Positions 1-64,000 of a DNA stretch of 64,000 nucleotides are shown here, one piece after another. Each line of letters starts with the position of its first letter. Position 1 is the first letter of the stretch. The position numbers were made by a program, and so were the translations under genes. The notes beneath the pieces were generated by a model, which was not told the DNA's origin, did no database searches, and saw nothing but the letters and a program-made list of their open reading frames with translations. This DNA comes from Clostridia bacterium (GTDB lineage Bacteria; Bacillota; Clostridia; Oscillospirales; CAG-272): contig JAFULR010000010.1 of assembly GCA_017483195.1 (NCBI GenBank), positions 12,673 through 76,672 on the forward strand. Reading direction: 5' to 3'.

Positions 1-540
1 GTTATTCACGGAATACCTTCCGCAAAAAGATTTTTGCAGGAGGGAGATATAGTGAAGATCGACGTTGGAGCTTGCATTGGCGGCTACCACGGCGACAGCG
101 CTCGCACCATTCCTGTAGGAAGGGTGAGCGATGAGGCTATGCAGCTTATAAAGGCTACAAGAGATAGCTTCTTCGCAGGCGCGAAAATGGCGGTTGCGGG
201 TAATCGCATAGGCGATATCGGCTCCGCGATCTCAGAGTCCGTCAGTCCCTATGGCTACGGAGTGGTGAGAGAGTTTATCGGACACGGAATTGGACGTAAC
301 GTTCATGAGGAGCCCGACGTTCCGAACTACGGTACGGCAGGGCGCGGTGTTCGCCTTTGCAACGGAATGACGCTTGCTATCGAGCCCATGATAAATCTGG
401 GCACGGCAAAGGTCATTATGTTGCCGGACGGCTGGACGGTGAAGACCGCAGACGGAAAGCTCTCTGCTCATTACGAGAATACTGTTGCGATCACTCCCGA
501 GGGAGTTCAGATACTAACGCTGATTGATAACGATTTTTAA
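1..540 (+). CDS. map: methionine aminopeptidase type I (C-terminal part; start lies outside the window)
   Basis: ORF runs in from the window edge; translation has MetAP-I core motifs (GYHGD, HGIG..HEEP, AIEPM); lies directly upstream of infA as in the conserved cluster. Confidence 0.9.
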
Positions 541-572
541 GCAAAAGCAAATATTTCAGGAGGAAAAGAATC

Positions 573-791
573 TTGGCTAAAGATGATGTAATCGAATTTG
601 AAGGCACGGTCGTTGAGGCTCTTCCCAACGCAACCTTCAAGGTTCAGCTTCCCAATGGGCACATCGTAACTGCTCATATTTCGGGTAAGCTCAGAATGAA
701 CTATATCAGAATTTTGCCCGGTGATAAGGTTACTATTGAAGTATCCGTTTACGACCTTAACAAGGGCCGTATCACATGGCGCGCAAAATAA
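573..791 (+). CDS. infA: translation initiation factor IF-1
   Basis: 72-aa S1-like protein [13 protein letters not shown]...; GGAGGA RBS upstream; canonical position. Confidence 0.95.
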
Positions 792-882
792 ATAATAAAA
801 GCTGACGGTGCTTAATGAGAAAGCGCCGTTGGGTGACTCATAAAACCAATAAAACCATAATAAAGAAAGGAATGGTAGTACA

Positions 883-996
883 ATGAAAGTTAAACCATCC
901 GTAAAGAAGATCTGCGAAAAGTGCAAGATCATCAAGAGAAAAGGTAAAATCATGGTAATCTGTGAGAACCCTAAGCACAAACAGAGACAGGGTTAA
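883..996 (+). CDS. rpmJ: 50S ribosomal protein L36
   Basis: 37-aa [40 protein letters not shown] (below the ORF-track size cut-off); AAGG RBS; lies between infA and rpsM. Confidence 0.9.
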
Positions 997-1047
997 TCAG
1001 AAACCAACCACACACTAAAAATAACCGAATTAAAGAGGTGAAATGAA

Positions 1048-1416
1048 ATGGCTCGTATAGCTGGTGTTGATATTCCAAACGCAAAACGCGTTGAAATCGC
1101 TCTTACCTACATTTACGGTATCGGCCGCAAGAGTGCAAATGACATTCTTGCAAAGACAGGCATCAATCCCGACACTCGCGCTAAGGATCTTACAGAGGCT
1201 GAGATCGCAAAGCTCCGTGACGAGATCGAAAACTTCTACACTGTAGAGGGTGATCTTCGCCGTGATGTTGCAATGAACATCAAGAGAAAGATCGAAATCA
1301 ACTGCTTCTGCGGTATCAGACATAGAAAAGGTCTTCCCGTAAGAGGTCAGAGAACAAAGACAAATGCAAGAACTCGTAAAGGTCCTGCAAAGACAATCGC
1401 TAACAAGAAGAAATAA
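1048..1416 (+). CDS. rpsM: 30S ribosomal protein S13
   Basis: [10 protein letters not shown]... typical S13 N-terminus; operon context. Confidence 0.95.
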
Positions 1417-1430
1417 AGGAGTAGCATAAG

Positions 1431-1820
1431 ATGGCTGTTAAAAAAGTAGTCAGAAAACGCCGCGAACGTAAAAATATTGAAAAAGGCGCGGCTCATATCA
1501 GTGCAACTTTCAACAATACTATTGTAACCATCACCGACGTTAACGGAAACACAATTTCTTGGGCTTCCGCAGGTGAGCTTGGTTTCAAGGGCTCCAGAAA
1601 GTCCACTCCCTTTGCAGCTCAGTCTGCAGCAGAGACAGCAGGTAAGGCTGCTATGGAACACGGACTCAAGACTGTTGAAGTGTTTGTAAAAGGTCCCGGT
1701 TCAGGACGTGAATCCGCAATTCGTGCATTGGAAACAGTTGGTCTTCAGATCACAATGATCAAGGACGTAACTCCTATTCCTCACAACGGTTGCAGACCGC
1801 CTAAACGCAGAAAAGTTTAA
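1431..1820 (+). CDS. rpsK: 30S ribosomal protein S11
   Basis: 129 aa with the S11 signature (...[11 protein letters not shown]...); operon context. Confidence 0.95.
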
Positions 1821-1838
1821 TTCAGGAGGATTTACAAA

Positions 1839-2465
1839 ATGGCAAGATATACAGGTCCTGCATGTAAGCTCTGCCGCAGAGAAGGCAAAAAGCTTTATCT
1901 CAAGGGTGAGCGTTGCACATCAGGTAAATGCGCACTTGACCGCCGCCACAGCGCTCCCGGTCAGCACGGTGCAAATAATAAGAAACTTAGAGAATACGGA
2001 CTTCAGCTTCGTGAGAAGCAGACTGCAAAGAGATACTACGGCGTTCTTGAAAAGCAGTTCAAGAACTACTACGTTGAGGCTGCAAGAAAGCCCGGTATCA
2101 CAGGTGAGAATCTTCTTTGCTTGCTTGAAAGAAGACTTGACAACGTTGTTTACAGAATGGGCTTCGCAGAGAGCCACAAGGAAGCTCGCCAGATCGTTCT
2201 TCACGAGCACATCGAGCTTAACGGCAAGAAGGTAAACGTTCCTTCTATTCTCGTTCGCCCCGGCGACGTTATCACAGTTCGTGAGAACTTCAGAAATTCT
2301 GAAAAGTATAAGGCACTCGCAGAGAGCGCACAGACAAAGTCTGCTCCCAAGTGGCTTGAGGTTAATAAGGAAACAATGAGCGCAAAGGTTCTTACTATGC
2401 CTGCTCGTGAGGATATTGACTTCCCCTTCGAAGAACAGCTTATCGTCGAACTTTATTCCAAGTAA
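1839..2465 (+). CDS. rpsD: 30S ribosomal protein S4
   Basis: [15 protein letters not shown]... S4 N-terminal zinc-ribbon-like region plus S4 domain. Confidence 0.95.
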
Positions 2466-2586
2466 TAACCCGGGTACCGTATATATCGTACCCGCGGTTG
2501 CTTGGCAAATGCGGATGACGGTTTTAGTACGGACGAATTATCCCCTGTAAAAACAGTGAAAATTTATTAATGGAGGAATATTTGGA

Positions 2587-3561
2587 ATGATTGAAATAGA
2601 GAAACCTAATATAACAACGGTTGACTTAAGTGAAGACGGAAGATTTGGTACGTTTATCGTTGAGCCCCTTGAAAGAGGCTACGGTACAACACTCGGAAAC
2701 TCCCTTCGCAGAGTGCTTCTCAGCTCTCTCCCCGGCGTTGCAGTAACAAGCATCAAGATCGATGGTGTATTGCACGAGTTCTCCACAATTCCCGGTGTTA
2801 AGGAAGACGTTACAGAGATCGTACTTAACGTAAAGGGCATCACAGCAAAGCTTCACACAAACTCTCCCAAGACTGTAGTTATCGACGTGGTTGGTGAGCA
2901 GGTTGTTACTGCCGGCGACATCAAGCAGGATACGGATATTGAGATCCTTAATCCCGCGCACCACATCGCAACGGTTGCAGCAGGTGAGAGATTCTATATG
3001 GAGCTTACCTTTGATAGCGGACGCGGCTACGTGTCCCAGGAACGCAACAAGCAGATCCATACGGCTCTTCTTGGCGCAAGCGTTTCCGCTCCCATTGGAA
3101 CGATCTACACGGATTCTATCTACACTCCCGTTTATAACGTACGTTATACTGTTGACAGCACACGTGTGGGAACAGTTGCTGACTTCGATAAGCTCACGCT
3201 TGAAATCGAAACAAACGGCACTCTCTCCGCAAAAGAGGCGGTTTCCCTCGGAGCCAAGATTCTCAACGAGCATCTCAACTTGTTCGTCGATCTTTCAGAG
3301 GACGCAAGAAATGAAAGTATTATGGTCGAAAGAGAAGAGACCATCAAGGAGAAAGTCCTTGAGATGACCATTGAGGAACTTGACATGTCTGTTCGTAGCT
3401 TCAACTGCTTGAAGCGCGCAGGCATTGATACAGTAGAAGATCTGACCAACCGTACCGAAGAGGATATGATCAAGGTCAGAAATCTTGGTAAGAAGTCGCT
3501 TGAGGAAGTTATCCAAAAGCTTGCTTCCTTGGGTCTTACACTCAAAAAGGAAGAAGACTAA
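2587..3561 (+). CDS. rpoA: DNA-directed RNA polymerase subunit alpha
   Basis: 324 aa with RpoA N-terminal (dimerisation) and C-terminal ([17 protein letters not shown]) domain motifs. Confidence 0.95.
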
Positions 3562-3603
3562 TTCAAAAGTAAGATTTATTAATCAAAAGGAGGAAATAAA
3601 GCG

Positions 3604-3945
3604 ATGCTTAACAGAAAGCTTGGCAGAACATCTGCTCATAGAAATGCAATGCTTCGCGGTCTTGTAACATACCTTCTTGAAAACGGCTCCGTTGAGACAA
3701 CTCTCACAAGAGCTAAAGAAGTTCGTTCTGTTGCAGAAAAGATGATCACACTTGGTAAGAAGAATACTCTTGCAAGCCGTCGTGCTGCTCTTTCCTACAT
3801 CACTAAGGAAGACGTTGTTACTAAAGTGTTTAATGAGATTGCTCCTAAATATGAAGGTCGTAACGGTGGTTACACTCAGATTTATAAGCTTGGTCCCCGC
3901 CGCGGTGACGGAGCTGAGATGGCAATCATCAAATTGGTTGACTAA
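3604..3945 (+). CDS. rplQ: 50S ribosomal protein L17
   Basis: 113 aa, [18 protein letters not shown]...; terminal gene of the alpha operon. Confidence 0.95.
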
Positions 3946-3974
3946 TTTGATACCGCAATTAGCAATATAAATTT

Positions 3975-4008
3975 AAACTCCCAAGGTGTAAACCTTGGGA
4001 GTTTTTTA
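3975..4008 (+). terminator. rho-independent terminator of the alpha operon
   Basis: AACTCCCAAGG-gtgtaaa-CCTTGGGAGTT hairpin followed by TTTTTT. Confidence 0.8.
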
Positions 4009-4379
4009 TTGCTTAGTTAGTTTGACTCTGTAACACGTTCTTTTTTGAAAAAAAGAACCAAAAAACTTTTATAAGCTATCGCGGCAAAATCTTGCGCAAA
4101 TTGTACCAACAAGTTGGTACTGAAAATTTTTCTCGTCGCCTCGAAAAATTGTAATTTGCTATACAGTACAAAGCCCATTTGTGTGAGCCGATGGCTACAC
4201 TTTACACAAGCAAATTAAAGATTTTTAAAGCGCCTGTTAAAATGCTTTAAAAATCGTTATGTGTTGCTCCGCAACACAATTTGCGCAGAGTTAATTTGTA
4301 AAAACGTTTTAAAGTTTTTTAGGGGTTATAGGGGGCAATTTTTCAAAAATGCCCCCTAATCCCAAGTCAAACTACTAAC

Positions 4380-5534
4380 TTATTTACAAATAAAATTATT
4401 AATAGCCGATAAAAGCTTATCGATATCCGATTTTGTGTTGAAAATACCGAACGATACTCTGACGGTGCCGGTGTTATCGGTTTTCAGTGCCTTGTGAGCG
4501 AGTGCGGTACAATGAAATCCGCCGCGAACACAGATATTTGCATCGTCGAGAGCGCGGCAGACAGCTTCTGCAGAGTGATTGTTGGTATTAAAGGACAGGG
4601 TGTTGCCCTCAAATTCGGGTAGATGGACGGTTGAGCCTCCAATTTCAAGTAAACCGTCGCGTAGATAACGGAAAAGCTCACGCTCGTGATCTCTTATGGC
4701 ATCGACCCCAATGCTTTTTACGAATTTCGCACCCTCGTAAAGACCCACTATTGCGGGCAGGGGCAGAGTTCCCACCTCATAGCGCTCGGGCGAAAGATCG
4801 GGCATGCCGGGGAGGAGTGAGTCAACACCGTTGCCGCCCTCGATGAGAGTATCAAGGATCTCTGCGGAATTTATCGCCACAAATCCTGCTCCTTGAACGC
4901 CGTAAAGCCCCTTGTGAGCGGGTGCGGAAAGGAAGTTGATATTCATTTTTTGCATATCAATATTGTAATGACCTATACTTTGAGCAACATCAAGCGCAAA
5001 TAAAACGTGAAAATTCTTGCACAATTCTCCGATTTCGTGGATTGGCAGAGAATAGGAGCAAATATTGGATTGATGATTGCAGATTATGAGTCGGGTGTTT
5101 CTTTTGATTTTACCTTCTATTTCAGTTATAAGCTCCTTTTCGCTTCTGTTCGGTTGCGAGAGCGCGGAAAAGACGTCATAGGTGATGATCCCATCGTGAG
5201 CAAGCTTTACTATCGGGCGCCACACGGCGTTATGCTCCATATCGCTGAGGATGACGTGATCGCCCGGGCGCAAAATTCCCTTGATTATGAGGTTCAGACC
5301 GTAGGTGCAGGACGGGACGAAGGCGATGCTTTCGGGGGATGGGGCGCCTATCAATGAGCTGAGCAGCTCGCGGCATTCATAGATCTTTTGGGCGGCAAAA
5401 AGGGACATTTTGTGTGATCCGCGTCCGGCATTTCCACAATAATCCCTAAGGCAACGCGCGACCTCGCGTGTGACCGCCGAGGGCTTTGGAAAGCTTGTGG
5501 CGGCATTGTCAAGGTAGCAAATTCTATCATTCAA
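4380..5534 (-). CDS. cysteine desulfurase family protein (class-V aminotransferase)
   Basis: PLP-dependent class-V fold (ICYLDNAATSFPKP..., ...SAPAHKGLYG...); likely true start is TTG at 5534 preceded by GGAGGA with an 8-nt spacer (the ORF-track start at 5648 is probably an over-extension). Confidence 0.8.
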   Translation of the reverse strand: MNDRICYLDNAATSFPKPSAVTREVARCLRDYCGNAGRGSHKMSLFAAQKIYECRELLSSLIGAPSPESIAFVPSCTYGLNLIIKGILRPGDHVILSDMEHNAVWRPIVKLAHDGIITYDVFSALSQPNRSEKELITEIEGKIKRNTRLIICNHQSNICSYSLPIHEIGELCKNFHVLFALDVAQSIGHYNIDMQKMNINFLSAPAHKGLYGVQGAGFVAINSAEILDTLIEGGNGVDSLLPGMPDLSPERYEVGTLPLPAIVGLYEGAKFVKSIGVDAIRDHERELFRYLRDGLLEIGGSTVHLPEFEGNTLSFNTNNHSAEAVCRALDDANICVRGGFHCTALAHKALKTDNTGTVRVSFGIFNTKSDIDKLLSAINNFICK

Positions 5535-5770
5535 AGTGATTTTCCTCCGCTGAAGTTCAAAAATTGGGCGTTTTTTATGCCGTTTTGACGTAAAATTCGT
5601 CTGACTGTGGCCTCTTCGGCGCAGGAAAACTCGATTCCGTAGGCGCATCCTCGACGGGTGAGGGCGGGATCGATGCTGATGATTTTACTGAAGATTCCTT
5701 CGCTTGCAAGTGCTTTTTGGGCTTTTATCGATATATTTACGGTTTGCATTGTTGCAATACAGGTGTTCAT
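5531..5770 (-). CDS. small DUF3343-like protein (putative S/Se-transfer accessory), overlapping the desulfurase start
   Basis: 79-aa ORF with GGAGA RBS; sequence (IKAQKALASEGIFSKIISIDPALTRRGCAYGIEF) resembles the small proteins usually found upstream of csd-like genes in Clostridia; 4-nt overlap with the downstream TTG start. Confidence 0.5.
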   Translation of the reverse strand: MNTCIATMQTVNISIKAQKALASEGIFSKIISIDPALTRRGCAYGIEFSCAEEATVRRILRQNGIKNAQFLNFSGGKSL

Positions 5771-5876
5771 AAGATCTCCAAAAATGTGAATTTTTTATTA
5801 TATTATATGAAAATAAAAAGAATAATGCGTATTCCACCTGGGAATACTAAAATATCACTTTTAAAGGAGATTTTTT

Positions 5877-6488
5877 ATGAAAATAGAGAAGATATTAGTG
5901 CTTTTTTGCGTTTTTATGCTATGCGCGTCCGTTTGTGACGTGCTTCCCATCCACGGAGAGGAAAAAATTTACGGCAGCGTGGTGCGATTGCACGTTTTGG
6001 CAAATTCGGATTTGGAAGAGGATCAGGCGCTCAAATTAAAGGTGCGCGACGCGGTGCTTTCTTACGTTTCGCCCCTCGTTGCGGACTGCAAAAGCAGGGA
6101 AGAGGCGATAGAAATTTTACAGGACGAGCTTGAGAGCATCAAAACGGTGGCAGATGCCGCGGTGGATCGCGAGGGATACGATTATTCGGCGGACGTTACG
6201 TTGACGGTTGAGGATTATCCGACGCGAAATTACGAGGCGATGAGCTTTCCCTCGGGCGCTTACGTGTCGCTTCGTGTGATGCTTGGAGAAGCGGAAGGGC
6301 AGAACTGGTGGTGCGTGCTTTTTCCGCCGCTCTGCCTTGGTGCGGCGAGTGAGAAGCTTGAAAACGAGGAAGCATTCATCGCGGTGGGGCTCACGTCCGA
6401 CCAGTACAAAATAATCACCGAGACCGACGAGACGAAGTATTATCTGCGCTTTAAGATCCTTGAGGCGATAAGGGGCGCGGGGGAATAA
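5877..6488 (+). CDS. spoIIR: stage II sporulation protein R
   Basis: Signal peptide plus SpoIIR signatures (RLHVLANSD, WWCVLFPPLC). Confidence 0.85.
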   Translation: MKIEKILVLFCVFMLCASVCDVLPIHGEEKIYGSVVRLHVLANSDLEEDQALKLKVRDAVLSYVSPLVADCKSREEAIEILQDELESIKTVADAAVDREGYDYSADVTLTVEDYPTRNYEAMSFPSGAYVSLRVMLGEAEGQNWWCVLFPPLCLGAASEKLENEEAFIAVGLTSDQYKIITETDETKYYLRFKILEAIRGAGE

Positions 6489-6493
6489 ACAAA

Positions 6494-6527
6494 AAAGACC
6501 TTTATTGAAAAATAGAGGTCTTTTTCA
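6494..6527 (+). terminator. rho-independent terminator after spoIIR
   Basis: AAGACC...GGTCTT hairpin followed by TTTTT. Confidence 0.7.
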
Positions 6528-6664
6528 TTTTGGCGTGGGGTGTTGACAAAAATTTCAAAAGGTGATAGAATAAAATAGATAGATGTGTTTGGTGCATTTG
6601 GGACGCGAATTGGGTAATACAACGATCAATTAGCGGTTTTTACACCTGTGAAAGAGAGGTTTTT

Positions 6665-7135
6665 GTGATTGAATTTAAAGGTAAAGTTACAAGCAAAAAT
6701 GCTATTAAATCTCAAGGACGTATGCTGAAAACAATTTTTATAATTAGTGTTGCTATAGCTATGCTATTAATGCTTATTTTGCTTGGAGCCGCTTGGTTCT
6801 TTCGCACGCTTATCCTCATCATGATGCCTGTTGTGATTATTGGAATAATAATTATTCCAAATAGGTTCATAGCACCTCTCCCTGAGAGATTGTTGATAGA
6901 TACAGAGGAAAGAACAATAGTTTCTAAGATCAAAGGTGTAAACGAAACCTTTAAAATGTTGGATGATACTACCAAAGTTGAAGATCACGGAGATTATTAT
7001 GCTTTTTGTTTTAACAATCGCATTTCCGGACTTGGTTTTATTGCTCAAAAAGACCTCATAACACAAGGCACTATCGAAGAATTTGAAGAGATTTTTGAAG
7101 AAGTGCTTGTGCGCGTAAAAAAAAAGTCAAAATAA
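6665..7135 (+). CDS. hypothetical membrane protein
   Basis: GTG start with AGAGAGG RBS; two hydrophobic helices then an acidic C-terminal domain; AT-rich. Confidence 0.5.
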   Translation: MIEFKGKVTSKNAIKSQGRMLKTIFIISVAIAMLLMLILLGAAWFFRTLILIMMPVVIIGIIIIPNRFIAPLPERLLIDTEERTIVSKIKGVNETFKMLDDTTKVEDHGDYYAFCFNNRISGLGFIAQKDLITQGTIEEFEEIFEEVLVRVKKKSK

Positions 7136-7287
7136 ACAAGCCTGTTTTACCTTGTAGGGTGGGCTTTCTTGAAAATCGTTGGAATTTACAATAGATCCCA
7201 TAGCAATCTCTAAAGCCTTAATGCCGTGATAAGTTTAAAGTGTTTTAGCGATATTATTTTTGAGTCGGTTTTTGAGAGGAGAACAAA

Positions 7288-7722
7288 ATGAAAAAATTGA
7301 TAGCAACTATATTGATACTTAGCATCGCAAGTCTTTCTGGCTGTTATTTGTTTAAAATTGATTTGGTAGATGCGAGAGGAGCTGTATCCTTTGCGGAGGA
7401 GTTTTGCCTTGCTTTGGGGGAAGACATTGAATTGGCAAAAGAGTATTTAAGTTCCGATTCCACTCCAAGTAAAGATAATCTCCAAGATTTTATAAAAGAA
7501 ATTGAGTTGGAAAATAATGTGTGTTTTTCGGACGGGGTGGTACTAAAGGATCGAGATGGGTTTACATTCAATCCTAAGCCGTATGACTCACTTGTGTGTA
7601 CATATAAGTTTGGCTGTGAGCTTGTAATTGGAAATAGTGTCGTGAATCTTCTTTTTGCTGTTAGAAAAGACGAAAATGGTTATAGTATTGTTCATATTGA
7701 ACAGGGTAAATATCGAACATAG
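7288..7722 (+). CDS. hypothetical lipoprotein
   Basis: Lipoprotein signal (LSIASLSGC); GGAG RBS. Confidence 0.6.
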   Translation: MKKLIATILILSIASLSGCYLFKIDLVDARGAVSFAEEFCLALGEDIELAKEYLSSDSTPSKDNLQDFIKEIELENNVCFSDGVVLKDRDGFTFNPKPYDSLVCTYKFGCELVIGNSVVNLLFAVRKDENGYSIVHIEQGKYRT

Positions 7723-7740
7723 TAAATGGGTACCAGAATT

Positions 7741-8139
7741 ATGAAAAAGTTTTTAGTATTATTGCTTATATTTTCTACTATTTGCTTGTCGGGGTGCGAT
7801 TTTGACAAAGCAGAGACATACGGAAGTGAATTTTGTTATGCTCTAGCGAAGAGCAACGATGTGGCGAAAGAATACCTACACCCCGCTTCAAAGCTAAACG
7901 GAAAAGAATTTGAGAAATTTATCACTAAGCTTGAACAATTTAATGAAATTGATTTTTCAGAAGGGTTGGAAATAATCGACTCTTCATTCACCTCGTCCGC
8001 TTTGGGAGTCGTTTGGGACGGTTACAAATATGAGTATACTTATGAAATATTCGTAAGCGACAAAACAATCATGATATTTTGCGTTATTTTGGATGATAGC
8101 GAAGGATATGGCATTTATAGTTTTGGAATAATCGAATAA
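7741..8139 (+). CDS. hypothetical lipoprotein (paralogue of the preceding gene)
   Basis: MKKFLVLLLIFSTICLSGC lipobox; similar size and architecture to 7288..7722. Confidence 0.6.
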   Translation: MKKFLVLLLIFSTICLSGCDFDKAETYGSEFCYALAKSNDVAKEYLHPASKLNGKEFEKFITKLEQFNEIDFSEGLEIIDSSFTSSALGVVWDGYKYEYTYEIFVSDKTIMIFCVILDDSEGYGIYSFGIIE

Positions 8140-8184
8140 CATAACCCCTGCGGAGTGATTCCGCAGGGGTGTTTTATTTTTTCG

Positions 8185-8858
8185 TTATTTGGGGATCTTT
8201 ATTATTTCGCTTTCCGTTATGAGGATTTTGACGGGGGTATCGTGGGGGTCTGTTGGGAGCTGTTTTACGAGGAGGTCGGAGTAGGTGAGCCCGACCGATG
8301 TGCCCTTAAAGTCCCTCAAAAAGCGGTCGTAAAAGCCCTTGCCGTAGCCGAGGCGGTTTCCGTTTTCGTCAAATGCGATCGCGGGGACGATGCAGAGCGT
8401 TTTTTCGTCGGGGATGAGGGCGGGGCAGGTGTTATTTGGCTCGAAAAGACCGAATTTTGCGGGGGAAAGGTAGTCGGAAACAATCCCTCCGCCTCGTGCC
8501 TCGGCGCCTTCGCTTACACGGGGGAGGCTTTTGTTGAGGGGAGGGTTGTTTTCGGTTGTGTTATCATTTTTTTCGTGAAAAGCGGGGAGTTCTCTGAATG
8601 TGAGAGTCCCACTTTCGTGGTCGCAGACAGGAAAGGCGATCTTTTTGCCCCACTTTTGAGCCACATCGAGTAGAAAAAGCGGTGAAATTTCGTTATTAAT
8701 TGGGAAATAGAACAAAATTGCGGTCGCGCTCTTGAATTCGTCGAGCTGCGCGATCCTCTCACAGGCGGAGCGGCTTGCGGCGGCAATATAGTCACCGTCG
8801 AGGCTGTCTCGCAGGGCGCGAAGATGCGCGCGGAGGGTGGTTTTTTCGTTCATCATTT
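8185..8858 (-). CDS. 5-formyltetrahydrofolate cyclo-ligase
   Basis: MTHFS-family motifs (...GYGKGFYDR...); start MMNEKTTLRAHLRA overlaps the stop of the upstream gene (ATGA). Confidence 0.75.
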
Positions 8859-9395
8859 GTGGAAAACGCTTTCTGCGATCTCGTCCGCTTTTTCCTTGCC
8901 GAGAAGTGCTTCTACGATGGCGAGTCCGAAATCGTTTGCGCAACCCATACCCTTGGCGGTGATGAACTGACCGTCGCGGACGACCTTTTCATCCGTTACG
9001 ATCGCGCCCTCAAGATAATTTTCAAAGCCGGGGAAGCAGCTCGCGCGCTTTCCTTCAAGGAGTCCGAGCTTGCCGAGAATAAAGGGGGCGGCGCAGATCG
9101 CGCAGACAAGTCCGCCGCAGCCGAGGGCGTTCTGAATGGATACGGAAACGGTCGCGCTCTCGTCAAGATTGGATGCGCCGGGCATACCGCCGGGGAGGAT
9201 TATCGCCTCGGGCTTAGTGGTGCAAAGCTCACACTCGTTTATGTCCGCTATCACGGGGATTCCGTGTGCGCCGACTACCTTATTGTCGGTGCCGATTGCG
9301 ACGGTTCTTACCTCAAGTCCTGCGCGGCGCAGGATATCGACGGGCGCGAGCGCTTCGATCTCTTCAAATCCGTTTGCTAAAAATACGTAGATCAT
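8853..9395 (-). CDS. DJ-1/PfpI family protein
   Basis: 180 aa with a ThiJ/DJ-1 fold and nucleophile-elbow cysteine (AICAAP). Confidence 0.8.
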   Translation of the reverse strand: MIYVFLANGFEEIEALAPVDILRRAGLEVRTVAIGTDNKVVGAHGIPVIADINECELCTTKPEAIILPGGMPGASNLDESATVSVSIQNALGCGGLVCAICAAPFILGKLGLLEGKRASCFPGFENYLEGAIVTDEKVVRDGQFITAKGMGCANDFGLAIVEALLGKEKADEIAESVFHK

Positions 9396-9399
9396 TTTT

Positions 9400-10650
9400 A
9401 CCTCCTTGGGTGGTTGTTTTTATTGGTTTTTTGGGTTTTGTGTTTGGTGGAAGGTGATTTGGCTTTAGAACGGGAACGCCTTCCGTCCCGCTACGCCCCG
9501 CCCCCTCCCCTGCACCCCTCGCCGCCCCCGAGGGGAATGAGTGAGTGCGCTCTCGTAATGAGTGCGTAGCCGAAGGGTTTGCGGTGGGTGCCGATCCCTA
9601 CAAAAGTTAGTTTGGTTTTGGAGCGGACGCGCACAGCGCGCCCCTACGGGTTTGAGGAAAAAGCCGATTGTTTGTACAGACCGTGTTCCTCTCATCCACC
9701 TTGAAAACGCCGAAGGCTTTTTCTCAACCCCTTCCCCTCAGGGGAAGGCTTAGGTTAGTGCGCTTATGCACAAACTCGTAGGGGTCGGCGTCCTCGGCGA
9801 CCCGCGTTCGTGGGAAAGTAACTTTGCATTTGAAACTCTCCCACCACCACTTCGTGGTCCCCCTCCCTCGACAGAGGGAGGCAAGGGTTGTGCCGTTGCC
9901 CTCAACGTAGGGCGACTGTCTTGCTCCCGCCGGGTTGTAGGGAAAAGTACTTCACCTTTGGAAAGTCATAAAGACTCCTTCGTAGATCCCTGCGCGCCAA
10001 GGCGCTTGGTTTTGTCCGTTCCGCTTTGCTGCACTACCAAAACTTCGTCTCGCTGGCGCTCGCTCAGGATGACGTACAGACGGGGCGTTTGCGGTGGGCG
10101 GATGTTTGCTCGGGTCGTCGGGGACGTCGACCCCTACACAATATTAGTTTGCCTTGAAATCGGACGCGCACAGCGCGCCCCTACACGGGTAAGAGCGTCG
10201 CCGTGGGGTTTGTTTTTTGAATTTTGCATTTAGCGGGTGCACGGAGTGCCCCCCTACGAGAGCGAGAGCGTAGCCGAGGGGTTTGAGGTGGGCGGAGGGT
10301 TGCTCTGACGCGCACGAGAAACAAAGGTTAGTTGCCTACTTCGGCAAGAACGCGTCTTTGGTTGCGCCGGGGTTCCCCGAAGTGAGCAACGCGAGCTTTG
10401 GGGGTTCGCGGAAACGGAGTCGTAAGACGACGAGCGTTTTTCGACGGCGCGCCACTATTATTTTAGATAACCACAAAATTCCAAGCGCGGCGCGATGACG
10501 TATAGCCGTTTTGCTGGCGCGCCACTATTATTTGGGATAACCACAAAATTCTACGTGCGGCGAGGTGTCTATACAGGTTGGATATAGCTTTATAGTGTAT
10601 TAGTACGCAAAAAGCCGATATGGTATTAATATATCGGCTTTTATAGAATT
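9400..10650. repeat. mosaic array of GC-rich repeat modules (REP-like 24-mers, tandem 45-nt repeats)
   Basis: No coherent CDS; contains CGGACGCGCACAGCGCGCCCCTAC (x2); tandem GGCGCGCCACTATTATTTnnGATAACCACAAAATTC (x2); segments homologous to 12005..13120 in direct and inverted orientation. Confidence 0.8.
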
Positions 10651-11954
10651 ATTTATTGAAAAAGTCGGGAAGGGAGCTGATCTTGACCTCGGTCTCCTCG
10701 CGTGTGATGAGGTTTTTGACCTTTACGGTGCCGTTTTCAAGCTCGCTGCCGCCCATAATCACGATGTGGGTATAGCCCTCCTTGAAGGCATAGTCGATCT
10801 GCTTGCCGAATTTCTTTGTGCCAAGGTAGAGCGCGCTCGTTATTCCCGCCTCGCGAAGGGATGCGGTGAGTCCTATATATTCCTTATAGGGAACGTCGTT
10901 GAATCTTGCAACGAGCACCTTTGTGTTGCCCTCTGTAAAATCGGGGACGAGGTTATGTGTTACAAGGAAGTTTTCAAGCGTTACGTCGCCCATTCCGTAG
11001 CCAACGCCGCTGACCTTTGCGTTCTTTACGAAAAGTCCAACGAGGTTATCGTATCTGCCGCCGCCGAACATTGCGCGGTTGTTTTCGGGCGCTTCGTCGA
11101 ACACCTCAAAAACGGTGCCGGTATAGTAATCAAGTCCGCGGATGATTCCAAAATCGAATACGCAGTATTTTGCAAGTCCTGTTTCCTCAAGGAGTGCGAA
11201 AAGGTCGGAAAGCTCCTTGGCGCCAACGGAGTCGGGGCAGAGGGCTGTTGCTTCCTCGACGCTCATATTATAGAGCGCGTCGATCTTATTGATCTGCTCG
11301 TCACCCAAGCCGAGTGCCTTCATTTCCTTTTCATATACCTCGCGCGGGATTTTATTCTTTTTATCCACGATCTTTGAAACCTTCTTTGCGCCGTCGGCGT
11401 CGGAATTGCAGATCGCGGAGATAACGTCGTTGAAAAATCTGCGGTTATTGATATGCACCTTGAACATTGTTTCGTCCGCGCCGAAGCCGCGAAGAACGTT
11501 TATAGCGCTTTCGATGACGTCCATATCCGCCTCAAAGCCGTCGCATCCGAAAATATCAACGTTGAGCTGCCAGAATTCGCGAAGACGTCCGCGCTGGGGA
11601 GCCTCGCAACGGTACATATTGGGGATTGCAAACCATTTGAGGGGCATATTAAGGTCATAAATCTTTGCGGCAACCATACGCGCTACGCTTGGAGTCATTT
11701 CAGGTCTGATAGCAAGGTGGCGGTCGCCTCTGTCCATAAAGTTATAGGTCTGGGTGCTTGCAAGCTCCTCGCCGCTTTTTGCCGCGTATATATCGAAGGA
11801 TTCAAGCATGGGCGCGTTATATTCCTCATATGCGGATCTTTCAAGAACCTCGCGGATCTTTCCAAAGAACCAGTTGCGGAAGCGCATCTCTGCAGGGTAG
11901 AAATCTCTTGTGCCTTTATATGGCTGTGTTGATAAAAGTGTGTTGCTCAAAATA
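10649..11954 (-). CDS. hisS: histidine--tRNA ligase
   Basis: Class-II aaRS HisRS motifs (...YKGTRDFYP..., ...GGRYD..., anticodon-binding C-terminus); TTG start at 11954 with AGAGAGGA RBS. Confidence 0.9.
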
Positions 11955-11992
11955 TTTTCCTCTCTTAAAAGATAATAAACATATATACTCAG

Positions 11993-12030
11993 TTTAGTAT
12001 AACACATTTTTTCGCGTTTGTCTATAAGAA
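11993..12030 (-). promoter_or_regulatory. putative sigma-A promoter of hisS (TAGACA-17-TGnTATACT)
   Basis: Minus-strand TAGACA, 17-nt spacer, extended -10 TGTTATACT about 40 nt upstream of the TTG start; no T-box motif found. Confidence 0.3.
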
Positions 12031-13120
12031 TGGGGAAATTTGTTTTATAGATAAACTGTGATTTATCGGGGAGTTTAATAAGTTAGATTAGGTTTGGAAG
12101 GGGAACTCCCTCACCGCCTGCGGCGGAGCTCCCTCCTCGGAAGGAGCCTACTGTTAGGCGAACCTTTGCGTGTATCCGTGATGTTTTAGGTGGGCGGATG
12201 TTTGCTCGGACGCGCACAGCGCGCCCCTACGAGTTTGTTCACCGCGCAAGATCCTTCGGTCGCGTTGCTCCCTCGAGGATGACGCGCGGGTTCCACGAAC
12301 GCAAGCATTCGGCGCGGAGTCGAGGTGTCGCACACAACCCTCGCCTCCCTCTGTCGAGGGAGGGGGACCACGAAGTGGTGGTGGGAGAGTTTCAAATGCA
12401 AAGTTACTTTTCTACGAACGCGGACGCGCAAAGCGCGCCCCTACGAAGGTTGGCGGTGTTTTATAGCAGTGCAGTAGCCATAAATCAATCAAAACGGCTA
12501 CGCACAGAATGCCGCCTTACAGTAGCCCTCTTCCGCAGAAGAGGGTGGCATTGAACTCACGAGCTTGCTCGTTAGTTCCGGTGACGGGTGTAGTTCCCCT
12601 TTTAAAAGAAAAGTTACTTTGCCTTTGGAAAGTCACAAAGACCCCTTCGTAGATCCCTGCACGTTGTGCAGGTTTTGTCCGTTCCGCTTTGCTTCACTAC
12701 CAAAACTTCGTCTCGCTGGCGCTCGCTCAGGATGACGTGTTGAGGTGGGGGGTGCGGTGGGCGGATGTTTGGCTCGGACGCGCACAAGAAATAAAGGTTA
12801 ATTGCCTACTTCAGCAAGAACGCGTTTTTGCTTGCAAAACGGAGTCGTAAGACGACGAGCGTTTTTCGATGGCGCGCCACTATTATTTTGGATAACCACA
12901 AAATTCTACGCGCGGCGAGGCGCCCCTACGGGTTTGATGAGAAAGCCGTTTGTGAGTGCTGGTGCCGTTCCCCTCATCCGTCAGGCATCCGCCTGCCACC
13001 TTCCCCTCAGGGGAAGGCTAAGTGCGCGATAAATCAAAATTTGAACGTTGGGATAAAAGCATATTGAAATAATCGGCTATTTGTGATATAATGGGATAAA
13101 TACGAATGATGGTTGAGGTG
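12005..13120. repeat. second mosaic array of the same repeat modules
   Basis: Shares about 170-nt and about 60-nt segments with 9400..10650 (some direct, some inverted); REP 24-mers at about 12213 and 12424. Confidence 0.8.
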
Positions 13121-13125
13121 AAAAT

Positions 13126-13482
13126 ATGTTGAAATTTATATGTTATCCGAAATGCACGACCTGTCAGAAGGCTAAGAAGTGGCTTGATGACAACAAGATC
13201 GAATACGAGCTTCGCGATATCAAGGCGGACAAGCCCACGCTTGATGAATTAAAGCTTTGGCACACGGCGAGTGGTTTGCCTTTAAAGAGATTTTTTAACA
13301 CGAGCGGTCTTTTGTACAAATCGTTAGATCTCAAAAACAGGCTACCGTCAATGACCGAGGACGAGATGCTGCAGCTCCTCTCAGGCGACGGTATGCTTGT
13401 AAAACGTCCTTTGCTTATAGGAGAGGGATGGGTCCTTGTCGGATTTAAGGAAAGCGAGTGGGAGGATCAGCTAAAAGAATAA
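13126..13482 (+). CDS. ArsC/Spx-family (thioredoxin-like) protein
   Basis: 118 aa, N-terminal CTTC redox motif, KRPLL motif typical of the ArsC/Spx/YffB family. Confidence 0.7.
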   Translation: MLKFICYPKCTTCQKAKKWLDDNKIEYELRDIKADKPTLDELKLWHTASGLPLKRFFNTSGLLYKSLDLKNRLPSMTEDEMLQLLSGDGMLVKRPLLIGEGWVLVGFKESEWEDQLKE

Positions 13483-13727
13483 TAAAAAAGCCCGCAAAAG
13501 ATGGTGCAACTTACCTCCTTGATATCACTGTAAATATATTTTACCAAAGGATAGTCCGCTTTTAAAGATGCAGCTTGATTGATTTTGCATACGCATCGGA
13601 TCCTGCGCCCCAAAATTCGGAGAATTGCCAAAGCTATATAATATTTGCGCCATAATTTGAAAAATCTCTTGACAAGCAAACGAAAATATGGTAATATATT
13701 AGGGTCGTAAGACACTACGGTAAATAT

Positions 13728-13816
13728 GGAGGATTATCGAAGTGGTCATAACGAGGCGGTCTTGAAAACCGTTTGCCTTTACGGGCACGAGGGTTCGAAT
13801 CCCCCATCCTCCGCCA
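13728..13816 (+). tRNA. tRNA-Ser (anticodon UGA)
   Basis: Manual fold: 7-bp acceptor GGAGGAT/ATCCTCC; 3-bp D-stem; anticodon stem GCGGT/ACCGT with loop CTTGAAA; long variable arm; T-loop TTCGAAT; discriminator G plus encoded CCA. Confidence 0.85.
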
Positions 13817-13823
13817 AAACGGA

Positions 13824-13850
13824 AAAGCACCCATCAGGGTGCTTTTTTGT
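13824..13850 (+). terminator. rho-independent terminator after tRNA-Ser
   Basis: AGCACCC-atca-GGGTGCT followed by TTTTTT. Confidence 0.75.
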
Positions 13851-13924
13851 TTTGCGGAGGATATAAATATAATTCATCAAACTAATTTGATATACTATCT
13901 AATCGTTTTTATTGGTTTGTGTAC

Positions 13925-14338
13925 TTATTCTGTATAATATTTAATTTTCAATGTGGAGGAATATCCGCTTTCGGGAGAATAAATAACTACATCGCCGTGC
14001 TTCATGCATTGGCGCATGGCATTACACACCATAGGGTATCTTTTCTTTAGCTTTAAGCCATTGTGTACATCACGAGCAACGATTGTGATACTTGACTCAC
14101 CTTTGCTACGCGCATCTTCTATGAGCTGATTAATATAAAACCTAATAGCTTCTGTTGTCATTTTTTTCTCCTTAGGTTCGGGGGTGTTTGTGCTGATTTC
14201 TATATCCCAATCGTCATCGAAGGCATCATCTTCATCAAACACCCCTTCTTGAATGAGTCTTTTTTCCATTATCTTGACTCGCTTCTCTAAGATTTTTACT
14301 TTTGCCAATAATTCTACAATAATAGTATCGTAATTCAT
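13925..14338 (-). CDS. hypothetical protein (AT-rich, element remnant)
   Basis: 137-aa ORF adjacent to the tRNA; no recognisable family. Confidence 0.4.
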   Translation of the reverse strand: MNYDTIIVELLAKVKILEKRVKIMEKRLIQEGVFDEDDAFDDDWDIEISTNTPEPKEKKMTTEAIRFYINQLIEDARSKGESSITIVARDVHNGLKLKKRYPMVCNAMRQCMKHGDVVIYSPESGYSSTLKIKYYTE

Positions 14339-14530
14339 AGAATTCTACCTCCTTTTTTTATTATTCTACCACATACGATAGAATTTGTCAATAGAATTTT
14401 AGAATTTTGGTAGAATTTTTTAGATTGTGCTACTCTGTATCCTCGGTATTGAGACTGAGCACGCTCTCTATCTCTCTGCCGGCTTCGCTCTTGATCTGGA
14501 AATCAATGTGAGAATAGTATGTCTAAAAAT

Positions 14531-14749
14531 TTATCTCTTTTTTTGATAATTATTTTCATCGCATAAAAATTCTATCAAGCACACCTTGGGTACGATTATC
14601 TTGCCGCCTGCTTTGATAGAGTGCAGCGAGCCGCTTTTGATAAGGTCATAGGTTTTGTTCTTGCCGAGTCGCAATAGCTTCGCCGCCTCCACCACCGTCA
14701 GCACGTCGGGCGCACCCTTGAACATAGAATAGTAATCTCGCTCCGTCAT
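14531..14749 (-). CDS. excisionase/MerR-type HTH DNA-binding protein (Xis-like)
   Basis: 72 aa with DVLTVVEAAKLLRLGKNKTYDLIKSGSLHSIKAGGKIIVPK, a typical HTH_17/excisionase fold. Confidence 0.65.
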   Translation of the reverse strand: MTERDYYSMFKGAPDVLTVVEAAKLLRLGKNKTYDLIKSGSLHSIKAGGKIIVPKVCLIEFLCDENNYQKKR

Positions 14750-14905
14750 ATTTCCGCCTTTCTTATGTGTTTTCTGCCCCCTTGGGAGCTACACCTGTAT
14801 TATGATAGAGTGACATCAAATAATATGATCAGATTTTCAGAGAGGAAATATAATGCTCCGCGACAATGCTCTTGCGGTTGTGCCCGAGGCGCGGGAGGCG
14901 GCAAA

Positions 14906-14933
14906 GAGGGCTGACGAGAAATCGTCAGCCCTC
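14906..14933. repeat. GAGGGCTGACGA-gaaa-TCGTCAGCCCTC hairpin (copy 1)
   Basis: Perfect 12-bp stem; a second copy with identical stem lies at 20300..20329. Confidence 0.7.
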
Positions 14934-15201
14934 AATATTTACGTTGGAGGAAATAAAGAAAAGCAAAATCGGTTGAAAAGTTCATAGAAATATGATATAA
15001 CAATTTCACCAATAAGAATTTGATGAAGCCATCGAGAACGGTGGATTTTTTTCTTTTCGCTGAATATGTAACTCTGATTTAAGCATTCAAAATAAATCAT
15101 CTTTATACAATCTTAATACCGCGCGGTAGAGTGCTAACGCCGTCTTTATCTGTTTTTTGGTAAAATGTATATAGTAGAAAGAGTATAAGGAGAGGTGTAT
15201 A

Positions 15202-16533
15202 ATGCGGCCTTTACATAGATTTAAGCTGTCATCATTCCAAGTAATTTTACTTGGCTTTGCGGCAGTAATATTGATTGGAGCGTTTCTGCTGATGCTCCCC
15301 ATATCAAGCAAGGAGGGTGTCGTAACACCGTTTTCGGATGCCTTGTTTACATCAACCTCAGCAGTATGCGTAACAGGACTTATAGTACAGGATACGGCTA
15401 CCTATTGGTCGTATTTTGGACAAGCTATCATTCTCATACTCATTCAGATCGGAGGCTTGGGCGTTGTTACGGTTTCAGCTTCGGTATCTATTCTCGCAGG
15501 CAGAAAGATCGGGCTTGGACAGCGAAGCACGATGCAGGAGGCAATGTCAGCCCCAAGCGTTGGCGGTATCGTTCGTTTGACTTGGTTCATTCTCAAGGGC
15601 GTGCTTATTATTGAAGTGATCGGTATGCTCGCTATGCTTCCCGTGTTCTGTGTCGATCACGGAGTAAAAGGAATATGGATGGCGGTGTTCCACTCCATAT
15701 CGGCATTCTGCAACGCAGGATTTGACGTGATGGGAGAGGTCAGCGGACAGTATTCCTCGCTTACCGCCTATGCCGCGCACCCCATAATTAGCATTGTAAT
15801 TATGCTACTCATCATAATCGGCGGCATCGGCTTCTTGACTTGGGAGGATATATACAGGCACAAATGGCATGTCAAAAAATACCGCACGCAAAGCAAGATC
15901 ATACTTGCGATGACGGGGACACTGATATTCATTCCTACGCTGTATTTCTTCTTATGCGAGTTTGAAAGATATGCTATCGGTGAACGAATACTGCTATCTC
16001 TATTTCAAGCAGTAACGCCGAGAACGGCAGGCTTCAATACGGCAAATCTCGGACTTATCAGTGAGGTCGGTCTCTTGCTTATGATCTTCTTAATGCTTGT
16101 GGGCGGATCTCCCGGATCAACCGCAGGCGGTATGAAAACCACAACGCTTGCCGTTCTGGTTGCTTCTGCAACCTCGGTTTTCCGTAAGAAAGAGGGCGCG
16201 CAGATGTTTAAGCGAAGAATTGCAGATGATACAGTCAAGCACGCCTCGGCAATCTGCCTTTTGTATATCGTCCTGTTTTTGCTCGGCGGTGCAGTCATAA
16301 GTGCTGTTGAGGGATTGCCTCTTATGACCTGCCTTTACGAAACGGCTTCGGCAATCGGTACAGTCGGTCTTACGCTTGGCATAACTCCGTCACTTGGTAC
16401 TGTATCACGAATCATTTTAATTGCTCTGATGTTCTTCGGACGTGTCGGAGGACTTACCTTGATTTACGCCACCTTTGGCGGTACAAAGAAAAATATATCG
16501 AAGCTACCGATGGATAAGGTAACGGTAGGATAA
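15202..16533 (+). CDS. ktrB: TrkH/KtrB-family potassium transporter
   Basis: 443 aa, multi-TM, TrkH-family signature segments (GFNTANL, GGSPGSTAGG). Confidence 0.85.
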   Translation: MRPLHRFKLSSFQVILLGFAAVILIGAFLLMLPISSKEGVVTPFSDALFTSTSAVCVTGLIVQDTATYWSYFGQAIILILIQIGGLGVVTVSASVSILAGRKIGLGQRSTMQEAMSAPSVGGIVRLTWFILKGVLIIEVIGMLAMLPVFCVDHGVKGIWMAVFHSISAFCNAGFDVMGEVSGQYSSLTAYAAHPIISIVIMLLIIIGGIGFLTWEDIYRHKWHVKKYRTQSKIILAMTGTLIFIPTLYFFLCEFERYAIGERILLSLFQAVTPRTAGFNTANLGLISEVGLLLMIFLMLVGGSPGSTAGGMKTTTLAVLVASATSVFRKKEGAQMFKRRIADDTVKHASAICLLYIVLFLLGGAVISAVEGLPLMTCLYETASAIGTVGLTLGITPSLGTVSRIILIALMFFGRVGGLTLIYATFGGTKKNISKLPMDKVTVG

Positions 16534-16545
16534 GGAGAAAACACT

Positions 16546-17199
16546 ATGAAACATAAATCAATTCTGCTCGTAGGAGTTGGCAATTTTGGAAAGCATATTG
16601 CAAGAAAATTCAATGAGCTTGGACACGATGTGATGGCAATAGATCAGGATGAAGAACGCATCAATGATGTGATGCCACTCGTAACGAGTGCTCAGATCGG
16701 CGACAGTACCAACGAGGATTTTTTGCGCACACTCGGTGTGGATAATTACGACGTGTGTATTGTGACCATCGGCGGAGATTTCCAAAGCTCGCTTGAAACG
16801 ACTTCGCTGCTCAAGGAGCTTGGCGCGAAAAAGGTGGTTTCCCGTGCCGAGCGCGACGGGCAGGCAAAGTTCCTTCTCCGCAACGGCGCGGATGAGATCG
16901 TATATCCCGAAAAGCAGCTTGCGTCTTGGATGGGCATACGGTACAGCGCAGACCATATCTTTGATTATATTGAGCTTGACGGCGAACACGCAATATTTGA
17001 AGTCACCGTGCCGAAGGAATGGATCGGTATGACGGTAGGACAGCTTGATATCCGCAGAAAATACAAGATCAACATTATGGGAATTAAAAAGAACGGCAGA
17101 TTTTCCGTGTCTATTACGCCGGATACGGTGCTGACCGAGGACAAGAACTTAATGGTCGTTGGAGAATATAAGGCACTGCAAAAGTGCTTCCGCATATAA
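16546..17199 (+). CDS. ktrA: TrkA/KtrA potassium-uptake regulatory subunit (RCK_N + RCK_C)
   Basis: Rossmann motif GVGNFG at the N-terminus; 217 aa. Confidence 0.85.
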   Translation: MKHKSILLVGVGNFGKHIARKFNELGHDVMAIDQDEERINDVMPLVTSAQIGDSTNEDFLRTLGVDNYDVCIVTIGGDFQSSLETTSLLKELGAKKVVSRAERDGQAKFLLRNGADEIVYPEKQLASWMGIRYSADHIFDYIELDGEHAIFEVTVPKEWIGMTVGQLDIRRKYKINIMGIKKNGRFSVSITPDTVLTEDKNLMVVGEYKALQKCFRI

Positions 17200-17233
17200 G
17201 CGCAAATCGAAAATCTAAAAAGGAGGTGGCATA

Positions 17234-17518
17234 ATGGTAGTTCGGGATATTATATTGGTAGTCGCGGTTCTCGGAGTAATGGTTTTCGGCTTTTTTGTAA
17301 TGAAACGCCTTGACAAATTCCTTGACGAGAACAGAAAACGCATTGAACAAGAAGAAAAGGAAAAAGAGCCGTCCTGCGTTATGCTCGCCACCGATATGAC
17401 GGATGAAGAATTAATAAGGAATATTCGTACATATAAAAAACAGCGCGGAGATGCTTATATCACCTTATATCAGGACGAGGATGAGTTGTACGACGAGCTG
17501 TTTGACGGAAAACGGTAG
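17234..17518 (+). CDS. hypothetical small membrane protein
   Basis: 94 aa, one TM helix then an acidic tail; GGAGG RBS. Confidence 0.45.
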   Translation: MVVRDIILVVAVLGVMVFGFFVMKRLDKFLDENRKRIEQEEKEKEPSCVMLATDMTDEELIRNIRTYKKQRGDAYITLYQDEDELYDELFDGKR

Positions 17519-17702
17519 ATTTTTTCATAAATTTATGATATAATGTATGCAGAAAGTCTTGTAATGCAAGCCTTTGTGCTACGCACTACCGCACCTTGTG
17601 TGGCTGCATAATTGAATCAAGTCGTAAAAATGCCCTTGCAAGCAAGCATTTTTACTTGTGATATAATAATTAAAACCATTCTAACAGAAGGAGGAAGGGC
17701 TT

Positions 17703-19568
17703 ATGAAAAAAACGAATACGAAAGAGCATATTCTCGTGTGCCTTTCCTCAGCCCCGTCAAATGCGAGAATCATAGAAACAGCCGCAAAGATGTCAAAAGC
17801 CTTCGGAGCGAGCTTTACGGCATTGTATGTACAAACACCTGCCTCCGAGCTTATGCTTGATGCGGATAAGGCTCGTCTTGCAGATAATATTCGCTATGCC
17901 GAGTCACTCGGAGCGAATGTGGCGACCGTCATCGGAGATAACGTTGCATTTCAGATCGCCGAGTTCTCACGGCTGTCGGGCATCACCAAGGTCGTTCTTG
18001 GAAGAAGCGCGGCTCCTAAAAAAGGACTTTTCAAAAAGCAAACGCTTACAGATCAGCTTATCGCACTTGCCCCGAATCTTGATGTACATATCATTCCCGA
18101 TATGACGGTCAAGCAGAAGGAGCAAAAGGCTCGGTTGTTCGGTAAGAGAACACTCTTGTCTACGCTTAAGGACTTTGGAATCAGTGCGCTCATTTTGGCA
18201 ATCGCATCTGGAATATCCTTTGGGTTGCATTATATGGGCTTTACCGATGCCAATATTATCACGGTATATATTCTTGCTGTTCTCATTATATCAGTGCTGA
18301 CCGAAAATAGATTTTGTTGGGTTATCAGCTCTGCCGCAGGCGTTCTGCTGTTCAATTTCTTCTTTACCACCCCGAAGTTCTCTCTGATGGCTTATGACAA
18401 GGGCTATCCCGTAACATTCCTTGTGATGCTCGTTGCTTCATTGGTAACGGGTAGTATAGCCGCGAGAATGAAAAGCCACGCCAAGCAATCGGCGCAGACG
18501 GCTTACAGAACGAAGATACTGCTTGACACCAACCAAATGCTTGCTAAAGCAAAGAACGCAGACGAGATATTTGAAATAGCCGCCACGCAAACGAAAAAGC
18601 TGTTAGCACTTGATGCCTTTGCGATTCGTGATAATGACCTGTCAAAGCTCGGCATCACATGCACGAATCTATGCAAAACCGAGTCCTGCACCTATTATCC
18701 CATACACGCAAGCAATACGGTTTACGGAGCAATCGGAATACAAAGCGCCAAAACGGTCGATGCCTTTGAAAACAGTATTCTGCTTTCGATCCTCGGAGAA
18801 TGTGCCTTGGCACTTGAAAGCGAGAGAAACGCGCGAGAGAAGGAAGCCTCTGCGATCCTTGCAGAGCAAGAGAAGCTACGCGCAAATCTGCTCCGCACCA
18901 TATCCCACGACCTTCGTACACCGCTGACATCGATTTCCGGAAACGCAGGTAACCTTCTTGCCAATGATGAGATATTCGACATAGAAACGCGCCGTCAGAT
19001 CTATGCTGATATTCGTGAGGATTCCGAGTGGCTCATCAGCCTTGTGGAAAATCTTCTGTCGGTATCCCGTATGGGAGATGGCAAGAGCGACATACGGATG
19101 TCCGCTGAGCTTGTGTCCGATGTTATTGATGAAGCAGTCAGACGCACCGAGAAAAATGCAAGCGAGCATAATCTCACCGTCAAGGAAAGCGATGGAATAT
19201 TGCTTGCGCGGATGGATGCAAGGCTTATCGTTCAGGTGTTGATAAACCTTATTGATAATGCGATCAAATATACGCCGAGTGGTTCTGAAATAGATATTTC
19301 GGCAGTCGAGAAGGACAATGAAATTGCAATCACCGTAGCGGATAACGGACACGGAATTGCAGACGAGATAAAGCCCCGTGTATTCGATATGTTCTACACG
19401 GGTGCTGAAAAAATTGCCGACAGCCGCAGAAGTCTCGGCCTTGGACTTGCGCTCTGCAAATCCATTGTAAATGCTCACGGCGGTGAAATTACAGTAAGTG
19501 ATAACAAGCCGCACGGTGCGGTATTTACCTTTACATTACCAAAGGAGGAGGTGGAGATCAGTGAATAA
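17703..19568 (+). CDS. kdpD: KdpD-like sensor histidine kinase (USP-TM-GAF-HisKA-HATPase; lacks the N-terminal KdpD sensor domain)
   Basis: Starts directly with the Usp domain, then 4 TM helices, H-box (ISHDLRTPLTSI) and HATPase_c. Confidence 0.8.
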   Translation: MKKTNTKEHILVCLSSAPSNARIIETAAKMSKAFGASFTALYVQTPASELMLDADKARLADNIRYAESLGANVATVIGDNVAFQIAEFSRLSGITKVVLGRSAAPKKGLFKKQTLTDQLIALAPNLDVHIIPDMTVKQKEQKARLFGKRTLLSTLKDFGISALILAIASGISFGLHYMGFTDANIITVYILAVLIISVLTENRFCWVISSAAGVLLFNFFFTTPKFSLMAYDKGYPVTFLVMLVASLVTGSIAARMKSHAKQSAQTAYRTKILLDTNQMLAKAKNADEIFEIAATQTKKLLALDAFAIRDNDLSKLGITCTNLCKTESCTYYPIHASNTVYGAIGIQSAKTVDAFENSILLSILGECALALESERNAREKEASAILAEQEKLRANLLRTISHDLRTPLTSISGNAGNLLANDEIFDIETRRQIYADIREDSEWLISLVENLLSVSRMGDGKSDIRMSAELVSDVIDEAVRRTEKNASEHNLTVKESDGILLARMDARLIVQVLINLIDNAIKYTPSGSEIDISAVEKDNEIAITVADNGHGIADEIKPRVFDMFYTGAEKIADSRRSLGLGLALCKSIVNAHGGEITVSDNKPHGAVFTFTLPKEEVEISE

Positions 19569-20256
19569 ACCCTTTATACTCGTAGTCGAGGACGATGCGT
19601 CCGTTCGCAATCTGATTACAACGACCTTAAAGGCGCACGAATACAAATTTATAACGGCACAGAACGGAAACAACGCTATTATGGAAGCATCCTCGCACAA
19701 TCCCGATATCGTTCTGCTGGATCTCGGACTTCCCGATATGGACGGCGTTGAGGTTATTGATAGAATACGCACGTGGTCGGATATGCCGATCATCGTCATC
19801 AGCGCACGCAGTGAGGATAAGGACAAAATTGATGCCCTTGATGCAGGTGCGGACGATTACTTAACCAAGCCATTCTCCGTAGAGGAGCTCTTGGCGCGGC
19901 TTCGTGTTACGCAAAGAAGGCTATCAGCTAACCGTAACGAAAGCACAAGCTCTGTATTTATAAACGGTACTTTGCGAATCGACTATGCCGCAGGCTGCGC
20001 TTATCTCGGAGAGGAAGAATTGCATCTGACTCCTATCGAATACAAAATACTGTGCCTGCTTGCAGCAAACGTCGGGAAGGTCTTAACGCATACCTTCATT
20101 ACACAGAAAATATGGGGCGCGGCGTGGGAGAATAACGTAGCCTCTCTACGTGTCTTTATGGCAACGCTACGCAAAAAGATCGAGTCAACACCCGACTCAC
20201 CTCAGTATATCCAAACGCACATCGGAGTTGGATACAGAATGATGAGGGTAGAGTAA
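19561..20256 (+). CDS. kdpE: OmpR-family response regulator KdpE-like
   Basis: GTG start with AGGAGG RBS overlapping the kdpD stop; receiver domain (ILVVEDD...D) plus winged-helix output. Confidence 0.8.
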   Translation: MNKPFILVVEDDASVRNLITTTLKAHEYKFITAQNGNNAIMEASSHNPDIVLLDLGLPDMDGVEVIDRIRTWSDMPIIVISARSEDKDKIDALDAGADDYLTKPFSVEELLARLRVTQRRLSANRNESTSSVFINGTLRIDYAAGCAYLGEEELHLTPIEYKILCLLAANVGKVLTHTFITQKIWGAAWENNVASLRVFMATLRKKIESTPDSPQYIQTHIGVGYRMMRVE

Positions 20257-20299
20257 GGAGAAAAACAAATTCTAATTTGTCATAATGATGATAAAGAGC

Positions 20300-20329
20300 G
20301 AGGGCTGACGAAAACAATCGTCAGCCCTC
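20300..20329. repeat. GAGGGCTGACGA-aaacaa-TCGTCAGCCCTC hairpin (copy 2; probable bidirectional terminator)
   Basis: Same 12-bp stem as 14906..14933; lies between convergent genes. Confidence 0.7.
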
Positions 20330-20347
20330 AAAATATCTGAGAAGTTT

Positions 20348-20677
20348 TCACTTTCTCATATTATTGAGAAAATCTATAATAACACTGCCGACCTCGTCAA
20401 AAGAGAGGTCGATATTGCCCTTGAAATAATCCACCATTGTATCTACGCAGGCATTGGTAAGAAAACGTATTTGCGCGTATTTCTCGGCTTTATTTTTGGA
20501 AAATGGAAGCGCTGCACTATCCTCAAAAATCTTCTTGGATATTATTGCCTTCAGCTTTTCAATAAAAAATCTGACATCGGGTGATGTGACCGCATTACGG
20601 TAGATAACATTCCAGACAACCTCTTTCATTCCCTCTCTTATTCTCTCCAAAACAAAAAAAAGCCGCCCTGCTTTCAC
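20348..20677 (-). CDS. hypothetical protein (possible TetR C-terminal-like remnant)
   Basis: 109-aa ORF, helical; no N-terminal HTH; weak assignment. Confidence 0.3.
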   Translation of the reverse strand: MKAGRLFFVLERIREGMKEVVWNVIYRNAVTSPDVRFFIEKLKAIISKKIFEDSAALPFSKNKAEKYAQIRFLTNACVDTMVDYFKGNIDLSFDEVGSVIIDFLNNMRK

Positions 20678-20679
20678 AG

Positions 20680-21600
20680 GACGGGTAAACGTCAGATAAT
20701 TGAGGGAGATATGACGGAGAGCAAATTCCTCTCCCCCCTCTCTTTATTTCTTTCTGATTCGTGTATTCAAATGGATCAGTTCTTCTATACAGTTAGGACG
20801 GTTTAAAATAAAGAGATTTGAGAGAGATCTTGCTGAGAGGATCTTTGCCCCTCTTCTTTATTCTCTTTAAAGATGTGATGAACCGTTCTATGTAAACAGG
20901 ATAGGAACACAAAGACCGAAGGAGAATTTGAGAGAGGAAACACTCTCGCGTTCTCCTTCACATTCTCATTTTTCTCTCCATAAAAGATGTAATCAACTGT
21001 TCTATGCAAACAGTATAGGCACACAAAAACTGAAGGAGAGTTCGAGAGAGATTCTTAATTCAATAGATTAGCCGTCCTATCTGCTTAGGACAATTTTAAA
21101 AAGAAGCGTTGACGGAGAAAGCATCTCTCATATTCTCCTTCATATTCTCTTTGATTTAATTCGATGAGACTCAACGGAATGTATGAAGGAGATATCACTA
21201 AGACTCAAATCCAAAGCTTAAGAATTGTCCGCGAAGGAGAAAAGCCATCCTTCACATCCTCTATCAATCTCAATGGATTACCTCTTTCAAGCTATAGCAT
21301 TTTTGAATACTTCTCCAAAAATGTTATAGCATACTTACATTCTTGAAAAAGACTGACAAAAAAACACTTCGAAATAAAGACATATTTTTGAGGTGTCTTT
21401 GCAAAAATGTTATAGCATACTAACATTCTTGGAAAAGGCGACATTAATATTCTCCATATTGTTTTACTCATTATGGAAAATTGTGAAAGGAGATATCAGA
21501 AGGAAAAATGAAGGAGCGAGAGGAGAAAAAGAGCCCCGCTTCTTGTGAAGCGGGGTATGTGTGATGTTTGTATAGGTGAATAATAACTACGCCTTGTTTT
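20680..21600. repeat. non-coding region rich in direct repeats (2-3 copies of an about 78-nt unit, 2 copies of a 35-nt unit)
   Basis: 78-nt units at 20862..20940 and 20975..21053 are about 80% identical; AAAAATGTTATAGCATACTnACATTCTTG at 21318 and 21401; no credible ORF. Confidence 0.7.
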
Positions 21601-21606
21601 TTCTAT

Positions 21607-24600
21607 TTATGCCGCCGCATTGGCGTTGATTTGGTCAATTATACTTTTAATACCGAGCCAGACTGACATATCGGTGAACACATCTACGATACTTCCTCTA
21701 TCGGTGAAAGGAGCTTCCTGCAAAACTGACATATCCCTCATCACACCGTTATGCACAATGTATTCGATGATTTGATTCACAAAATATATTTGATCCGAAT
21801 CAAGATTTGTGTTGCTCAGATAATCCGCGAACGCAGCTTTTGCAGCTGCCATATCAAGACCAACGATCTCTCTTACAAATTCACCAAGAGGTTTATCACC
21901 GCATTCTGCCTGATAGTCTTTTTGGCTTCCGACTTCACTCCAAAGAATATTCTCCAAAACCGCTATATCCTCTTCGTTCAACGGGATATTATTTCTAAGC
22001 TTGGTAATTACGTATTCATCCTGATGCTGACGAATATAAAACTCTGCCTTTGCTCTATAGTTTTGAAGATCTTCGCTTTCGAGATCTGATTCGTTCCAAT
22101 CAACCGACAAAATTTCGTCATTAAAATTAGTGATGTATTTAACCTTGTGTCTTGGAAGATATTTCATCAAGTCACGAAGATTTTCTCTTATATGCTCAAA
22201 TTCATTGATGCCCGCATTATCGAGATAATCTGTGTGCAAAATTTTGTTAATTAGTTCCGATTGTGCCATAATTTCGGGAATATTTGCTACGCTCGCAATA
22301 CCCGAAATCTTTTTATAAAGATCTGTGCGTGCGCGAGAATACTTCTTGCCTGCGAGATATGCAAGCTCAATTCCATACATAAGCGCGTCAAATCTAACTG
22401 CAGATGCCTCATCCTCATCGGGTATAATAAGTGGCGCAAGTTCTTCCGCGATCAACAAAGTATCTTCATATGTAAGAGAATTGCAATTATCGGGATTAGA
22501 ATATTCCTCAACGTAACGCAAGTGCTGACGAACAGCAAAGTTTTCTTTATTAAGCTCGCGAACTTTTCGAACCATATCGTCAACCAAAGACTTACGAAAT
22601 TCAATAAGATCGTTAGTTTGATAAACAATATCCTGCAATTTATATGCTATTTGTGCTTTCAATCTGAATATTGCTCCCTGCAATGCAATCTGGTTAGCAG
22701 TAGGACGTCCGTTGTTCATACGGAAAAATTCAAAGTTCCCGCAAAAATCGAAAATATAGAATTTATCTTTATCTTTGCCGTCCATAAGCCCATCACAACG
22801 ACGTGTGCCACGGCCGATCATCTGCCAGAATTTCGCCTTACTCATTACCTTCTTAAAGAAAACAAGATTAAGCACTTCGGGCACGTCAATACCCGTATCC
22901 AGCATATCAACCGAAATTGCAATTTGAGGTAGCTTTTTGGGATCAGAAAACTCGTCAATAGCACTTTGAGCATAGGTCATATAGTTATCAATGACCTTGG
23001 TATATCCGGGCAAATGTGGATACTCTTTACCGAAAATTTCGTGGATTTTTTCAGCATGCTCGTGATTTTTAGCAAATATGATCGTTTTGCCGAGCTTTTC
23101 ACCGTAGTCAATGCGAAGACCGTCTTGCATAAGAATGTGCAATACCTGACGAATAGTGTCCTCATTGAACACCCATTCGTTAATGGCAGAAGAAGCTATG
23201 CTCTCGGGCAAATCTCCATTTTCATCCTCAAACGTGTTTTCATATGTCTCTCTGTCTTCTTCGGAGAGATCATCGTAAACAATGCCTTGCTCTATAAATT
23301 TGAGCTTACTTTCAACTGATGTGAAATCGACAAGGAACCCATCAGTTACCGCCTGTGAAAGCTCATATGCATAGGTTGGCACGTTGGTCTCAAGCTCGAA
23401 AATATCATAAGTATTCTTATCAATTTCATCCTTGGGGGTAGCAGTCAAGCCGACCAAAGGAGCATCGAAATAATTGAAAATATCTCTGTATTTATTGTAA
23501 ATGGAACGGTGCGCCTCGTCCACGATAACAAGGTCAAAATGCCCTGTGGTAAGGAGCTTTTTATTATTCTCATCCTTGACGGTATCAATACAATTCATCA
23601 TTGTCTGATAGGTCGAAAATACGCAACGGGAATCAAAATTCTCTTTATCCTCACAAAGATTAGTTACAGACAGATCGGGCAGCATATTTACAAAAGCACG
23701 CTTTGCCTGTGTAACAAGAGAATTTCTGTCCGCAAGGAACAAAATATTCTTAACCCAGCCGTGGTCAAGCAACACCTTGCAAAGAGCGATAACAGTTCTC
23801 GTTTTACCGGAGCCGGTTGCCATAACGAGAAGCGCCTTTCTGCGATTCTTCTTGTCAAATGACTCGCAAACCGCCTTTATTGCTGCTTCTTGATAATAGC
23901 GTCCTGCAATAAGCTTGTCCACCATCACGTTCTTCAAGCTTGTCCTCATCGTTTGAAGATTGAAAAGCTTTTCAAGGTCGCGTTTTGAGTAAACGGATGC
24001 CACCTTGCGCTCGGGATAATACTTATCGTTCCAGATGCGCGTGTCAAAGCCGTTGGAGAGGAAGATTATCGGTCTGCGACCGTATTTTTGCTCCAAAAGA
24101 TCGGCATAGAGCTTCGCCTGCTGTCTGCCCTTGGAAACGTCAACGCAGGTGCGCTTTGCCTCAAGAACTGCAAGCGGTTTGCCATCATCTCCGTAAAGAA
24201 CGTAGTCCGCATATCCAACCTCGCTCTTGTTGGGCATTCCGTAAAGCTCGACCTCGTTTATCCAGTCCTTGCCCTCGGTCCAACCAGCATCCTGAAGCAT
24301 AAAATCAATATAGATCTTTCTCGTTTTGTATTCGGAAAGATCAAGCGGCTTAGGAACGTAGGTCTGCTGCTGCTCGGTACGGCGCGCGGTAAGCTCGTCC
24401 TTGAGCGCCTTGTTTTCTTCTATTAACTTGTTTATGTCGATATCTGCATCGGGCACGAACGAAAGCGCCTCTTGTGTAGTGAGCTCAAGCAAAGATCTGT
24501 CAAACTGCTGCTCCTCATAATCCGCGGAATAATAGCATGCAAGACAGTCAAGGAACACAAAGAGATTTTCAATACAAAGCTCTGCCTGCTCTTGAGTCAC

Positions 24601-24903
24601 CTTTCTTCCACCGTGAGCCGCATTGTTGCCGACCTTGCGAATGAAATCAAGACGTCGCCAAATGTCGTTACCGATCAAACGCCTAAAGCTGTCCTCACTC
24701 ATCAAGCTGACAAGGTTGTCCTGATAAGGCATAGCAAGATCGCGGTCAACGGAATACATCCACTTGATCGCAAACTCCATCGCCCTGCGGCAATTGATAA
24801 CGCAAGAATCGACGTCTATATGTAATATTTTCTCCGCCGATATCGCCACGTCCGAAAACGCATCAAAATCGCGGTTCTTTTTTAAGAAATCGAAGTTGGT
24901 CAT
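21607..24903 (-). CDS. hsdR: Type I restriction enzyme R subunit
   Basis: About 1100 aa; DUF4145-like N-terminus, SF2 helicase motifs (ATGSGKT, DEAH) and an HsdR C-terminal domain; start MTNFDFL with GAGGT RBS. Confidence 0.9.
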   Translation of the reverse strand: MTNFDFLKKNRDFDAFSDVAISAEKILHIDVDSCVINCRRAMEFAIKWMYSVDRDLAMPYQDNLVSLMSEDSFRRLIGNDIWRRLDFIRKVGNNAAHGGRKVTQEQAELCIENLFVFLDCLACYYSADYEEQQFDRSLLELTTQEALSFVPDADIDINKLIEENKALKDELTARRTEQQQTYVPKPLDLSEYKTRKIYIDFMLQDAGWTEGKDWINEVELYGMPNKSEVGYADYVLYGDDGKPLAVLEAKRTCVDVSKGRQQAKLYADLLEQKYGRRPIIFLSNGFDTRIWNDKYYPERKVASVYSKRDLEKLFNLQTMRTSLKNVMVDKLIAGRYYQEAAIKAVCESFDKKNRRKALLVMATGSGKTRTVIALCKVLLDHGWVKNILFLADRNSLVTQAKRAFVNMLPDLSVTNLCEDKENFDSRCVFSTYQTMMNCIDTVKDENNKKLLTTGHFDLVIVDEAHRSIYNKYRDIFNYFDAPLVGLTATPKDEIDKNTYDIFELETNVPTYAYELSQAVTDGFLVDFTSVESKLKFIEQGIVYDDLSEEDRETYENTFEDENGDLPESIASSAINEWVFNEDTIRQVLHILMQDGLRIDYGEKLGKTIIFAKNHEHAEKIHEIFGKEYPHLPGYTKVIDNYMTYAQSAIDEFSDPKKLPQIAISVDMLDTGIDVPEVLNLVFFKKVMSKAKFWQMIGRGTRRCDGLMDGKDKDKFYIFDFCGNFEFFRMNNGRPTANQIALQGAIFRLKAQIAYKLQDIVYQTNDLIEFRKSLVDDMVRKVRELNKENFAVRQHLRYVEEYSNPDNCNSLTYEDTLLIAEELAPLIIPDEDEASAVRFDALMYGIELAYLAGKKYSRARTDLYKKISGIASVANIPEIMAQSELINKILHTDYLDNAGINEFEHIRENLRDLMKYLPRHKVKYITNFNDEILSVDWNESDLESEDLQNYRAKAEFYIRQHQDEYVITKLRNNIPLNEEDIAVLENILWSEVGSQKDYQAECGDKPLGEFVREIVGLDMAAAKAAFADYLSNTNLDSDQIYFVNQIIEYIVHNGVMRDMSVLQEAPFTDRGSIVDVFTDMSVWLGIKSIIDQINANAAA

Positions 24904-24917
24904 ATAATACCTCACTA

Positions 24918-25556
24918 CTATATTTTCATATTACTCTTTTTCGTTTTCAAATTATCTAACTCTTCTTGTATTTGTTCATAATTCTTAATAATTTCTTCTT
25001 TATAATATTCGTGAGAGTCTGCTAACAATATAGCTTTATTCTTTACAACACGCAACATTGGATTATCTATAATTTGCGATAATCCCTCTCTGTTGCTTCT
25101 TCCAGATGCTTTCACCATATCTGTCATTATACTCAAAACCGCTATCTGCAATTCTCCAGATGTCTTGCTTTTTGTTTTTGAAAACCATTCGAGATTTGAA
25201 AGTTCCGACGAGATTTTTTTGATTCCGTTATATGTTTCATCATAATAATACTCCCATAACTTATCCGGAGTTTCTTCATCGGGGTTCAAAGATAATACAA
25301 TCAACAAATAATCAAAAAAGAAAAAATGCACATTAGATAAAATAGATTTGAGAGTTTTTTCTTGTTCGTATTTAAATTGTAAATATGTTGTAATAATAAC
25401 TACAACGATGCTACACGCAATACCTATCATATACTCCGACAAAAAAGAAACGATATTAAGCTTGGATAAACAGCTAAACTCAAAAACAAAAGATAAGAAA
25501 ACGCAAGCAAAAAATACAACAACACTATATTTCAATGTATTTTTATACAGTTTCAT
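24918..25556 (-). CDS. hypothetical membrane protein embedded between hsdS and hsdR
   Basis: 212 aa, 2 N-terminal TM helices plus a cytoplasmic domain; AT-rich; no known family recognised. Confidence 0.5.
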   Translation of the reverse strand: MKLYKNTLKYSVVVFFACVFLSFVFEFSCLSKLNIVSFLSEYMIGIACSIVVVIITTYLQFKYEQEKTLKSILSNVHFFFFDYLLIVLSLNPDEETPDKLWEYYYDETYNGIKKISSELSNLEWFSKTKSKTSGELQIAVLSIMTDMVKASGRSNREGLSQIIDNPMLRVVKNKAILLADSHEYYKEEIIKNYEQIQEELDNLKTKKSNMKI

Positions 25557-25567
25557 ATTTACTCACC

Positions 25568-26590
25568 TCACCCAAAATATTTTTGCATCAATGCTTTTTT
25601 TAGTGTTTCGAGCTGATTTAAGCTCTTTTGAATTTCAATTTTCGATTTGTCGATCTGTTCGACGAATGCAGTATATTCATTTTGCAGTTCTATTGGTGGC
25701 ATAATGTAATTTAATGTTTCCAAAGGCTTCTGTGTAATTTTAGGCTGTCCAGAAAAATCTGCATACTGGTAAAAGTCCATCATTCGCATCAGTTCCGTCA
25801 AGAACTCCAATGTATATGCATTTGTCTTCTGCTCTTTAATGTATATGGCATTATCAGTAATCCACACAGGGGTTGTAACTGCATGGATATTGCCACATTG
25901 TGCGCCTACCCGTCCAATAATTATAGTTGAATAGTCAACAAGAGATTCGCTTGTGTACCATGCAATTCCATTTCCACCATACACAGGAATACCTTCGTTA
26001 AGTCTTTTTTCTTCGGGCAGGAACTTGCCAGAGGAAAACTTGAATAGTTCACTGCCTGTTTTGCAATCAAAGCCTTTTTCGTTAATTCTGTAATCCCCAA
26101 ACATCTCGATAAATCGGGATTTGACGAGCTCGTCCAATTTTGCAAGTTGCTGTTTGCGTAGAGAAATTACACTATCAACTCGTTCAAGTTGCGCAACTAT
26201 CTCGACTTGTTCTTCAGTCAAATAGTCGGGTATCTCTATCTCTTTTAGCCACTTGAAATGTCTATTGTATCCCGTATTGGGAATATCGGCATTACAAAGC
26301 GCATAATACAAATACTTATAGTTTGCACTTTTGTCTTTTGCTTTCAAGAGTTTCACACCGTCTGCTCCAAGAAAACAAGGATTATCAATATATTTAATTA
26401 CCCTTGTATGATCACCAAAAACTATTGCTGGAACATCGATAAATAGACCCTTTTCTTCATTGGTATATCCGGCTATTTCTGACTGCCCTTGATCTATAAT
26501 AGGGTATAAGCCACTATCTAAATACAGATTGGTGGGGATTTTTGTTCCGAGTTTTGTAACATCCTCAAAAACATCTATAAATTTTGCCAT
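25568..26590 (-). CDS. hsdS: Type I R-M specificity subunit
   Basis: Two TRD-like halves separated by a conserved central repeat; C-terminal LKKALMQKYFG typical of HsdS. Confidence 0.8.
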   Translation of the reverse strand: MAKFIDVFEDVTKLGTKIPTNLYLDSGLYPIIDQGQSEIAGYTNEEKGLFIDVPAIVFGDHTRVIKYIDNPCFLGADGVKLLKAKDKSANYKYLYYALCNADIPNTGYNRHFKWLKEIEIPDYLTEEQVEIVAQLERVDSVISLRKQQLAKLDELVKSRFIEMFGDYRINEKGFDCKTGSELFKFSSGKFLPEEKRLNEGIPVYGGNGIAWYTSESLVDYSTIIIGRVGAQCGNIHAVTTPVWITDNAIYIKEQKTNAYTLEFLTELMRMMDFYQYADFSGQPKITQKPLETLNYIMPPIELQNEYTAFVEQIDKSKIEIQKSLNQLETLKKALMQKYFG

Positions 26591-26600
26591 CTCTATCTCC

Positions 26601-27035
26601 TTAAAACAATGATACTAAAGAAATAATTAACGCTACAAAACTAATTATTCCAGAGAACAACGCAAGAATATAATGCCTATCTTTTTCGCGCTTGACATCA
26701 TTAGACATTACTTTAATTATTACCGATATAACAAAACAAAGCACACACAAAACGAATATCAATAATAGACTTACTATGTTTCCAATTAATCTTTCTATGG
26801 ACCAATCAATTATTGCAATTGCAACATATATACTTGATGCAAATAGCAAAACAGATCCTATAGCCATCGCCCAAGCAAGTATTGCAAACAACAATGATGT
26901 GAACTCTTGCATAATGACACTATTTCCGTTTTCATCGGGCATTATAACCTCATCATTCCACAACTTCCAAAGCAATTTTATCCCTTTGGGCTCATTGCTT
27001 ACTTTTTTATTCTTATATTTTCTTTTTTTAGCCAT
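26601..27035 (-). CDS. hypothetical membrane protein (3 TM)
   Basis: 144-aa hydrophobic ORF between hsdM and hsdS. Confidence 0.45.
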   Translation of the reverse strand: MAKKRKYKNKKVSNEPKGIKLLWKLWNDEVIMPDENGNSVIMQEFTSLLFAILAWAMAIGSVLLFASSIYVAIAIIDWSIERLIGNIVSLLLIFVLCVLCFVISVIIKVMSNDVKREKDRHYILALFSGIISFVALIISLVSLF

Positions 27036-27366
27036 TAAAAATCTTCTCCTTTAGCCAATGAATTCCATAAATCAACAATCCAATTGCCGCAAGAATTATA
27101 AGAACCCACCACCAAGCAAATGAGAACAAACTCATAAGCCAAAGAATTCCTATAACGGTACAATATACAAGCAAATATAGCAATGCTCCCAAAGGTGGAA
27201 ACGACCCTTTTGAATATATAGTTCCAACTAACTTATACACAAGCAAATGAATAGGCGCTTCCACCACAAGATTAATCAAAATGGCATAATCACCAAAACA
27301 CTCAAAAGGATCTGGCAAGCAAAAAGTTCTTATCAACAAACTAATTACAACCATTATTTTATACAT
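27028..27366 (-). CDS. hypothetical membrane protein
   Basis: 112 aa, 3 TM helices; overlaps its neighbours by a few nt (operonic). Confidence 0.45.
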   Translation of the reverse strand: MYKIMVVISLLIRTFCLPDPFECFGDYAILINLVVEAPIHLLVYKLVGTIYSKGSFPPLGALLYLLVYCTVIGILWLMSLFSFAWWWVLIILAAIGLLIYGIHWLKEKIFNG

Positions 27367-28862
27367 TACAGCATCCCCTCCAGCTCTTTAAGTCCCTGCT
27401 GGATCTGCGCTTCAAGCTCGTTGATCTCGGCAAGGATCTGCGACGTGGGAGCATACTCCACAGGCTTATATTCGGTCTTTTTATACTTATTTATTGAGAG
27501 GTCATAATCGTTTGAAACTATCTCGGATTTGGGAACGAAAAAGCTCTTTTCGGTGCGCGCGCGATCAATTTCGCCATCACGGTTACGGAAGCGCGCGATA
27601 ATATCGGGAATATCGTTTGCCGCCACGGGTGTGCGCTTATCGTCAAGACTGAATCCGTCCGCGGTCATATCATAGAACCACACTTTATCCGTACCACCGT
27701 GACCTGTCTTGGTGAAGATCAGAATTCCCGTTGACACGCCTGCATAGGGTTTGAACACGCCCGAGGGCATCGAGATAACTGCTTCAAGACGGTTTTCATC
27801 AACAATTGCCTTACGGATCGCCTTGTGCGCTGTGGACGAGCCGAAAAGAACGCCGTCGGGAACGATAACCGCACATCTGCCGCCCACGCGAAGCATACGG
27901 AGCATCAATGCAAGGAACAAAAGCTCCGTCTTTTTTGTTTTGCAAACTTTGAGAAGATCGGGGGCAACCGTATCATAGTCAAGACTGCCCTTGAACGGTG
28001 GGTTAGCAAGGATAAGCGAATACCTTTCCTTATCCGTATTCTGATCGGACAAGCTATCACGGTATTCGATATAGGGGTTGTCCACTCCGTGAGTCATCAT
28101 ATTCATCGCACCGATACGAAGCATAGTTCTATCCATATCGTAGCCGTGGAACATACCGTTCATATAGTGCGCCTTCTTTTGTCTATTGAAGAATATCTCC
28201 TCTTTGCGCTTTTCTTTCAAATAATCTCCCGCCGAAACAAGGAATCCCGACGTACCGCAGGCGGGGTCACAGATGATCTCGTCTGCCCCGGGGTCCATAA
28301 GCTCAACCATCATACGAATAATGTGACGGGGTGTGCGGAACTGACCGTTAAGTCCCGACTGCGCAATTTTAGAAAGCAAATATTCGTAAACGTCGCCACG
28401 GATATCGGTATCCTTTATCTGCGACATTTTCTCATAAATATCGTCAAGTATAGTTACTATTTTATCAAGGAGCAAGGGTGTGGGGATCTTGAAGATCGCA
28501 TCATCCATATATTTGGAATATGCGCTATCCTTATCATCGTGAAGATTCTTAATAAAGGGGAAAACCCACTCCTGCACGGTAGCATACATCTTTCCCGCAG
28601 GAAAATCGTGGAACACCGACCACTTTAGCTGCTGACCGTCAATCTCACGCTCGCCAACCTTAACTTTATCTGCAAAAATACTCTTATGAGAAAGTCCGAG
28701 CATTACCGCTTCCTTAGCGCGAAGGTTATCCGTTTCGTCAAGATCGTGAATAAACATCAAATATGTAACCTGCTCGATTACGTCCAGCGGATTTACAAGT
28801 CCGCCCGTTGCAAATACGTCCCAAAGTCCGTCAATTCTATTTTTAAGTTCGCCTGTAATCAT
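27366..28862 (-). CDS. hsdM: Type I R-M N6-adenine DNA methyltransferase subunit
   Basis: HsdM N-terminal domain plus N6_Mtase motifs (NPPF, FLV(S)AG..); start MITGELK with AAGGAG RBS. Confidence 0.9.
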   Translation of the reverse strand: MITGELKNRIDGLWDVFATGGLVNPLDVIEQVTYLMFIHDLDETDNLRAKEAVMLGLSHKSIFADKVKVGEREIDGQQLKWSVFHDFPAGKMYATVQEWVFPFIKNLHDDKDSAYSKYMDDAIFKIPTPLLLDKIVTILDDIYEKMSQIKDTDIRGDVYEYLLSKIAQSGLNGQFRTPRHIIRMMVELMDPGADEIICDPACGTSGFLVSAGDYLKEKRKEEIFFNRQKKAHYMNGMFHGYDMDRTMLRIGAMNMMTHGVDNPYIEYRDSLSDQNTDKERYSLILANPPFKGSLDYDTVAPDLLKVCKTKKTELLFLALMLRMLRVGGRCAVIVPDGVLFGSSTAHKAIRKAIVDENRLEAVISMPSGVFKPYAGVSTGILIFTKTGHGGTDKVWFYDMTADGFSLDDKRTPVAANDIPDIIARFRNRDGEIDRARTEKSFFVPKSEIVSNDYDLSINKYKKTEYKPVEYAPTSQILAEINELEAQIQQGLKELEGML

Positions 28863-28864
28863 TT

Positions 28865-29926
28865 TTATTCTCCTTTTTCGTGATTCCACATATACGTTGT
28901 ATATCTTCCACCGCCGATTTTGAGGATCTCTCTACTCTTCAATAAGTCATTAAGCGCTCTTTGCACCGTTACCTGACTTATATCGGGGCATTTTTTCATA
29001 ATTTCTGTTTTTGTAATTGTTCCAAGTTTTTCTTTAATGATTTCGCGTATTCTTTCGGGCTTTGATAAATCATTTGACGAAAGAAGCTTCACTCTCAATG
29101 AAAACTCACGGTATGCTGCAACGATTACTGCAAGGTTGTACTGAACAAAAGGAATGTAATCGTTATCTCCCTCGTGCCAATTTGCAGAGCTGTTTTGAAG
29201 TGCCTCATAGTACGTTTCCTTTGTGTTCTCAATCATTTTTTCAATACTGATATATTTACCCACGATATATCCTGCACGGTACAATAGCAATAACGTAAGC
29301 AAGCGGCTCATTCTTCCATTGCCGTCATTAAAGGGATGGATGCACAAAAAATCCAAAACAAACATAGGAATAAGAAGAAGCGGATCTGCCTCGTTTTTAG
29401 CCATCATTTCGTCGAAAGCTGCACATATTTCATCTATTGCACCGGGTGTTTCAAAAGCTGAAAGCGGTTGAAAGCGAACACGTCTGTTTCCGGCTTCATC
29501 CTCTTCCTCAATTACGTTATCGGATCCCTTATATTTTCCACCTATGGATTTACCGCTAAATTTATACAAATCTCTGTGCAACTGTAAAATAATGGAGGGC
29601 TTCACGGGGATATAATCGTGATTATCGTGTATTGTAGCTAACACATCACGATAGCCCGCAATCTCCTGCTCGTTGCGAGTGCGGGGCGTTGTCTTGTTCG
29701 TAACAAGACTTTTTAATCTATCGTCCGAGGTGTAAATACCCTCAATTTTGTTTGATGCCTCAGTGCTCTGTATTTTTGCAACCTCAACAAGCTGAGTAAG
29801 GGTATCCGCTTTTGCTTTTATAAACAAAGTTTGCTCGCCCTTGTATTCGTGAATTTTGGTGAGCAAAGATACAATTTCGGGTATCAAAAGCTTTTGCCAT
29901 TTATTCTCATAACTATAATTTCTCAT
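28865..29926 (-). CDS. Fic/DOC family protein with C-terminal wHTH
   Basis: Canonical Fic motif HPFNDGNGRMSR; 353 aa; first gene of the R-M operon. Confidence 0.85.
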   Translation of the reverse strand: MRNYSYENKWQKLLIPEIVSLLTKIHEYKGEQTLFIKAKADTLTQLVEVAKIQSTEASNKIEGIYTSDDRLKSLVTNKTTPRTRNEQEIAGYRDVLATIHDNHDYIPVKPSIILQLHRDLYKFSGKSIGGKYKGSDNVIEEEDEAGNRRVRFQPLSAFETPGAIDEICAAFDEMMAKNEADPLLLIPMFVLDFLCIHPFNDGNGRMSRLLTLLLLYRAGYIVGKYISIEKMIENTKETYYEALQNSSANWHEGDNDYIPFVQYNLAVIVAAYREFSLRVKLLSSNDLSKPERIREIIKEKLGTITKTEIMKKCPDISQVTVQRALNDLLKSREILKIGGGRYTTYMWNHEKGE

Positions 29927-30170
29927 AATAACCTCTTAAAATATATTTTTCTACATATATTATACCCTTATTATGATCATTTGTCAACATCAATTTAATC
30001 ATTTTTTGAATAATGATCAAATTGAAAAATTATGATAATATTATACTCCCTAATATATAATACCTGTTTTTTCGCCAAAATTCTTCAAAAAAACAATAAA
30101 AAATCTATTTTTTCAAAAAAGAAAGCACCGAACGAGATTTTGCTCTCGCGCGGTGCTTATGTTTGTGTAT

Positions 30171-31379
30171 TTATTCAGCTGCCTTGAAATTGTATATGGG
30201 CTTGATTCTGCGAACAATATCGGCTGTGGGGCCTATATTTTCGATGATCTCATCCATACTCTTATATGCCATGGGGGACTCGTCGAGTGTGTCGGGAAGG
30301 ACACAGGTTGAGTAAATGCCATCCATCTCCTTTTCGTACTCCTCCATAGTAAGGCGCTCAAATGCGGCGGTACGTGACATAAGACGTCCCGCACCGTGAG
30401 GTGCTGAAAAGTTCCAGTCCTCGTTGCCCTTACCAATGCAAATAAGAGATCCGTCCCTCATATTGATGGGAACGAGGAGCTTCTCGCCAAGCTTTGCGGA
30501 AACAGAGCCCTTGCGGAGAATCATCTCACCAACGTCAATATAGTTATGAATGGTCTGGAAAGTATCAACAGCGGTCCAACCACATCTATCAAGAATAATC
30601 TCCGCCATTTTTGCACGGTTTCTCTCGGCAAATTTTTGGCAGATATCTACGTCGTGAAGGTAGTCATCCATAAACGAGCTATAGAGATAGCAAAGATCGT
30701 GAGGCAAGGTGGGATTTTTCGCTTTAAAATCTTTATCAAGCATCTTTAATGCTGCTTGAATTTCAGCTCTTCTGCCCTCTTCCTTGTATGTACGTATGAT
30801 CTCTTCGCGTTGCTTAAAATATTCCTCTTTACCTATGTTAAGGTCAACTGCAAGTTGCTGATAAAAATCTGCCACCTGAGTGCCAAGGTTACGGCTACCC
30901 GAATGAATAACGAGATATTTACCGCCATCCTCATCGACGTCCACCTCTATAAAGTGATTTCCGCCACCGAGCGTGCCAAGCGATCTTTCAAGTCTTTTGG
31001 TATCCCTGAGATTTCTGTAGCAGCGAAGAGAGGTGAGGTCAAATCTCTCGTTTCTTCCTTCCCAAACGTTTCTGCCACAGGGGATATAGTGAGCCGCCTT
31101 GTCAAGCTTCTCAAAGTCAATATCTATCTTTCCAAGGTAAACGGTGTACATACCGCAGCCGATGTCAACGCCCACCATAGCGGGCACTATTTTATCGGTA
31201 ATTGTCATAGTTGTACCTATGGTACAGCCCTTGCCCGCGTGAACGTCGGGCATTATTCTTATTTTGGATGAGGCAAATGCCTCGGTATCGCAAACCGCCT
31301 GTATCTGCTCACGCACACCATCCTCAAGAGTTGTCGCAAAGCATTTTGCGGTGTTGAATTTGCCTATAATCTCTATCAT
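30171..31379 (-). CDS. rtcB: RNA-splicing ligase RtcB
   Basis: RtcB signature residues/motifs (DVHAGKGC, GGNHFIE, PHGAGR); 402 aa. Confidence 0.85.
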   Translation of the reverse strand: MIEIIGKFNTAKCFATTLEDGVREQIQAVCDTEAFASSKIRIMPDVHAGKGCTIGTTMTITDKIVPAMVGVDIGCGMYTVYLGKIDIDFEKLDKAAHYIPCGRNVWEGRNERFDLTSLRCYRNLRDTKRLERSLGTLGGGNHFIEVDVDEDGGKYLVIHSGSRNLGTQVADFYQQLAVDLNIGKEEYFKQREEIIRTYKEEGRRAEIQAALKMLDKDFKAKNPTLPHDLCYLYSSFMDDYLHDVDICQKFAERNRAKMAEIILDRCGWTAVDTFQTIHNYIDVGEMILRKGSVSAKLGEKLLVPINMRDGSLICIGKGNEDWNFSAPHGAGRLMSRTAAFERLTMEEYEKEMDGIYSTCVLPDTLDESPMAYKSMDEIIENIGPTADIVRRIKPIYNFKAAE

Positions 31380-31448
31380 AATCTTCTCCTATAAAAATAC
31401 GGTCGGGCATTATCATCTTATGACAACAATGCGCCGACCATATCTTAA

Positions 31449-32552
31449 TTAGGCATTATTGCCGTGAAGGATTGATGTAAGCTGCGTAAGTACGTCAGAG
31501 CCGGAACCAATGTTGATGTTGCCGACATTCTCACAAATGCGCTCAACATACTCAAGCTCCTTAAGCTTATAAAGGGTTTTGTTTTCGTCCATAAGCTTAG
31601 CTGTATTGAGCAAGGATCTGGTCGATGCGACCTCCTCACGTCTTGTGATTACGTTCGCTTGAGCTCTCTTCTCGGCAACGAGAACGGTATTCATAATATC
31701 GCGGATTTCACCGGGAAGGATAATATCCTTAACTGCTGCATCCGTAATCTCGATATAGAGATTTTTCTCCTTTGCCTTGAGCTTCTCAAATACGAATTTT
31801 GACATACCGTCCTTGTTCTCAAGAATCTCATCAAATTTGTACTTACCCACGTACTCACGAAGGGCGAGTTGGGCAGCTACGTGCAACTGCTCCTCGTAAT
31901 TATTGATCTCGGTGAAAACCTTGATACAGTCAGTTACTCGGTAATTGCACACAAAATTGATACGAAGTGATACCTTATCCGCAGTAAGCATCTCTTGACC
32001 CGTAATATCCATCTGAGTAAGACGTGTATCAACAATATCAACGTCAACCTTAACAGATGTTCTCCAGAAGTAGTAAACACCTGCGTCAAGCACCTTGGCA
32101 AGCTTGCGATTGAAATAGATCAATGCCTTTTCATACTCACCAACCTCAACTCTAATGTAATAGAGTGTAGGAATCTTTGAAAACAGATGCTCGGGTATGG
32201 ATTCATCTACCTCTGGTGTGGTAATATCAACAACTGTGAATTCGTGCTTATCAACATCATTCCAATAAGCATACTTACCTGTTTTAAGTACACCTGCAAA
32301 CTTTCCGTTAACATAGTGAAAAGCAAGCTCGGTGTCTCCCACCTCACACACTGCTACGCGAGTAGCAAGCTCCTTGTTCTGAAGCAAGGTCTCAAGAGCA
32401 CATCTGTTAGAAGTGATCTGCTGATCAAGAGCGAGCAAATCCACAAGCTTGCCGCCCATGAGCCAATACTTGCCTGCTTCAAGCATCTTAACAAATTTTC
32501 CGTTTTTGAAAAGCAATCCTCTCTGCTTCTCTGTGATAATGATTTTCTGCAT
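31449..32552 (-). CDS. SPFH/band-7 (stomatin/prohibitin-like) domain protein, soluble
   Basis: 367 aa; central SPFH-like beta-rich region followed by a long coiled-coil/helical tail typical of slipins; no N-terminal TM helix. Confidence 0.6.
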   Translation of the reverse strand: MQKIIITEKQRGLLFKNGKFVKMLEAGKYWLMGGKLVDLLALDQQITSNRCALETLLQNKELATRVAVCEVGDTELAFHYVNGKFAGVLKTGKYAYWNDVDKHEFTVVDITTPEVDESIPEHLFSKIPTLYYIRVEVGEYEKALIYFNRKLAKVLDAGVYYFWRTSVKVDVDIVDTRLTQMDITGQEMLTADKVSLRINFVCNYRVTDCIKVFTEINNYEEQLHVAAQLALREYVGKYKFDEILENKDGMSKFVFEKLKAKEKNLYIEITDAAVKDIILPGEIRDIMNTVLVAEKRAQANVITRREEVASTRSLLNTAKLMDENKTLYKLKELEYVERICENVGNINIGSGSDVLTQLTSILHGNNA

Positions 32553-32835
32553 ATATGTATTCCTCCTTAGAGTAATTTAGTCGTGCCAAACGCCGTTCAT
32601 GGGAAAATCACGGCCGAGGATTTAAGTGCATCGAGCAAAGCACGGAGCATATAGCTTGGCACTTATTTCAAATACACGGTATCCTTCCTCGGACAAAGCG
32701 ATAATCGCATTTGCTACTCACGAGAAATAATTTCTCGCTTTTGCCGAACGGCATCAGCCTGGATTCTCAAAGCACTTTTGCACTTTGTTTTGTAGTTCTT
32801 CCTTAAGAACATCAAGTACCATACCGCTGGCAAGC

Positions 32836-32862
32836 TATTTTCACAGCTCGGTGGGATTCGAA
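32836..32862 (-). ncRNA. tRNA-like T-arm/acceptor mimic (part of a putative structured ncRNA; not a full tRNA)
   Basis: Minus-strand GTGGGTTCGAATCCCACCGAGCTG: 5-bp T-stem, canonical TTCGAAT T-loop and 7-nt 3' acceptor-like strand; no matching 5' acceptor, D- or anticodon arm. Confidence 0.45.
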
Positions 32863-33053
32863 CCCACGATAATAGGGGTGAGTCAAAACATCTTGACACA
32901 TTTCACCTTAGCGCTACAACTTAACAGGTTGTGCTATCGCAAGAGATCTTCTGACATACGCTTTGGTACACCTCGCGCATCGCAGTGGTTTTTCATACAC
33001 TCGCTTGAAGTACCTTGCAAGCATATTTTACCACCCAAGAAAAGCTTTTTCAC

Positions 33054-33095
33054 GGAAAAAAAGCTGCGAAACCACATAATTTCACAGCTTTTTTG
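33054..33095. terminator. weak bidirectional hairpin flanked by A-run/T-run
   Basis: AAAAAAAGCTG...CAGCTTTTTT downstream of the WYL gene stop. Confidence 0.3.
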
Positions 33096-33103
33096 ATATT
33101 TTT

Positions 33104-34015
33104 TTACTTAATTTTGCAATCAAATTGCTTCTGCAGCTTATTTTTCATAAGCTCTACGAACGGCTCGGGCTCGATAACTTCAACGAGAGGTCCAAACGAA
33201 AGTATTCTTATTACCATTTCCATCTCGTCTGCGTGATCGTATTTGATATGAACGAGATAATGCTTTCTGTCAAGCTTTTCTGCCTGCTTTTCAAAATGGG
33301 CAAAGTGCAGCATCACTCTTTCAAGTGCATTTCTATCGTCGGTTATCTTTAATGTAACGGTATCCATTCTTCCTTGATGCCTATGCTCTTTGGGTGTAAA
33401 CTCACCATTACAACGTGCTACCGAAACGATCTTTGACAGATTGATGACTGTCAAAAATCTGCATCCACTTGTAATAAGACGGAATTTATCGTCTTTTTCT
33501 GAGTATTCAAGTCTTACGGGAAGGCACTTGGCGTAGATATTTTGCCCTCTTACATTTTTCATATTGATCTTAACGGGAGTTTTGTTTCTGATCGCGTTGA
33601 GCAGATAGCGAAATCTTCCTACGTATGTTCTGTCCTCATAGTTATCACCGTCATTATATCGGTCAAAAACATAGTAGTCCTCTTGTGTGAAAAGAGGTTC
33701 AACATCGTCAAATCCCTCAAATTTAACACCGAAAAGCTTGATTCTGGGATCAAGAGAGATCGACTTCAACCATCTTTTTTGTAGGGTTGTAAGAGGCATA
33801 GTAGGTTTATGCTCAATAGCAGTGGTAAAATCACGGGTCATTACCTGCCATTTTTCGCTCTTTATGGCATTCATAATAGTAAAGGCACTGTCGCCAAAGG
33901 CATTTTCCTCAACGATTTTTTGCGCTGTCTTGCTGTCAACGTTGCTCTCTACCATAGCGGAGAGTATTTTTGCTACCGTGTTATAGTAAACGGAGTAAAG
34001 CTCACTGAATATCAT
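33104..34015 (-). CDS. WYL-domain transcriptional regulator (WYL + WCX)
   Basis: 303 aa; C-terminal RILSFGPLVEVIEPEPFVELMKNKL resembles the WCX extension of WYL regulators (PafC/BrxR-like). Confidence 0.6.
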   Translation of the reverse strand: MIFSELYSVYYNTVAKILSAMVESNVDSKTAQKIVEENAFGDSAFTIMNAIKSEKWQVMTRDFTTAIEHKPTMPLTTLQKRWLKSISLDPRIKLFGVKFEGFDDVEPLFTQEDYYVFDRYNDGDNYEDRTYVGRFRYLLNAIRNKTPVKINMKNVRGQNIYAKCLPVRLEYSEKDDKFRLITSGCRFLTVINLSKIVSVARCNGEFTPKEHRHQGRMDTVTLKITDDRNALERVMLHFAHFEKQAEKLDRKHYLVHIKYDHADEMEMVIRILSFGPLVEVIEPEPFVELMKNKLQKQFDCKIK

Positions 34016-35271
34016 TCGCTTACCTCCTTCCCGATTCCGTAAATCTCATACATTCTCTTAAGGTCTCCCTTGAAGCGGTTCTCGGCTGTACGGTTTGAGA
34101 AATCCATTTGCGTTATGCGACAAATAAAGGTCCTTATCCACGGGACAAGCTCGGTCGTATCATAAACGTCAGCAGAAAATCTGTACGTGTGATCGTCAAG
34201 CTTTTCAACGTTGCCGATCCTCTTTTCTCTATAGAGGCGGCGGACGATATATTCCTCATTGTCGGCAACATTAATGATAAATTCAACGTGTTCAAGATGC
34301 TCCTGCTTATATGCATTTTGCCTTGTGTTGACTCCCCACATCTTGGTCTGCATATCGTCAAGACGGGCACGAAGGTCATCAAAATTATCACAAACATCAA
34401 GGGGCTTCACGTTGGAAAGATAATCCACACGGTAGGACGTGATGCAACTGAACTGCGTTTGATAAGCAAGAAGATACTGTCTGCCGTTCTGCACGCTTAT
34501 AAATATGCGAAGCGGCACTATTTCGGCAAGTCTTGGCTCATCGTGTTTACGGTTGAGGTTGTTTGCGGTGATCGCACGCTTTTGCCTCATCGCATCAAAA
34601 AGGCAAGCGAGAACATCGGAGTCCATGGCGCTCGTTATGTAATGATGCTTAAACGTGAATGAGCTATCCGTCTTTTCTTCCTTGTCAAGCAGGAAAGAGC
34701 CGACAGCACCGCAAGGAGCGATCTCCGAAAAGTAGTCAAGCGCGTCCTTAATATCAACGGTGTCGATATGCTCGCTTCTTGAGTACGTTACCTTTCTTCC
34801 TTGCTTACTTGTGATTATTAAACCCTCGCTGCAATATTCCTTCAGCTTCTTGCGAATGGTGGACTCATCGAACATCATAGGAGCTTCAAAGCCCGAAAGA
34901 TATTTTTCGTCGATTATTTCCATAATCTCGGCAAGGGTGAATTCGACGTCGGGAGAATGCAAAATGTCAAAAATGATAAAATGCAAGGTGATATCGCCAT
35001 CGGTAAAGCTCTTTGCCTTCAATGCCTTGTAAAAGGGATTGTGCACCGACGTGCGACTGTCTATGGAGAGAAATACGTTCTTGCCCTCGGGTGTGCGAAC
35101 AAAGCTCATATAATCGCCGAGAATACTTTCCATTCTGCGCTTTTCATCGTCATAAGAACGCGCGCTCTTTTTGTCATAGTCAGCGCGGCTCTTAAATCCG
35201 TAAACGTAGAATTCCCGCATATACGAACGCACTCGCTCAAAATTCTTTATAAGCTCGTTATATGATGACAT
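34012..35271 (-). CDS. WYL-domain transcriptional regulator (wHTH + WYL + WCX)
   Basis: 419 aa; N-terminal wHTH-like region, central YLLAYQ (WYL-like) region, C-terminal ELVPWIRTF..RMYEIYG WCX-like region; 4-nt overlap with the downstream WYL gene. Confidence 0.55.
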   Translation of the reverse strand: MSSYNELIKNFERVRSYMREFYVYGFKSRADYDKKSARSYDDEKRRMESILGDYMSFVRTPEGKNVFLSIDSRTSVHNPFYKALKAKSFTDGDITLHFIIFDILHSPDVEFTLAEIMEIIDEKYLSGFEAPMMFDESTIRKKLKEYCSEGLIITSKQGRKVTYSRSEHIDTVDIKDALDYFSEIAPCGAVGSFLLDKEEKTDSSFTFKHHYITSAMDSDVLACLFDAMRQKRAITANNLNRKHDEPRLAEIVPLRIFISVQNGRQYLLAYQTQFSCITSYRVDYLSNVKPLDVCDNFDDLRARLDDMQTKMWGVNTRQNAYKQEHLEHVEFIINVADNEEYIVRRLYREKRIGNVEKLDDHTYRFSADVYDTTELVPWIRTFICRITQMDFSNRTAENRFKGDLKRMYEIYGIGKEVSE

Positions 35272-35646
35272 GTTTTGCTTCTCCTCTCCAATATATCTAT
35301 ATTGCGATTATACCATATTTCTACATAAATATCAAGCATCGATGCAAACTTATTCAAAGACAAAGCAAGCGAGCACTTAGGTGCTCGCTTTTGTAGGTAT
35401 TATTTCTTCTTTCTCCCCGTGCCGCTTTGGTGAACGGGCGGGTCATCGGAGTGGGAGAGGATGTAAGATCAGATATGCATGATCTTCGTCACGTAATTTT
35501 CTAAGCCCACCATAAAAATCGAACATGTCGCAAATGATTTTATTATTTTCCCAATCATGCAGGATAATGCCAAATTCTGCCTTTTCATAACCCTGGGCTC
35601 TTAGTCGTTATTTGGTTGTTTATTCGTTGTTTTATTTACGCTTTCA

Positions 35647-35883
35647 TTAGAATTCCACCTGTATAAAGAAGAGTCCTTCCTTATTGTTACACGAAATATA
35701 TGCCACATTATCATCTTTTCCAAACACATATCTTAATCTTTTTTCAAAATCTGCTTGAGAAAGTGGAGTATCTAATTCATAAGTTGACTCTGTAATTCGT
35801 ACGCCTTTATATTGTTTCACAAAATCATAAAACTTTTGATAATCGTTACCTTGCCTAATATCATAAGTAACTATTCTTTTCAT
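35647..35883 (-). CDS. hypothetical small protein with Cas2/VapD-like sequence pattern
   Basis: 78 aa; MKRIVTYDI...GVRITESTYELDT...DNVAYIS parallels the Cas2 pattern (M.VLVTYDV...G.RVQNSVFEC...DSVRIY); no cas1 or CRISPR array nearby. Confidence 0.35.
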   Translation of the reverse strand: MKRIVTYDIRQGNDYQKFYDFVKQYKGVRITESTYELDTPLSQADFEKRLRYVFGKDDNVAYISCNNKEGLFFIQVEF

Positions 35884-35901
35884 ATATGTTCCTCCGCTAA
35901 A

Positions 35902-36504
35902 TTACTTTTTCGATCCTTTGCCAGACAGCTCCATAATTTTGGCGATAGATTCTACTCCGTTAGGCGATTCCATAGCTTTGAGCATAAATCTCATACCTAC
36001 TTCTTCGGCCGTCATCTGGCTTCGATTGCCTTGGTCTTGTTGAGCAACTGCGCTCGCTTGGGAGATTTGAGCCCTGCGAAGTGCAGTTTCTTCAAGTATT
36101 TTAGACGAAAGTCCTTGAGGGTAGTAATACTTTTTTATATTTTCCCAATCAATACCCTCACAACCGGTGCACTTTGCTATTTCTTCCAGCAATCTCAAGT
36201 ATTTATCATTGATATCGGTATCGTTGCTCGGATTATTAGGATTTTTTGCTGCATCGTCCGCCGCAGACAAAAACTTTTTCCAACACTCTCTAACTTCCTT
36301 GCTTTTGTAAAACACCACTTCGACACGGTTTAATGCTTCAACATTATCCTTATCAGATATCAAATATCTGTGCGACATCAAAATCTTGAAAATTTCCTTT
36401 TTGTCCTTTTTTGATTCGGAAATTTGCTGATAAATGATAGTTGTGATAGTTGCAATAAGTCCGGAAATAAGCGATGTAATAACTACTATCCATACGTTGT
36501 CCAT
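35902..36504 (-). CDS. hypothetical membrane-anchored protein
   Basis: Start MDNVWIVVITSLISGLIATI (N-terminal TM helix) then a helical domain; 19-nt gap to the upstream small gene. Confidence 0.45.
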   Translation of the reverse strand: MDNVWIVVITSLISGLIATITTIIYQQISESKKDKKEIFKILMSHRYLISDKDNVEALNRVEVVFYKSKEVRECWKKFLSAADDAAKNPNNPSNDTDINDKYLRLLEEIAKCTGCEGIDWENIKKYYYPQGLSSKILEETALRRAQISQASAVAQQDQGNRSQMTAEEVGMRFMLKAMESPNGVESIAKIMELSGKGSKK

Positions 36505-36823
36505 ATTTTTTGCTCCTTTTAATTTAATCCTAATTCTTAAAGACATTTTGTTATCTACTTCTCAATTTCGGCAATTTGAGTCTTGCCTTGATGTTTGTTT
36601 TAATTAGAAAATCTCTTTATAGGGCAACTCGGGGCGCAGTTTTGTACAGCGCCCGGAGTTGCCATGTGTGCGTTCAGCGATATGTTTTTAGTACGGTATC
36701 GGGAACGGGTTATTATGTGTAAAGCTCAACGAAGTGTTTTTATTACAGCTTCGGGAGCGTGGGCGCTCAGCGGTGGGCTTTTGGTGCGTCACCGGAGCGC
36801 GGGGGGGATTTTCTCAATTCGGA

Positions 36824-37246
36824 TTAGGTCGCGTTTTCTATAACACCATCAATAACATCAACCGTACCGTCAGTACCTGTTACTTCAAGCACAAAAGTTG
36901 CTCTATACGTACCTGCACCGGTAAGAGGCATTTCGTGGTAGTATCTACCAAAAACCTCTGTACAAGTTGAAGTCCACGTGCCCACTTCATCCCAGAAGAA
37001 AAATAAAAATTTCTTTTCAACCTTAACAGTCAATTTTGCACTAACAAAAGTGGTATCAACTGCCGTATAGGTTGAATCAATATATCCCACCGATGAAGTA
37101 GCATCAAAAGCAAATGTTGCATCACATGTGTGTGTTAAGCGAGGAGAAATAGTGCCTGATAATCCACTTGCGTAAACCGGAATGCTTGTCAAGCACATAA
37201 TCATTGCTAATGAAATCAACATAAGGGTTTTTACGATCTTTTTCAT
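36824..37246 (-). CDS. hypothetical secreted protein
   Basis: Signal peptide (MKKIVKTLMLISLAMIMCLTSIPVYA) plus a beta-rich Thr/Ser-rich domain. Confidence 0.5.
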   Translation of the reverse strand: MKKIVKTLMLISLAMIMCLTSIPVYASGLSGTISPRLTHTCDATFAFDATSSVGYIDSTYTAVDTTFVSAKLTVKVEKKFLFFFWDEVGTWTSTCTEVFGRYYHEMPLTGAGTYRATFVLEVTGTDGTVDVIDGVIENAT

Positions 37247-37391
37247 AATAAGTTCCTTTCAAAGCGTATAATTTTGAGTATTTATAAATACCCTATATAT
37301 TAATACCTCTATTTTAGACAAAATTCTTCAAAATTTTCATTATTTATAAATAGAAAAAGCACCCCAAATTTATATTTTGAGGTGCTTTTTT

Positions 37392-37985
37392 CTATTGTTT
37401 AACCTTTAATCCATTAGTTATTAATAATAATTCATTATCGGATAACTCTAATGCAGAATTGATTTTCAAGGCATATTTTCCATCGTTCCATAAATAGTAA
37501 TGCATATTTCCTGCTATGCGATAATAAACAGTATATTCTTCAATTTCAATTAGTATAGTATCGCTATGCTCGCTATCGACTGAAAAAGTGGCACTATCAA
37601 GGGGTTGTTGTATAAATCTTATGGATTCATTGCTTGAATTTGCGAACACGTATTCAACTCTCATACGAGTAATATATTCTTCTTTCAAGCCATAGCCTTC
37701 AGGTAAATACGTAAGCTCATATATTTCATCTATATTTTGGCTGTCATTTTCACCTTCATCAAACTTGACTTCAACAAAAAACTCTTTAATGTTGGTAATA
37801 AACTCTCGAATCTCATCACGGTAAATAATAGCACAACCTGCAAGGAGCAAGATTGCTGCGGCAACGAGAATTGCGATCATTTTAGTGCTGAGGGGCTTTC
37901 GTGGAGTCTTGCCGCTTATGATAGCGCGCATAGCTTTCCTATGGTGGCGGGAGCAGACGATTTCCTCATCACAAGCATCCGCCAT
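37392..37985 (-). CDS. putative anti-sigma factor / DUF4367-like membrane protein
   Basis: Single TM then a C-terminal domain; lies immediately downstream of the sigma-70-family gene, as is typical for anti-sigma factors. Confidence 0.4.
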   Translation of the reverse strand: MADACDEEIVCSRHHRKAMRAIISGKTPRKPLSTKMIAILVAAAILLLAGCAIIYRDEIREFITNIKEFFVEVKFDEGENDSQNIDEIYELTYLPEGYGLKEEYITRMRVEYVFANSSNESIRFIQQPLDSATFSVDSEHSDTILIEIEEYTVYYRIAGNMHYYLWNDGKYALKINSALELSDNELLLITNGLKVKQ

Positions 37986-38054
37986 ACGTTAAAATTTGTT
38001 GGTCAACGCCTCGTTTATCGCTTGCTTAAATAATTCTTCATTGGTTTTGTCCAT

Positions 38055-38622
38055 TTACTTATCCCCCTTTATAGAGTCTCTTAACATTTTCTTGCCTCTC
38101 GCAAGTCGAGTATAGACCGTCTTTGCGGGAACGTCCATCATTTCCGCAATCTCATTGACAGTCATATCCTTGCAATACACGAGGAACAAAGTGGTACCGT
38201 AGATGTCGTCCATTTGTTCTATTGCCCGAACGACCTCGTTATACTGCTCCCTTATGCAAATGTCCTCTATAAATTTATACCTGTTTTTTTTCGGGAAATT
38301 CTTCAACAAAATCAATATTTTCTGAATTTTCTTTCAAAATTCGGTCCATTTCGTGTGTCAAAATGGTTAAAGCGTAGTTTTTGAGGTGTGCTTTATTAGT
38401 GAAATCAAGCTTATCCGCATACTTTACCATTCTCAAAAAGCAGTTCTGAACGGCATCTTCCGCGTCAAGCACGGGATTGTATCTATCCAATAGCTTGAAC
38501 TTCGTAACTGCAATTTTTAGCATATCGTTGTAATAATTGTTATACATCCACTCTATTTGACTATGATACGCCTCTTCGCATATTGTTAATAGAAATTGTA
38601 ACATTGGTGTCTTTCCTTTCAA
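38055..38622 (-). pseudogene. ECF-type sigma-70 family factor disrupted by a frameshift in an A8 homopolymer
   Basis: Region-2 ORF (38275..38622) and region-4 ORF (38055..38315) overlap in different frames across CCGAAAAAAAACAG (plus-strand T8 at about 38284..38291). Confidence 0.7.
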
Positions 38623-38849
38623 TCAAGCTATATCAATTGTGAAAATTATAGCATAAAATGTCTTTTTATTCAATAGATACAACCACAAAAACAAAAAATG
38701 TGCACTTTTTTGCCGATTTTTGAAGAATTTTAAATTGAAAAATGGTATTAATAATATGCAATATTTTACAATTTATTAACAAACCGTCAGTCCGCTTCCT
38801 TAACAAATCTAACTTCCGCTCCTAAAATTTAGGGGAAGGGAGGTGGAAA

Positions 38850-39035
38850 ATGATGAATACCGCACATTTTGGCCGAATTATGCGAGAGCGCAGGGAGAAT
38901 TCTTACATTTCTCTCCGCGCTCTTTCTGATGTGGTGGATATGAGCGAGCACGCGCTGCGCAATATCGAGCTTGGGGACTCCGATCCGAAGCACCTCCTTT
39001 CTCAGACACAGAATTTTAACAATATTTTTTTGTGA
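38850..39035 (+). CDS. XRE-family HTH protein
   Basis: 61 aa with HTH_3 pattern (ISLRALSDVVDMSEHALRNIELG); strong GGGAGGTGG RBS. Confidence 0.6.
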   Translation: MMNTAHFGRIMRERRENSYISLRALSDVVDMSEHALRNIELGDSDPKHLLSQTQNFNNIFL

Positions 39036-39043
39036 AAAACGAA

Positions 39044-39072
39044 AAAAGCCCGAGAAAATCTCGGGTTTTTCG
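39044..39072 (+). terminator. rho-independent terminator
   Basis: AAGCCCGAGA-aaat-CTCGGGTTTTT. Confidence 0.75.
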
Positions 39073-39251
39073 GTTGGCATCTTTTTTGTCAACTCGTCTT
39101 GGATGTTATGGTCTTAAAAGATGCTTTACAAAGATCTCAGAAAACCGGAATTTATCTGTGATTATTGTCAGATAATGAAATCCTTATATTTGGATAATTA
39201 AACACAACCACATCATATACGCACTTCCTGACATTTTGATTTGCCGATATT

Positions 39252-39767
39252 TTATTTCTTTGTTCCCTCGTCTTCCCTCTTTTTCTCTGCCAACAGTTTC
39301 TCAATTTGCGACTGTCTGACAAGGATCGCATTCACCTTGTCGTAAAGATCCTCAATCATGATCTCGGTTTTCAGGTTGACCTTATAATCGTTTTCCGCGC
39401 GATGACGGTCTTTTTCCTCCTGCCGGTTCTGACTCATCATGATCAACGGTGCCTGAATGGCTGCCACACAGGACAAGACAAGATTCAGAAGAATAAACGG
39501 ATATGGGTCAAACGCTTTTGTCGCAAGAATTGCGTTGACGACCATCCACAGAATCAGCACGCCTGCAAACAAAAATATAAACGCCCAGCTGCCCGCAAAT
39601 TTTGCAATGGTGTCAGCTGCCCGCTGCCCGAGCGTGTATTTTTCCTTCTCTTTTTTGGGGCTGACGGAAATTTTACTGTCCGCCAAAAGATTCAGAACTT
39701 CTTCATCCGTCATATCGTGGCGGATTTCCTTCAGTACATCCTGCAATAATTTTCTGTTTTCTTTCAT
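39252..39767 (-). CDS. DUF1003-family membrane protein
   Basis: 171 aa; two TM helices plus a conserved cytoplasmic coiled-coil; matches the DUF1003 layout. Confidence 0.55.
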   Translation of the reverse strand: MKENRKLLQDVLKEIRHDMTDEEVLNLLADSKISVSPKKEKEKYTLGQRAADTIAKFAGSWAFIFLFAGVLILWMVVNAILATKAFDPYPFILLNLVLSCVAAIQAPLIMMSQNRQEEKDRHRAENDYKVNLKTEIMIEDLYDKVNAILVRQSQIEKLLAEKKREDEGTKK

Positions 39768-39794
39768 GATTTCTTCCTCTTATTCAATAAATTA

Positions 39795-41034
39795 TTATTC
39801 ATCATCCGTTTGCGGCATTGTCCGCAAAAAGAATTCCGCGCCTTCTTTTTGAAACAGCAGAATTGCAACGCCGAACAGCAGCTCGGCATGTCTTTCCGGA
39901 TCGTCCAGAGGGATCAGGAAGTCATCCCGGATTCTTTCGATACGGTACAGAACTGTGTTACGGTGGGTAAACAATGCGTCGCAGGTCTTTTTGAGCGAGC
40001 GGCTGCAAATCAGATAAAAATACAGTGTTTCACAGTATTGCGTTCCTTTTTTTCGGTCGTGTCTGGCGAGCGCCCGAAGCTCCGGTGAGATAAGATCGTC
40101 GCGGGAATCCAGATTTTTCAGAAGCAACGGCGTCCGCAATTGCGCTACAGAACAGACATTTTCACCGTGATGATTGCTTCCCACAATCATATCCAGCGCA
40201 TCGTGCGCGGCGCGGTAAAGTGACGGAAGGTCATACAAATTGCGAATCGCCTCTGAAACAATTACCTTCAAATCGAATTCTTTTGCCAGTTCCGTGAATA
40301 GATCTACATCACTGTCTCTATGCAGAAACAGAAATACGTCACCCTTGTAGAGAAAGGGATGAGAATCCGGAAAACGTTCGCCGATTTCTTCTTTCAGATG
40401 ACGCGCCCCGAGATACTGACTGTGATAAGCGGTCAGATCCATCAATGCAAAAGCGGATGGGTGAAAGTCTGCAAGATAAGTGCCTACTGCCCGGAGTCGA
40501 AAATAGGAGGCAGACGGAAATCCTCCGTCAAGCAAATGCATCAGAATATCTTCGGTTGTTTCAAATGGCTTGTCCTGACGGCTTGTTTCGATAAAAAGCT
40601 GTTTTGCGAGAATCAGATCAATTTGTCTCCAGATCTCCGCTGAAATTTTCGGAAGATGACCATCCGTGTCCACGCAGACAAGGTAGCCGAGTCGGACACC
40701 GGTACAGATGAGCGGTGCAAAGCGCCGGCGAAAGGGGCTTTCCCCCAATTTGATCATGTCAACGCTTCCTTCGCGGAGTGCCGGACTTTTGCTGATTACA
40801 GCGCTCGCCTCGTAAGTGATTGCGCCCTGCGATACCGCGCCACGGAACAACGGGTCGGAGAAACCGACCGGACAGAAATGCGCCACGACACGATAAGCAT
40901 CGTCGAGAACAAGCAGAGGACAGTCCAAAAAAATGCCGACATCAAGTGCAAGTTGCTGTAGATCATCCTGTTCAAAAAATTCTGTGATCAGAGCTGTTAT
41001 ATCTCCGGATCGCCATTGCGGTTGAGACAAACTT
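39795..41034 (-). CDS. PucR/CdaR-family transcriptional regulator
   Basis: C-terminal PucR-type HTH (TCDALFTHRNTVLYRIERI); probable TTG start at about 41034 with GAAGGTG RBS (the ORF-track start at 41195 is likely over-extended). Confidence 0.65.
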
Positions 41035-41281
41035 TCACCTTCTTTCAATATTAATTGTGCTGAAAGCACAACTGCGATTGCATTTATTATACCACAAAAA
41101 CATTGTTTTTTCAAGAGGAAACGAGTATAATATTGGCGTAAAAAGAAAAAAGGAAATGGAGTGATTCCGATGGGTGCCTTGACAATGTAGCCCAAAGGGC
41201 GAAGCGAAAACAGTGCGTTGATGCGGGCTGACCGCAGAACGCTGAATATAAAAACAGTTGATATAAATGGAGGAATTAATT

Positions 41282-41710
41282 ATGGTACCGAGCATTTTTG
41301 GTGAGAATATGTTGGATGATTTCTTTGACGGCGGTTTCTTTGGCGCACACAATCCGCTTTACGGAAAGAACGCAAGAAATCTGTTGAAGACCGATATTCG
41401 TGAGATGGATGACAGCTATGAGTTGGCTGTTGATCTGCCTGGATTCAAGAAGGATGATATCAACATTGATATCAAGGACGGGTATTTGACCGTCAGTGCA
41501 GAAAAAGGTCTTGACAAGAAGGAAGAGGACAAAAAGGGGCGCATTCTCCGTCAGGAACGTTACGCAGGCGTTTGTTCGCGTAGCTTCTATGTCGGCAATG
41601 TAAAGCCCGAGGATGTCAAGGCAAAATACGAATCCGGCGTTCTGTCGGTTGTTCTGCCGAAGGTGGATCAGAAGAAACTTGCTTCTGCCAGCAAAATTGC
41701 GATTGAATAA
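41282..41710 (+). CDS. Hsp20/alpha-crystallin small heat-shock protein
   Basis: ACD-domain motifs (DIREMDDSYELAVDLPGFKKDDINI...GVLSVVLPK); GGAGGA RBS before ATG 41282. Confidence 0.85.
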   Translation: MVPSIFGENMLDDFFDGGFFGAHNPLYGKNARNLLKTDIREMDDSYELAVDLPGFKKDDINIDIKDGYLTVSAEKGLDKKEEDKKGRILRQERYAGVCSRSFYVGNVKPEDVKAKYESGVLSVVLPKVDQKKLASASKIAIE

Positions 41711-41756
41711 TCCGCATAAGTAAGAGGCTGAGTCATTAACTTAGCCTTGAAAAAGA

Positions 41757-41806
41757 AAAAAGCGGATGTTCTTTACCGAAAGGTATTGAGCATCCGCTTG
41801 CTTTGT
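41757..41806 (+). terminator. terminator after hsp20
   Basis: AAGCGGATG...CATCCGCTT long hairpin. Confidence 0.6.
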
Positions 41807-42042
41807 TGTATAATTAAATCGCTAAAAATAACCAACAAGAAAGCGAGATAATTATACACCAATGAGAGAAAAAAATCAAGTAGTTTTGCCGTTAGATTTA
41901 GGAATTTGTATTCCCGAAGGAGATTTTGTATTCAAAGTAGCAGAAATATGCGAGAGCTTGGACTAATATAGAAACATGCAATATCTTTGTAAATGGCGAA
42001 TGGCAGAGCGCACGCCAAAAAGGCGATGCCTTTTTCGTAGGA

Positions 42043-42489
42043 TTGGACTTTGAAAATCGTGTTGAAAAAGTTAAACTCACTTTTGCAGACAATATTGTTG
42101 ATGATTATATTTTCTCTACTCAGTATGTAGAAGCAGATAAGGATTTGTATTATAAAAAGCAAGCAGACGCAAAAAGGAACACCTACATTGAAGCTGCGCA
42201 AATTAAGCATTCTATTGGGGCAGATTTGGTTAATATATATTTCCAACCCTGTTGTGATGAATATTGCAAAACTGAAATTACGCTGTATAAAGATAATATG
42301 ATGCTTGCAAAGTATAGAGTTGACGAGGAATGCTTTTTTAAGGCGATTATCGGACTTGCATATGGCAAATATGCTTTCGTTTTAAAACAGTTTGATTCTA
42401 ACGGTGAAGCACTCTTTGAAACGGACAAGATGGAGTTTTCTATTGCTAAACCTCAGCAACCCTTCATGGGACGGATAAACAGAATATGA
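42043..42489 (+). CDS. hypothetical protein
   Basis: 148 aa, TTG start; AT-rich; overlaps the next ORF by ATGA. Confidence 0.4.
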   Translation: MDFENRVEKVKLTFADNIVDDYIFSTQYVEADKDLYYKKQADAKRNTYIEAAQIKHSIGADLVNIYFQPCCDEYCKTEITLYKDNMMLAKYRVDEECFFKAIIGLAYGKYAFVLKQFDSNGEALFETDKMEFSIAKPQQPFMGRINRI

Positions 42490-43046
42490 CTGACAGCATC
42501 ATAAGCATTCAATACGATTCTAATATTGCCAAGGGCAACGAGGTTGTTCGAATTTCGTTTTATGCAAATATAGGCTTTTTCATCGAAGTTGCTCAAATGT
42601 TTGAGTTCAATTTGCGGAAACTGATATGCTATGAAAGATCTATCAAGGAGATAGAGCAAGGCGCGATCACCAAAGAAAATGTGGAACGTATATGCGCAAA
42701 GTATGATCAGTATTATGATAACACCTACTTGGGAAAGCCCAAGTTTACTTTAGGAAAGCTTATTAATGAGTCAAAAAGCGAGTCTTCAATTTCTAAAGAG
42801 TTCTTTGATTTTCTTGATGAGTTGAATGATTTTAGAGTTAATCTTGTCCATAAGATTTTTCAAAATAATATCATCAGACATGATTTCGATTCTGCAGAAT
42901 TTGTCCTTGAATATACTAATAAACGAATCATTCCTATGACGAACAAAGCGATTGAAATAAACAGGACAATCATAGTAATAATTGATTTGTATCGTTCAAA
43001 TTTGCATGATTATAAAGCGCAGGTAGGACTCCCCTTGCCATGCTAA
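42486..43046 (+). CDS. hypothetical protein
   Basis: 186 aa, predicted helical; translationally coupled to the preceding ORF. Confidence 0.45.
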   Translation: MTDSIISIQYDSNIAKGNEVVRISFYANIGFFIEVAQMFEFNLRKLICYERSIKEIEQGAITKENVERICAKYDQYYDNTYLGKPKFTLGKLINESKSESSISKEFFDFLDELNDFRVNLVHKIFQNNIIRHDFDSAEFVLEYTNKRIIPMTNKAIEINRTIIVIIDLYRSNLHDYKAQVGLPLPC

Positions 43047-43197
43047 AAATCATCTACACAGCCCCACCGCTATGGTGAGGCTGTGTTTTGCTTACTTTTT
43101 TTCTAAAAACATCAGTATTATTTCGTAAAAATTATTGAATTTTGAAATAATCGCGCGCGGGAGGGATATAATCCAATAAAAAAGAAAGGAGTTTTTT

Positions 43198-43353
43198 ATG
43201 AAATACGTTTGTGACGTTTGCGGTTGGGAATATGACGAGGAGAAGGGAGATCTATCGCTCGGGATTGCGCCCGGGACGGCGTTTGGCGATCTGCCGGAGG
43301 ATTTTGTGTGTCCTCTTTGTGGCGTTGGGAAGGAAATGTTTTCCCCTGCCTAA
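43198..43353 (+). CDS. rubredoxin
   Basis: 51 aa, [14 protein letters not shown]...CPLCGVGK: two CxxC pairs; AAGGAG RBS; below the ORF-track size cut-off. Confidence 0.85.
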
Positions 43354-43360
43354 TAAATAT

Positions 43361-43395
43361 GCACCCACCTGCTTTCGCAGGTGGGCTTTTTTTTA
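43361..43395 (+). terminator. rho-independent terminator
   Basis: GCCCACCTGC-tttc-GCAGGTGGGC followed by TTTTTTTT. Confidence 0.8.
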
Positions 43396-44190
43396 TGCCA
43401 ATTGGACGATGGTAAGATGCGCGGAGGTGGGCAGGGTACCTCCCGCGTTGGGGGTTACTGTTAATGCCGTTGTGTTGGAGGCGGGATTGCGGACGGTGAG
43501 TGTGGAATTTGCTACGGTTGTGGTAATAATGGTCGTTCCTGCGATATCCGAGGTTACGGTAGCGCGTCCGAAGACCGCATAGGGCACCTCCGCGCCGTTA
43601 AGCGTCAGGGCGAGCTGACCTGCCTCAGTGACGGGAACGTTGAAGGAAACGAGGTAAGTGCCCGTTGCTGAGAGCAAAAACGTTGTATCGTTAGTTCTGC
43701 CTATATTGGTATTCGCTACAACGCCGTTGCGAGGAAACGCGACGTCCTCGCCAATTCCAACCGTAGTTGCATTATCGGGGGGCATCAGCGCGTAAAAGTC
43801 CGCATAGGACAGTACGCCTCCCGGCAAGCCGCGAGGTCCTTGGGGGCCTGCTTCACCCTGAGGTCCCTGAGCACCGGTTGCGCCCGTTGCGCCCACGGGA
43901 CCTTGAGGACCCTGAACACCCTGCGGACCGGTAAGTCCGATCGGTCCCTGAGGACCTACCTCGCCCTGAGGACCTTGCGCACCCATAGGACCCTGAGGAC
44001 CGGTGGGACCCATTACGCCCTGAACGCCCTGAGGTCCTCTCGGGCCCGTTTCACCTGCGGGGCCTTGAGGTCCAACGGGTCCTTGCGGCCCTTCCGGACC
44101 CTGTGGGCAGATCACGATATTATCGTCGTCATCGCAGGGGCGACGGCAGGGACATCTATTGTTTTTATAATATTGGTTATCTCTATTCAT
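43393..44190 (-). CDS. collagen-like (GXX-repeat) protein with BclA/C1q-like C-terminal domain
   Basis: About 35 consecutive G-X-Y triplets ([22 protein letters not shown]...) then a Thr-rich beta domain ending ...HLTIVQLA, as in exosporium BclA proteins. Confidence 0.7.
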
Positions 44191-44293
44191 AGCTTCTCCT
44201 CTGAACGGTGAGCGGATTTTTTATCTCACCAATTACAGTATATGAGTCTACAAATAAAAAGTGCGACGTTTAAACGTCGCACTTTATGTATCA

Positions 44294-45964
44294 TTAATAT
44301 TGATTTGAGTCCTTTTGAGAGCCCGTGGGGTTTACAACGCTGTAGCCAACGTTTACAAGGTGGTCCGCTACACGTTCAAGTCCAACTACGACCGATGAGA
44401 AGTAGGGGCTCACGTCAACGTGGCAATTGCCCTCGGCAAGTCTTGCAAAGTGGCTTGCGATAAGCTCCTTTTTCTGGCTGTCAACGCTTTCCTCCAAGGA
44501 TGCAAGGCTTGGCAGATTATCCTTATTATGAGTATCGAAAACGTTTCTGGAAATTTCGAACATCCTTGAAATATTATCGAACATCTCGGCGATCTCCTGA
44601 CGGGCTGTTTCGGAGAACACGATCTTTTTATCCATCATTTCAAGTCCTATCTCGTGCAGGTTTTCCGCATGGTCGCCTATACGCTCAAGGTCATTCAAAA
44701 CGTGGAAATACGAACCGATAATTCTTTCGTCGCTATGCTCCATACAAACGGAGAGCTCTATCAAAAATTTTGTTAAGGCATTATTGGTAAAGTTGATGAT
44801 CTTCTCGTTATTTCTTATGGTTTTATTATGCTCGGAGGATCCTCTGTTCATCGCAACGAGGGAAAGGCGGGTGTTTTCCTCAACTAAGTCGAACATATAC
44901 TCGATCTCCTTCTTTACCTGCATAAGAGCGATGGACGGAGTTGACAAAAGTCTTTCGTCAACGTATCTGAAGGACATTTTTTCCGTTTCCTCTTGATCAT
45001 CCTTGATTACAAGGCAGGAATAATTAACAAGCTGCTTTACAAAGGGAAGAAGGGCAAGTGTTGTTGTAACGTTGAATATAACGTGGAAGAACGAAACCCT
45101 CATCTGGAGTGCCATTGCGTCGTCTCCCGGGAAAACCGTTGTCAAGAGATTTACAATGGGATCCTTGAAGATCCAGATTATCGCGGTAAACAAAACGGTT
45201 CCTATGAGATTGAAGGTGAAGTGTATCAAAGCCACGCGCTTGGAGTTTGCGTTTGCTCCTATACATGCAAGGAGTGCGGTTACGCAAGTACCGATGTTTG
45301 CGCCGAGAATAATGAAGAGCGCAAGGTCAAGGGGAAGAACTCCCGTGCCGACCATGGTTATTACTACACCGGTCGCAGCGGATGAGCTTTGAATAAGAGC
45401 TGTGAATATTATACCCACGAAAATCAGAAGAAGGGGGAAGTTTACGGTTTTGAATATTTCCGTGAACATATCCATAATGAGGGGGTTTTTGAATGCATCC
45501 TCACTACCCATAATATTCAGTCCGACGAAGATCAAGCCAAGTCCCGAGCAAAGAGTTCCCGCGAGCTTTACCTTTTCCTGCTTGAAGAATCCCATCATAA
45601 CGCCTGCGAACGCAAGCGCGTACATAGCCATATTGAAATAATCGTTTTTAAGGGCTACGAGTACACCCGTTATGGTTGTACCGATATTGGCACCCATAAT
45701 AATGGGCGTTGCCTGCATAAGTGTCATAACTCCTGCATTTACAAGACCGATTACCATTACGGAGGTGGCGGATGAGCTTTGGACTATTGCAGTTACTCCC
45801 GCACCGATGCAAACACTTGAAAATCGGTTATTGCTGATTTTTTCAAGCATTTTTTTCATTCCCGATCCGGCACTTTTTTCCAATGCGTCACTTAAAAAGT
45901 TCATGCCGACAATGAAGATGCCAACGCCGGCAAGCAGCCAGATCAAGCTTTGAATCAATTCCAT
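44294..45964 (-). CDS. Na/Pi-cotransporter family protein with PhoU-like C-terminal domain
   Basis: NptA/YjbB-type duplicated membrane repeats; start MELIQSL with AAGGAGAA RBS. Confidence 0.8.
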   Translation of the reverse strand: MELIQSLIWLLAGVGIFIVGMNFLSDALEKSAGSGMKKMLEKISNNRFSSVCIGAGVTAIVQSSSATSVMVIGLVNAGVMTLMQATPIIMGANIGTTITGVLVALKNDYFNMAMYALAFAGVMMGFFKQEKVKLAGTLCSGLGLIFVGLNIMGSEDAFKNPLIMDMFTEIFKTVNFPLLLIFVGIIFTALIQSSSAATGVVITMVGTGVLPLDLALFIILGANIGTCVTALLACIGANANSKRVALIHFTFNLIGTVLFTAIIWIFKDPIVNLLTTVFPGDDAMALQMRVSFFHVIFNVTTTLALLPFVKQLVNYSCLVIKDDQEETEKMSFRYVDERLLSTPSIALMQVKKEIEYMFDLVEENTRLSLVAMNRGSSEHNKTIRNNEKIINFTNNALTKFLIELSVCMEHSDERIIGSYFHVLNDLERIGDHAENLHEIGLEMMDKKIVFSETARQEIAEMFDNISRMFEISRNVFDTHNKDNLPSLASLEESVDSQKKELIASHFARLAEGNCHVDVSPYFSSVVVGLERVADHLVNVGYSVVNPTGSQKDSNQY

Positions 45965-46120
45965 AGGTTCTCCTTTCAAACACGGAAACGTGTAAAACTA
46001 TTGCTAAAGCTTATAATATGAATTATTCACATATAAAATAATTTTATCATTTTTTGTAGGAATAGTCAATAGTTAATTTTTTAAAAAAGCACCGCAAGAG
46101 CATATCTGCGGTGCTTTTTG

Positions 46121-47716
46121 TTATTGCTTGTGCTTTTCAAGAATTGCAAGGGCGGACAAAACTCCGTCATATGCGCTTGTTACGATGCCTCCCGCGTATC
46201 CCGCGCCCTCACCTGCGGGGTAGATATGCGGATTTCCGATAGCCTCGCGCGTTTGCTCGCTTCTGAGCATTCGTATGGGCGAGGTGGTTCTCGTTTCGGG
46301 GCCTGTAAGCACTGCATCGGGAAGGTAGAAGCCTTCCATCCACTCATCAAAATCCGAAAAGGACTGTGAGAGGGAGGAGGTTATATAGTCGGGAAGATAT
46401 TTCTTGGGGGATAGGGGGAGCGTTCCTCTTGAATAAGATGGCTTAACGGACGAATACGCGCCGCTCGGGATGGGATTTTCCCTGAGCTCTCCCATTTTCA
46501 CCGTGGGCGCTGCGTACGTTCCTCCCGTGAGCGCAAAGGCTTTTTGCTCGATGGTACGCTGAAATTCTATTCCGGCAAGCGGATGCTCGCTTCCGAAATC
46601 CTCGGGAGTGACGCTGACAAGGAGCGCGGAATTTGAATTGTCCGCGTTGCGATCGAAAACGCTCATGCCGTTGGTGACAACGCCGCCTTCTTCACTTGCC
46701 GCGGGGACCACCGTGCCGCCCGGGCACATACAGAAGCTATACACGCTTCTGCCGTTCTTAAGATGTGTGACGAGGTGATATGATGCCGTTTCGAGGCTAT
46801 TATCGTGATTTTTGCCGTAAACAAGGGTATTTATATATTCCCTTGGGTGTTCTATTCTCATTCCCACGCCGAAGCCCTTGGGGATCATTTGTATGCCTCT
46901 TTCATAAAGGCTTGCGATCGTGTCGCGCGCGGAATGGCCGATCGCAAGGATGACGTCGGTGCAGGGCAGGGTGTTTTCGCTTCCGTTCTTTATGTATTTT
47001 ACGGCATTCAGCGTGCCGTTTTTATACGAAAGCTCTGTGAATCTTGCGCCGAAGATGAACTCGCCGCCGTTTTTGATGATTTTTTCGCGGATATTTTTGA
47101 CTATTCCGCCGAGCTTGTCCGTTCCAAGGTGGGCGGTGGCGGAGTAGAGAATGTCGGGAGTCGCGCCCGCCTCGATAAATTCCTTAAGTATTTTATATTT
47201 GTATTTATTGAGCGAGCCGGCTTTGAGCTTTCCGTCCGAATAAGTTCCCGCGCCGCCCTCACCGAACTGTACGTTGCACTCGGGGTCGAGGATGCCGTCG
47301 CGCATAAAGTGAGCCACCTTTTTTTCTCGCTCGTCGATGGGCAATCCGCGTTCAAGCACTATGGGATGCGCGCCTGCTTCTGCTAAGATCAGTGCGGCAA
47401 AAAGTCCGCAGGGGCCCGCGCCGACAACAACGGGGCGGAGATCCTCGGTGTTATAGGAGCCGCATTCGAAGGAAAGAGAGGGAACGGGGCTGCACACTTT
47501 TTTGCGAAGCGCGAATTTTTCTTCGAGCTCGGATTCAAAGCAAGCTCCGATTGCGGCTTTATAGCAAATATTGCTTTTATCGCTCAGATCGAGCGCAAGC
47601 TTTAGTATTTCGATGGATTTTATATCCTCCTTGCAAATCGGAAACGTATCAAGTATTTTGCTTTTTATGTCATTTTCGGTGTATTGTAGGGGTAATTTGA
47701 CGTCTATTCGCAGCAT
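46121..47716 (-). CDS. FAD-dependent oxidoreductase (COG2509-like)
   Basis: GAGPCGLFAAL dinucleotide-binding motif; start MLRIDVKLPL with GGGAGGG RBS. Confidence 0.7.
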   Translation of the reverse strand: MLRIDVKLPLQYTENDIKSKILDTFPICKEDIKSIEILKLALDLSDKSNICYKAAIGACFESELEEKFALRKKVCSPVPSLSFECGSYNTEDLRPVVVGAGPCGLFAALILAEAGAHPIVLERGLPIDEREKKVAHFMRDGILDPECNVQFGEGGAGTYSDGKLKAGSLNKYKYKILKEFIEAGATPDILYSATAHLGTDKLGGIVKNIREKIIKNGGEFIFGARFTELSYKNGTLNAVKYIKNGSENTLPCTDVILAIGHSARDTIASLYERGIQMIPKGFGVGMRIEHPREYINTLVYGKNHDNSLETASYHLVTHLKNGRSVYSFCMCPGGTVVPAASEEGGVVTNGMSVFDRNADNSNSALLVSVTPEDFGSEHPLAGIEFQRTIEQKAFALTGGTYAAPTVKMGELRENPIPSGAYSSVKPSYSRGTLPLSPKKYLPDYITSSLSQSFSDFDEWMEGFYLPDAVLTGPETRTTSPIRMLRSEQTREAIGNPHIYPAGEGAGYAGGIVTSAYDGVLSALAILEKHKQ

Positions 47717-47897
47717 TTTGACCCTCCCTTCGTGTAATTGTAATAGTATTATACCACAAAACTTGTACAAAAGAAACAAAAATTTAAATAATTTTTTAAA
47801 ACACTTGATTTTAAAAATTAATAGTGTTAAAATATTGATATATTTTATAAAAAGTCTTTAATTTACTGATTTTTTATACACAAGGAGGAAAACATTT

Positions 47898-49658
47898 ATG
47901 AAATTCAATTTGAGACTTATCGCGTTGCTCATTGCAATGCTGATGCTTCTTACGTCCTGTGAATCCGTTCTCGAGCCCCTTTTCGGACTTATTCCCGGTT
48001 TGCAGACAAGTACAACGGAGACGACGACCACAACCCCGTCTTCATCTTCAACCACTAAAAAACCCGACTCTTCTACAACGAAAAAGCCGTCTATGCCGAC
48101 AATAGAGTTTGATGTAACTGACAATTCTCTATCCAAAGATGAGCTTTTGGCTATGTACACTCTTACTAAAGAAGAGGTTGATGCGGCATTGGCTCTTCTT
48201 GATGCAATGGTGGAAACGTCCAAGACCGCTTCAAATGTTGATGAAGTCAATGTTCTATATGAAGAGTTTGAAAACGTATTCTATCATATAATTCAGCAAA
48301 ATACGGTTGCTATGATCATTTATTACTATAATATGACGGATCAGGCGTCCATTGAGCGTCACCTTAGCACTCAAGAGATGGCATACAGCGTTCAGGATAA
48401 GTATAATCAGTCTTGCAGAACAATGTATCTTGAATCACCTCTCTCCGAGGAGCTCTTCTCCGATTGGAGTGAAGAGGAGGTTCAATCATTGCTCGATTAT
48501 GATCCCGCAATTATGGAGATCCAAAAAGAAATAGATGAGCTTATGGTTCAATATGACAACCTTAACCAGAGTGATCCCGGCTATAATGATGCATGTGTTG
48601 AGATATACAAGCAGACGATCGTTAAAAATAATGAGCTTGCAAGAATGCATGGATACGATAATTACTATGATTATGCCAGTGTAAATGTTTACGGCAGAGA
48701 TTATGCACCGGAGGACTTGAATACCTTCCGTCAGTATGTTGCTGAATATGTAGTTCCTTATGTTGCAAAGACGATGGGTGATTATATGTCATACCGCAGC
48801 TGGACATCCAAAACAAAGAAGGGAAGAGTTGATGAGTTTATTGAAGAATCCTTCTTTGCTACACCCAAGAGAAATTATCTTATGTCTTATCTCAATTCTC
48901 TTGAAGGTAGTATGGGAGAAAGCATGCGTCACGTATTTGAAAATAATAATTGTATTTTCTCTTTCGATGGCAACTCTCACCCCACTGCTTTCCAAACTTA
49001 TCTATATGAGGATGAAAAGCCGTTTTGTTTCTTTGGAAGTAACGGTCAAAGCGCGAACACAGTAGTTCATGAGATAGGTCATTACTATGCCGGATTGAAA
49101 AACCCTGACATTGACAACTACGATCTTTTAGAAACACATTCTCAAGGAAATGAATTTCTCTTTATAACATATTGCGAACAATTTATGGATGAAGACGTAT
49201 ATAAGGCGGTTAGAGCCTATAATCTTTTTAATGCTTGCTATGTTATAGTTATGGCATCCGTTATCGACGGATTTGAGCAGAGAGTATATGAGCTTGACGA
49301 TGATACAGTTATGGCTATGACGGGATCAGATTTTGACGCTATAATGTCAGATGTATGCGAGGTGTTCGGTGGATATGTGTGGGTGAAGAGCAACGGCTCG
49401 GATCCTTACGCATATTGGAGACTCGTTGCTATCAGCAACCCCGTTTACTACATAAGCTATGCTGTATCTGCAGTTGCAGCTCTTGAGGTTGGTGCTATGG
49501 CTGAGCAGGATTATGAGGCTGCTCTCGCGGCTTACACAACACTTGTTGAGGGTGTAACATACGAGGATGGATTCCTTGGCGCTCTTACAAAGGCAGGATT
49601 CACAACTCCATTTGAAGAAGAGACCTTCCAAAATATAGGAAACCTTTTGGCTGATTGA
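47898..49658 (+). CDS. M3-family (PepF-like) metallopeptidase lipoprotein
   Basis: Lipobox LLTSC, Ser/Thr-rich linker, HEIGH zinc motif (VVHEIGHYY); paralogue of pepF at 56428. Confidence 0.65.
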   Translation: MKFNLRLIALLIAMLMLLTSCESVLEPLFGLIPGLQTSTTETTTTTPSSSSTTKKPDSSTTKKPSMPTIEFDVTDNSLSKDELLAMYTLTKEEVDAALALLDAMVETSKTASNVDEVNVLYEEFENVFYHIIQQNTVAMIIYYYNMTDQASIERHLSTQEMAYSVQDKYNQSCRTMYLESPLSEELFSDWSEEEVQSLLDYDPAIMEIQKEIDELMVQYDNLNQSDPGYNDACVEIYKQTIVKNNELARMHGYDNYYDYASVNVYGRDYAPEDLNTFRQYVAEYVVPYVAKTMGDYMSYRSWTSKTKKGRVDEFIEESFFATPKRNYLMSYLNSLEGSMGESMRHVFENNNCIFSFDGNSHPTAFQTYLYEDEKPFCFFGSNGQSANTVVHEIGHYYAGLKNPDIDNYDLLETHSQGNEFLFITYCEQFMDEDVYKAVRAYNLFNACYVIVMASVIDGFEQRVYELDDDTVMAMTGSDFDAIMSDVCEVFGGYVWVKSNGSDPYAYWRLVAISNPVYYISYAVSAVAALEVGAMAEQDYEAALAAYTTLVEGVTYEDGFLGALTKAGFTTPFEEETFQNIGNLLAD

Positions 49659-49715
49659 TTCAAACAACAATAAAATAACAAATCACCACTCCTTCGGGAG
49701 TGGTGATTTTGTTTA

Positions 49716-50336
49716 TTATCTTACAAAATTAGTTCTTTGAGGTGCTTCCTTTTCGGGGAGGCCGTATTTTTCTTTGCCGAGGGCGATGCTCTTCATCAAG
49801 AACACCATATTGTTTGCAAGGGTGCGCATTGTCTGCAGCCCCTCAAGGTCGCCCTGCGCTTCGCCTGCGGCGGCGCCGTGGACGCTGTTCCAATACTGGC
49901 TGGATGCTATGGGCATGCCGCTTATGGTGAAGTATTTATTGAGCTGATCAAAGGTTGCGGAGCATCCGCCTCTTCTTCCGACCGCGACAGACGCGCCGAC
50001 CTTCATTCTTCTATCGAATTTGGTACTGTAAAAAAGTCTGTCAAGAAGGGAAATGAGTGTTCCGTTTGCGCTTGCGTAATACACGGGTGAAGCTATTACC
50101 ACACCGTCACATTCCTCAAAAACGGGAGCAAGCTCATTTACTATATCGTCGATAACGCAATTTTCACGTCCGTTATGACACGCGCCGCAGGCGAGGCATC
50201 CTCGGATCTGCATATTTCCGACCTGAACGTAGTGTATATCGATTCCGTTCTTTTCAAAAATCTTTGTCATTTCGTCAAGAGCGAGGCTTGTGTTACCGTT
50301 CGCTCTCGGACTACCGTTGATCATTAAGGCCTTCAT
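49716..50336 (-). CDS. flavodoxin-like NAD(P)H-dependent FMN reductase / iron-sulfur flavoprotein
   Basis: MKALMINGSPRANGNT N-terminus plus Cys cluster (CLACGAC). Confidence 0.7.
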   Translation of the reverse strand: MKALMINGSPRANGNTSLALDEMTKIFEKNGIDIHYVQVGNMQIRGCLACGACHNGRENCVIDDIVNELAPVFEECDGVVIASPVYYASANGTLISLLDRLFYSTKFDRRMKVGASVAVGRRGGCSATFDQLNKYFTISGMPIASSQYWNSVHGAAAGEAQGDLEGLQTMRTLANNMVFLMKSIALGKEKYGLPEKEAPQRTNFVR

Positions 50337-50350
50337 CTGACATTAACTCC

Positions 50351-51787
50351 TTATTCGGTTATAAAATCATATATATGCTGTGCTGTCTGGCGGATCTGAC
50401 TTTCGTTTGTTATCAACGAAGTCATTGCACTATCCTGACCGACATACATTCCAAAATATGAGTGATTACCGTCTTTTATTACTACTTCGGTAAGATCTCC
50501 GGGGAGATTGATCTTGTTCTGAAGGTATTTAGCCATATTCATAACCTGGTCCTTGTTTCCGTAAACGGAGAGGACGCGGAGGTCTGTGATATCGTTTATG
50601 GAATACGCCGCAAGGAGAACTACTCCCTTGAAGGTATCCTTATGAGTTGAAGCGCAGCTTGAAGCCATAGCGCCGCCGAGGGAATGACCGCCGATATACC
50701 AATTTTCAACCTCGGGGAAGTAATCGGTTACGCTTACGCCCTTATTTACTCCGAAGAATGCGAGGTTATAGGGCATTTTTACGAGAATGGAAACCACGCC
50801 CTTTTCAGCGCAGGCTCTGAGCAAGGGGTCGTAAGCCTCGGGCTCTACGAGAGCGCCGGGGTAGAATACAAATCCGCCCTGGATCTCTCCGTCGGGAACG
50901 TAAGCTACAAGAGATCCGTCCTCGTCAAGCTCCTTGACGGTAACGTTTTCGGTTACAAAGGAGTTGATCAGATTATCGTTTGCCTTATGGGGATTGCCGA
51001 GGAATGCCATTGAAATGAGCAATACTGCTACCACTACAAGGCTGATAACACTTCTGAACACTATGCCGCTCTTTGTTTTCTTGGCTGCTCTTTCTTCTAT
51101 CTCGAGCTTGCGCGCGATCTTTTCGTTGATCTTCTTTATATCGGACTTATAGGTTGAGCGCTTGCTTGGCATCTTTACGATATATTCCGTAATGGGGTTC
51201 GTTACCGTCATAATAAGAAGGGCAAACGCAACGGAGTAGATATCGGTATATGTAAGTGAGAAAAGAATAACGCTGAAGTCACGAAGGAAGTTTACCCAAC
51301 CGAAGTCAAGTCCGCCCTTTTTAACAAGCGCCATTGAGAGTGCGTGGTCGCCGTTGGGCGCGCTTCCGTATCTCAACGTAAGACCCGTACCGATCTCTAT
51401 GAACACAGAACCGACGAGAGCCGCCAAAAGCAGGTAGTGCTTTTCGGTTTCGGGGTTAAAGAATATATCCACGGGAAGAGTTTTGCTGAAAAGGAAGGAG
51501 AAGAAGGAAAATCCGACCGTTGCGATGGCAACGTTGAACATATATCTCGTTCCCATAAGTCTCCACGCGAGCAAGCAAAACGCCGCGTTGATCAAAAGGT
51601 TGACCGCTATGTAAGAGAATCCGAACAGGTTCTCTATAATAAGGGAAAGACCGATGATACCTCCCTCGGGAATGTCGGCATCGGCGTGGATATGAGTACC
51701 GAATGCTATTATTGCCGATCCGATAAGGGCGATCAATAAATTTTTGTAATTAATCTGCAGTAAAAAAAGTTTTATACGCTTGATCAA
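50351..51787 (-). CDS. YitT-family membrane domain fused to an alpha/beta-hydrolase
   Basis: N-terminal 5-TM YitT/DUF161-like region; C-terminal hydrolase with GHSLGG nucleophile elbow. Confidence 0.6.
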   Translation of the reverse strand: MIKRIKLFLLQINYKNLLIALIGSAIIAFGTHIHADADIPEGGIIGLSLIIENLFGFSYIAVNLLINAAFCLLAWRLMGTRYMFNVAIATVGFSFFSFLFSKTLPVDIFFNPETEKHYLLLAALVGSVFIEIGTGLTLRYGSAPNGDHALSMALVKKGGLDFGWVNFLRDFSVILFSLTYTDIYSVAFALLIMTVTNPITEYIVKMPSKRSTYKSDIKKINEKIARKLEIEERAAKKTKSGIVFRSVISLVVVAVLLISMAFLGNPHKANDNLINSFVTENVTVKELDEDGSLVAYVPDGEIQGGFVFYPGALVEPEAYDPLLRACAEKGVVSILVKMPYNLAFFGVNKGVSVTDYFPEVENWYIGGHSLGGAMASSCASTHKDTFKGVVLLAAYSINDITDLRVLSVYGNKDQVMNMAKYLQNKINLPGDLTEVVIKDGNHSYFGMYVGQDSAMTSLITNESQIRQTAQHIYDFITE

Positions 51788-51810
51788 AATTTATACCTCT
51801 CAATATTTAT

Positions 51811-52575
51811 TTATCCAAGTAATACGTCGGAAATGAGCATTATGCAAAATCCTACGAGCAGAGCATAGGTTGCGCCCCTCTCGTTTCCGTGCGCGTGAGT
51901 TTCGGGGATCATTTCATCGCTTATGACGTAGAGCATCGTTCCGCCCGCGAATGCGAGTGAAAAGGGTAGAATTACCTGCGCTATGCTGACTGCAAAATAG
52001 CCTATCATTGTTCCAATGACCTCAACAAGTCCGGTTGCCGCCGCGCAGAGGAAGGTCTTTTTAGGTGATATGCCGCTTGCGAGCATTGGCGCGATTATTA
52101 CCATACCCTCGGGGATATTCTGAAGTGCGATACCGCCCGCTATGAGAAATGCGCGCGAATAATCTCCGTCTCCCGCTCCAAAGCCCACGCCTGCGGCAAT
52201 TCCCTCGGGCAGATTGTGGATCGCAATAGCGGTAACAAAGAGCAGCACCTTGCTTAGATTTGCGTTCGGATGCTCCTCAACGTCGCCACCCACGAGCTTA
52301 TGAAGGTGGGGTACGAGCTTGTCAACGAGATTCAAGCAGAGCGCACCGACGAAAATTCCCGCAACGGTAACTATTATTCCGTACTTACCCCCATACTCAA
52401 GTGAGGGAAGGACGAGTCCGAGCACCGCCGCTGCGAGCATTACTCCCGCCGCGAAGCCAAGGGTTATATCCGTAAATTTATGTGATATTTTTTTAAAAGC
52501 GAAGCCGAGCAGAGCGCCAACGAGCGTTGCGCCTCCAACTCCTAACGCAGTAAGTAAAACTAAATCCATAGTCAA
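51811..52575 (-). CDS. zupT: ZIP-family metal transporter
   Basis: 8 TM helices, HNxPEG motifs (HNLPEGIA, QNIPEGMV). Confidence 0.8.
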   Translation of the reverse strand: MTMDLVLLTALGVGGATLVGALLGFAFKKISHKFTDITLGFAAGVMLAAAVLGLVLPSLEYGGKYGIIVTVAGIFVGALCLNLVDKLVPHLHKLVGGDVEEHPNANLSKVLLFVTAIAIHNLPEGIAAGVGFGAGDGDYSRAFLIAGGIALQNIPEGMVIIAPMLASGISPKKTFLCAAATGLVEVIGTMIGYFAVSIAQVILPFSLAFAGGTMLYVISDEMIPETHAHGNERGATYALLVGFCIMLISDVLLG

Positions 52576-52787
52576 ATTTCCCCATATACATAACTATACA
52601 TAGTATAGTATAACACAGATTTTTGTTATTTTCAAGAAATTTTAAATATTTATGAAAATATTTTTATTAACAGATGCGGATACACATTTAATAATATGTT
52701 GACAAGCGTTCGTTTGCTATGGTATAATATAAAAAAGCTTCTTTTTTTGAAGCCTTTTTTTATGACATTACTATTTGGAGGCACAAT

Positions 52788-54203
52788 ATGGCTAAAAACA
52801 CGAAAACTCCGGGCAGTCTTACCAAAAAGCATTGGTTCGGTTATATGTTCGGTGACTTTGGCGGATGCATGACATTCGCTCTTATGACCAGCACATTCTC
52901 TTTGTACTGCACCAAGCTCCTTGGTATCAACTCAACGATTATGGGTATTCTTACCGTTATCTGGACTATCTGGGATGCGGTGAATGACCCGATGATGGGT
53001 GCTTTGATGGACAAGGCTTTTGCCAAAAATCAGAACAAGCGCGGAAAATTCCGTCCCTGGATCCTTCGCGCGACACCCTTGCTCGCGATCACGGCTATCG
53101 CTCTTTGGACGGTTCCCACCTTCCTTGAAGGAATTCCGCTTCTCGTTGCGCTTTTCTCCTTCAAGATCCTTTACGAAGCATCCTATACGATGTTCAACAT
53201 CCCCATGGGCTCGCTTCTTTCCGCAATGTCCAAAAACGACGCTGAGCGCGCGTCCCTTTCTTCCGCTCGCGGAGTTGGTTCCATGTTCGGTAATATGATC
53301 CCCGGTATGATCGGCCCCGTTCTTTTGGGAATGTTCGGATCTGATAAATCCACTCCCTATATGATCACGGGTGTGGCTTGCGCTTTGGTTGGATTCGTTG
53401 TTTGCCTTCTTCACTATGCTCTTACAGAGGAGCGCGTTGTTGTAAATGAGCAGACAAATGCTGACGAGATCAAATTTACCGATATTCTTGACGTTGTTAA
53501 AAAGAACCGTGCCTTCGTGGCTCTTTGCATTCACGGCGTTTGCATCTGCACTATGCAGTATCTCTCGGAAAACATCAGCTTGTTTATGTTCGATGCCGTT
53601 TATCACGATCCTACGTATAAAACCATCGGTCAGGTGCTTTCCGCTCCCTTTATGGTGGGCTCAATGGCTATAGTTCCTTTCCTTTGCAAAAAGCTCGGAC
53701 TTGAAAAGATCATTCGTTACACCCTCCTCGCGGGTGGTGCTATCTGCGTTGGCTTGTTTGGCTTGCACGTTGTTATGGACGTTCATCCCCTTGTTCACGG
53801 TGTTGTTCTCGGTATCGGTACCGGAATGGCTATGGTATCCATTCAGATGCAGTGGGGTCTTGTCGGTGAGGCTATCGACTACAACGATTACGTTACCGGA
53901 AAGAGAACAGAGGGTTCAATTTACGGCACGTTCAATCTCTCCCGCCGTATCGGTCAGGCGATCGGTCTTGGATTCAGCTTCTTCGCTCTCGACTGGATAA
54001 AATACGATCCCGATGCCCTTGTTCAGACTGACGGAACAATCTTCGGATTTAAGGTCATCTGCGTGCTTATTCCTGCTCTCTGCATCGTTGGCTCCTGGGC
54101 TGCTTTCAAATTCGTTTGGAACATTACTCCCGAGATCCGCGCTAAGATGGCTGAGAGAAAGGCTACAGCTGTTGCTGCCACAGAAGCTCCCACAGAGGAA
54201 TAA
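52788..54203 (+). CDS. MFS/GPH-family glycoside:cation symporter
   Basis: 471 aa, 12 TM helices, GPH-family N-terminal signature. Confidence 0.75.
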   Translation: MAKNTKTPGSLTKKHWFGYMFGDFGGCMTFALMTSTFSLYCTKLLGINSTIMGILTVIWTIWDAVNDPMMGALMDKAFAKNQNKRGKFRPWILRATPLLAITAIALWTVPTFLEGIPLLVALFSFKILYEASYTMFNIPMGSLLSAMSKNDAERASLSSARGVGSMFGNMIPGMIGPVLLGMFGSDKSTPYMITGVACALVGFVVCLLHYALTEERVVVNEQTNADEIKFTDILDVVKKNRAFVALCIHGVCICTMQYLSENISLFMFDAVYHDPTYKTIGQVLSAPFMVGSMAIVPFLCKKLGLEKIIRYTLLAGGAICVGLFGLHVVMDVHPLVHGVVLGIGTGMAMVSIQMQWGLVGEAIDYNDYVTGKRTEGSIYGTFNLSRRIGQAIGLGFSFFALDWIKYDPDALVQTDGTIFGFKVICVLIPALCIVGSWAAFKFVWNITPEIRAKMAERKATAVAATEAPTEE

Positions 54204-54223
54204 TTTTTCGTTTTGATTTTATC

Positions 54224-54256
54224 ATCAAGTGGCACGCGCGTGCCACTTGAGTTTTA
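54224..54256 (+). terminator. rho-independent terminator
   Basis: CAAGTGGCACGCGCGTGCCACTTG hairpin followed by AGTTTT. Confidence 0.7.
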
Positions 54257-54560
54257 ATGAAGGTTTATTAAATTGAGATTTAGCGAGGGATTAGCACAAA
54301 CTCATTTTTAATTGAAGTAACCTTGTAGGGACCGGCGTCCTCGACGGTCCAATTCAAAAGCAAGGTAACTTTTGTTCAAAAATGTTGGATTTTGTTTGTG
54401 CGTAGCCGTGAAATTTGATGTTATTTCATCGTTATGGACCGTCGAGGACGCCGGTCCCTACAGGTTAGTACAGATTTTATTGGTATTGCCTCGAAGCTGA
54501 TTAAAGCTTTTTTGGTTACTTTTTTCTCGAAAAAAGTGACCGATAAATCAAAATTTGAAC
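54240..54560. repeat. about 320-nt palindrome-bearing repeat unit (copy 1, inverted relative to copies 2 and 3)
   Basis: Reverse complement of 55960..56350; contains 2 copies of GGGACCGGCGTCCTCGACGGTCC. Confidence 0.85.
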
Positions 54561-54571
54561 AGGAGATAGTT

Positions 54572-55930
54572 ATGGATAAATATATTGTTAAAACCCCTTG
54601 CGGTGAGGTGCGCGGCACGGACTGCCGTCTTGACGGAGTGATTGCGTTCAAGGGTATCCGATACGCGACCGCGGGCAGATGGGAATATCCCAAGCAGGTG
54701 ACTGCGTGGGACGGCATATATGATGCGACCGAATACGGTAATTGCGCTTATCAGCCGCGAGCATTTATGAACGAGGCAGAAAACCCCAGCAAGAAGTTCT
54801 ATTACAAGGAATTCAGAGAGGGAATTGAATACACCTATTCCGAGGATTGTCTTGTTCTGAATATCTGGAAGCCCGAAAATGCCAAGGATGGTGACAAGCT
54901 CCCCGTTCTTTTCTACATTCACGGTGGCGGATTTACGGGCGGATGCGCAAATGAAAAGCATTTTGATGATCCCATCTGGGCGCAGAAGGGAATTATAGCG
55001 GTGAGCATTAACTACCGCCTTGGCCCTCTTGGATTTTTGACTCTTCCCGAGCTTAAGGAAGAAGCAGGATGCACGGGAAACTACGGTCTTTACGACCAGC
55101 TTTGCGCTATGCACTGGGTAAGGGACAATATTTCCGCGTTTGGCGGCGATCCCGAAGCTATTACGATCATGGGTCAGAGCGCGGGCGCGATGAGTGTTCA
55201 GCAGCACTGTCTTTCACCGCTTTCAAAGGGACTTTTCCGCGGCGCGGTAATGAGCAGCGGCGGCGGTGTTCACAAGGTTCTTTCTGCGGATTCAGCTGAA
55301 AAGATGTACGATTTCTGGCACGCGGTAATGAAAAATTGCGGAGCGGAAAATCTTGAACAGTTCCGCGCGGTAGCTCCCGAAAAGCTTTTTGAGGCTTGGC
55401 AGAGAACACAGAAGGAGCTTAAAAAGCCTGCTTCGTGCTTTCCCTGCATTGACGGCGAGCTTGTGATCGGTACGGGTTGCGATCTTTTTGCAAAGGGAAA
55501 ACAGCACGATATACACTATATGGCGGGCTCAACGAGTCACGATATGATGCCTCCCTTCATCTATTCAATGTCACAAAAATGGTGTGAGGGTCAGAAAAAG
55601 AGCTCTTACGTTTGGTTCTTTGACCGTGTTTTGCCCGATGAAACCTATGGCGCTTGGCATTCGAGCGACCTTTGGTATTGGTTTGACACGCTTGATAACG
55701 GTTGGAGACCTTGGACAGAGAAGGACAGGGCGCTTGCTTCTCTTATGAGTGATTATCTTGTTAATTTTGTAAAAACGGGAAATCCCAACGGCGATGGTGC
55801 GCCTGAGTGGAAATCTGCTCAGGAGAGCAAAAGGGCACTTTTCCTTGGCGAAAACGAGCCGAAAATGTCCAAGCCCTCAAGCTTGAAGCTTTGGCACACA
55901 ATGATCACGAATAAAAACGTTGGATTTTGA
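54572..55930 (+). CDS. carboxylesterase type B (PnbA-like)
   Basis: COesterase-fold motifs (HGGGFTGG, GQSAGA); start MDKYIV with AGGAGA RBS. Confidence 0.85.
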   Translation: MDKYIVKTPCGEVRGTDCRLDGVIAFKGIRYATAGRWEYPKQVTAWDGIYDATEYGNCAYQPRAFMNEAENPSKKFYYKEFREGIEYTYSEDCLVLNIWKPENAKDGDKLPVLFYIHGGGFTGGCANEKHFDDPIWAQKGIIAVSINYRLGPLGFLTLPELKEEAGCTGNYGLYDQLCAMHWVRDNISAFGGDPEAITIMGQSAGAMSVQQHCLSPLSKGLFRGAVMSSGGGVHKVLSADSAEKMYDFWHAVMKNCGAENLEQFRAVAPEKLFEAWQRTQKELKKPASCFPCIDGELVIGTGCDLFAKGKQHDIHYMAGSTSHDMMPPFIYSMSQKWCEGQKKSSYVWFFDRVLPDETYGAWHSSDLWYWFDTLDNGWRPWTEKDRALASLMSDYLVNFVKTGNPNGDGAPEWKSAQESKRALFLGENEPKMSKPSSLKLWHTMITNKNVGF

Positions 55931-55959
55931 TTTATATTTGAAAACGGAAGGCGCGAGCC

Positions 55960-56350
55960 TTCCGTTTTTTTGTTTCAAATTTTGATTTATGGGTTACTTT
56001 TTTCGAGAAAAAAGTAACCAAAAAAGCTTTAATCAGCTTCGCGGCAATACCAATAAAATCTGTACTAACCTGTAGGGACCGGCGGTCTCACTGCGGTTCG
56101 GTCACGCTCAGGGAAAAACAACACACCGTGTTGTTTTTTAAGACCCTCGCGCCGCTTCGCTACCCCGACGGTCCATAACGATGAAATAACATCAAATTTC
56201 ACGGCACGCACAAACAAAATCCAACATTTTTGAACAAAAGTTACTTTGCTTTTGAATTGGACCGTCGGGGACGCCGGTCCCTACAAGGTTACTTCAATTA
56301 AAAATGAGTTTGTGCTAATCCCTCGCTAAATCCAGATTTATCTTGGGTTA
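55960..56350. repeat. about 390-nt repeat unit (copy 2)
   Basis: Inverted with respect to 54240..54560; direct with respect to 58280..58620. Confidence 0.85.
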
Positions 56351-56427
56351 TTATATATAAAGCCTTGACAAATCAAGGTTTTTGCTATAAAATGTATCTA
56401 TAATTATTTTGTTAAAGGAGAAAAACT

Positions 56428-58224
56428 ATGAAAGATAGAAAAGACATACCCGCAAAGTACAAGTGGGACTTATCCGTAATTTATGCGGACGATGCTGCTT
56501 TTAATGCCGATTACGCGAAGGCTGAGAAGCTTATAAAGGAGTTCCCCAAGCACGAAAAGACTATGACGAAGAGTGCAGAGGGACTTTACAACGTTCTTCG
56601 CGCAGAATGTGATATTGAGTCCATTATCGAAAAGCTCTGGAGCTATGCATCCCTCAATTTCTCGGTTGATTCCACAAACAATGCATTCCAGGCTCTTAAC
56701 GGACGCGTTCGCGCTCTTGCCGTTCAGGCAGGTGCTGCTTCCTGGTTCGTAAGTCCCCGTTTGCTCGCTCTTGACAACGACGTGGTTGAGGGCTGGTTCC
56801 GTGAGTATCCCGCTCTTGAGACCTTCCGCAGAACCGTTGACGGCATTATGAGAATGAAGCCCCATATGCTCAGCGACGAGGGTGAGCAGCTTATGTCCCG
56901 TCTTCAGGACGGCTTTGGCACGCACGGTGACATCAGAAGCATTTTTGCAAACAGTGATCTTCGCTTCGGAAAGATCAGAGACGAAGAGGGCAAGCTCGTT
57001 GAGCTTACGGACGTAAATTACGTTCCTTTCCTTATGAGCAAGGATCGCCGCGTGCGTCAGTCAGCATTCAGAAAGCTATATGAGACCTACGGTCAGTTCG
57101 GCAACACCTTTGCCACCATCTTCAACGCGATGGTTCGTGAAAGAGGAACGCTCGCAAAGGTTCGCGGATACAAGGATTCCATTACTGCGTCCACGTTCCA
57201 CGACGAGGTTACTCCCGAAATTTACAACAATCTTATAAACAGCGTTCACAAGGGACTTCCCGCGCTCTATGACTACTATGCTCTCAAGAGAGACGTTCTC
57301 GGCGTTCAGAAGCTCCATCTTTACGACGTTTACGCGCCCCTTATCGGTGAGCTTGACAGAGTTTACTCCTATGAAGAGGCGATCGAGGAGGTTCTTAAGA
57401 CCGTTGAGATCTACGGCGACGAGTATTACAATGCTCTTAAAGAGGGTCTTACAGAAAAGGGTTGGGTTGACGTTTACCCCTCAAGAGGTAAGAGAGGCGG
57501 CGCATTCAGCTCCGGTACTCCCGACACAGAGCCCTATATCCTTCTTAACTACACCGAGACACTTGATGACGTTTCCACACTCGCTCACGAGGCAGGACAC
57601 TCCATGCACACCTGGTTCTCAACTCACTACAATGAGCCCCATAATTCAAATTATACAATTTTCGTAGCCGAGGTTGCATCCACCGTTAACGAGCTTCTTC
57701 TGTTCCACAGAAAGCTCCGCGAATGCACCGACGACAATGAAAAGCTCTATATTCTCAATCAGCTTATGGAGACATACAAGGGCACGCTCTACCGCCAGAC
57801 GATGTTTGCAGAGTTTGAACGCGATATGCACGCGATGAGCGAAAAGGGAACTCCCCTTACCGCTGAGGTGGTTAACAAGCACTACTACAAGCTTGTTAAG
57901 AAGTACTTTGGCAAGGACGTTGCGGTTGACAAGCAGATCGCTATGGAGTGGATGAGAATTCCTCATTTCTATTCAAGCTTCTACGTTTACAAGTATGCAA
58001 CCTGCATTTCCGCCGCTTCCGCGATCGTTAAGAGAATTGAAAACGAGGGCGCGGCATACGTTGGTCAGTACATTGATTTCCTTAAGTGCGGCGGCTCCAA
58101 GTCTCCTCTTGACTCACTTTTGGTTGCGGGAATCGATATGAGAGATCCCGAGGTAGTTAACGGCGCGATCGAGGATTTCAAGAGCGCGGTTGCAGAGTTC
58201 AGAGAGATCTATAACAGAAAGTAA
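56428..58224 (+). CDS. pepF: oligoendopeptidase F (M3B)
   Basis: 598 aa, HEAGH zinc motif, PepF family N-terminus. Confidence 0.85.
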   Translation: MKDRKDIPAKYKWDLSVIYADDAAFNADYAKAEKLIKEFPKHEKTMTKSAEGLYNVLRAECDIESIIEKLWSYASLNFSVDSTNNAFQALNGRVRALAVQAGAASWFVSPRLLALDNDVVEGWFREYPALETFRRTVDGIMRMKPHMLSDEGEQLMSRLQDGFGTHGDIRSIFANSDLRFGKIRDEEGKLVELTDVNYVPFLMSKDRRVRQSAFRKLYETYGQFGNTFATIFNAMVRERGTLAKVRGYKDSITASTFHDEVTPEIYNNLINSVHKGLPALYDYYALKRDVLGVQKLHLYDVYAPLIGELDRVYSYEEAIEEVLKTVEIYGDEYYNALKEGLTEKGWVDVYPSRGKRGGAFSSGTPDTEPYILLNYTETLDDVSTLAHEAGHSMHTWFSTHYNEPHNSNYTIFVAEVASTVNELLLFHRKLRECTDDNEKLYILNQLMETYKGTLYRQTMFAEFERDMHAMSEKGTPLTAEVVNKHYYKLVKKYFGKDVAVDKQIAMEWMRIPHFYSSFYVYKYATCISAASAIVKRIENEGAAYVGQYIDFLKCGGSKSPLDSLLVAGIDMRDPEVVNGAIEDFKSAVAEFREIYNRK

Positions 58225-58279
58225 TAAAGCAACAAAATAAAGGAAGGGGAGCTTTTGAAAAAGCTCCCCTTTGCTTTTG

Positions 58280-58620
58280 GGTTCAAATTTTGATTTGTAG
58301 GTATGTTAGTTGAAACAAAACGGACAGTCGAGGACGCCTGTCCCTACGAGTTTGCAAATCATTTTTTAGTAAATTATAGCCATTTGTTGCTAATATGGCT
58401 ATTATCTTCGCAAAAAATTACCGCTGTCTGTTGTAGGGACCGGCGTCCCCGACGGTCCATAACGATGAAATGACATCAAATTTCACGGCTATGCACAAAC
58501 AAAATCCAACATTTTTGAACAAAAGTTACTTTGCTTTTGAATTGGACCGTCGAGGACGCCGGTCCCTACAAGGTTACTTCAATTAAAAATGAGTTTGTAC
58601 TAATCCCCCGCTAAATCCCA
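58280..58620. repeat. about 340-nt repeat unit (copy 3)
   Basis: About 95% identical over about 190 nt to copy 2; carries a variant palindrome GGACAGTCGAGGACGCCTGTCC. Confidence 0.85.
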
Positions 58621-58694
58621 ATTTATCTCTATCTATTGAATATTTTGATTGTCTGTGCTATAATTAATCCATCAAACACAAGGAGCGCGAGGAT

Positions 58695-59111
58695 ATGAAG
58701 GGTTACAACGTTATCGTGGTTTTTAGCAAGGAGGCTGACAGGATGCTGATGTGTAAGAGGGTGAAGGATCCTTACAAGGGACTTTCGAATTTTGTCGGCG
58801 GCAAGATAGAGGCGGGTGAGGACGGGCTTTGTGCCGCGTACCGCGAGCTTTTTGAGGAGACTGCGATAAAAAGGGAGGACATAAGGCTGACGCACCTGAT
58901 GGATTTTACCTATCATATGGCGCGCGAGTACGTTGAGGTTTACGTTGGCAGGCTTAATAAGGACGTTGAGATCAAGGGCGATGAAAATATCCTTTATTGG
59001 TCGGATCTCGATCACGATTTCTTTGATCCCGCCCTCTATGCAGGTGAGGGCAATATCGGACACATTATGATGCATATTGGGTTTGATAGGGAGAGGCTGT
59101 TGGAAATATGA
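58695..59111 (+). CDS. NUDIX hydrolase
   Basis: Nudix box GGKIEAGEDGLCAAYRELFEETA. Confidence 0.8.
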   Translation: MKGYNVIVVFSKEADRMLMCKRVKDPYKGLSNFVGGKIEAGEDGLCAAYRELFEETAIKREDIRLTHLMDFTYHMAREYVEVYVGRLNKDVEIKGDENILYWSDLDHDFFDPALYAGEGNIGHIMMHIGFDRERLLEI

Positions 59112-59638
59112 ATGATAATTTACCGAAAAGGAAGAATATACGGTTAAGAGAGCACGATTATTCCGCGCCTGGCGCGTATTTCATAACGATATGCACGAAA
59201 AATAAAGAAAAATTACTATGGAACGGTGAGCTCGATATACAAAATTTTGATTGGGAACTTGTAGGGGCGCGCTTTGCGCGTCCGCGGAATTTACCATTAT
59301 CAAAAATAGGTGTTGTAGTTGAAGAAAATTTGAACAAATGGAATGATACGTATGGAAATGCATATTTGTCACCGTATGTGATTATGCCAAATCATTTACA
59401 TATTATGGTTGTGATATTACCTGATGAAGAAGACGGACGCGCAAAGCGCGCCCCTACGGTTAGCACGATGATTAATCAATTCAAAGGAGCCGTAACGAAG
59501 CAATTAGGCGAAAATATATGGCAAAAATTGTTTTACGACCACATAATTCGAGATAAACACGATTATGAAGAAATATCGAAATATATTTACGAAAACCCAC
59601 TCAAATGGCAATTTGATGAATTGTATTTTGATGAATAA
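59108..59638 (+). CDS. REP-associated tyrosine transposase (RAYT, IS200-like TnpA)
   Basis: HxH motif (MPNHLHIMV) and catalytic-Tyr region (YDHIIRDKHDYEEISKYIYENPLKW); ORF contains two in-frame inverted copies of the genomic REP 24-mer. Confidence 0.7.
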   Translation: MNDNLPKRKNIRLREHDYSAPGAYFITICTKNKEKLLWNGELDIQNFDWELVGARFARPRNLPLSKIGVVVEENLNKWNDTYGNAYLSPYVIMPNHLHIMVVILPDEEDGRAKRAPTVSTMINQFKGAVTKQLGENIWQKLFYDHIIRDKHDYEEISKYIYENPLKWQFDELYFDE

Positions 59639-59652
59639 ATGTTGGGGGCATT

Positions 59653-59976
59653 ATGTTAGGAAAAATTGTAAGGGTCATAGTTGACAGGCCGATTGGCAGT
59701 CGTCATCCTAATTATGAGGATTTGGTTTATCCTGTGAATTACGGTTACGTTGAGGGTATTATTGCGCCCGATGGCGAGGAGCAGGACGTATATATTTTAG
59801 GGATCGACCGACCGATAAAGGAATACGTTGGCAAGGCCGTTGCTATCGTGCATCGCTTTGATGATATTGAGGATAAATGGGTGGTAGCTCCCGAGGGCGC
59901 GCATTACACAAGGGAAGAAATAATAGATCAAATTGAGTTTCAGGAAAAGTTTTTTAAATACGAGATCATAATGTAA
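59653..59976 (+). CDS. short inorganic-pyrophosphatase-like protein
   Basis: 107 aa; DRPIGSRHP...YPVNYGYVEG...DGEEQDVYILG resembles the family-I PPase core; much shorter than canonical Ppa. Confidence 0.35.
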   Translation: MLGKIVRVIVDRPIGSRHPNYEDLVYPVNYGYVEGIIAPDGEEQDVYILGIDRPIKEYVGKAVAIVHRFDDIEDKWVVAPEGAHYTREEIIDQIEFQEKFFKYEIIM

Positions 59977-59977
59977 A

Positions 59978-60012
59978 AAGCTCCCGACGGAAATTTCCGT
60001 CGGGAGTAATTA
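59978..60012. terminator. bidirectional terminator
   Basis: CTCCCGACGG-aaattt-CCGTCGGGAG, flanked by A-run and T-run. Confidence 0.65.
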
Positions 60013-60016
60013 TTAT

Positions 60017-61405
60017 TTAATTCTTGGATCTGATGTACTCATCCATCGCTTTAGCCGCGGTTTTGCCTGCGCCCATTGCGAGGATTACGGTTGCTGCGCC
60101 GGTTACGGCGTCGCCGCCTGCGTAGATGCCCTCGCGGGATGTGAGACCGTTTTCGTCCGCGATAAGGCAACCCCATTTATTTGTGTCAAGTCCCTTAGTT
60201 GTATTTCTGATAAGGGGATTGGGGCTCGTACCGATGGACATGATAACGCAGTCAACGTCGATGACGAATTCGCTGTCGGGCTTAACTATGGGACGGCGTC
60301 TGCCGGATGCATCGGGCTCGCCAAGCTCCATTTCAACGCACTTCATACCCGTTACGAGCTTATGCTCGTCACCAAGGATCTCCACGGGATTTGTGAGTGT
60401 CTTGAAGATGATTCCTTCTTCTTCAGCATGCTCAACCTCCTCTTTACGCGCGGGAAGCTCGCTCATACCTCTTCTGTAAACGATGTAAACGTTCTCCGCG
60501 CCAAGTCTCTTTGCGCTTCTTGCTGCGTCCATAGCAACGTTACCGCCGCCTACTACGGCTACGTTCTTACAATCCTTGATGGGTGTATCGGAGCCCTTCC
60601 GGTAAGACTTCATAAGGTTTACTCTTGTAAGGAACTCGTTTGCGGAGTAAACGCCCTTAAGGTTCTCGCCGGGGATATTCATAAAGTTGGGAAGACCTGC
60701 GCCGCTTCCGATGAATACGGACTCATAGCCCATCTCGAAAAGCTCGTCGATCTCAATGGTTCTGCCGATTACGACGTTCGTCTCGACCTTTACGCCGAGT
60801 GCCTTGAGGTTTTCGATCTCGTCTGCAACGATCTTTTTGGGGAGACGGAACTCGGGAATACCGTAAACGAGAACTCCGCCTGCAAGGTGGAGTGCCTCGA
60901 ATATTGTTACCTCATAGCCCATCTTTGCAAGGTCGCCAGCACAAGTAAGACCTGAGGGGCCTGCGCCGATGATGGCGCACTTATGACCGTTTGATTCGGG
61001 CTTTTGGGGCTTTTCCGTCGCGTGAGCGTTATGCCAGTCAGCAACGAAGCGCTCAAGACGTCCGATGGCAACGGGCTCGCCCTTAATTCCTCTTACGCAC
61101 TTGCTTTCGCACTGTGTTTCCTGGGGGCAAACGCGTCCGCAGACTGCGGGAAGGGCGGAGCTTTTTGCGATTATCTGATAAGCGCCCTCAAAATCGCGCT
61201 CCTTTATCTTCATAATGAATGCGGGGATATCGATAGCAACGGGGCAGCCGCCAACGCAGGGCTTATTCTTACAGTTAAGGCATCTTTCAGCCTCGTTGAC
61301 TGCCTGCTCCTCGGTGTAGCCGAGAGCTACCTCAAGAAAGTTTCCGTTACGGACCATTGGGTCCTGAACGGGCATTTCGTTCTTCTTAAGACTCATATTT
61401 GGCAT
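60017..61405 (-). CDS. nfnB: NADPH-dependent glutamate-synthase-small-subunit-like oxidoreductase (NfnB/SudA/GltD-type)
   Basis: Two 4Fe-4S Cys clusters plus FAD/NAD Rossmann motifs (IIGAGPSGL, VVGGGNVAMD); start MPNM with AGGAGG RBS. Confidence 0.8.
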   Translation of the reverse strand: MPNMSLKKNEMPVQDPMVRNGNFLEVALGYTEEQAVNEAERCLNCKNKPCVGGCPVAIDIPAFIMKIKERDFEGAYQIIAKSSALPAVCGRVCPQETQCESKCVRGIKGEPVAIGRLERFVADWHNAHATEKPQKPESNGHKCAIIGAGPSGLTCAGDLAKMGYEVTIFEALHLAGGVLVYGIPEFRLPKKIVADEIENLKALGVKVETNVVIGRTIEIDELFEMGYESVFIGSGAGLPNFMNIPGENLKGVYSANEFLTRVNLMKSYRKGSDTPIKDCKNVAVVGGGNVAMDAARSAKRLGAENVYIVYRRGMSELPARKEEVEHAEEEGIIFKTLTNPVEILGDEHKLVTGMKCVEMELGEPDASGRRRPIVKPDSEFVIDVDCVIMSIGTSPNPLIRNTTKGLDTNKWGCLIADENGLTSREGIYAGGDAVTGAATVILAMGAGKTAAKAMDEYIRSKN

Positions 61406-61406
61406 T

Positions 61407-62249
61407 TTACTGTACCTCCTTCTTGAAAAGGTTGCACGTTTCCTCGTGCTTCTGACGTTCAAAGCCGCGATACATTGAGGAGCGCTCTATTGCCTCGTCG
61501 AAATCAACAAGGTGGCCGTCGAAGTCGGGGCCGTCAACGCACGCGAATTTTGTCTGACCGCCAACGGTAAGACGGCATCCGCCGCACATACCTGTGCCGT
61601 CGATCATAATGGGGTTCATTGAAACCACTGTGGGAATTCCGTACTGCTTTGTAAGCTGGCAAACGAACTTCATCATCACAAGAGGACCGATGGCGATAAC
61701 CTGGTCATAGTTGTGTCCCTCCTCGATAAGACCGAGAAGAGCATTTGTTACAAGTCCCTTGGTTCCGTGTGAGCCGTCGTCGGTCATAAGCTCGAGAACG
61801 TCGGATACTGCTGTGAACTCATCCTCAAGGATAACGAGATCCTTGTTTCTGAAGCCGATGATGGTGTGAACCTCACAACCGAGGTTGTGGAGCTTCTTTG
61901 CGATGGGGTATGCTATAGCGCAACCAACGCCGCCGCCTACTACGGCTACCTTTTTAAGTCCCTCGGTGTGAGAGGGAACACCGAGAGGACCTACGAAATC
62001 GTGAATATAGTCGCCCTCGTTTAAGTGATTAAGCTTTTCTGTTGTGGATCCTACGATCTGGAAGATAATTGTGATCGTACCTGCCTCGCGGTCGAAATCG
62101 GCAACCGTGAGAGGAATTCTCTCACCGTTTTCGTCAACGCGGAGAATGATGAACTGACCGGGCTCTGCCTTCTTTGCAACGAGGGGCGCGTAAACGTCCA
62201 TAAGCGTTACCGTGGGGTTAAGAACCTCTTTTCTGAGAATCTTGTACAT
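61407..62249 (-). CDS. nfnA: ferredoxin-NADP(+) reductase subunit alpha (NfnA/SudB, PyrK-like)
   Basis: FAD-binding barrel, Rossmann motif (VGGGVGCA) and C-terminal 2Fe-2S Cys cluster; translationally coupled to nfnB. Confidence 0.8.
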   Translation of the reverse strand: MYKILRKEVLNPTVTLMDVYAPLVAKKAEPGQFIILRVDENGERIPLTVADFDREAGTITIIFQIVGSTTEKLNHLNEGDYIHDFVGPLGVPSHTEGLKKVAVVGGGVGCAIAYPIAKKLHNLGCEVHTIIGFRNKDLVILEDEFTAVSDVLELMTDDGSHGTKGLVTNALLGLIEEGHNYDQVIAIGPLVMMKFVCQLTKQYGIPTVVSMNPIMIDGTGMCGGCRLTVGGQTKFACVDGPDFDGHLVDFDEAIERSSMYRGFERQKHEETCNLFKKEVQ

Positions 62250-62468
62250 TTTTATACCTCTTTTACGTAAAAAATAATTTTCAAATTAATTATAAAACAA
62301 TCATCGCATATTATATCATAAGTAAGGAAAAAAAGTCAACGGTTTTCGTTACTTTTTTAACAATTTTTGAAAAATCGGCGTTTTTGGGGGCAAATTACAT
62401 ATTGAATGTTAAAAATATAGCGTAATTGCACAAAAAACAAGAGCCTTGCGGCTCTTGTTTTTTTGTAT

Positions 62469-62804
62469 TCAATCGTCGTCCTTATCGGTGTGCTTGAGCT
62501 CGAAGTGAATGAGGATGCTCATAAGCGCGCGAAGGATGAACACGGCGCCCAGCACCAGAAGCTCGTCGATATCCTCAACGAGAAGCGTTTTTAATATCTC
62601 CGCGCCGAGCTTGAATTCAAGTCCCGTTGCAAGTCCCTTTGCAAGGTGGGTCTGTATTTTGATATGCCTTTTCATAAAGGTGTTCTGAATGTATTCCCAG
62701 AATGCCTTGATGCAGGTCCAGAATACTACAAAAACGCCCATTATTTCCAAAATAAACACTATAATCGGCAAAAGAAAGCTGATGATGTCGTGCAAAAAGT
62801 TCAT
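62469..62804 (-). CDS. DUF1622-like small membrane protein
   Basis: 3 TM helices; start MNFLHD. Confidence 0.5.
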   Translation of the reverse strand: MNFLHDIISFLLPIIVFILEIMGVFVVFWTCIKAFWEYIQNTFMKRHIKIQTHLAKGLATGLEFKLGAEILKTLLVEDIDELLVLGAVFILRALMSILIHFELKHTDKDDD

Positions 62805-63057
62805 ATTTACTCTCCTGTGAAGCTTGATCATTAAATGCATTATATATCACGGGAGAAGAAAAGTCAATAATATTTTTGTAATTTCTGCCGAATACCGTCA
62901 TTTTTGGAAGAAATATAAAACTATTTATATAATTAATATGTTCGTTTTTATTGACAAATAAAATTTATCGTGATATAATTATCGATGATGCGCTTTTTTA
63001 GCGCGGTAGTTTCAGATAAGAAAAATGCTTATAAATACACAGAAAGGTAGGATGGCA

Positions 63058-64000
63058 CATGGCTTTTTTTCTGAACAGCATTCCTGTTCCGCTTAAAAAG
63101 AACACTGCGGACAAGCCCTCGGTGAGAATGACGGACGTTAAGACCGTTATGATCCCCATGCTTATGCATCAGGGTACTCCCGCAACTCCCGTGGTAAAGA
63201 TGGGTGATCTTGTAAAGGTCGGAACTAAGATTGCACAGGCAAACGGAGAGCTTTCCTCTCCCATCTACGCAAGCGTTTCGGGTAAGGTTACGAAGGTTTG
63301 CGATTATCTTACGGCTTCGGGCAAGTACGTTCCCGCAATCGTTATCACCGCTGACGGTGAAATGGCGACGGAGGAGGGACTTACTGCTCCCACAGTAAAC
63401 AGCAAGGACGAGCTTCTTGCTGCGATCCGCGAAAGCGGCGTTGTCGGTCTTGGCGGCGCGGGCTTCCCCACACACGTTAAGTTGAACGTTGATTTTGAAA
63501 ACGTTGAAACACTTATTGTTAACGGAACTGAGTGTGAGCCCTACATCACAAGCGATAACCACGTTATGAACGAAAGAGCAGGGGATATCGAATTTGCTCT
63601 TAGTGCTTTTAAGAAGCACCTCGGTATCAAGCACATCGTTATCGGCGTTGGTAACAACAAAAAAACATCCATTGAAAACATGAAGGAGCTTGCTTCAAGA
63701 ATTGAGGGCGCTGAGGTTATCGCTCTTCCTTCAACCTATTCTCACGGAAGCGAGGAAGCGATCGTATTCCACGCAACCAAGAAGGTATTGCCCCAGGGTA
63801 AGCTTCCTGTTGATATTGGCTGCGTTGTTTGTAACGTAACCACTATTGCCGAGATCGGAAAATATCTTAAAACAGGTATGCCCTTTGTTGAAAGATACGT
63901 TACGGTTGACGGCAGCTGCGTAAAGGAGCCCCAGTGTGTGATCGCTCCTATCGGCGTTTCTCTTGAGGAGCTTTTCGCGTTCGTTGGTGAGTTTGAGTGC
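63058..64000 (+). CDS. rnfC: electron transport complex subunit RnfC (N-terminal part; runs past the window end)
   Basis: Open frame to the window end; SLBB/NADH-binding motif GGAGFPTHVK; AGGTAGG RBS; absent from the ORF track because it has no stop in the window. Confidence 0.8.

Follow-up and report, generated by a model that had tools for sequence, protein, structure and literature searches.

A candidate RNA-repair operon of Clostridia combining tandem WYL regulators, a tRNA-like structured RNA, a soluble SPFH protein and RtcB

In a 64,000-nt stretch of a Clostridia bacterium genome (GCA_017483195.1 JAFULR010000010.1:12673-76672; hereafter, the window), we found four minus-strand open reading frames at 30171-35271 that encode, in order of transcription, WYL1, WYL2, an SPFH/Band-7 protein and the RNA ligase RtcB. 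We consider the best explanation of this locus, and a fairly probable one, to be an inducible operon for an RNA-repair ribonucleoprotein, of the Band-7/SPFH-RtcB type. By analogy with known repair operons, a PafBC-like WYL pair would take the place of RtcR, and the SPFH protein with a structured RNA would take the place of Ro60 and Y RNA.

Layout and conservation of the locus

All four genes lie where the original prediction had placed them, with the predicted 4-nt overlap of WYL1 and WYL2 (Table 1). The WYL2-SPFH gap spans 32553-33103 (551 nt), and 69 nt separate SPFH from RtcB. The stretch had also been called AT-rich, but it is not notably so, its GC content of 0.39-0.45 falling inside the 0.33-0.57 found across the window. 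The operon is part of a defence island, its neighbours being a SoFic-like Fic protein, a complete type I restriction-modification system and an orphan Cas2-like gene, and such surroundings would suit an operon that responds to damaged RNA or takes part in biological conflict.

Table 1. Coordinates of the genes, regulatory elements and RNA elements in the window
Feature	Position	Strand	Basis or remark
Terminator-like hairpin upstream of the WYL-operon promoter	35367-35390		read from sequence
WYL-operon promoter	35307..35335	-	near-consensus sigma-70, TTGATA-17-TATAAT with TG
WYL1, 419 aa	34012..35271	-	Pfam WYL 2.4e-6; PADLOC WYL 1.5e-11
WYL2, 303 aa, divergent wHTH-WYL-WCX-type	33104..34015	-	Pfam WCX 1.7e-5; start overlaps WYL1 stop by 4 nt
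WYL-operon intrinsic-terminator hairpin (A-tract, stem, U-tract)	33056..33094	-	3' arm is the operator sequence
Invariant 20-nt operator TTCGCAGCTTTTTTTCCGTG	33051..33070	-	predicted site; ~-52 to -33 from inferred transcription start
Extended -10 element TGGTAAAAT, RNA-SPFH-RtcB promoter	33025..33033	-	sequence
RNA 5' domain	32953..33001	-	RNAalifold on MAFFT alignment A1
Putative short stem P2	32984-33001	-	by eye, alignment A1 only
Helix A with capping hairpin, GAUGCGC...GCGUAUGUC	32953-32981	-	97.7% paired, compensatory changes
Anticodon-arm-like hairpin ACAAC-CUGUUAA-GUUGU	32916..32932	-	7-nt loop, U at position 2, 'anticodon' GUU
Second hairpin of variable region, GGUGA...GUCAA-loop-UUGAC...UCACC	32877..32907	-	single-sequence fold only; region differs between loci
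T-arm mimic GUGGG-UUCGAAU-CCCAC	32851..32867	-	partial Rfam tmRNA/tRNA T-arm match (E-value mode)
Three hairpins 3' of T-arm	32795..32849	-	block alignment with covariation
~7-bp stem abutting T-arm	32832-32849	-	
CCAG...UGG hairpin	32819-32830	-	
Further hairpin	32795-32810	-	
RNA 3' domain	32585..32761	-	closing helix 32747-32755 with 32589-32597, variable hairpin, long irregular arm
3'-domain arm invariants GGAUACCG, CUUAA and GCCG	32677-32684 (GGAUACCG); in 32621-32628 (CUUAA)	-	
SPFH ribosome-binding site AAGGAGG	32562..32568	-	sequence
Soluble SPFH/Band-7 protein, 367 aa	31449..32552	-	Pfam Band_7 1e-30
RtcB RNA ligase, 402 aa	30171..31379	-	Pfam RtcB (PF01139) 2e-56

We examined conservation in 80 loci from species-representative genomes, whose SPFH proteins share 51-99% identity. 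The arrangement, seen in 80 species-level loci, is far above chance: WYL1 and WYL2 lie upstream of SPFH in 48 of the 54 testable loci, RtcB follows within 900 nt in 52 of 69, and in 39 of 50 loci the two regulator genes share 4 nt or 1 nt. The operon is kept across gut and rumen Clostridia. RtcB does not adjoin SPFH in 17 of the 69 testable loci and is frameshifted in two, suggesting that the WYL-RNA-SPFH core may have a task that is not strictly bound to ligation. RlaP, a nucleotidyltransferase associated with RNA ligases, comes after SPFH in two loci.

The identity of RtcB is clear (192 bits against a PF01139 cut-off of 27), and its motifs MPDVHAG, VDIGCG, GGNHFIE, IHSGSR and APHGAGR align to Pyrococcus horikoshii RtcB (4dwr). 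These motifs hold the metal-binding and GMP-histidine residues, and the catalytic motifs are intact.

Tandem WYL regulators and their predicted operator

Both regulators had been assigned a WYL domain and a WCX-like extension, and profile searches recovered these domains unevenly. In WYL1, Pfam places the WYL domain at residues 220-289, between a conserved N-terminal region and a WCX-like C-terminus, and the PADLOC WYL model covers residues 212-386; the Pfam WCX model stays under threshold (14.4 bits, E = 0.05). Residues ~115-185 weakly resemble an ArsR/PaaX-like winged HTH (Pfam PaaX, 0.022; ArsR-type profiles), and matches of the WYL1 profile to PafB/C, BrxR and ArsR-family chains are likewise weak. 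WYL2, conversely, exceeds the Pfam WCX cut-off (25.5 bits against 23.9), but the Pfam WYL domain was not found in its 303 residues; its assignment as a WYL protein comes from the PADLOC model (residues 133-296, 1.2e-9) and from its AF2 model (pLDDT 80.6). When this model was searched with Foldseek, the best PDB match was PafBC on RNA polymerase (9fnd_Y, 2e-8), followed by DriD, BrxR and CapW. The N-terminal helices of WYL2 fall inside these full-length fold alignments and have no HTH profile match.

The original prediction likened the pair to PafB/PafC. The tandem layout, the coupled overlap and the top fold match agree with this likeness, but sequence matches to PafB and PafC are marginal (E = 0.03-0.5) and the proteins are not orthologues of them. 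Paralogy between WYL1 and WYL2 is itself only weakly detectable (hhalign probability 14%). We propose that the two proteins, diverged and translationally coupled, are expressed from a near-consensus promoter that belongs to them alone and probably act as a heteromer.

In most related loci the intrinsic-terminator hairpin of the WYL operon straddles the stop codon of WYL2. The right arm of this hairpin does not vary, and changes in its left arm stay G-U-compatible. The predicted operator occurs once in the window and as an exact match in 53 of the 80 loci, once each and always at the same position, and it is kept without the hairpin where the WYL genes are not upstream. Since the operator doubles as the 3' arm of the terminator, part of its conservation could stem from other causes. 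Of 57 distinct promoters, 50 have the operator and the -10 element 20 nt apart, and 38 of the 57 carry the TG of an extended -10. These promoters have no consensus -35; in the window, GTGAAA stands in its place.

We suggest that the WYL pair would bind this invariant 20-bp site, 20 bp upstream of a -35-less and often extended -10 promoter, and that damaged or single-stranded nucleic acid bound to the WYL domains would turn transcription on, by analogy with PafBC, DriD and RtcR. PafBC promoters likewise lack a -35 (PMC8635444), and PafBC itself is present at a constant level and is activated by ligand binding (PMC11804915); such a constant level fits the separate WYL promoter of this locus. Counting against PafBC-like activation is the position of the operator at ~-52 to -33, whereas PafBC uses -26, as is the fact that the related WYL regulators BrxR and CapW are repressors.

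Accordingly, the same operon could be controlled in the opposite sense, with the WYL pair repressing from the -35 region until freed by single-stranded nucleic acid on its WYL domains, a possible arrangement that we nonetheless think unlikely. The operator does overlie the -35 position, BrxR and CapW are among the significant fold matches of WYL2 (ranks 16-28), and CapW-type repressors sense ssDNA (PMC11662680). However, the promoter offers no recognisable -35 that could be masked, a rigid 20-nt spacing from the -10 is what activator-dependent promoters typically show, and the top fold matches, PafBC and DriD, are activators.

A structured RNA linked to the SPFH gene

Where the original prediction noted a 550-bp structured non-coding gap, its size and structure were confirmed (z = -5.3 against shuffles), but its content proved underestimated, the terminator, operator, promoter and a large conserved tRNA-like RNA having been missed. 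This RNA comprises ~440-470 nt and includes the T-arm of a tRNA, a hairpin resembling an anticodon arm and a 3' domain of 180 nt. In a sequence-only MAFFT alignment, its 54 pairs are paired in 90.9% of cells, compared with 37-46% when partners are slid, and both sides change in 540 cells, compared with 81-153 in the slid controls. None of 500 shuffles attained the observed pairing and double-change values, and the G-U pairs are consistent with the gene strand only.

The T-arm shows compensatory changes in 5 of 5 stem pairs (97.1% paired), and its GGTTCRANTCC motif is found in most gaps. Of 46 distinct sequences, 45 have a hairpin of 5 bp or longer that begins within 3 nt of the T-arm, against 39% in shuffles (median 7 bp; 36 distinct stem strands). 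The RNA in the window is not a full tRNA, as both ARAGORN and the Rfam tRNA model were negative, and among the gaps of 48 loci just two gave an ARAGORN tRNA call. At gathering score, the sole Rfam 15 match in the window is a tRNA-Ser at 13728; at E <= 10, the gap yields only a 16-bit T-arm fragment and spurious matches, and none of six related SPFH-type loci scanned has an Rfam match in its gap. The RNA is uncatalogued, matching no Rfam 15 family.

The covariance model of the 3' domain (R1) has one match in the window (116 bits, E = 2e-27) and one in each of 77 of the 80 SPFH loci, and helices 4-9 of the covariation analysis, which support it, are 83-94% paired, with many double changes. The domain is missing from two SPFH-less WYL-operator-RtcB loci, which bear tRNA elements above the Rfam tRNA gathering score. 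Of all partners of the SPFH gene, this RNA is conserved most tightly.

We propose that a single transcript runs from this leader through SPFH to RtcB. The leader would combine a mimic of the top half of a tRNA (the T-arm on the ~7-bp hairpin), one or two anticodon-arm-like hairpins and the 3' domain, with the latter serving as the binding site of an oligomeric ring or cage of soluble SPFH protein. The tRNA-like part may position RtcB or tRNA substrates, in the way that Y RNA (YrlA) works alongside Ro60 in the rsr-yrlBA-rtcBA operon of Salmonella.

Compatible with such a scaffold, though in our estimate improbable, is a main role for the RNA as a decoy or sensor of anticodon nucleases: invading ribotoxins would cut its anticodon-arm-like loops, the fragments would serve as the WYL ligand, and RtcB would reseal the RNA and so reset the system. 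CU-NNN-AA-like loops are present in ~25 loci (GUU, GUC, GUA, UUU, UUG, GAC, UGA), and the tRNAs corresponding to the first five of these 'anticodons' are targets of colicin E5, PrrC and zymocin-type nucleases. Loci with 91-99% identical proteins can also differ in this loop, with CUGUUAA in one and CUGACAC in another, and tRNA fragments activate RtcR (PMC7790460). Yet over half of the loci lack such a loop, the differences could simply reflect one or two positions drifting within CU-KU-N-AA, and no nuclease partner was identified.

The RNA could also work in cis only, as a riboswitch-like, attenuation or processing element and not as a trans-acting cofactor, given that the window has no terminator between it and the SPFH ribosome-binding site, from which the 3' domain ends ~30 nt away in most loci. 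We hold this to be still more doubtful. In five loci (L019, L025, L044, L059 and L063) the 3' domain ends ~650 nt before SPFH, and in L019 an extra ORF of ~200 aa fills the interval; no alternative terminator/antiterminator fold was seen, and with its ~440 nt and dozen or more helices the RNA is much bigger than known leaders. Moreover, the 3' domain follows the presence of SPFH and not that of RtcB.

The SPFH protein and relation to known systems

The predicted pairing of RtcB with an SPFH protein devoid of transmembrane segments was borne out by the profile matches of both proteins and by hydropathy, the highest 19-residue Kyte-Doolittle score of the SPFH protein being 0.84, with no transmembrane or hydrophobic segment. 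Its monomer structure model begins with three ~60-aa repeats of five beta strands each, continues with an SPFH alpha/beta core and ends in long C-terminal helices (pLDDT below 50 at residues 299-350). Assignment to the stomatin/HflK-type ('slipin') membrane proteins was rejected, the N-terminal anchor or hairpin being missing and beta repeats modelled in its stead. Sources label the homologues 'slipin family' or HflC-like. That the protein is a classical membrane or protease organiser, adjacent to RtcB and the RNA by accident, is very improbable: these labels and the best fold matches, to membrane-cage SPFH proteins, point that way, but hydrophobic segments and an NfeD or FtsH partner are absent, the RNA linkage is near-universal and the gene is often accompanied by the WYL pair and RtcB.

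RtcB with an SPFH protein had been thought not to be a described module, which turned out to be incorrect. Burroughs & Aravind (2016), as summarised in 10.1101/312249, predicted computationally Band-7-RtcB systems with a 'b7a-tRNA' described as one that would 'strongly resemble an authentic tRNA'. The role proposed is that of a scaffold or cofactor in RNA repair, comparable to Ro60 with Y RNA; since then, the combination of RtcB, SPFH and tRNA-like RNA has apparently never been tested. The present locus shares with it RtcB beside a Band-7 protein, a tRNA-like non-coding RNA and, in some related loci, RlaP. As far as that description allows comparison, the RNA here differs in its ~440 nt and extra 5' and 3' domains, and in being tRNA-like only in its T-arm, abutting stem and anticodon-arm-like hairpin. 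The Pseudomonas aeruginosa rtc locus also embeds an SPFH gene, PaFlo8, among its RNA-repair genes (PMC13086221); unlike the present operon, it is RtcR-controlled and includes RtcA. The eukaryotic vault particle (major vault protein and vault RNA) likewise counts among the closest known systems.

The RtcR-controlled rsr-yrlBA-rtcBA operon of Salmonella and E. coli resembles the locus in joining, under inducible control, RtcB, an RNA-binding ring or scaffold protein and a tRNA-mimicking RNA; in the present locus, the inducibility and the RNA-binding scaffold are proposed. Ro60/TROVE, RtcA and RtcR are lacking here, SPFH replacing Ro60 and the WYL pair replacing the CARF-type RtcR; no TROVE or sigma-54 activator domain was found in the operon or the flanking genes tested, and no Y RNA/YrlA family match in the gap, even at the relaxed Rfam threshold. 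The RNA is about four times as long as YrlA. RtcR carries a sensing domain for nucleic-acid fragments (PMC7790460; 10.1101/312249), to which the WYL domains may be analogous.

With PafBC, the mycobacterial heterodimeric WYL activator, and DriD, the locus shares two adjacent HTH-WYL-WCX genes and, with PafBC, a target promoter that has a canonical -10 and no -35 (PMC8635444) and is separate from the regulator's own. PafBC is the only heterodimeric WYL factor so far reported (PMC11804915). Besides the lack of orthology and the operator position, the locus differs in belonging to Firmicutes and not Actinobacteria, and in its target, an RNA-repair operon and not a DNA-damage regulon; its neighbours are RNA-repair and defence genes, with no pup-proteasome context.

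In the operon as we propose it, nucleic-acid damage would switch on an SPFH-RNA particle and its ligase, and RtcB would then reseal tRNA or rRNA after ribotoxin cuts that leave 2',3'-cyclic-phosphate and 5'-OH ends.

Gene content, conservation and genomic setting of the operon

The original prediction described two tandem WYL regulators, an SPFH protein and an RtcB RNA ligase, and this observation was confirmed overall: four minus-strand ORFs were found where the genes had been placed, WYL1 (the 419-aa regulator) and WYL2 (the 303-aa regulator) overlap by 4 nt in agreement with the ORF coordinates, and 551 nt separate WYL2 from SPFH. The description of the stretch as AT-rich did not hold, the composition of the operon region not being notably so. 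Pfam profiles recovered both RtcB and SPFH (Band_7), and alignment to P. horikoshii RtcB showed that all catalytic motifs are kept. Among the regions attributed to the regulators, Pfam recognized WYL in WYL1 and WCX in WYL2, but its WYL model did not match WYL2. The coordinates of all features are collected in the table.

Features of the operon, its RNA, its surroundings and related loci
Feature	Sequence	Position	Strand	Details
DUF6680 gene	window	35902-36546	-	adjoins Cas2-like gene
Cas2-like gene	window	35647-35883	-	78 aa
WYL operon promoter	window	35335-35307	-	near-consensus
WYL1	window	34012-35271	-	419 aa; Pfam WYL 2.4e-6
WYL2	window	33104-34015	-	303 aa; Pfam WCX 1.7e-5
Terminator hairpin	window	33094-33056	-	strong; directly after WYL2 stop
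20-nt sequence TTCGCAGCTTTTTTTCCGTG	window	33070-33051	-	terminator 3' arm, U-tract and CCGTG
-10 element TGGTAAAAT	window	33033-33025	-	often extended
Helix A domain	window	32953-32981	-	
Anticodon-arm-like hairpin	window	32916-32932	-	ACAAC-CUGUUAA-GUUGU
Second, variable hairpin	window	32877-32907	-	
Canonical T-arm	window	32851-32867	-	GUGGG-UUCGAAU-CCCAC
Two small hairpins	window	between 32795 and 32830	-	
RNA 3' domain	window	32585-32761	-	180 nt; invariant GGAUACCG, CUUAA, GCCG
61-aa ORF inside RNA	window	32714-32899		
SPFH	window	31449-32552	-	Pfam Band_7 1e-30
RtcB	window	30171-31379	-	Pfam RtcB 2e-56
Fic gene promoter	window	29987..29959	-	gene's own; perfect TTGACA-17-TATAAT
Fic-domain protein	window	28865-29926	-	
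Type I restriction-modification system	window	21607-28889	-	complete
HsdM	window	27366-28889	-	
Two small membrane-like ORFs	window	26601-27366	-	within type I system
HsdS	window	25568-26590	-	
212-aa ORF	window	24918-25556	-	within type I system
HsdR	window	21607-24915	-	N-terminal DUF4145
tRNA-Ser(UGA)	window	13728-13816	+	
RlaP	L070	1684-2451		PF10127, E = 2e-93
RlaP	L077	7119-7886		PF10127, E = 4e-81
203-aa ORF	L038-type	7200-7811		between SPFH and RtcB
DUF4275 ORF	L018	2298-2699		inserted
Split RtcB	L018	2732-3951		two overlapping tblastn fragments
Split RtcB	L049	5347-6545		two overlapping tblastn fragments
Operator	L081	6232-6251	-	RtcB ~2.2 kb from operator
Operator	L082	9826-9845	+	
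tRNA-like element	L082	9932-9994		

The PADLOC WYL model matched both regulators (WYL1 at 1.5e-11, WYL2 at 1.2e-9), and the AF2 model of WYL2 (pLDDT 80.6) had as its best solved-structure match PafBC, the mycobacterial heterodimeric WYL activator, on RNA polymerase (9fnd_Y, 2e-8), with further matches to DriD, PafBC 6sj9, BrxR and CapW. Searches of the PDB with the single sequences of WYL1 and WYL2 gave no matches, and profile searches gave marginal ones only. Compared with each other, the two proteins showed no significant BLASTP similarity and an hhalign probability of only 14%; we nevertheless assign them a common ancestry because both match shared family models. The N-terminal ~110 residues of WYL1 (residues 1-110) matched no Pfam family, are among the protein's best-conserved parts and are rich in invariant Tyr, Arg and Asp (e.g., SARSYDDERRR); they may form a second, divergent winged-helix module preceding the ArsR-like one.

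A hydropathy scan found no hydrophobic segment in the SPFH protein of the window. Its AF2 model presents three repeats of ~60 aa, each with five strands and sharing the motif NGKF..L.AGKY..W, with the canonical Band_7 domain beginning at the third repeat. After the repeats come the SPFH core and then long helices. Two homologues, P0122 (638 aa) and P0136 (496 aa), carry seven and five such N-terminal beta repeats (NGKF..L..GKY..W), compared with three in the window protein. This repeat stack of variable length preceding the SPFH core recalls the major vault protein.

Scanning one genome per species yielded 220 SPFH relatives, of which the best 80 were kept (51%-99% identity to the window protein). 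Carriers among these 80 belong to Oscillospiraceae, Acutalibacteraceae, Lachnospiraceae and Erysipelotrichales (e.g., Dielma), with one Phascolarctobacterium genome bin; cultured carriers include Hominibacterium faecale SF3, Dielma fastidiosa JC13 and Alloiococcus sp. CFN-8. Searches with SPFH and with WYL2 each returned ~7,000 clusters of proteins at 90% identity. Within the best 80 loci the four-gene arrangement proved to be conserved: the order WYL1, WYL2, gap, SPFH was present in 48 of the 54 loci with sufficient upstream sequence, RtcB lay <900 nt downstream of SPFH in 52/69, and the WYL genes overlapped by 4 nt or 1 nt in 39/50. At loci without RtcB, unrelated genes come after SPFH, except in L070 and L077, where RtcB is replaced by RlaP ('RNA repair pathway DNA polymerase beta family'), a nucleotidyltransferase associated with RNA ligases. 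Some loci (L038-type, L018) have an additional ORF inserted. The split RtcB of L018 and L049 suggests frameshifted pseudogenes, judging from the tblastn fragments; both loci keep intact WYL and SPFH genes and a detectable 3'-domain RNA.

The operon is part of a defence island. Directly downstream of RtcB is a Fic-domain protein (PADLOC SoFic defence model, 4e-35), with a complete type I restriction-modification system beyond it, and just upstream of the WYL operon is an orphan Cas2-like protein (Pfam 4.8e-7, several PADLOC Cas2 models). A phage-borne origin was rejected, as just two IMG/VR contigs (L081 and L082) have the operator or a WYL1 relative, both without SPFH.

A large structured RNA in the WYL2-SPFH gap

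A conserved structured RNA spans the interval from the -10 element to the SPFH ribosome-binding site. For 43 non-redundant loci from the best 80 of 220, aligned with MAFFT on sequence alone (A1), RNAalifold gave 55 pairs, 48 of them with compensatory changes. In a separate count over 54 of these 55 pairs, standard pairing occurred in 90.9% of cells, versus 37-46% with the partners slid, and 540 cells were changed on both sides, versus 81-153. None of 500 shuffles attained the observed covariation values. The 61-aa ORF inside the RNA falls in a region with base-pair covariation and indels, and we regard it as non-coding.

Abutting the T-arm, a ~7-bp hairpin was found in 45/46 distinct sequences (from the best 80 of 220 loci), with 36 different stem strands. 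It was tested per sequence against shuffles, a MAFFT-based count having been rejected since the alignment left the 3' strand misaligned among rows. The hairpin and the T-stem add up to a 12-bp stack resembling the acceptor/T minihelix of tRNA. A pairing of the T-arm 5' strand with the 3' domain (columns 273-277 with 541-545), which arose in a de novo search for long-range helices, was rejected because it is a G-rich/pyrimidine-rich G-U artefact competing with the well-supported T-stem.

R1, a covariance model of the 3' domain, had a single match in the window (116 bits) and matched once each in 77 of the best 80 loci, always upstream of SPFH and on the same strand. Rfam 15 gave no family match for the gap RNA, whether the whole window was scanned at gathering scores or the gap at E <= 10; a FuFi-1 match (27.9 bits versus a gathering score of 59.6) was spurious, covering the terminator hairpin only. 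ARAGORN detected no tRNA in the gap of the window, and among 48 related loci it called a gap tRNA in only 2. The window has a single canonical tRNA gene, tRNA-Ser(UGA), which is unrelated to the operon.

One idea is that the RNA is a decoy that baits anticodon nucleases. The anticodon-arm-like hairpin has a CU-NNN-AA loop in ~25 of the best 80 loci (GUU, GUC, GUA, UUU, UUG and others), and loops differ between nearly identical loci, both in keeping with bait; yet such loops are absent from more than half of the 80. Four loci illustrate the difference: the window, L078, L001 and L002 have proteins 91-99% identical and an identical hairpin stem, with the loop CUGUUAA in the first two and CUGACAC in the others. 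As the neighbouring hairpin differs too, this segment evolves faster than the remaining RNA.

Promoter architecture and the genes linked to parts of the RNA

The 20-mer TTCGCAGCTTTTTTTCCGTG occurred exactly and in single copy in 53 of the best 80 loci. Across related loci the left terminator arm drifts via G-U-compatible changes and the right arm is constant, and the motif is kept where the WYL genes lie elsewhere and the hairpin cannot form. We thus read it as a predicted binding site for a protein, an operator that also serves as a terminator arm. Its spacing to the -10 element was exactly 20 nt in 50 of 57 distinct promoters (from the best 80 of 220 loci), and the promoter of the RNA, SPFH and RtcB has no consensus -35. 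PafBC target promoters also lack a -35 (PMC8635444), and PafBC levels stay constant under DNA damage (PMC11804915); the WYL pair here likewise has a promoter separate from its target.

Two comparisons link parts of the RNA to genes by co-occurrence. In L081 and L082 the operator and WYL pair are followed by RtcB, an SPFH gene is missing, and R1 had no match in either; each has an element above the Rfam tRNA gathering score downstream of its operator, within the leader in L082 and as a tRNA-Met gene in L081. Conversely, 17 SPFH loci without RtcB (from the best 80 of 220) keep the RNA. Hence the occurrence of the 3' domain follows that of SPFH, and the tRNA-like part goes with the WYL-operator-RtcB unit. 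That the RNA simply masks the ribosome-binding site is argued against by five loci (L019, L025, L044, L059 and L063) in which the 3' domain ends ~650 nt before SPFH. In L019 this interval holds an extra uncharacterised ORF of ~200 aa.

A model for the operon and its relation to known systems

Taken together, the best-supported model is that of an inducible RNA-repair ribonucleoprotein operon, for which we infer a ligand, a WYL heterodimer and an RNA-protein complex. The WYL pair, produced from its own promoter, would bind the phased operator of the -35-less promoter and, upon ligand binding, would activate transcription of the RNA, SPFH and RtcB; the pair is probably an activator rather than a repressor. 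An SPFH oligomer would bind the 3' domain, the tRNA-like module would organise RtcB and its substrates or bait anticodon nucleases, and RtcB would reseal cleaved RNAs.

The interpretation in the original prediction was supported in part, and its statement that the RtcB-SPFH pairing is undescribed was wrong. Burroughs & Aravind 2016 had predicted systems in which RtcB is encoded beside a Band-7 protein and the tRNA-like 'b7a-tRNA', as relayed in 10.1101/312249, which describes the system as without experimental validation as of 2018, and the P. aeruginosa rtc locus contains an embedded SPFH gene, PaFlo8 (PMC13086221). The searchable literature gave no report of the tandem WYL control, of the invariant operator, of an RNA of this size with its additional domains, or of the linkage of the 3' domain to SPFH, some of which Burroughs & Aravind 2016 may mention. 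The operon appears to be a computationally predicted type in a new form, with an uncatalogued large tRNA-mimicking RNA and a well-defined regulatory architecture.

A more speculative reading, which we consider unlikely as a whole, is a bacterial 'mini-vault-like' ribonucleoprotein, in which a soluble SPFH cage, whose wall height would depend on its 3-7 N-terminal beta repeats, would bind the ~440-nt RNA via its 3' domain; the tRNA top-half and anticodon-arm mimics would serve as anticodon-nuclease bait or sensor and as RtcB docking platform, and the switch would be a second known heterodimeric WYL activator, sensing RNA rather than DNA fragments. If this were true, the RNA would define a new class of bacterial non-coding RNAs that are large and structured, and gut and rumen Clostridia would carry thousands of its members.

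Bacterial RtcB systems are widespread, their physiological substrates and cofactors are poorly defined, and their Band-7 branch has apparently seen no experimental tests so far. PafBC is described as the sole heterodimeric WYL factor reported so far (PMC11804915), and a second, in Firmicutes, for which the pair described here is a candidate, would be notable if true. The operon offers testable parts: the promoter and operator, this candidate regulator outside Actinobacteria, a membrane-free soluble SPFH protein, and a large covariation-supported tRNA-mimicking RNA absent from Rfam. It raises the questions of how SPFH cages could cooperate with RNA, whether RNA damage can be sensed by WYL domains, and whether mimics of tRNA act as scaffolds or decoys in RNA-targeting conflicts, and it is relevant to the evolutionary relationship that has been proposed between SPFH proteins and vault particles.

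Follow-up and report, generated by a model that had tools for sequence, protein, structure and literature searches.

The cassette and its gene order

The minus strand of the window, meaning the whole analysed stretch of 64,000 nucleotides, carries a cassette in which two WYL-domain regulator genes precede a non-coding gap, which is followed by genes for an SPFH/Band-7 protein and the RNA ligase RtcB. The preliminary description of this DNA had placed the gap upstream of an SPFH-rtcB pair, and the Pfam matches to both proteins bear this out. The genes and control signals, all on the minus strand, are:

34012..35271 (-): WYL-domain regulator gene 1, 419 aa, which opens the cassette (Pfam WYL 2.4e-06; PADLOC WYL 1.5e-11)
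33104..34015 (-): WYL/WCX-domain regulator gene 2, 303 aa, syntenic (Pfam WCX 1.7e-05; PADLOC WYL 1.2e-09)
33056..33089 (-): intrinsic-terminator-like inverted repeat AAGCUGUGAAA..UUUCGCAGCUU with a seven-T run, which ends the WYL genes
33050..33070 (-): 21-nt box TTCGCAGCTTTTTTTCCGTGA, which overlaps the -35 region and forms an imperfect inverted repeat TTCGC-N12-GTGAA
33025..33053 (-): predicted sigma-70-type promoter, with -35 GTGAAA (33053-33048), a 17-nt spacer and a TG-extended -10 TAAAAT (33030-33025)
31449..32567 (-): SPFH/Band-7 (stomatin-like) gene, 367 aa, including the RBS AGGAGG at 32567-32562 (Pfam Band_7 1.2e-30; stomatin matches in the PDB)
30171..31379 (-): RtcB RNA ligase gene, 402 aa (Pfam RtcB 2.2e-56)

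The order WYL, WYL, terminator with 21-nt box and promoter, RNA, SPFH, RtcB is conserved. Among 80 syntenic loci from Clostridia, WYL gene 1 lies upstream of the RNA in about 59 and RtcB downstream of SPFH in 60; where RtcB is missing, the SPFH gene is followed by one for the repair nucleotidyltransferase RlaP. Cultured carriers include Subdoligranulum variabile (OY725857), Hominibacterium faecale SF3, Dielma fastidiosa JC13 and Alloiococcus sp. CFN-8. Pfam searches of inserted or neighbouring ORFs of the relatives were mostly uninformative. The WYL genes are paralogous, and the start of gene 2 overlaps the stop of gene 1. Two adjacent paralogous WYL proteins beside a promoter with a weak -35 region and a conserved box at that place resemble the arrangement of PafBC-type pairs; they differ from these in that a PDB sequence search returned no match for either protein, and ligand and DNA binding are here only putative.

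The predicted promoter of the gap lies directly after the terminator of the WYL genes, whose 3' arm and T-run are conserved in sequence across loci. The -10 box of the relatives varies only within the range of the consensus (TAAAAT, TACAAT, TATACT, TAGAAT) at a fixed spacing. A different promoter proposed initially, TTGCAA-17-TATGAA, must be given up, as it falls inside the conserved RNA, where UGCAAG forms the 5' strand of helix P1. The box TTCGCAGCTTTTTTTCCGTGA occurs as an exact match, once each, in 42 of the 80 loci, although protein identity among these is no higher than 40-70%, and it is unique in the window even with three mismatches allowed; it is a candidate operator of the WYL pair. 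Promoter, RNA ends and processing are all predictions from sequence.

A structured RNA of about 430 nucleotides

The gap (32553-33103) is as dense in hairpins as had been described, with an RNAfold z of -3.99 against 100 dinucleotide shuffles. The span originally given, 32600-33060, was incomplete in that the structured RNA maps to about 33022-32592, with a 5' end predicted at 33022-33018 and a 3' limit set at the last conserved helix. Its parts, again on the minus strand, are:

32592..33022 (-): whole structured RNA, about 430 nt, made up of a 5' domain, variable hairpins, a tRNA-like domain and a 3' domain
32938..33019 (-): 5' domain, helix P1 around hairpins Ha and Hb/Hc
33019-33014 with 32943-32938 (-): helix P1, UGCAAG with CUUGCG
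33004-32982 (-): hairpin Ha, within P1
32981-32953 (-): Hb/Hc, GAUGCGC-GA-[GGU GU ACC]-AAA-GCGU-AU-GUC, within P1
32877..32936 (-): variable segment with two hairpins
32936-32909 (-): variable hairpin 1, UAGC-ACAAC..GUUGU-A-GCGCUA
32907-32877 (-): variable hairpin 2, GGUGA..[GUCAA..UUGAC]..UCACC
32876-32868 (-): linker CCUAUUAUC, directly 5' of the T-arm
32867-32851 (-): T-arm, 5-bp stem GUGGG/CCCAC with loop UUCGAAU
32831..32850 (-): closed acceptor-like hairpin, CGAGCU-GUGAAAAU-AGCUUG, directly 3' of the T-stem and stacked on it
32819..32830 (-): D-arm-like hairpin, CCA-GCGGUA-UGG, GG-containing loop
32795..32810 (-): post-D hairpin, GUUCUU-AAGG-AAGAAC
32592..32752 (-): 3' domain, nested long-range helices and a side hairpin
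32752-32746 with 32598-32592 (-): helix H_E
32737-32721 (-): side hairpin H_F
32710-32708 with 32601-32599 (-): helix H_G
32692-32686 with 32620-32614 (-): helix H_A
32677-32671 with 32632-32626 (-): helix H_B
32664-32659 with 32643-32638 (-): helix H_C
32656-32646 (-): H_D

The covariation check called for at the outset was carried out on the 80 syntenic Clostridia loci and found the 5' domain, the tRNA-like module and the 3' domain all to be strongly covarying. In 70 of them SPFH is preceded by a T-arm with covarying stems, in most cases at a distance of 250-350 nt. Searched with a covariance model of the core, 64 loci each give a single strong match, which in the window scores 60.5 bits (E = 6e-18), while the real tRNA-Ser of the window reaches only 13 bits. 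Pairing in the core alignment extends to 89.6% of cells, where slid controls reach 34-45%, and 304 double-sided changes compare with at most 99 in these controls.

For the 5' and 3' domains, support was computed on structure-blind alignments. Ha, Hb and Hc together have 92.7% of cells paired (at most 55% in slid controls) and 42 double-sided changes (at most 8), P1 occurs in relatives as CGCAAG/CUUGCG, ACAGG/CCUGU, GCAGAA/UUCUGC and UACAGA/UCUGUA, and the 5'-domain model R2 matches 74 of the 76 loci with sufficient upstream DNA. The long-range P1 was preferred over a hairpin GCUUG..CAAGC formed locally at the 5' end of the RNA, which overlaps the -35 element proposed initially, is 58% paired and is no better than controls. 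In the 3' domain a sequence-only MAFFT alignment gives 84.3% of cells paired, compared with at most 41% in slid controls, and 194 double-sided changes, compared with at most 57; none of 500 shuffles reaches the observed values. Helix H_B taken singly is 82% paired against at most 58% in controls. An unconstrained minimum-free-energy fold of the window RNA recovers the helices of this domain, which holds the invariant loops GCUUUGUC, GGAUACCG (32684-32677), GCCAAG, CUUAA, CUCCG and GCCG. A pairing between GUAUGCC of the 5' domain and GGAUAC of the 3' domain is no more than possible: both are nearly invariant and thus offer no compensatory evidence, and locus L054 and AGAUAC variants speak weakly against it.

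The two hairpins singled out in the preliminary description, GTCAA..TTGAC and TAGC-ACAAC..GTTGT-GCTA, do exist in the window, but they lie in the variable segment and are limited to the window and its close relatives. Other loci have zero to three different hairpins at this place, some resembling an anticodon stem-loop and some a T-loop. The tRNA-like module itself is cut down to the T-arm alone in several loci (L011, L021, L050 and L074) and is degenerate or absent in L009, L017, L067 and L077, with the 5' domain kept in all of these except L074. Since the 5' domain persists where the module is reduced or lost, it may not be the tRNA-like part that makes up the constant core of this RNA.

The tRNA-like module

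The minus-strand sequence GTGGG-TTCGAAT-CCCAC-CGAGCTG is present at 32867-32844 as originally read, and, as also stated then, it lacks a CCA end. A search for the strict T-arm pattern gives one match in the window where 0.115 are expected per shuffled window, a rarity that is weak evidence alone; conservation decides. In the core alignment the T-arm stem is 99.7% paired, with GC, AU, CG and UA types at three of its five pairs, and the bases of the T-loop are invariant across relatives.

The acceptor-like strand had been reported to have no complement. This holds for the upstream side, where CAGCTCG is indeed not found, but a complementary strand exists downstream (CGAGCU..AGCUUG, 32850-32831) and closes the acceptor into a hairpin. 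A hairpin of 5-10 bp occupies this place in all 44 distinct sequences that bear a D-arm, these hairpins are unrelated in sequence, and changes on both sides are seen at all seven modelled pairs. Of the two arms described as missing, the anticodon arm has no counterpart in the window RNA, which is without an anticodon-like loop, but a D-arm-like hairpin follows directly on the acceptor hairpin. Its stem is 90.5% paired, with the variants CCA/UGG, CCC/GGG, CCU/AGG and CCG/CGG. The post-D hairpin of relatives has 4-6 bp and GAAA or UUCG loops, and both-side changes occur at four of four pairs.

That the element is not a tRNA gene, as concluded before, is confirmed by the negative results of ARAGORN and the Rfam tRNA model at 32790-32875 and by the closed acceptor. 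A 5-bp T-arm with a UUCRANY loop and the GG of the D-loop are tRNA signatures, while an open 7-bp acceptor stem formed from the 5' and 3' ends is not present. The order of T arm, closed acceptor hairpin and D arm is of the YrlA type; together these form the elbow half of a tRNA in the permuted order known from YrlA. Calls of tRNA-Lys and tRNA-Asn by ARAGORN in L030 and L074 were rejected as poor cloverleaves with mismatched acceptor stems. Covariation of the Levitt pair (15:48), as used for YrlA, is not claimed; it is supported by L048 and L051 and contradicted by L054 and L071.

Relation to known RNAs

A search of the gap against Rfam 15 at E up to 10 returned no family except a 16-bit local match to the T-arm of tmRNA, a result that was obtained without a positive control and with the presence of a YrlA model in Rfam 15 unconfirmed. 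Nothing relevant was found in the whole window and 11 related loci. A match to FuFi-1 at 33058-33305 (32.5 bits) was below threshold and driven by the terminator. Literature searches yielded no rtcB-associated structured-RNA motif.

A Band-7/SPFH-associated tRNA-like RNA, b7a-tRNA, was reportedly predicted by Burroughs and Aravind (NAR, 2016). A citing preprint credits the prediction to Burroughs and Aravind 2016 and presents an arrangement of RtcB, Band-7 and predicted b7a-tRNA that is not validated experimentally (bioRxiv 10.1101/312249); in the published description this RNA "strongly resembles an authentic tRNA". The Clostridial RNA shares with it, as described there, tRNA features in a non-coding RNA adjoining an SPFH/Band-7 gene in RtcB or RlaP neighbourhoods. 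Similar elements stand at the same position and strand in distant SPFH loci. In Burkholderia a canonical cloverleaf, called as a tRNA by ARAGORN and scoring 44 bits with the Rfam tRNA model, precedes the SPFH homologue by 260 nt, and in E. coli a T-arm with a closed hairpin (R1, 22.6 bits) precedes the slipin gene by 125 nt. A related cassette is found in 1425 of 5426 complete E. coli genomes, where the RNA is unannotated. The T-arm is nearly identical between these elements (GCGGGUUCGAMUCCCGC). By contrast with the b7a-tRNA of the published description, the Clostridial acceptor is hairpin-closed, the element is not called by tRNA detectors, and the module forms part of an RNA of about 430 nt whose 5' and 3' domains are conserved. 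The predicted control differs as well, with a WYL pair and a sigma-70-type promoter here and a sigma-54-like promoter in the proteobacterial loci. A resemblance GGUGCGC..GCGCAUGCC of the 5' domain to Burkholderia and E. coli was seen by eye only; as model R2 finds no match in either, it is not claimed as homology. Beside the SPFH cassette of Burkholderia lies a divergent ORF of 538 aa, which is possibly rtcR.

With several hundred nucleotides, many covarying helices and invariant internal loops, the RNA is also reminiscent of OLE, ROOL, GOLLD and raiA, which likewise occur in Firmicutes and have a function that is unknown or partly known. It has no match to any of them in Rfam 15 and differs from such large ornate RNAs in its strict WYL-WYL-RNA-SPFH context.

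Alternative explanations

The T-arm could, as suggested in the preliminary description, be an att-site remnant, a copy of the 3' part of a tRNA that an integrative element has left behind at an island boundary. The cassette is indeed flanked by variable DNA, with Fic and type I restriction-modification genes following rtcB only in the window and not in relatives of 96-99% identity, and in L010 a genuine 3' fragment of tRNA or tmRNA type, with GCCA at its end, lies downstream of rtcB. Such a remnant is nevertheless scarcely credible here, because the element recurs at the same position in 64 syntenic loci, where its stems show compensatory changes, has no CCA and is bordered on both sides by conserved RNA structure. 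It lies inside the conserved cassette rather than at an edge, its "acceptor strand" pairs with the bases that follow, and its 21-mer has no second copy in the window; viral contigs yielded no relatives of the SPFH gene. The other early suggestion, a YrlA-like RNA beside rtcB without rsr, was right about the YrlA-type layout and the operon with RtcB but not about membership. The tRNA-like domain of YrlA consists of a T stem-loop, a closed acceptor stem-loop and a D stem-loop, and a GNCGAAN0-1G motif near its 5' end is the putative Ro-binding site (Chen et al. 2014, PMC4201824; see also Wang et al. 2018). The window RNA shares this (V)-T-closed acceptor-D order and the T-loop and D-loop GG signatures. 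That it is a true Y RNA, bound by a Ro60 (Rsr) protein whose gene lies at another place in the genome, is very improbable. No TROVE/Ro domain was detected in 16 large ORFs of the window (four large ORFs lay outside the scan), in agreement with the earlier remark that rsr is missing; there is thus no Ro60/Rsr gene on the same strand within about 4 kb among the scanned ORFs, and no TROVE gene belongs to the conserved cassette of WYL, WYL, SPFH and RtcB. A regex search found no GNCGAAN0-1G in the window RNA, a Ro-binding stem formed from both ends is missing, and the Rfam search gave no match within the limits stated above. At about 430 nt against about 100 nt, the RNA is also about four times as long as a Y RNA, with unrelated flanking domains and SPFH as its proposed partner protein. 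On the basis of the citing text and our own comparison, it would be better labelled the Clostridial form of b7a-tRNA than YrlA.

Two other readings accept the RNA but assign it a different role. It could be a 5' UTR of about 430 nt that senses a protein (SPFH, RtcB), damaged tRNA or a metabolite and sets the translation or stability of the SPFH-rtcB mRNA, with no separate RNA action. It lies directly upstream of SPFH on the same strand, a terminator scan found no terminator between them, GGAUACCG keeps a nearly constant distance of about 128 nt to the start codon, and the RNA remains at the head of the operon even where an extra ORF is inserted before SPFH. A cis-regulatory leader is still unlikely: no expression platform was found, be it a terminator/antiterminator pair or a conserved pairing with the RBS, the size and three-domain complexity are far above those of known leaders, and the RNAs of rsr-yrlBA-rtcBA are operon-encoded and yet act as Ro60 ribonucleoprotein partners (PMC4201824). 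The tRNA-like module could instead mimic the tRNAs targeted by ribotoxins, its cleavage protecting real tRNAs or signalling to the WYL pair, with RtcB resealing it. About 14 of 62 distinct relatives carry, in the hairpin 5' of the T-arm, a 7-nt loop C-U-NNN-A-A with invariant flanks and the middle triplets GUC, GUU, GUA, UUU, UUG and GAC, although these sequences are related and the triplet statistics therefore not independent. Colicin E5 targets the set of GUN anticodons and PrrC targets UUU (Lys). Defence genes often adjoin the cassette, with type I restriction-modification and SoFic in the window and an OLD-family nuclease in L037, and the analogous regulator RtcR responds to cleaved tRNA (PMC7790460). 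Against this, the window RNA and its clade have no anticodon-like loop, and other lineages have a second T-loop-like hairpin there or nothing; a bait or sentinel for anticodon nucleases is quite unlikely.

A model for the SPFH-associated RNA

Taking the evidence together, the RNA with its central tRNA-like module is probably the Clostridial b7a-tRNA, an RNA partner of SPFH and RtcB and the first product of an RNA-SPFH-RtcB unit, with a function that would be analogous to that of Y RNA with Ro. In such a model, the WYL pair would bind the TTCGCAGCTTTTTTTCCGTGA box, which overlaps the -35 region of the promoter directly after the terminator of the WYL genes, and turn this promoter on when RNA damage is sensed, in parallel to the control of rsr-yrlA-rtcBA by RtcR and sigma-54. 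The RNA would be transcribed together with SPFH and RtcB, processed and bound by oligomeric SPFH as its RNA partner. Through the tRNA-like elbow it would contact RtcB or further factors that recognise tRNA in repair, or offer a surface shaped like a tRNA, in the way that Y RNA does for Ro60. No earlier description appears to exist of the large flanking domains, the permuted topology or the WYL control. An extension of this model, which we regard as unlikely, is an undescribed class of large RNAs in which the constant 5' and 3' domains form a ribonucleoprotein with a ring or cage of SPFH and the swappable module, whose anticodon-like loops in sister lineages change fast and show triplets that known anticodon nucleases attack (GUN, UUU, UUG), serves as a ribotoxin sentinel or bait. 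If it were true, the SPFH-RNA particle would correspond, in bacteria, to Ro-Y RNA or vault particles, and ribotoxin attack would be linked to WYL-dependent induction and resealing by RtcB.

RNA repair in bacteria is poorly understood, and to our knowledge the Y RNAs of Ro60 are the only RNA cofactors in it that have been studied. In gut Clostridia, the tRNA mimic turns out to be only a single domain within a far larger RNA, which covaries heavily and goes together with an SPFH protein, with a pair of WYL sensors and, in most cases, with RtcB. The RNA family is a clear candidate for addition to Rfam. As the RNA is now defined by coordinates and a helix map, with a candidate operator and cultured carriers, the role of an SPFH-associated RNA becomes directly testable.

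A tRNA-like module upstream of the SPFH gene

The preliminary description reported a tRNA T-arm mimic, and the sequence GTGGG-TTCGAAT-CCCAC-CGAGCTG is indeed present in the window, in the setting listed here.

Features around the T-arm
33104-34015: 303-aa gene (WYL/WCX), upstream border of the gap
551-bp gap between the 303-aa gene and the SPFH gene, holding the T-arm
32867-32844, minus strand: T-arm with the acceptor-like strand CGAGCTG
31449-32552: SPFH gene, downstream border of the gap, followed by rtcB
30171-31379: rtcB, after the SPFH gene

The sole ARAGORN match in the window is a tRNA-Ser elsewhere, with none in the gap, and a search of the gap against Rfam 15 returned nothing but a 16-bit local T-arm match to the tmRNA model. 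The gap folds far more stably than its shuffles (z = -3.99). A strict T-arm pattern has one match in the window where 0.115 would be expected in a shuffled one, a count that by itself is no more than suggestive. The original observation is real but was under-read. Among 80 related loci, obtained from species-representative genomes with the SPFH protein as query, 70 carry the T-arm upstream of SPFH, mostly 250-350 nt away, with the T-stem variants GUGGG/CCCAC, GCGGG/CCCGC, GCAGG/CCUGC, GCCGG/CCGGC, UUGGG/CCCAA and ACAGG/CCUGU. In the loci compared, the bases directly 3' of the T-stem always form a 5-10-bp hairpin whose sequence varies freely (CGAGCU.., CGUAUGC.., UCAAGUAC.., CAUACAUC.., UCCGUGUU.., CUGAUCUU..), and the acceptor 3' strand, wrongly thought to lack a partner, is therefore paired downstream, with AGCUUG in the window. 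Another hairpin, D-arm-like (CCA-GYGGUU-UGG; its stem may also read CCC/GGG, CCU/AGG or CCG/CGG), follows 0-2 nt beyond this closed acceptor hairpin and precedes a short extra hairpin that often has a GAAA or UUCG loop.

R1, the covariance model of this core, matches the window at 32790-32875 on the minus strand with 60.5 bits (E = 6e-18), gives one strong match in each of 64 loci, non-seed loci included and invariably upstream of SPFH, and scores 13 bits on the true tRNA-Ser of the window. In an alignment fitted to R1 itself, which bears on how these statistics are read, 89.6% of cells are paired against 34-45% with slid partners, and 304 double-sided changes compare with at most 99 in slid controls, values attained by none of 500 shuffles.

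A conserved three-domain RNA

The module is the middle part of a conserved, covarying RNA of three domains, and the synteny of its cassette, its promoter and an upstream box are conserved as well. The 5' domain begins with UGCAAG, a strand that makes up helix P1 together with CUUGCR some 75 nt further on (variants CGCAAG/CUUGCG, ACAGG/CCUGU, GCAGAA/UUCUGC and UACAGA/UCUGUA). Inside P1 come hairpin Ha and then a motif of the form GGUGCAC-GA-[GGN NNN N'CC]-AAA-GUGU-AU-GCC. The helices enclosed by P1 are 92.7% paired in a plain MAFFT alignment, where slid controls stay at or below 55%. An alternative local hairpin at the 5' end lacks support, as does, along with it, the promoter first proposed.

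The 3' domain, 160 nt long, follows the tRNA-like module, with the nested helices H_E > H_G > H_A > H_B > H_C > H_D, a side hairpin and nearly invariant internal loops (GCCUUGYC, GGAUACCG, GCCAAAG, UUUCCGC, CUUAA and GCCGCC). When the alignment is made blind to structure, 84.3% of the domain pairs, where controls reach no more than 41%; double-sided changes number 194, and 57 at most in controls. H_B has separate support, and the helices also come out when the window RNA is folded by MFE without constraints.

The 5' domain is kept more widely than the tRNA-like module: R2, the covariance model of the former, matches 74 of the 76 loci with sufficient upstream DNA, while the module is complete in 64 loci, consists of the T-arm only in L011, L021, L050 and L074, and is degenerate or missing in L009, L017, L067 and L077. 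An anticodon-stem-loop look-alike stands immediately 5' of the T-arm in L006, L007, L008, L012, L016, L022, L024, L030, L045, L047 and L052; its 7-nt loop, C-U-NNN-A-A, has invariant flanks and the triplets GUC, GUU, GUA, UUU, UUG or GAC, mostly those of tRNAs hit by known anticodon nucleases. A second T-loop-like hairpin (GGGG-UUCAAMU-CCCC) precedes the main T-arm in L014, L018, L020, L028, L034, L058 and L072, and also in the Burkholderia locus L082 (4640-4665), there as CCGGGUUCGACUCCCGG, so that these loci have a tandem of T-loops.

Upstream signals and gene cassette

The WYL genes are closed by a terminator-like inverted repeat with a T-run. The 21-mer TTCGCAGCTTTTTTTCCGTGA (33050-33070, minus strand), which occurs once in the window, runs from the 3' arm of the terminator through the T-run into the -35 region, and is exact in 42 of the 80 loci even where proteins share only 40-70% identity. 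A -10 box stands at a fixed 17-18 nt downstream, with variation confined to its consensus. Given these signals, the 5' end of the RNA probably lies near 33022-33018. The 21-mer is probably the operator of the WYL pair and doubles as the WYL terminator. A match to the Rfam family FuFi-1 (33058-33305, minus strand), overlapping the 3' end and terminator of the WCX gene, scores 32.5 bits, below the gathering score of 59.6, and was rejected; it probably owes its score to the terminator hairpin.

The loci belong mostly to Oscillospiraceae, Acutalibacteraceae, Lachnospiraceae and Ruminococcus MAGs, and also take in Dielma, Hominibacterium, Phascolarctobacterium and one Alloiococcus isolate. The order WYL, WYL/WCX, gap of about 450-580 nt, SPFH is retained in about 59 of 80, RtcB follows SPFH in 60 of 80, and SPFH is associated across loci with RtcB or with RlaP. 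Outside the cassette no genes are conserved, even among 96-99% identical relatives, and the Fic and type I RM genes adjoining rtcB are peculiar to the window. These genes (HsdR, HsdS, HsdM and a SoFic-like Fic; 21607-29926, directly downstream of rtcB) form a defence-island context, and L037 has an OLD-family ATPase-TOPRIM nuclease in their place. In L019, L044, L059 and L063 a further ORF of some 210-280 aa, for which Pfam gives no match, stands between RNA and SPFH; L047 (5829-5978) retains a truncated 49-aa relic of it. Residues 1-135 of the window SPFH protein form an N-terminal extension in which the first SPFH beta-hairpin motif (G-K-x4-L-x2-G-x-Y-x2-W) recurs in two extra copies. There is no evident transmembrane segment, which is unusual among stomatin-like proteins.

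Counterparts in Proteobacteria

Equivalence was checked in Proteobacteria with full-length SPFH homologues of 33-34% identity. The locus of Burkholderia multivorans has a sigma-54-type promoter, then a T-loop hairpin and then a canonical cloverleaf, which lies 260 nt ahead of SPFH, is called a tRNA by ARAGORN and scores 44 bits on the Rfam tRNA model. In E. coli, the same type of promoter precedes a T-arm and closed hairpin (R1 22.6 bits) at 125 nt before the slipin gene, in a slipin-nucleotidyltransferase-kinase cassette found in 1425 of 5426 complete genomes without annotation of the RNA. The E. coli example L081 (CP061233, 611.3-614.8 kb) is an island flanked by a DUF3811 gene and lysC, holding a sigma-54-like promoter, the tRNA-like RNA, again without annotation, and genes for slipin, a nucleotidyltransferase and a zeta-toxin-family kinase; rtcR is not adjacent.

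Such an RNA was predicted in 2016 as the b7a-tRNA, as cited in bioRxiv 10.1101/312249. Given the tRNA-like elements upstream of SPFH in B. multivorans and E. coli, the element of the Clostridia thus corresponds in position and structure to the b7a-tRNA as cited there, in a permuted and embedded form. Several things appear to be new: the large RNA and its helix map, the closure of the acceptor into a hairpin, the WYL pair and the conserved box that goes with it, and the dispensability of the tRNA-like module in some lineages. The proposal of a YrlA-like RNA holds insofar as the RNA mimics tRNA and belongs to an RtcB operon, and the order T, closed acceptor, D is likewise that of YrlA (PMC4201824). 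Membership in the YrlA family does not stand: size and flanks differ, no TROVE gene was found among the cassette genes and the 16 large window ORFs scanned, and the motif GNCGAAN0-1G does not occur in the window RNA.

Alternative explanations and proposed function

The att-site remnant once offered as an alternative origin of the T-arm is excluded for practical purposes, as the T-arm module covaries and sits upstream of SPFH in 64 loci. By contrast, a tRNA- or tmRNA-type 3' fragment just downstream of rtcB in L010 (5049-5129, minus strand; ..CACGUGGGUUCGAAUCCCACCAUCUCCGCCA, GCCA end) looks like a genuine att-type remnant. Anticodon-like CU-NNN-AA loops, present in about 14 of 62 distinct relatives, suggest a role of the tRNA-like RNA as bait or sentinel. 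This role is improbable; neither the window's own RNA nor its clade has such a loop. A purely cis-acting leader is a serious rival, if still an unlikely one; the last helix stops about 40 nt short of the SPFH start codon, no terminator was found between the two, and GGAUACCG keeps an almost constant distance from the start codon among loci.

In the reading proposed here, the RNA would be co-transcribed with SPFH and RtcB and act as a partner of the stomatin-like, oligomer-forming SPFH protein. By analogy with RtcR, described as responding to damaged tRNAs (PMC7790460), the two WYL proteins would bind the box and control the promoter upon RNA damage. The tRNA-like elbow would engage tRNA-recognising factors, much as Y RNA does for Ro60.

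Follow-up and report, generated by a model that had tools for sequence, protein, structure and literature searches.

REPIN-type hairpin doublets at the core of three probable non-autonomous MITE-like elements near a RAYT-like gene in gut Clostridia

Introduction

REP and REPIN repeats, together with the RAYT (TnpA_REP) genes that accompany them, have been described in Proteobacteria such as E. coli and Pseudomonas (Nunvar 2010, PMC2817692; Bertels and Rainey 2011, PMC3116915; Di Nocera 2013, PMC3733652). Group 1 RAYTs also occur in Clostridia, where they are associated with low-abundance 16-mers (Bertels 2017, PMC5581495). We analysed a 64-kb stretch of DNA (64,000 nucleotides, here called the window) from an uncultured gut Clostridia (Oscillospirales-like) lineage, in which three related repeats lie in consecutive intergenic gaps. 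They share with the Proteobacterial systems an imperfect G+C-rich hairpin of 20-26 nt headed by GTAG, inverted pairing of units (REPIN), several hairpin types per genome, an extragenic and clustered distribution enriched beside a single-copy syntenic Y1/HUH gene, and a product of that gene whose closest solved structure is TnpA_REP. They differ in their host lineage, in that the doublet lies within a larger unit having its own conserved termini, in that an identical 26-mer is common to many species and families, in that two hairpins lie inside the RAYT-like reading frame (instead of or besides flanking ones), and in that the protein falls under the curated RAYT cut-off. In the key REP/RAYT literature we found no description of REP populations in this lineage or of such in-frame hairpins.

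Other described systems resemble the locus in part. Like E. coli BIMEs, the repeats form strain-variable intergenic mosaics of alternating palindromic units with a limited set of conserved linkers (e.g. at 9400-10600 and 12053-13046, and in the module swaps among L009-L014); unlike BIMEs, they have other sequences and another host, and form arrays of more than 1 kb in which many unrelated palindrome families occur together between specific end motifs. PATEs, which are non-autonomous IS200/IS605 derivatives, are likewise short and non-coding with subterminal hairpins, no target duplication, seamless empty sites and a presumed dependence on a Y1 transposase in trans. However, we found no IS200/IS605 TnpA or TnpB with matching ends, the hairpins here carry a REP-type GTAG head, and the ends are near-identical inverted repeats whereas those of IS200/IS605 are asymmetric. 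TIRtrons/TIRYT, i.e. tyrosine-transposase genes flanked by long inverted repeats (Di Nocera 2013, PMC3733652), also combine a RAYT-related gene with moderately abundant repeats that have long inverted termini, but here the inverted termini bound small elements rather than the transposase gene, and the end, CGGGGAGTT, does not match the reported GGGGWSAS motif.

Results

The three repeats are discrete, separate copies of a small non-coding MITE-like element (Table 1). The original prediction had placed three related units at about these positions, and the refined alignments agree with it: copies 1 and 2 are reverse complements of each other, with matching arms of 135 nt (96% identity), 43 nt (98%) and 116 nt (96%) and the esterase reading frame between them, and copy 3 is direct with respect to copy 2 (95.6% over 182 nt) with pepF between them. 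Copy 1 also matches the reverse complement of copy 3 (96% over 194 nt). The predicted span of copy 1 (54240-54560) does contain the repeat, but its left edge took in part of the upstream MFS terminator, a hairpin that is found at the orthologous place in a contig from a related species (L145). The conserved ends, termed A and B, are (G)TTCAAATTTTGATTTAT and GMTAAATCCCAATTTAT and share a self-complementary core, AAATYNNRATTT. At both, conservation stops sharply and gives way to unrelated flanks at six sites in three genomes, in keeping with the prediction of MITE-like elements.

Table 1. Positions in the window of the repeats, their hairpin units and the neighbouring genes and signals.
Feature	Positions	Strand	Remarks
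MFS transporter gene	52788-54203		Upstream of copy 1
Intrinsic-terminator-like hairpin of MFS gene	54225-54250	+	11-bp stem, then GTTTTAAT; outside the repeat
Copy 1	54268-54560	-	Complete element; B-end 54268-54283, tail, REP doublet, 116-nt module, A-end 54543-54560
REP unit GTAGGGACCGGCGTCCTCGACGGTCC	54325-54350	+	Copy 1; -9.8 kcal/mol as ssDNA, ....((((((.((....)).))))))
Inverted partner REP unit	54436-54461	-	Copy 1; 28-nt arms, 100% complementary
28-nt palindrome	54514-54541		Inside 116-nt module of copy 1
Carboxylesterase gene, 452 aa	54572-55930	+	PF00135, E = 6.5e-93; bystander
Esterase terminator	55940-55969	+	Directly before copy 2
Copy 2	55973-56341	+	A-end 55973-55990, 116-nt module, split REP (56072-56084 and 56163-56174), spacer, intact REP, tail, B-end 56326-56341
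Nested insertion, 78 nt	56085-56162	+	Inside loop of left REP unit of copy 2
Intact REP unit	56259-56284	-	Copy 2; 1 loop mismatch
pepF promoter-like site	56365-56393	+	11/12 consensus positions
Oligoendopeptidase F (pepF) gene	56428-58224	+	Bystander
pepF terminator	58243-58272	+	Directly before copy 3
Copy 3	58281-58626	+	Hybrid element; a hairpin unit is the junction between two element types
Variant REP unit GTAGGGACAGGCGTCCTCGACTGTCC	58322-58347	-	Copy 3; C>A and G>T compensate within stem
REP unit	58433-58458	+	Copy 3; homology with simpler element of other strains stops inside, at 58458
REP unit	58544-58569	-	Copy 3; inverted partner of 58433-58458
TG-extended promoter-like site of NUDIX-RAYT-ORF107 operon	58636-58664	+
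RAYT-like Y1/HUH transposase gene, 176 aa	59108-59638	+	About 480 bp downstream of copy 3
In-frame GTAG-headed hairpin, type A, GTAGGGGCGCGCTTTGCGCGTCCG	59261-59284	+	In RAYT-like gene; encodes VGARFARP
Second in-frame type-A hairpin	59434-59457	-	Past HUH motif; encodes GRAKRAPT

The core of the element consists of two inverted 26-mers, GTAGGGACCGGCGTCCYCGACGGTCC, 85 nt apart, each of which folds into an imperfect hairpin with an unpaired GTAG head. The 23-mer within this unit, GGGACCGGCGTCCTCGACGGTCC, had been taken for a perfect palindrome occurring twice in every copy. Its reverse complement is in fact a different sequence, and it comprises an unpaired GTAG and a stem of 6 bp that a G/A mismatch separates from 2 further bp closing a 4-nt loop. 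Exact matches in the window number three, two in copy 1 and one in copy 3, so the predicted pair is present in copy 1 but not in copy 3, nor in copy 2, which has none. With up to three mismatches allowed, the 26-mer has six sites in the window (two in copy 1, one in copy 2 and three in copy 3) compared with 0 expected. Stem-preserving compensatory variants were found both in the window (GGACAG..CTGTCC) and in other genomes (inner pair CG changed to GC), and 12 of 14 close 26-mer pairs (less than 250 nt apart, in other genomes) are oriented head-outward. The doublet of copy 1, i.e. two REP units and the 85-nt spacer, is REPIN-like, and its 141-nt fold has an energy of -45.9 kcal/mol (z = -11.2). 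The anatomy of the units is of the REP/REPIN type, which the original prediction had not recognised. The hairpins fold equally well on either strand. Some stems contain G-T pairs that favor one strand.

The 78-nt insertion that splits the left REP unit of copy 2 has its own hairpin followed by a T-run (-17.5 kcal/mol, z = -3.6), and a left end similar to that of this insertion abuts a half-REP in another contig (L036). Copy 3 lacks the 116-nt left module of the other two; its left half has an A-end and a head-inward doublet of the type seen in L009, while its right half, joined at REP 58433-58458, is the REP-85-REP-tail-B-end unit common to copies 1 and 2. Short modules had also been predicted to be shared with the arrays flanking hisS, and this is confirmed by eight matches to AAAGTTACTTTGC at one mismatch or fewer (0.14 expected) and four to ATAAATCAAAATTTGAAC (0.03 expected), one of the latter lying beside hisS at 13029.

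Exact matches to the 26-mer were found in at least 120 contig stretches, which come from many MAG species of gut Clostridia, and 39 of 140 matches lie less than 200 nt from a contig end, which is the pattern expected of a multi-copy repeat. The complete element of about 250 bp is 93-96% identical across species, compared with 77-83% for the flanking genes (94-96% against 77-83% for the window and L145), and in L069 a copy has unrelated flanks. In L145 copy 2 is absent from the orthologous esterase-pepF spacer, which measures 154 nt rather than 498 nt, has only TTCAAATTTTGATTTATCT at the place of copy 2 and joins the left flank directly to the right flank; homology with other strains restarts at 56348, directly past copy 2. 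The modules found in a given gap differ between strain-level contigs, with module swaps among L009-L014. Most of the sequences compared are metagenome contigs assembled from short reads, in which chimeras can arise at precisely this kind of repeat.

The RAYT-like gene downstream of copy 3, which the original prediction did not mention, begins with an ATGA overlap with the NUDIX stop codon. Copy 3 forms the 5' flank of its operon, and it is the right half of the copy that is conserved there. Its product contains both an HUH motif (MPNHLHI) and a C-terminal YIxxNP motif (IWQKLFYDHIIR...YIYENP). It matched NCBIfam REP_Tyr_transpos (NF047646) with E = 9e-17 and 61.3 bits against a cut-off of 80, and PF01797 with 16.7 bits against a cut-off of 23. 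A Foldseek search with its AlphaFold model gave as top match 4ER8 (E = 2e-7), which is E. coli TnpA_REP bound to a REP hairpin, and a homologue, L125, matched the same PDB entry by sequence. The protein is thus a divergent RAYT that scores under the curated family cut-offs. The conserved NUDIX-RAYT-ORF107 operon keeps its synteny, together with the type-B flank, in L145 and L147-L149, and in L147-L149 the element tail and B-end again lie upstream of the operon.

The two in-frame hairpins of the RAYT-like gene are inverted and 100% complementary over 24 nt. Two in-frame GTAG hairpins likewise bracket the catalytic HUH motif in 56 of the 61 RAYT-like genes examined, with stems that co-vary and sequences that match nearby extragenic repeats. 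RAYT-like genes of other genomes contain the type-B 26-mer itself. The gene in the window has type-A hairpins (GTAGGGGCGCGC...) instead, so that its hairpins are of another type than those of the three copies. The type-B units of this genome could be served by this RAYT-like gene, if it acts across types, by a paralogue encoded beyond the window, or by no enzyme at all. All clear GTAGGG-type hairpins of the window lie within five intergenic arrays or the RAYT-like gene, and three of these arrays are less than 5 kb from that gene.

Discussion

We consider it likely that the three repeats are independent, non-autonomous MITE-like elements with a REPIN-type doublet core that are moved by a RAYT-family enzyme. 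If the system works as E. coli TnpA_REP and the IS200/IS605 enzymes do, the REP units would fold into hairpins on single-stranded DNA, and a Y1/HUH tyrosine transposase of the RAYT family would recognize the hairpin together with its GTAG head. The strand would then be cut and rejoined, so that doublets are copied or moved with a preference for nearby sites, while recombination between units of different elements would produce mosaic, strain-variable arrays. The gaps occupied by the copies, each running exactly from a terminator to the next promoter or ribosome-binding site, would be non-essential, and this placement agrees with the proposal. Transposition of the elements, its catalysis, the choice of RAYT that acts on this hairpin type and any effect on expression are inferred.

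Several points count against a RAYT: the gene in the window carries hairpins of the other type, its product scores under the curated cut-offs, no target-site duplication is visible, and the A and B ends resemble terminal inverted repeats, which are commoner in MITEs of DDE transposases. The elements might be classical MITEs with ends (AAATTNNGATTTAKCGGGGAG) recognised by a DDE transposase in trans, the REP doublet being cargo or a later insertion. The inverted repeats are imperfect, about 24 nt long and sharply bounded, the same ends enclose quite different cargo at orthologous sites (downstream of pepF in L145, and in the 1-kb array at 12053-13046), and the empty site in L145 still has a 'solo' end. 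However, no target-site duplication is visible at any of the six element sites, no insertion sequence with such ends was found in the window or in any locus retrieved, and no element matched the annotated plasmid and phage collections. The ends are also present at only 12 of the 120 26-mer loci listed (about 10%, in other genomes), whereas the 26-mer itself is the widely conserved unit and is tied to RAYT-like genes. We therefore regard a DDE transposase as unlikely.

Selection for a host function, e.g. as mRNA-stabilising or terminating hairpins or as binding sites for a host protein, is quite unlikely to be what maintains the repeats. E. coli REPs do have secondary roles of these kinds, each copy constantly fills the gap from the terminator of one gene to the next promoter or ribosome-binding site, conservation is far above that of the flanking genes, and the G-T pairs give some stems a strand bias. 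The A-end of copy 1 abuts the esterase ribosome-binding site and no consensus promoter was found between them, so that any esterase transcript started at the MFS promoter would have to run through copy 1. On the other hand, modules are present, absent or swapped at orthologous sites, the same unit occurs amid unrelated flanks in other species, and the units mostly lie downstream of strong terminators. The suggestion that they are structured RNA genes did not hold up, as nothing in Rfam came near any gathering score, no promoter-like site on either strand was suited to drive them, and neither strand is favored in the folding of the hairpins as a whole. Mobility is in any case compatible with a regulatory role, and both hold in known REP systems.

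A composite transposon or invertible segment in which copies 1 and 2 move or invert the esterase, with pepF open to loss or duplication through copies 2 and 3, is very improbable. Repeats of 290-370 bp with 96% identity in inverted and direct orientation are adequate for RecA-dependent inversion or deletion, and an identical pepF protein has different neighbours in L009, L011 and L012. These other neighbours, however, were seen in k141 short-read assemblies, which are interrupted or perhaps mis-joined at the repeats; no transposase or recombinase lies between the copies; the G+C content of the esterase equals that of neighbouring genes; and each contig that spans the MFS, esterase and pepF genes (L001/L007, L003, L010 and L145) has them in the same order and orientation, including L145, where the absence of copy 2 with synteny kept argues against either device. 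The strain variation raised by the original prediction is supported in part for the elements, while inversion of the esterase was not seen in these contigs. Hairpin elements in intergenic gaps beside a RAYT gene therefore point away from an esterase-carrying transposon, and the inverted arrangement of copies 1 and 2 about the esterase, like the direct one of copies 2 and 3 about pepF, would result from three separate insertions.

Anatomy of the repeats

The three repeats around the esterase and pepF genes (copies 1 to 3, copy 1 being reversed; see table) are present, as the original prediction had claimed for the region 54240-58620, and non-random, and on their sequence they are REP/REPIN-type elements tied to a neighbouring RAYT-like gene (RAYT, REP-associated tyrosine transposase). 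Copy 1 is the reverse complement of copy 2 (135 nt at 96%, 43 nt at 98% and 116 nt at 96%) and of copy 3 (194 nt, 96%), and copy 3 is direct with respect to copy 2 (95.6% over 182 nt). In the common core, two 28-nt arms (TGTAGGGACCGGCGTCCYCGACGGTCCA) in inverted orientation lie 83 nt apart, which corresponds to 85 nt between two 26-mers; this inverted doublet was seen in all three copies. The 26-mer has six sites in the window at three or fewer mismatches, against none expected. A 23-mer previously described as a palindrome occurring twice per unit is not a palindrome, and has only three exact matches in the window.

REPs are imperfect palindromes of 20-40 nt, one end of which carries the conserved tetranucleotide GTAG (GT[AG]G), and are present in many, mostly extragenic copies per genome, and two inverted REPs that are separated by a short spacer and replicate as a unit are termed a REPIN. 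All six 26-mers start with GTAG. As folded single-stranded DNA, the 26-mer has a 6-bp stem, then a G/A mismatch, two further base pairs and a tetraloop, with the GTAG left outside the pairing (-9.8 kcal/mol). For the doublet, both strands give a 28-bp hairpin (z = -11 to -13). Read along its own strand, each 26-mer also has TAG as a stop codon in one frame. A finder for GTAG followed by any hairpin gave 32 matches in the window and 12-26 in shuffles; because of this high background only the G+C-rich GTAGGG class was used, and the window holds about 15 clear hairpins of this class, all within five intergenic arrays or the RAYT-like gene. Resemblance to integron attC sites or CRISPR was rejected, as the window has no GTTRRRY core, integrase or regularly spaced array.

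Coordinates in the window of the repeats, their flanking signals and the associated genes and hairpins
Feature	Position	Upstream signal	Downstream signal	Remark
Copy 1	54268-54560	MFS gene terminator 54225-54250	esterase ribosome-binding site and ATG 54572	reversed
Copy 2	55973-56341	esterase terminator 55940-55969	pepF promoter-like site 56365-56393	
78-nt insertion in copy 2	56085-56162			
Copy 3	58281-58626	pepF terminator 58243-58272	NUDIX gene promoter-like site 58636-58664	
Variant REP unit in copy 3	58322-58347			
NUDIX-RAYT-ORF107 operon	58695-59976			
RAYT-like gene	59108-59638			176 aa; two in-frame hairpins
In-frame GTAG hairpin	59261-59284			encodes VGARFARP
In-frame GTAG hairpin, inverted	59434-59457			encodes GRAKRAPT
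Left-hand hisS array	9400-10600			
hisS	10650-11960			minus strand
Right-hand hisS array	12053-13046			

The elements are 250-370 bp long with sharp boundaries, and end in ATAAATTGGGATTTAKCGGGGAG and CTCCCTATAAATCAAAATTT. One conserved end of the copies is (G)TTCAAATTTTGATTTAT and the other GMTAAATCCCAATTTAT(CT), and the core common to both, AAATYNNRATTT, is self-complementary. The copies encode nothing. In copy 2 the loop of the left REP unit is split by a 78-nt insertion, which has a hairpin of its own and a T-run; in L036, a contig of an unrelated MAG (~4700-4800, minus strand), a half-REP is bordered by a left end resembling that of the insertion (TCTCACTGCGGYTCGGTCACGCTC). From their sequence, the insertion and the L036 end suggest a second small element that may target REP loops. 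Copy 3 is without the 116-nt module and has instead a third, variant REP unit, whose two changes compensate each other in the stem.

The terminator and promoter or ribosome-binding-site signals that flank the copies show that each copy fills one terminator-to-promoter gap. The esterase ribosome-binding site lies directly after the end of copy 1 (54561-54575), a layout shared by the related species' contig L145; the interval from the MFS terminator to the esterase ATG yielded no promoter-like site. The esterase gene is probably read through copy 1, in which case the 28-bp doublet hairpin would sit in the esterase mRNA. ORFs that cross the units (e.g. 54434-55930 and 54421-54717) were discarded as extensions of, or antisense to, real genes; on public contigs the esterase is the 452-aa form starting at 54572.

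A RAYT-like gene downstream of copy 3

A tblastn search whose queries were 26-mer-carrying Y1/HUH proteins from other genomes hit the ORF at 59108-59638 with 38-40% identity (E = 1e-34). RAYTs are marked by a HUH motif and a C-terminal catalytic-tyrosine helix (WQxxFxxHxIR...YIxxNP), and the ORF contains MPNHLHI and IWQKLFYDHIIRDKHDYEEISKYIYENP. Residues H96, H98, W138, Q139, H145, R148, Y159, N163 and P164 are invariant in 33 homologues and align, via the homologue L125, to residues of E. coli TnpA_REP. The AlphaFold2 model (pLDDT 80.6) has a TnpA_REP-like predicted fold, and a Foldseek search of the PDB with it ranked 4ER8, E. coli TnpA_REP bound to a REP hairpin, first (E = 2.2e-7, TM 0.56-0.59), followed at ranks 2-30 by IS200/IS605 TnpA structures, with the IS608 and ISDra2 transposases directly after 4ER8. 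The scores against NCBIfam NF047646 (REP_Tyr_transpos; 61.3 bits, cut-off 80) and PF01797 (Y1_Tnp; 16.7 bits, cut-off 23) fall below the curated cut-offs, and we therefore class the protein as RAYT-like rather than as an equivalog.

Known RAYTs are single-copy, vertically inherited and syntenic, i.e. domesticated, and bind and cleave their cognate REP on single-stranded DNA. The RAYT-like gene, whose start overlaps the stop codon of a NUDIX hydrolase gene (ATGA), has a G+C content of 0.39-0.40, below the 0.48-0.52 of its neighbours, and the NUDIX-RAYT-ORF107 operon keeps its synteny in homologues that are 80% and 72% identical. Its three genes (NUDIX hydrolase, RAYT-like gene and a 107-aa ORF, followed by a terminator) are conserved in L145 and the loci L147-L149; the 107-aa ORF weakly resembles inorganic pyrophosphatase. 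The first operon gene starts 69 bp beyond the end of copy 3, whose tail and B-end (one of the two conserved termini) are kept upstream of the operon in L147-L149. The doublet flanking the operon is of the 26-mer type (type B), whereas the hairpins inside the RAYT-like gene are of a different GTAG type (type A). RAYT-like genes that carry type B exist in other genomes, those of the L048 or L072 type being examples; none was found for the organism of the window.

Hairpins inside the RAYT-like reading frame

The two GTAG hairpins in the reading frame of the RAYT-like gene bracket its HUH codons. We regard these embedded hairpins as the part of the system most worth pursuing. Two are found in the window gene and at the comparison loci L033, L048, L058, L061, L072, L145, L147, L150 and L151-L230; both were present in 56 of 61 homologous ORFs, with 46 distinct sequences. 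Homologues of the gene number at least 2,270. In genes of this clade the hairpins are head-outward and about 190 nt apart, and their sequences differ between homologues while the stems stay paired. The stems co-vary and the encoded peptides vary freely: across 120 homologous proteins, a change in one loop peptide goes with a change in the other (e.g. VGAHRVRP/GRTRCAPT, VGEHCVLP/GSTQCSPT and VGANCVRP/GRTQFAPT), as reverse-complement DNA would require. Among 30 hairpin alleles 98.8% of positions were paired, with 45 double-change cells against 11.4 in shuffles, although the alleles had been pre-filtered for at least 6 pairs and the result partly follows from this selection. In type-B genes whose proteins are only 55% identical, 25-26 of the 26 nt are kept in both hairpins. 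The loop sequences of L125, a homologue without hairpins, are unrelated, and the second loop of E. coli TnpA_REP is shorter than in the proteins with embedded hairpins.

At 11 of 38 loci the embedded type is found again in the flanks of its own locus, in 18 copies where unrelated alleles would predict 0.02; several of these loci probably come from the same species. The embedded type of the window gene recurs extragenically in the hisS arrays, at 9647, 10184, 12230 and 12444. Our tentative reading, which we hold to be rather more doubtful than probable, is that the transposase gene of this clade contains two in-frame cognate REP hairpins around its HUH codons, so that the gene segment is itself a REPIN-like substrate. 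The enzyme could then recognise its own gene or mRNA (autoregulation, or an on/off switch by self-excision), its specificity and the hairpin population could co-evolve by gene conversion between the gene and extragenic copies, or the gene could be a source of extragenic doublets. Derivation of the doublet spacer from the RAYT gene was set aside, as the spacer, inspected by eye in frame, meets a stop codon and has no likeness to the segment between the embedded hairpins. If functional, the embedded hairpins would allow direct tests of how a domesticated transposase stays matched to its pool of substrates. Within a limited literature, in-frame hairpins were not found in Nunvar 2010, Di Nocera 2013 or Bertels 2017, which is absence of evidence and no proof of novelty; a literature search with the hairpin sequence strings returned only unrelated primer matches.

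Spread in other genomes

At least 120 stretches of GTDB species genomes contain the exact 26-mer, in flanks that are mostly unrelated. Among the matches listed, all hosts are gut or rumen Clostridia MAGs (Faecousia, Acutalibacteraceae, Oscillospiraceae, Ruminococcus and others), 39 of 140 sites (28%) lie 200 nt or less from a contig end, 38 of 140 lie inside stop-free frames of at least 150 codons, and 12 of 14 close pairs are head-outward. The complete element, about 250 bp long and ordered as end, tail, REP, 85-86 nt, REP and end, was found at 93-96% identity once in L069, a sheep-gut MAG, and twice in L145, and in these and the window its conservation begins and stops abruptly at the ends. 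The flanks of these sites are unrelated, from which we infer that the doublet may replicate as a unit. The window and L145 share 94-96% identity over the element and only 77-83% over the flanking genes. Doublets of 26-mers 86 nt apart, as in the window and L069, also occur in L074 (1730-1867), where the spacer sequence is unrelated to the window's, and in L113. The spacer AAATCCAACATTTTTGAACAAAAG of the window doublet had no matches in JGI metagenomes. Nine predicted viral contigs from IMG/VR (L136-L144) contain the exact 26-mer, in two instances as an inverted pair; they possibly mark a route of spread across species, or else mis-binned host DNA.

Variation at the esterase-pepF locus

The order MFS-esterase-pepF is kept in L145, where the element is present at the site of copy 1, only TTCAAATTTTGATTTATCT is found at that of copy 2 (a spacer of 154 nt, against 498 nt in the window), and an element with the same ends and different cargo lies downstream of pepF. 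In L009-L015, which encode an identical pepF protein, homology to the window ends exactly at 56348 and 58458 and the gaps hold other modules. Position 58458 falls inside a REP unit, and copy 3 is accordingly a hybrid made up of two element types that meet at the REP. In L009, L011 and L012 pepF is 98.5-99% identical in nucleotides and has three different downstream genes; in L009 and L012 it has no esterase upstream, and the far flank of L009 is only 88% identical to window 4094-4261. Genuine recombination or transfer at the elements could account for these differences, as could chimeric assembly, and we did not count them as rearrangement because short-read k141 assemblies may mis-join at such repeats.

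Interpretation

The GTAG head with an imperfect hairpin, the inverted doublets, the extragenic clustering near a RAYT-like gene and the several hairpin types are all features of REP/REPIN systems, and the mosaic arrays that vary between strains resemble BIMEs. Single-strand cleavage and rejoining at the hairpins by a RAYT-type enzyme would, on sequence grounds, be the most likely mechanism, and recombination between units would create the mosaics.

The main alternative is a DDE-type MITE, a MITE being a short non-coding element with terminal inverted repeats that duplicates its target site and whose termini are shared by a related autonomous insertion sequence. The elements are non-coding with terminal inverted repeats, and their conserved termini leave room for this reading. 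However, six sites showed no target-site duplication, neither the window nor the fetched loci contained an insertion sequence with such termini, the 293-bp element had no match in PLSDB plasmids or INPHARED phages, and the ends accompany only 12 of 120 26-mer loci among the matches listed. The earlier description as MITE-like was right in spirit, the units being of REP/REPIN type and tied to the RAYT-like gene. A composite transposon consists of two autonomous insertion sequence copies bracketing a cargo that moves along with them; such a layout had been proposed for the esterase, but the copies encode nothing and in L145 the esterase has kept its place although copy 2 is missing. Nor did the suggested inversion find support, as no contig has the esterase inverted or moved; its G+C content is that of its neighbours. 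The reading as structured RNA genes was dropped because Rfam (whole window at the gathering threshold, 54150-58750 by E-value) gave only sub-threshold matches to long-hairpin, miRNA-precursor-like models.

Among long-lived, vertically inherited "replicators" in bacterial genomes, REP/REPIN-RAYT systems have been studied best and, to our knowledge, are known almost entirely from Proteobacteria; the REP/REPIN-type elements described here point to a comparable system in uncultured gut Clostridia, an under-described host group. It differs from known systems in that the doublets are packaged in elements with defined ends, an identical 26-mer is common to many species, and hairpins are embedded in the enzyme's own reading frame. 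The units also explain short-read assembly breaks and possible mis-joins here, spurious ORF calls across intergenic arrays and apparent strain differences in gene neighbourhoods.

The non-coding mosaics of more than 1 kb on either side of hisS combine many palindromic module families (type-A hairpins, GGGTCG-type GTAG hairpins, and cccttcccctcaggggaaggc, ccctccctcgacagagggagg and gctcaggatgacg modules). The 1-kb right-hand array is bounded by the same pair of ends (A-end and B-end) as the three copies, and the left-hand array has no recognisable ends. A type-B RAYT-like gene in L033 has beside it (4310-4450) a full 26-mer and, after this, tandem repeats of 27 nt, each combining the 3' part of the 26-mer with a 9-nt linker (CGGCGTCCCCGACGGTCC GTTTGTAAT ...).
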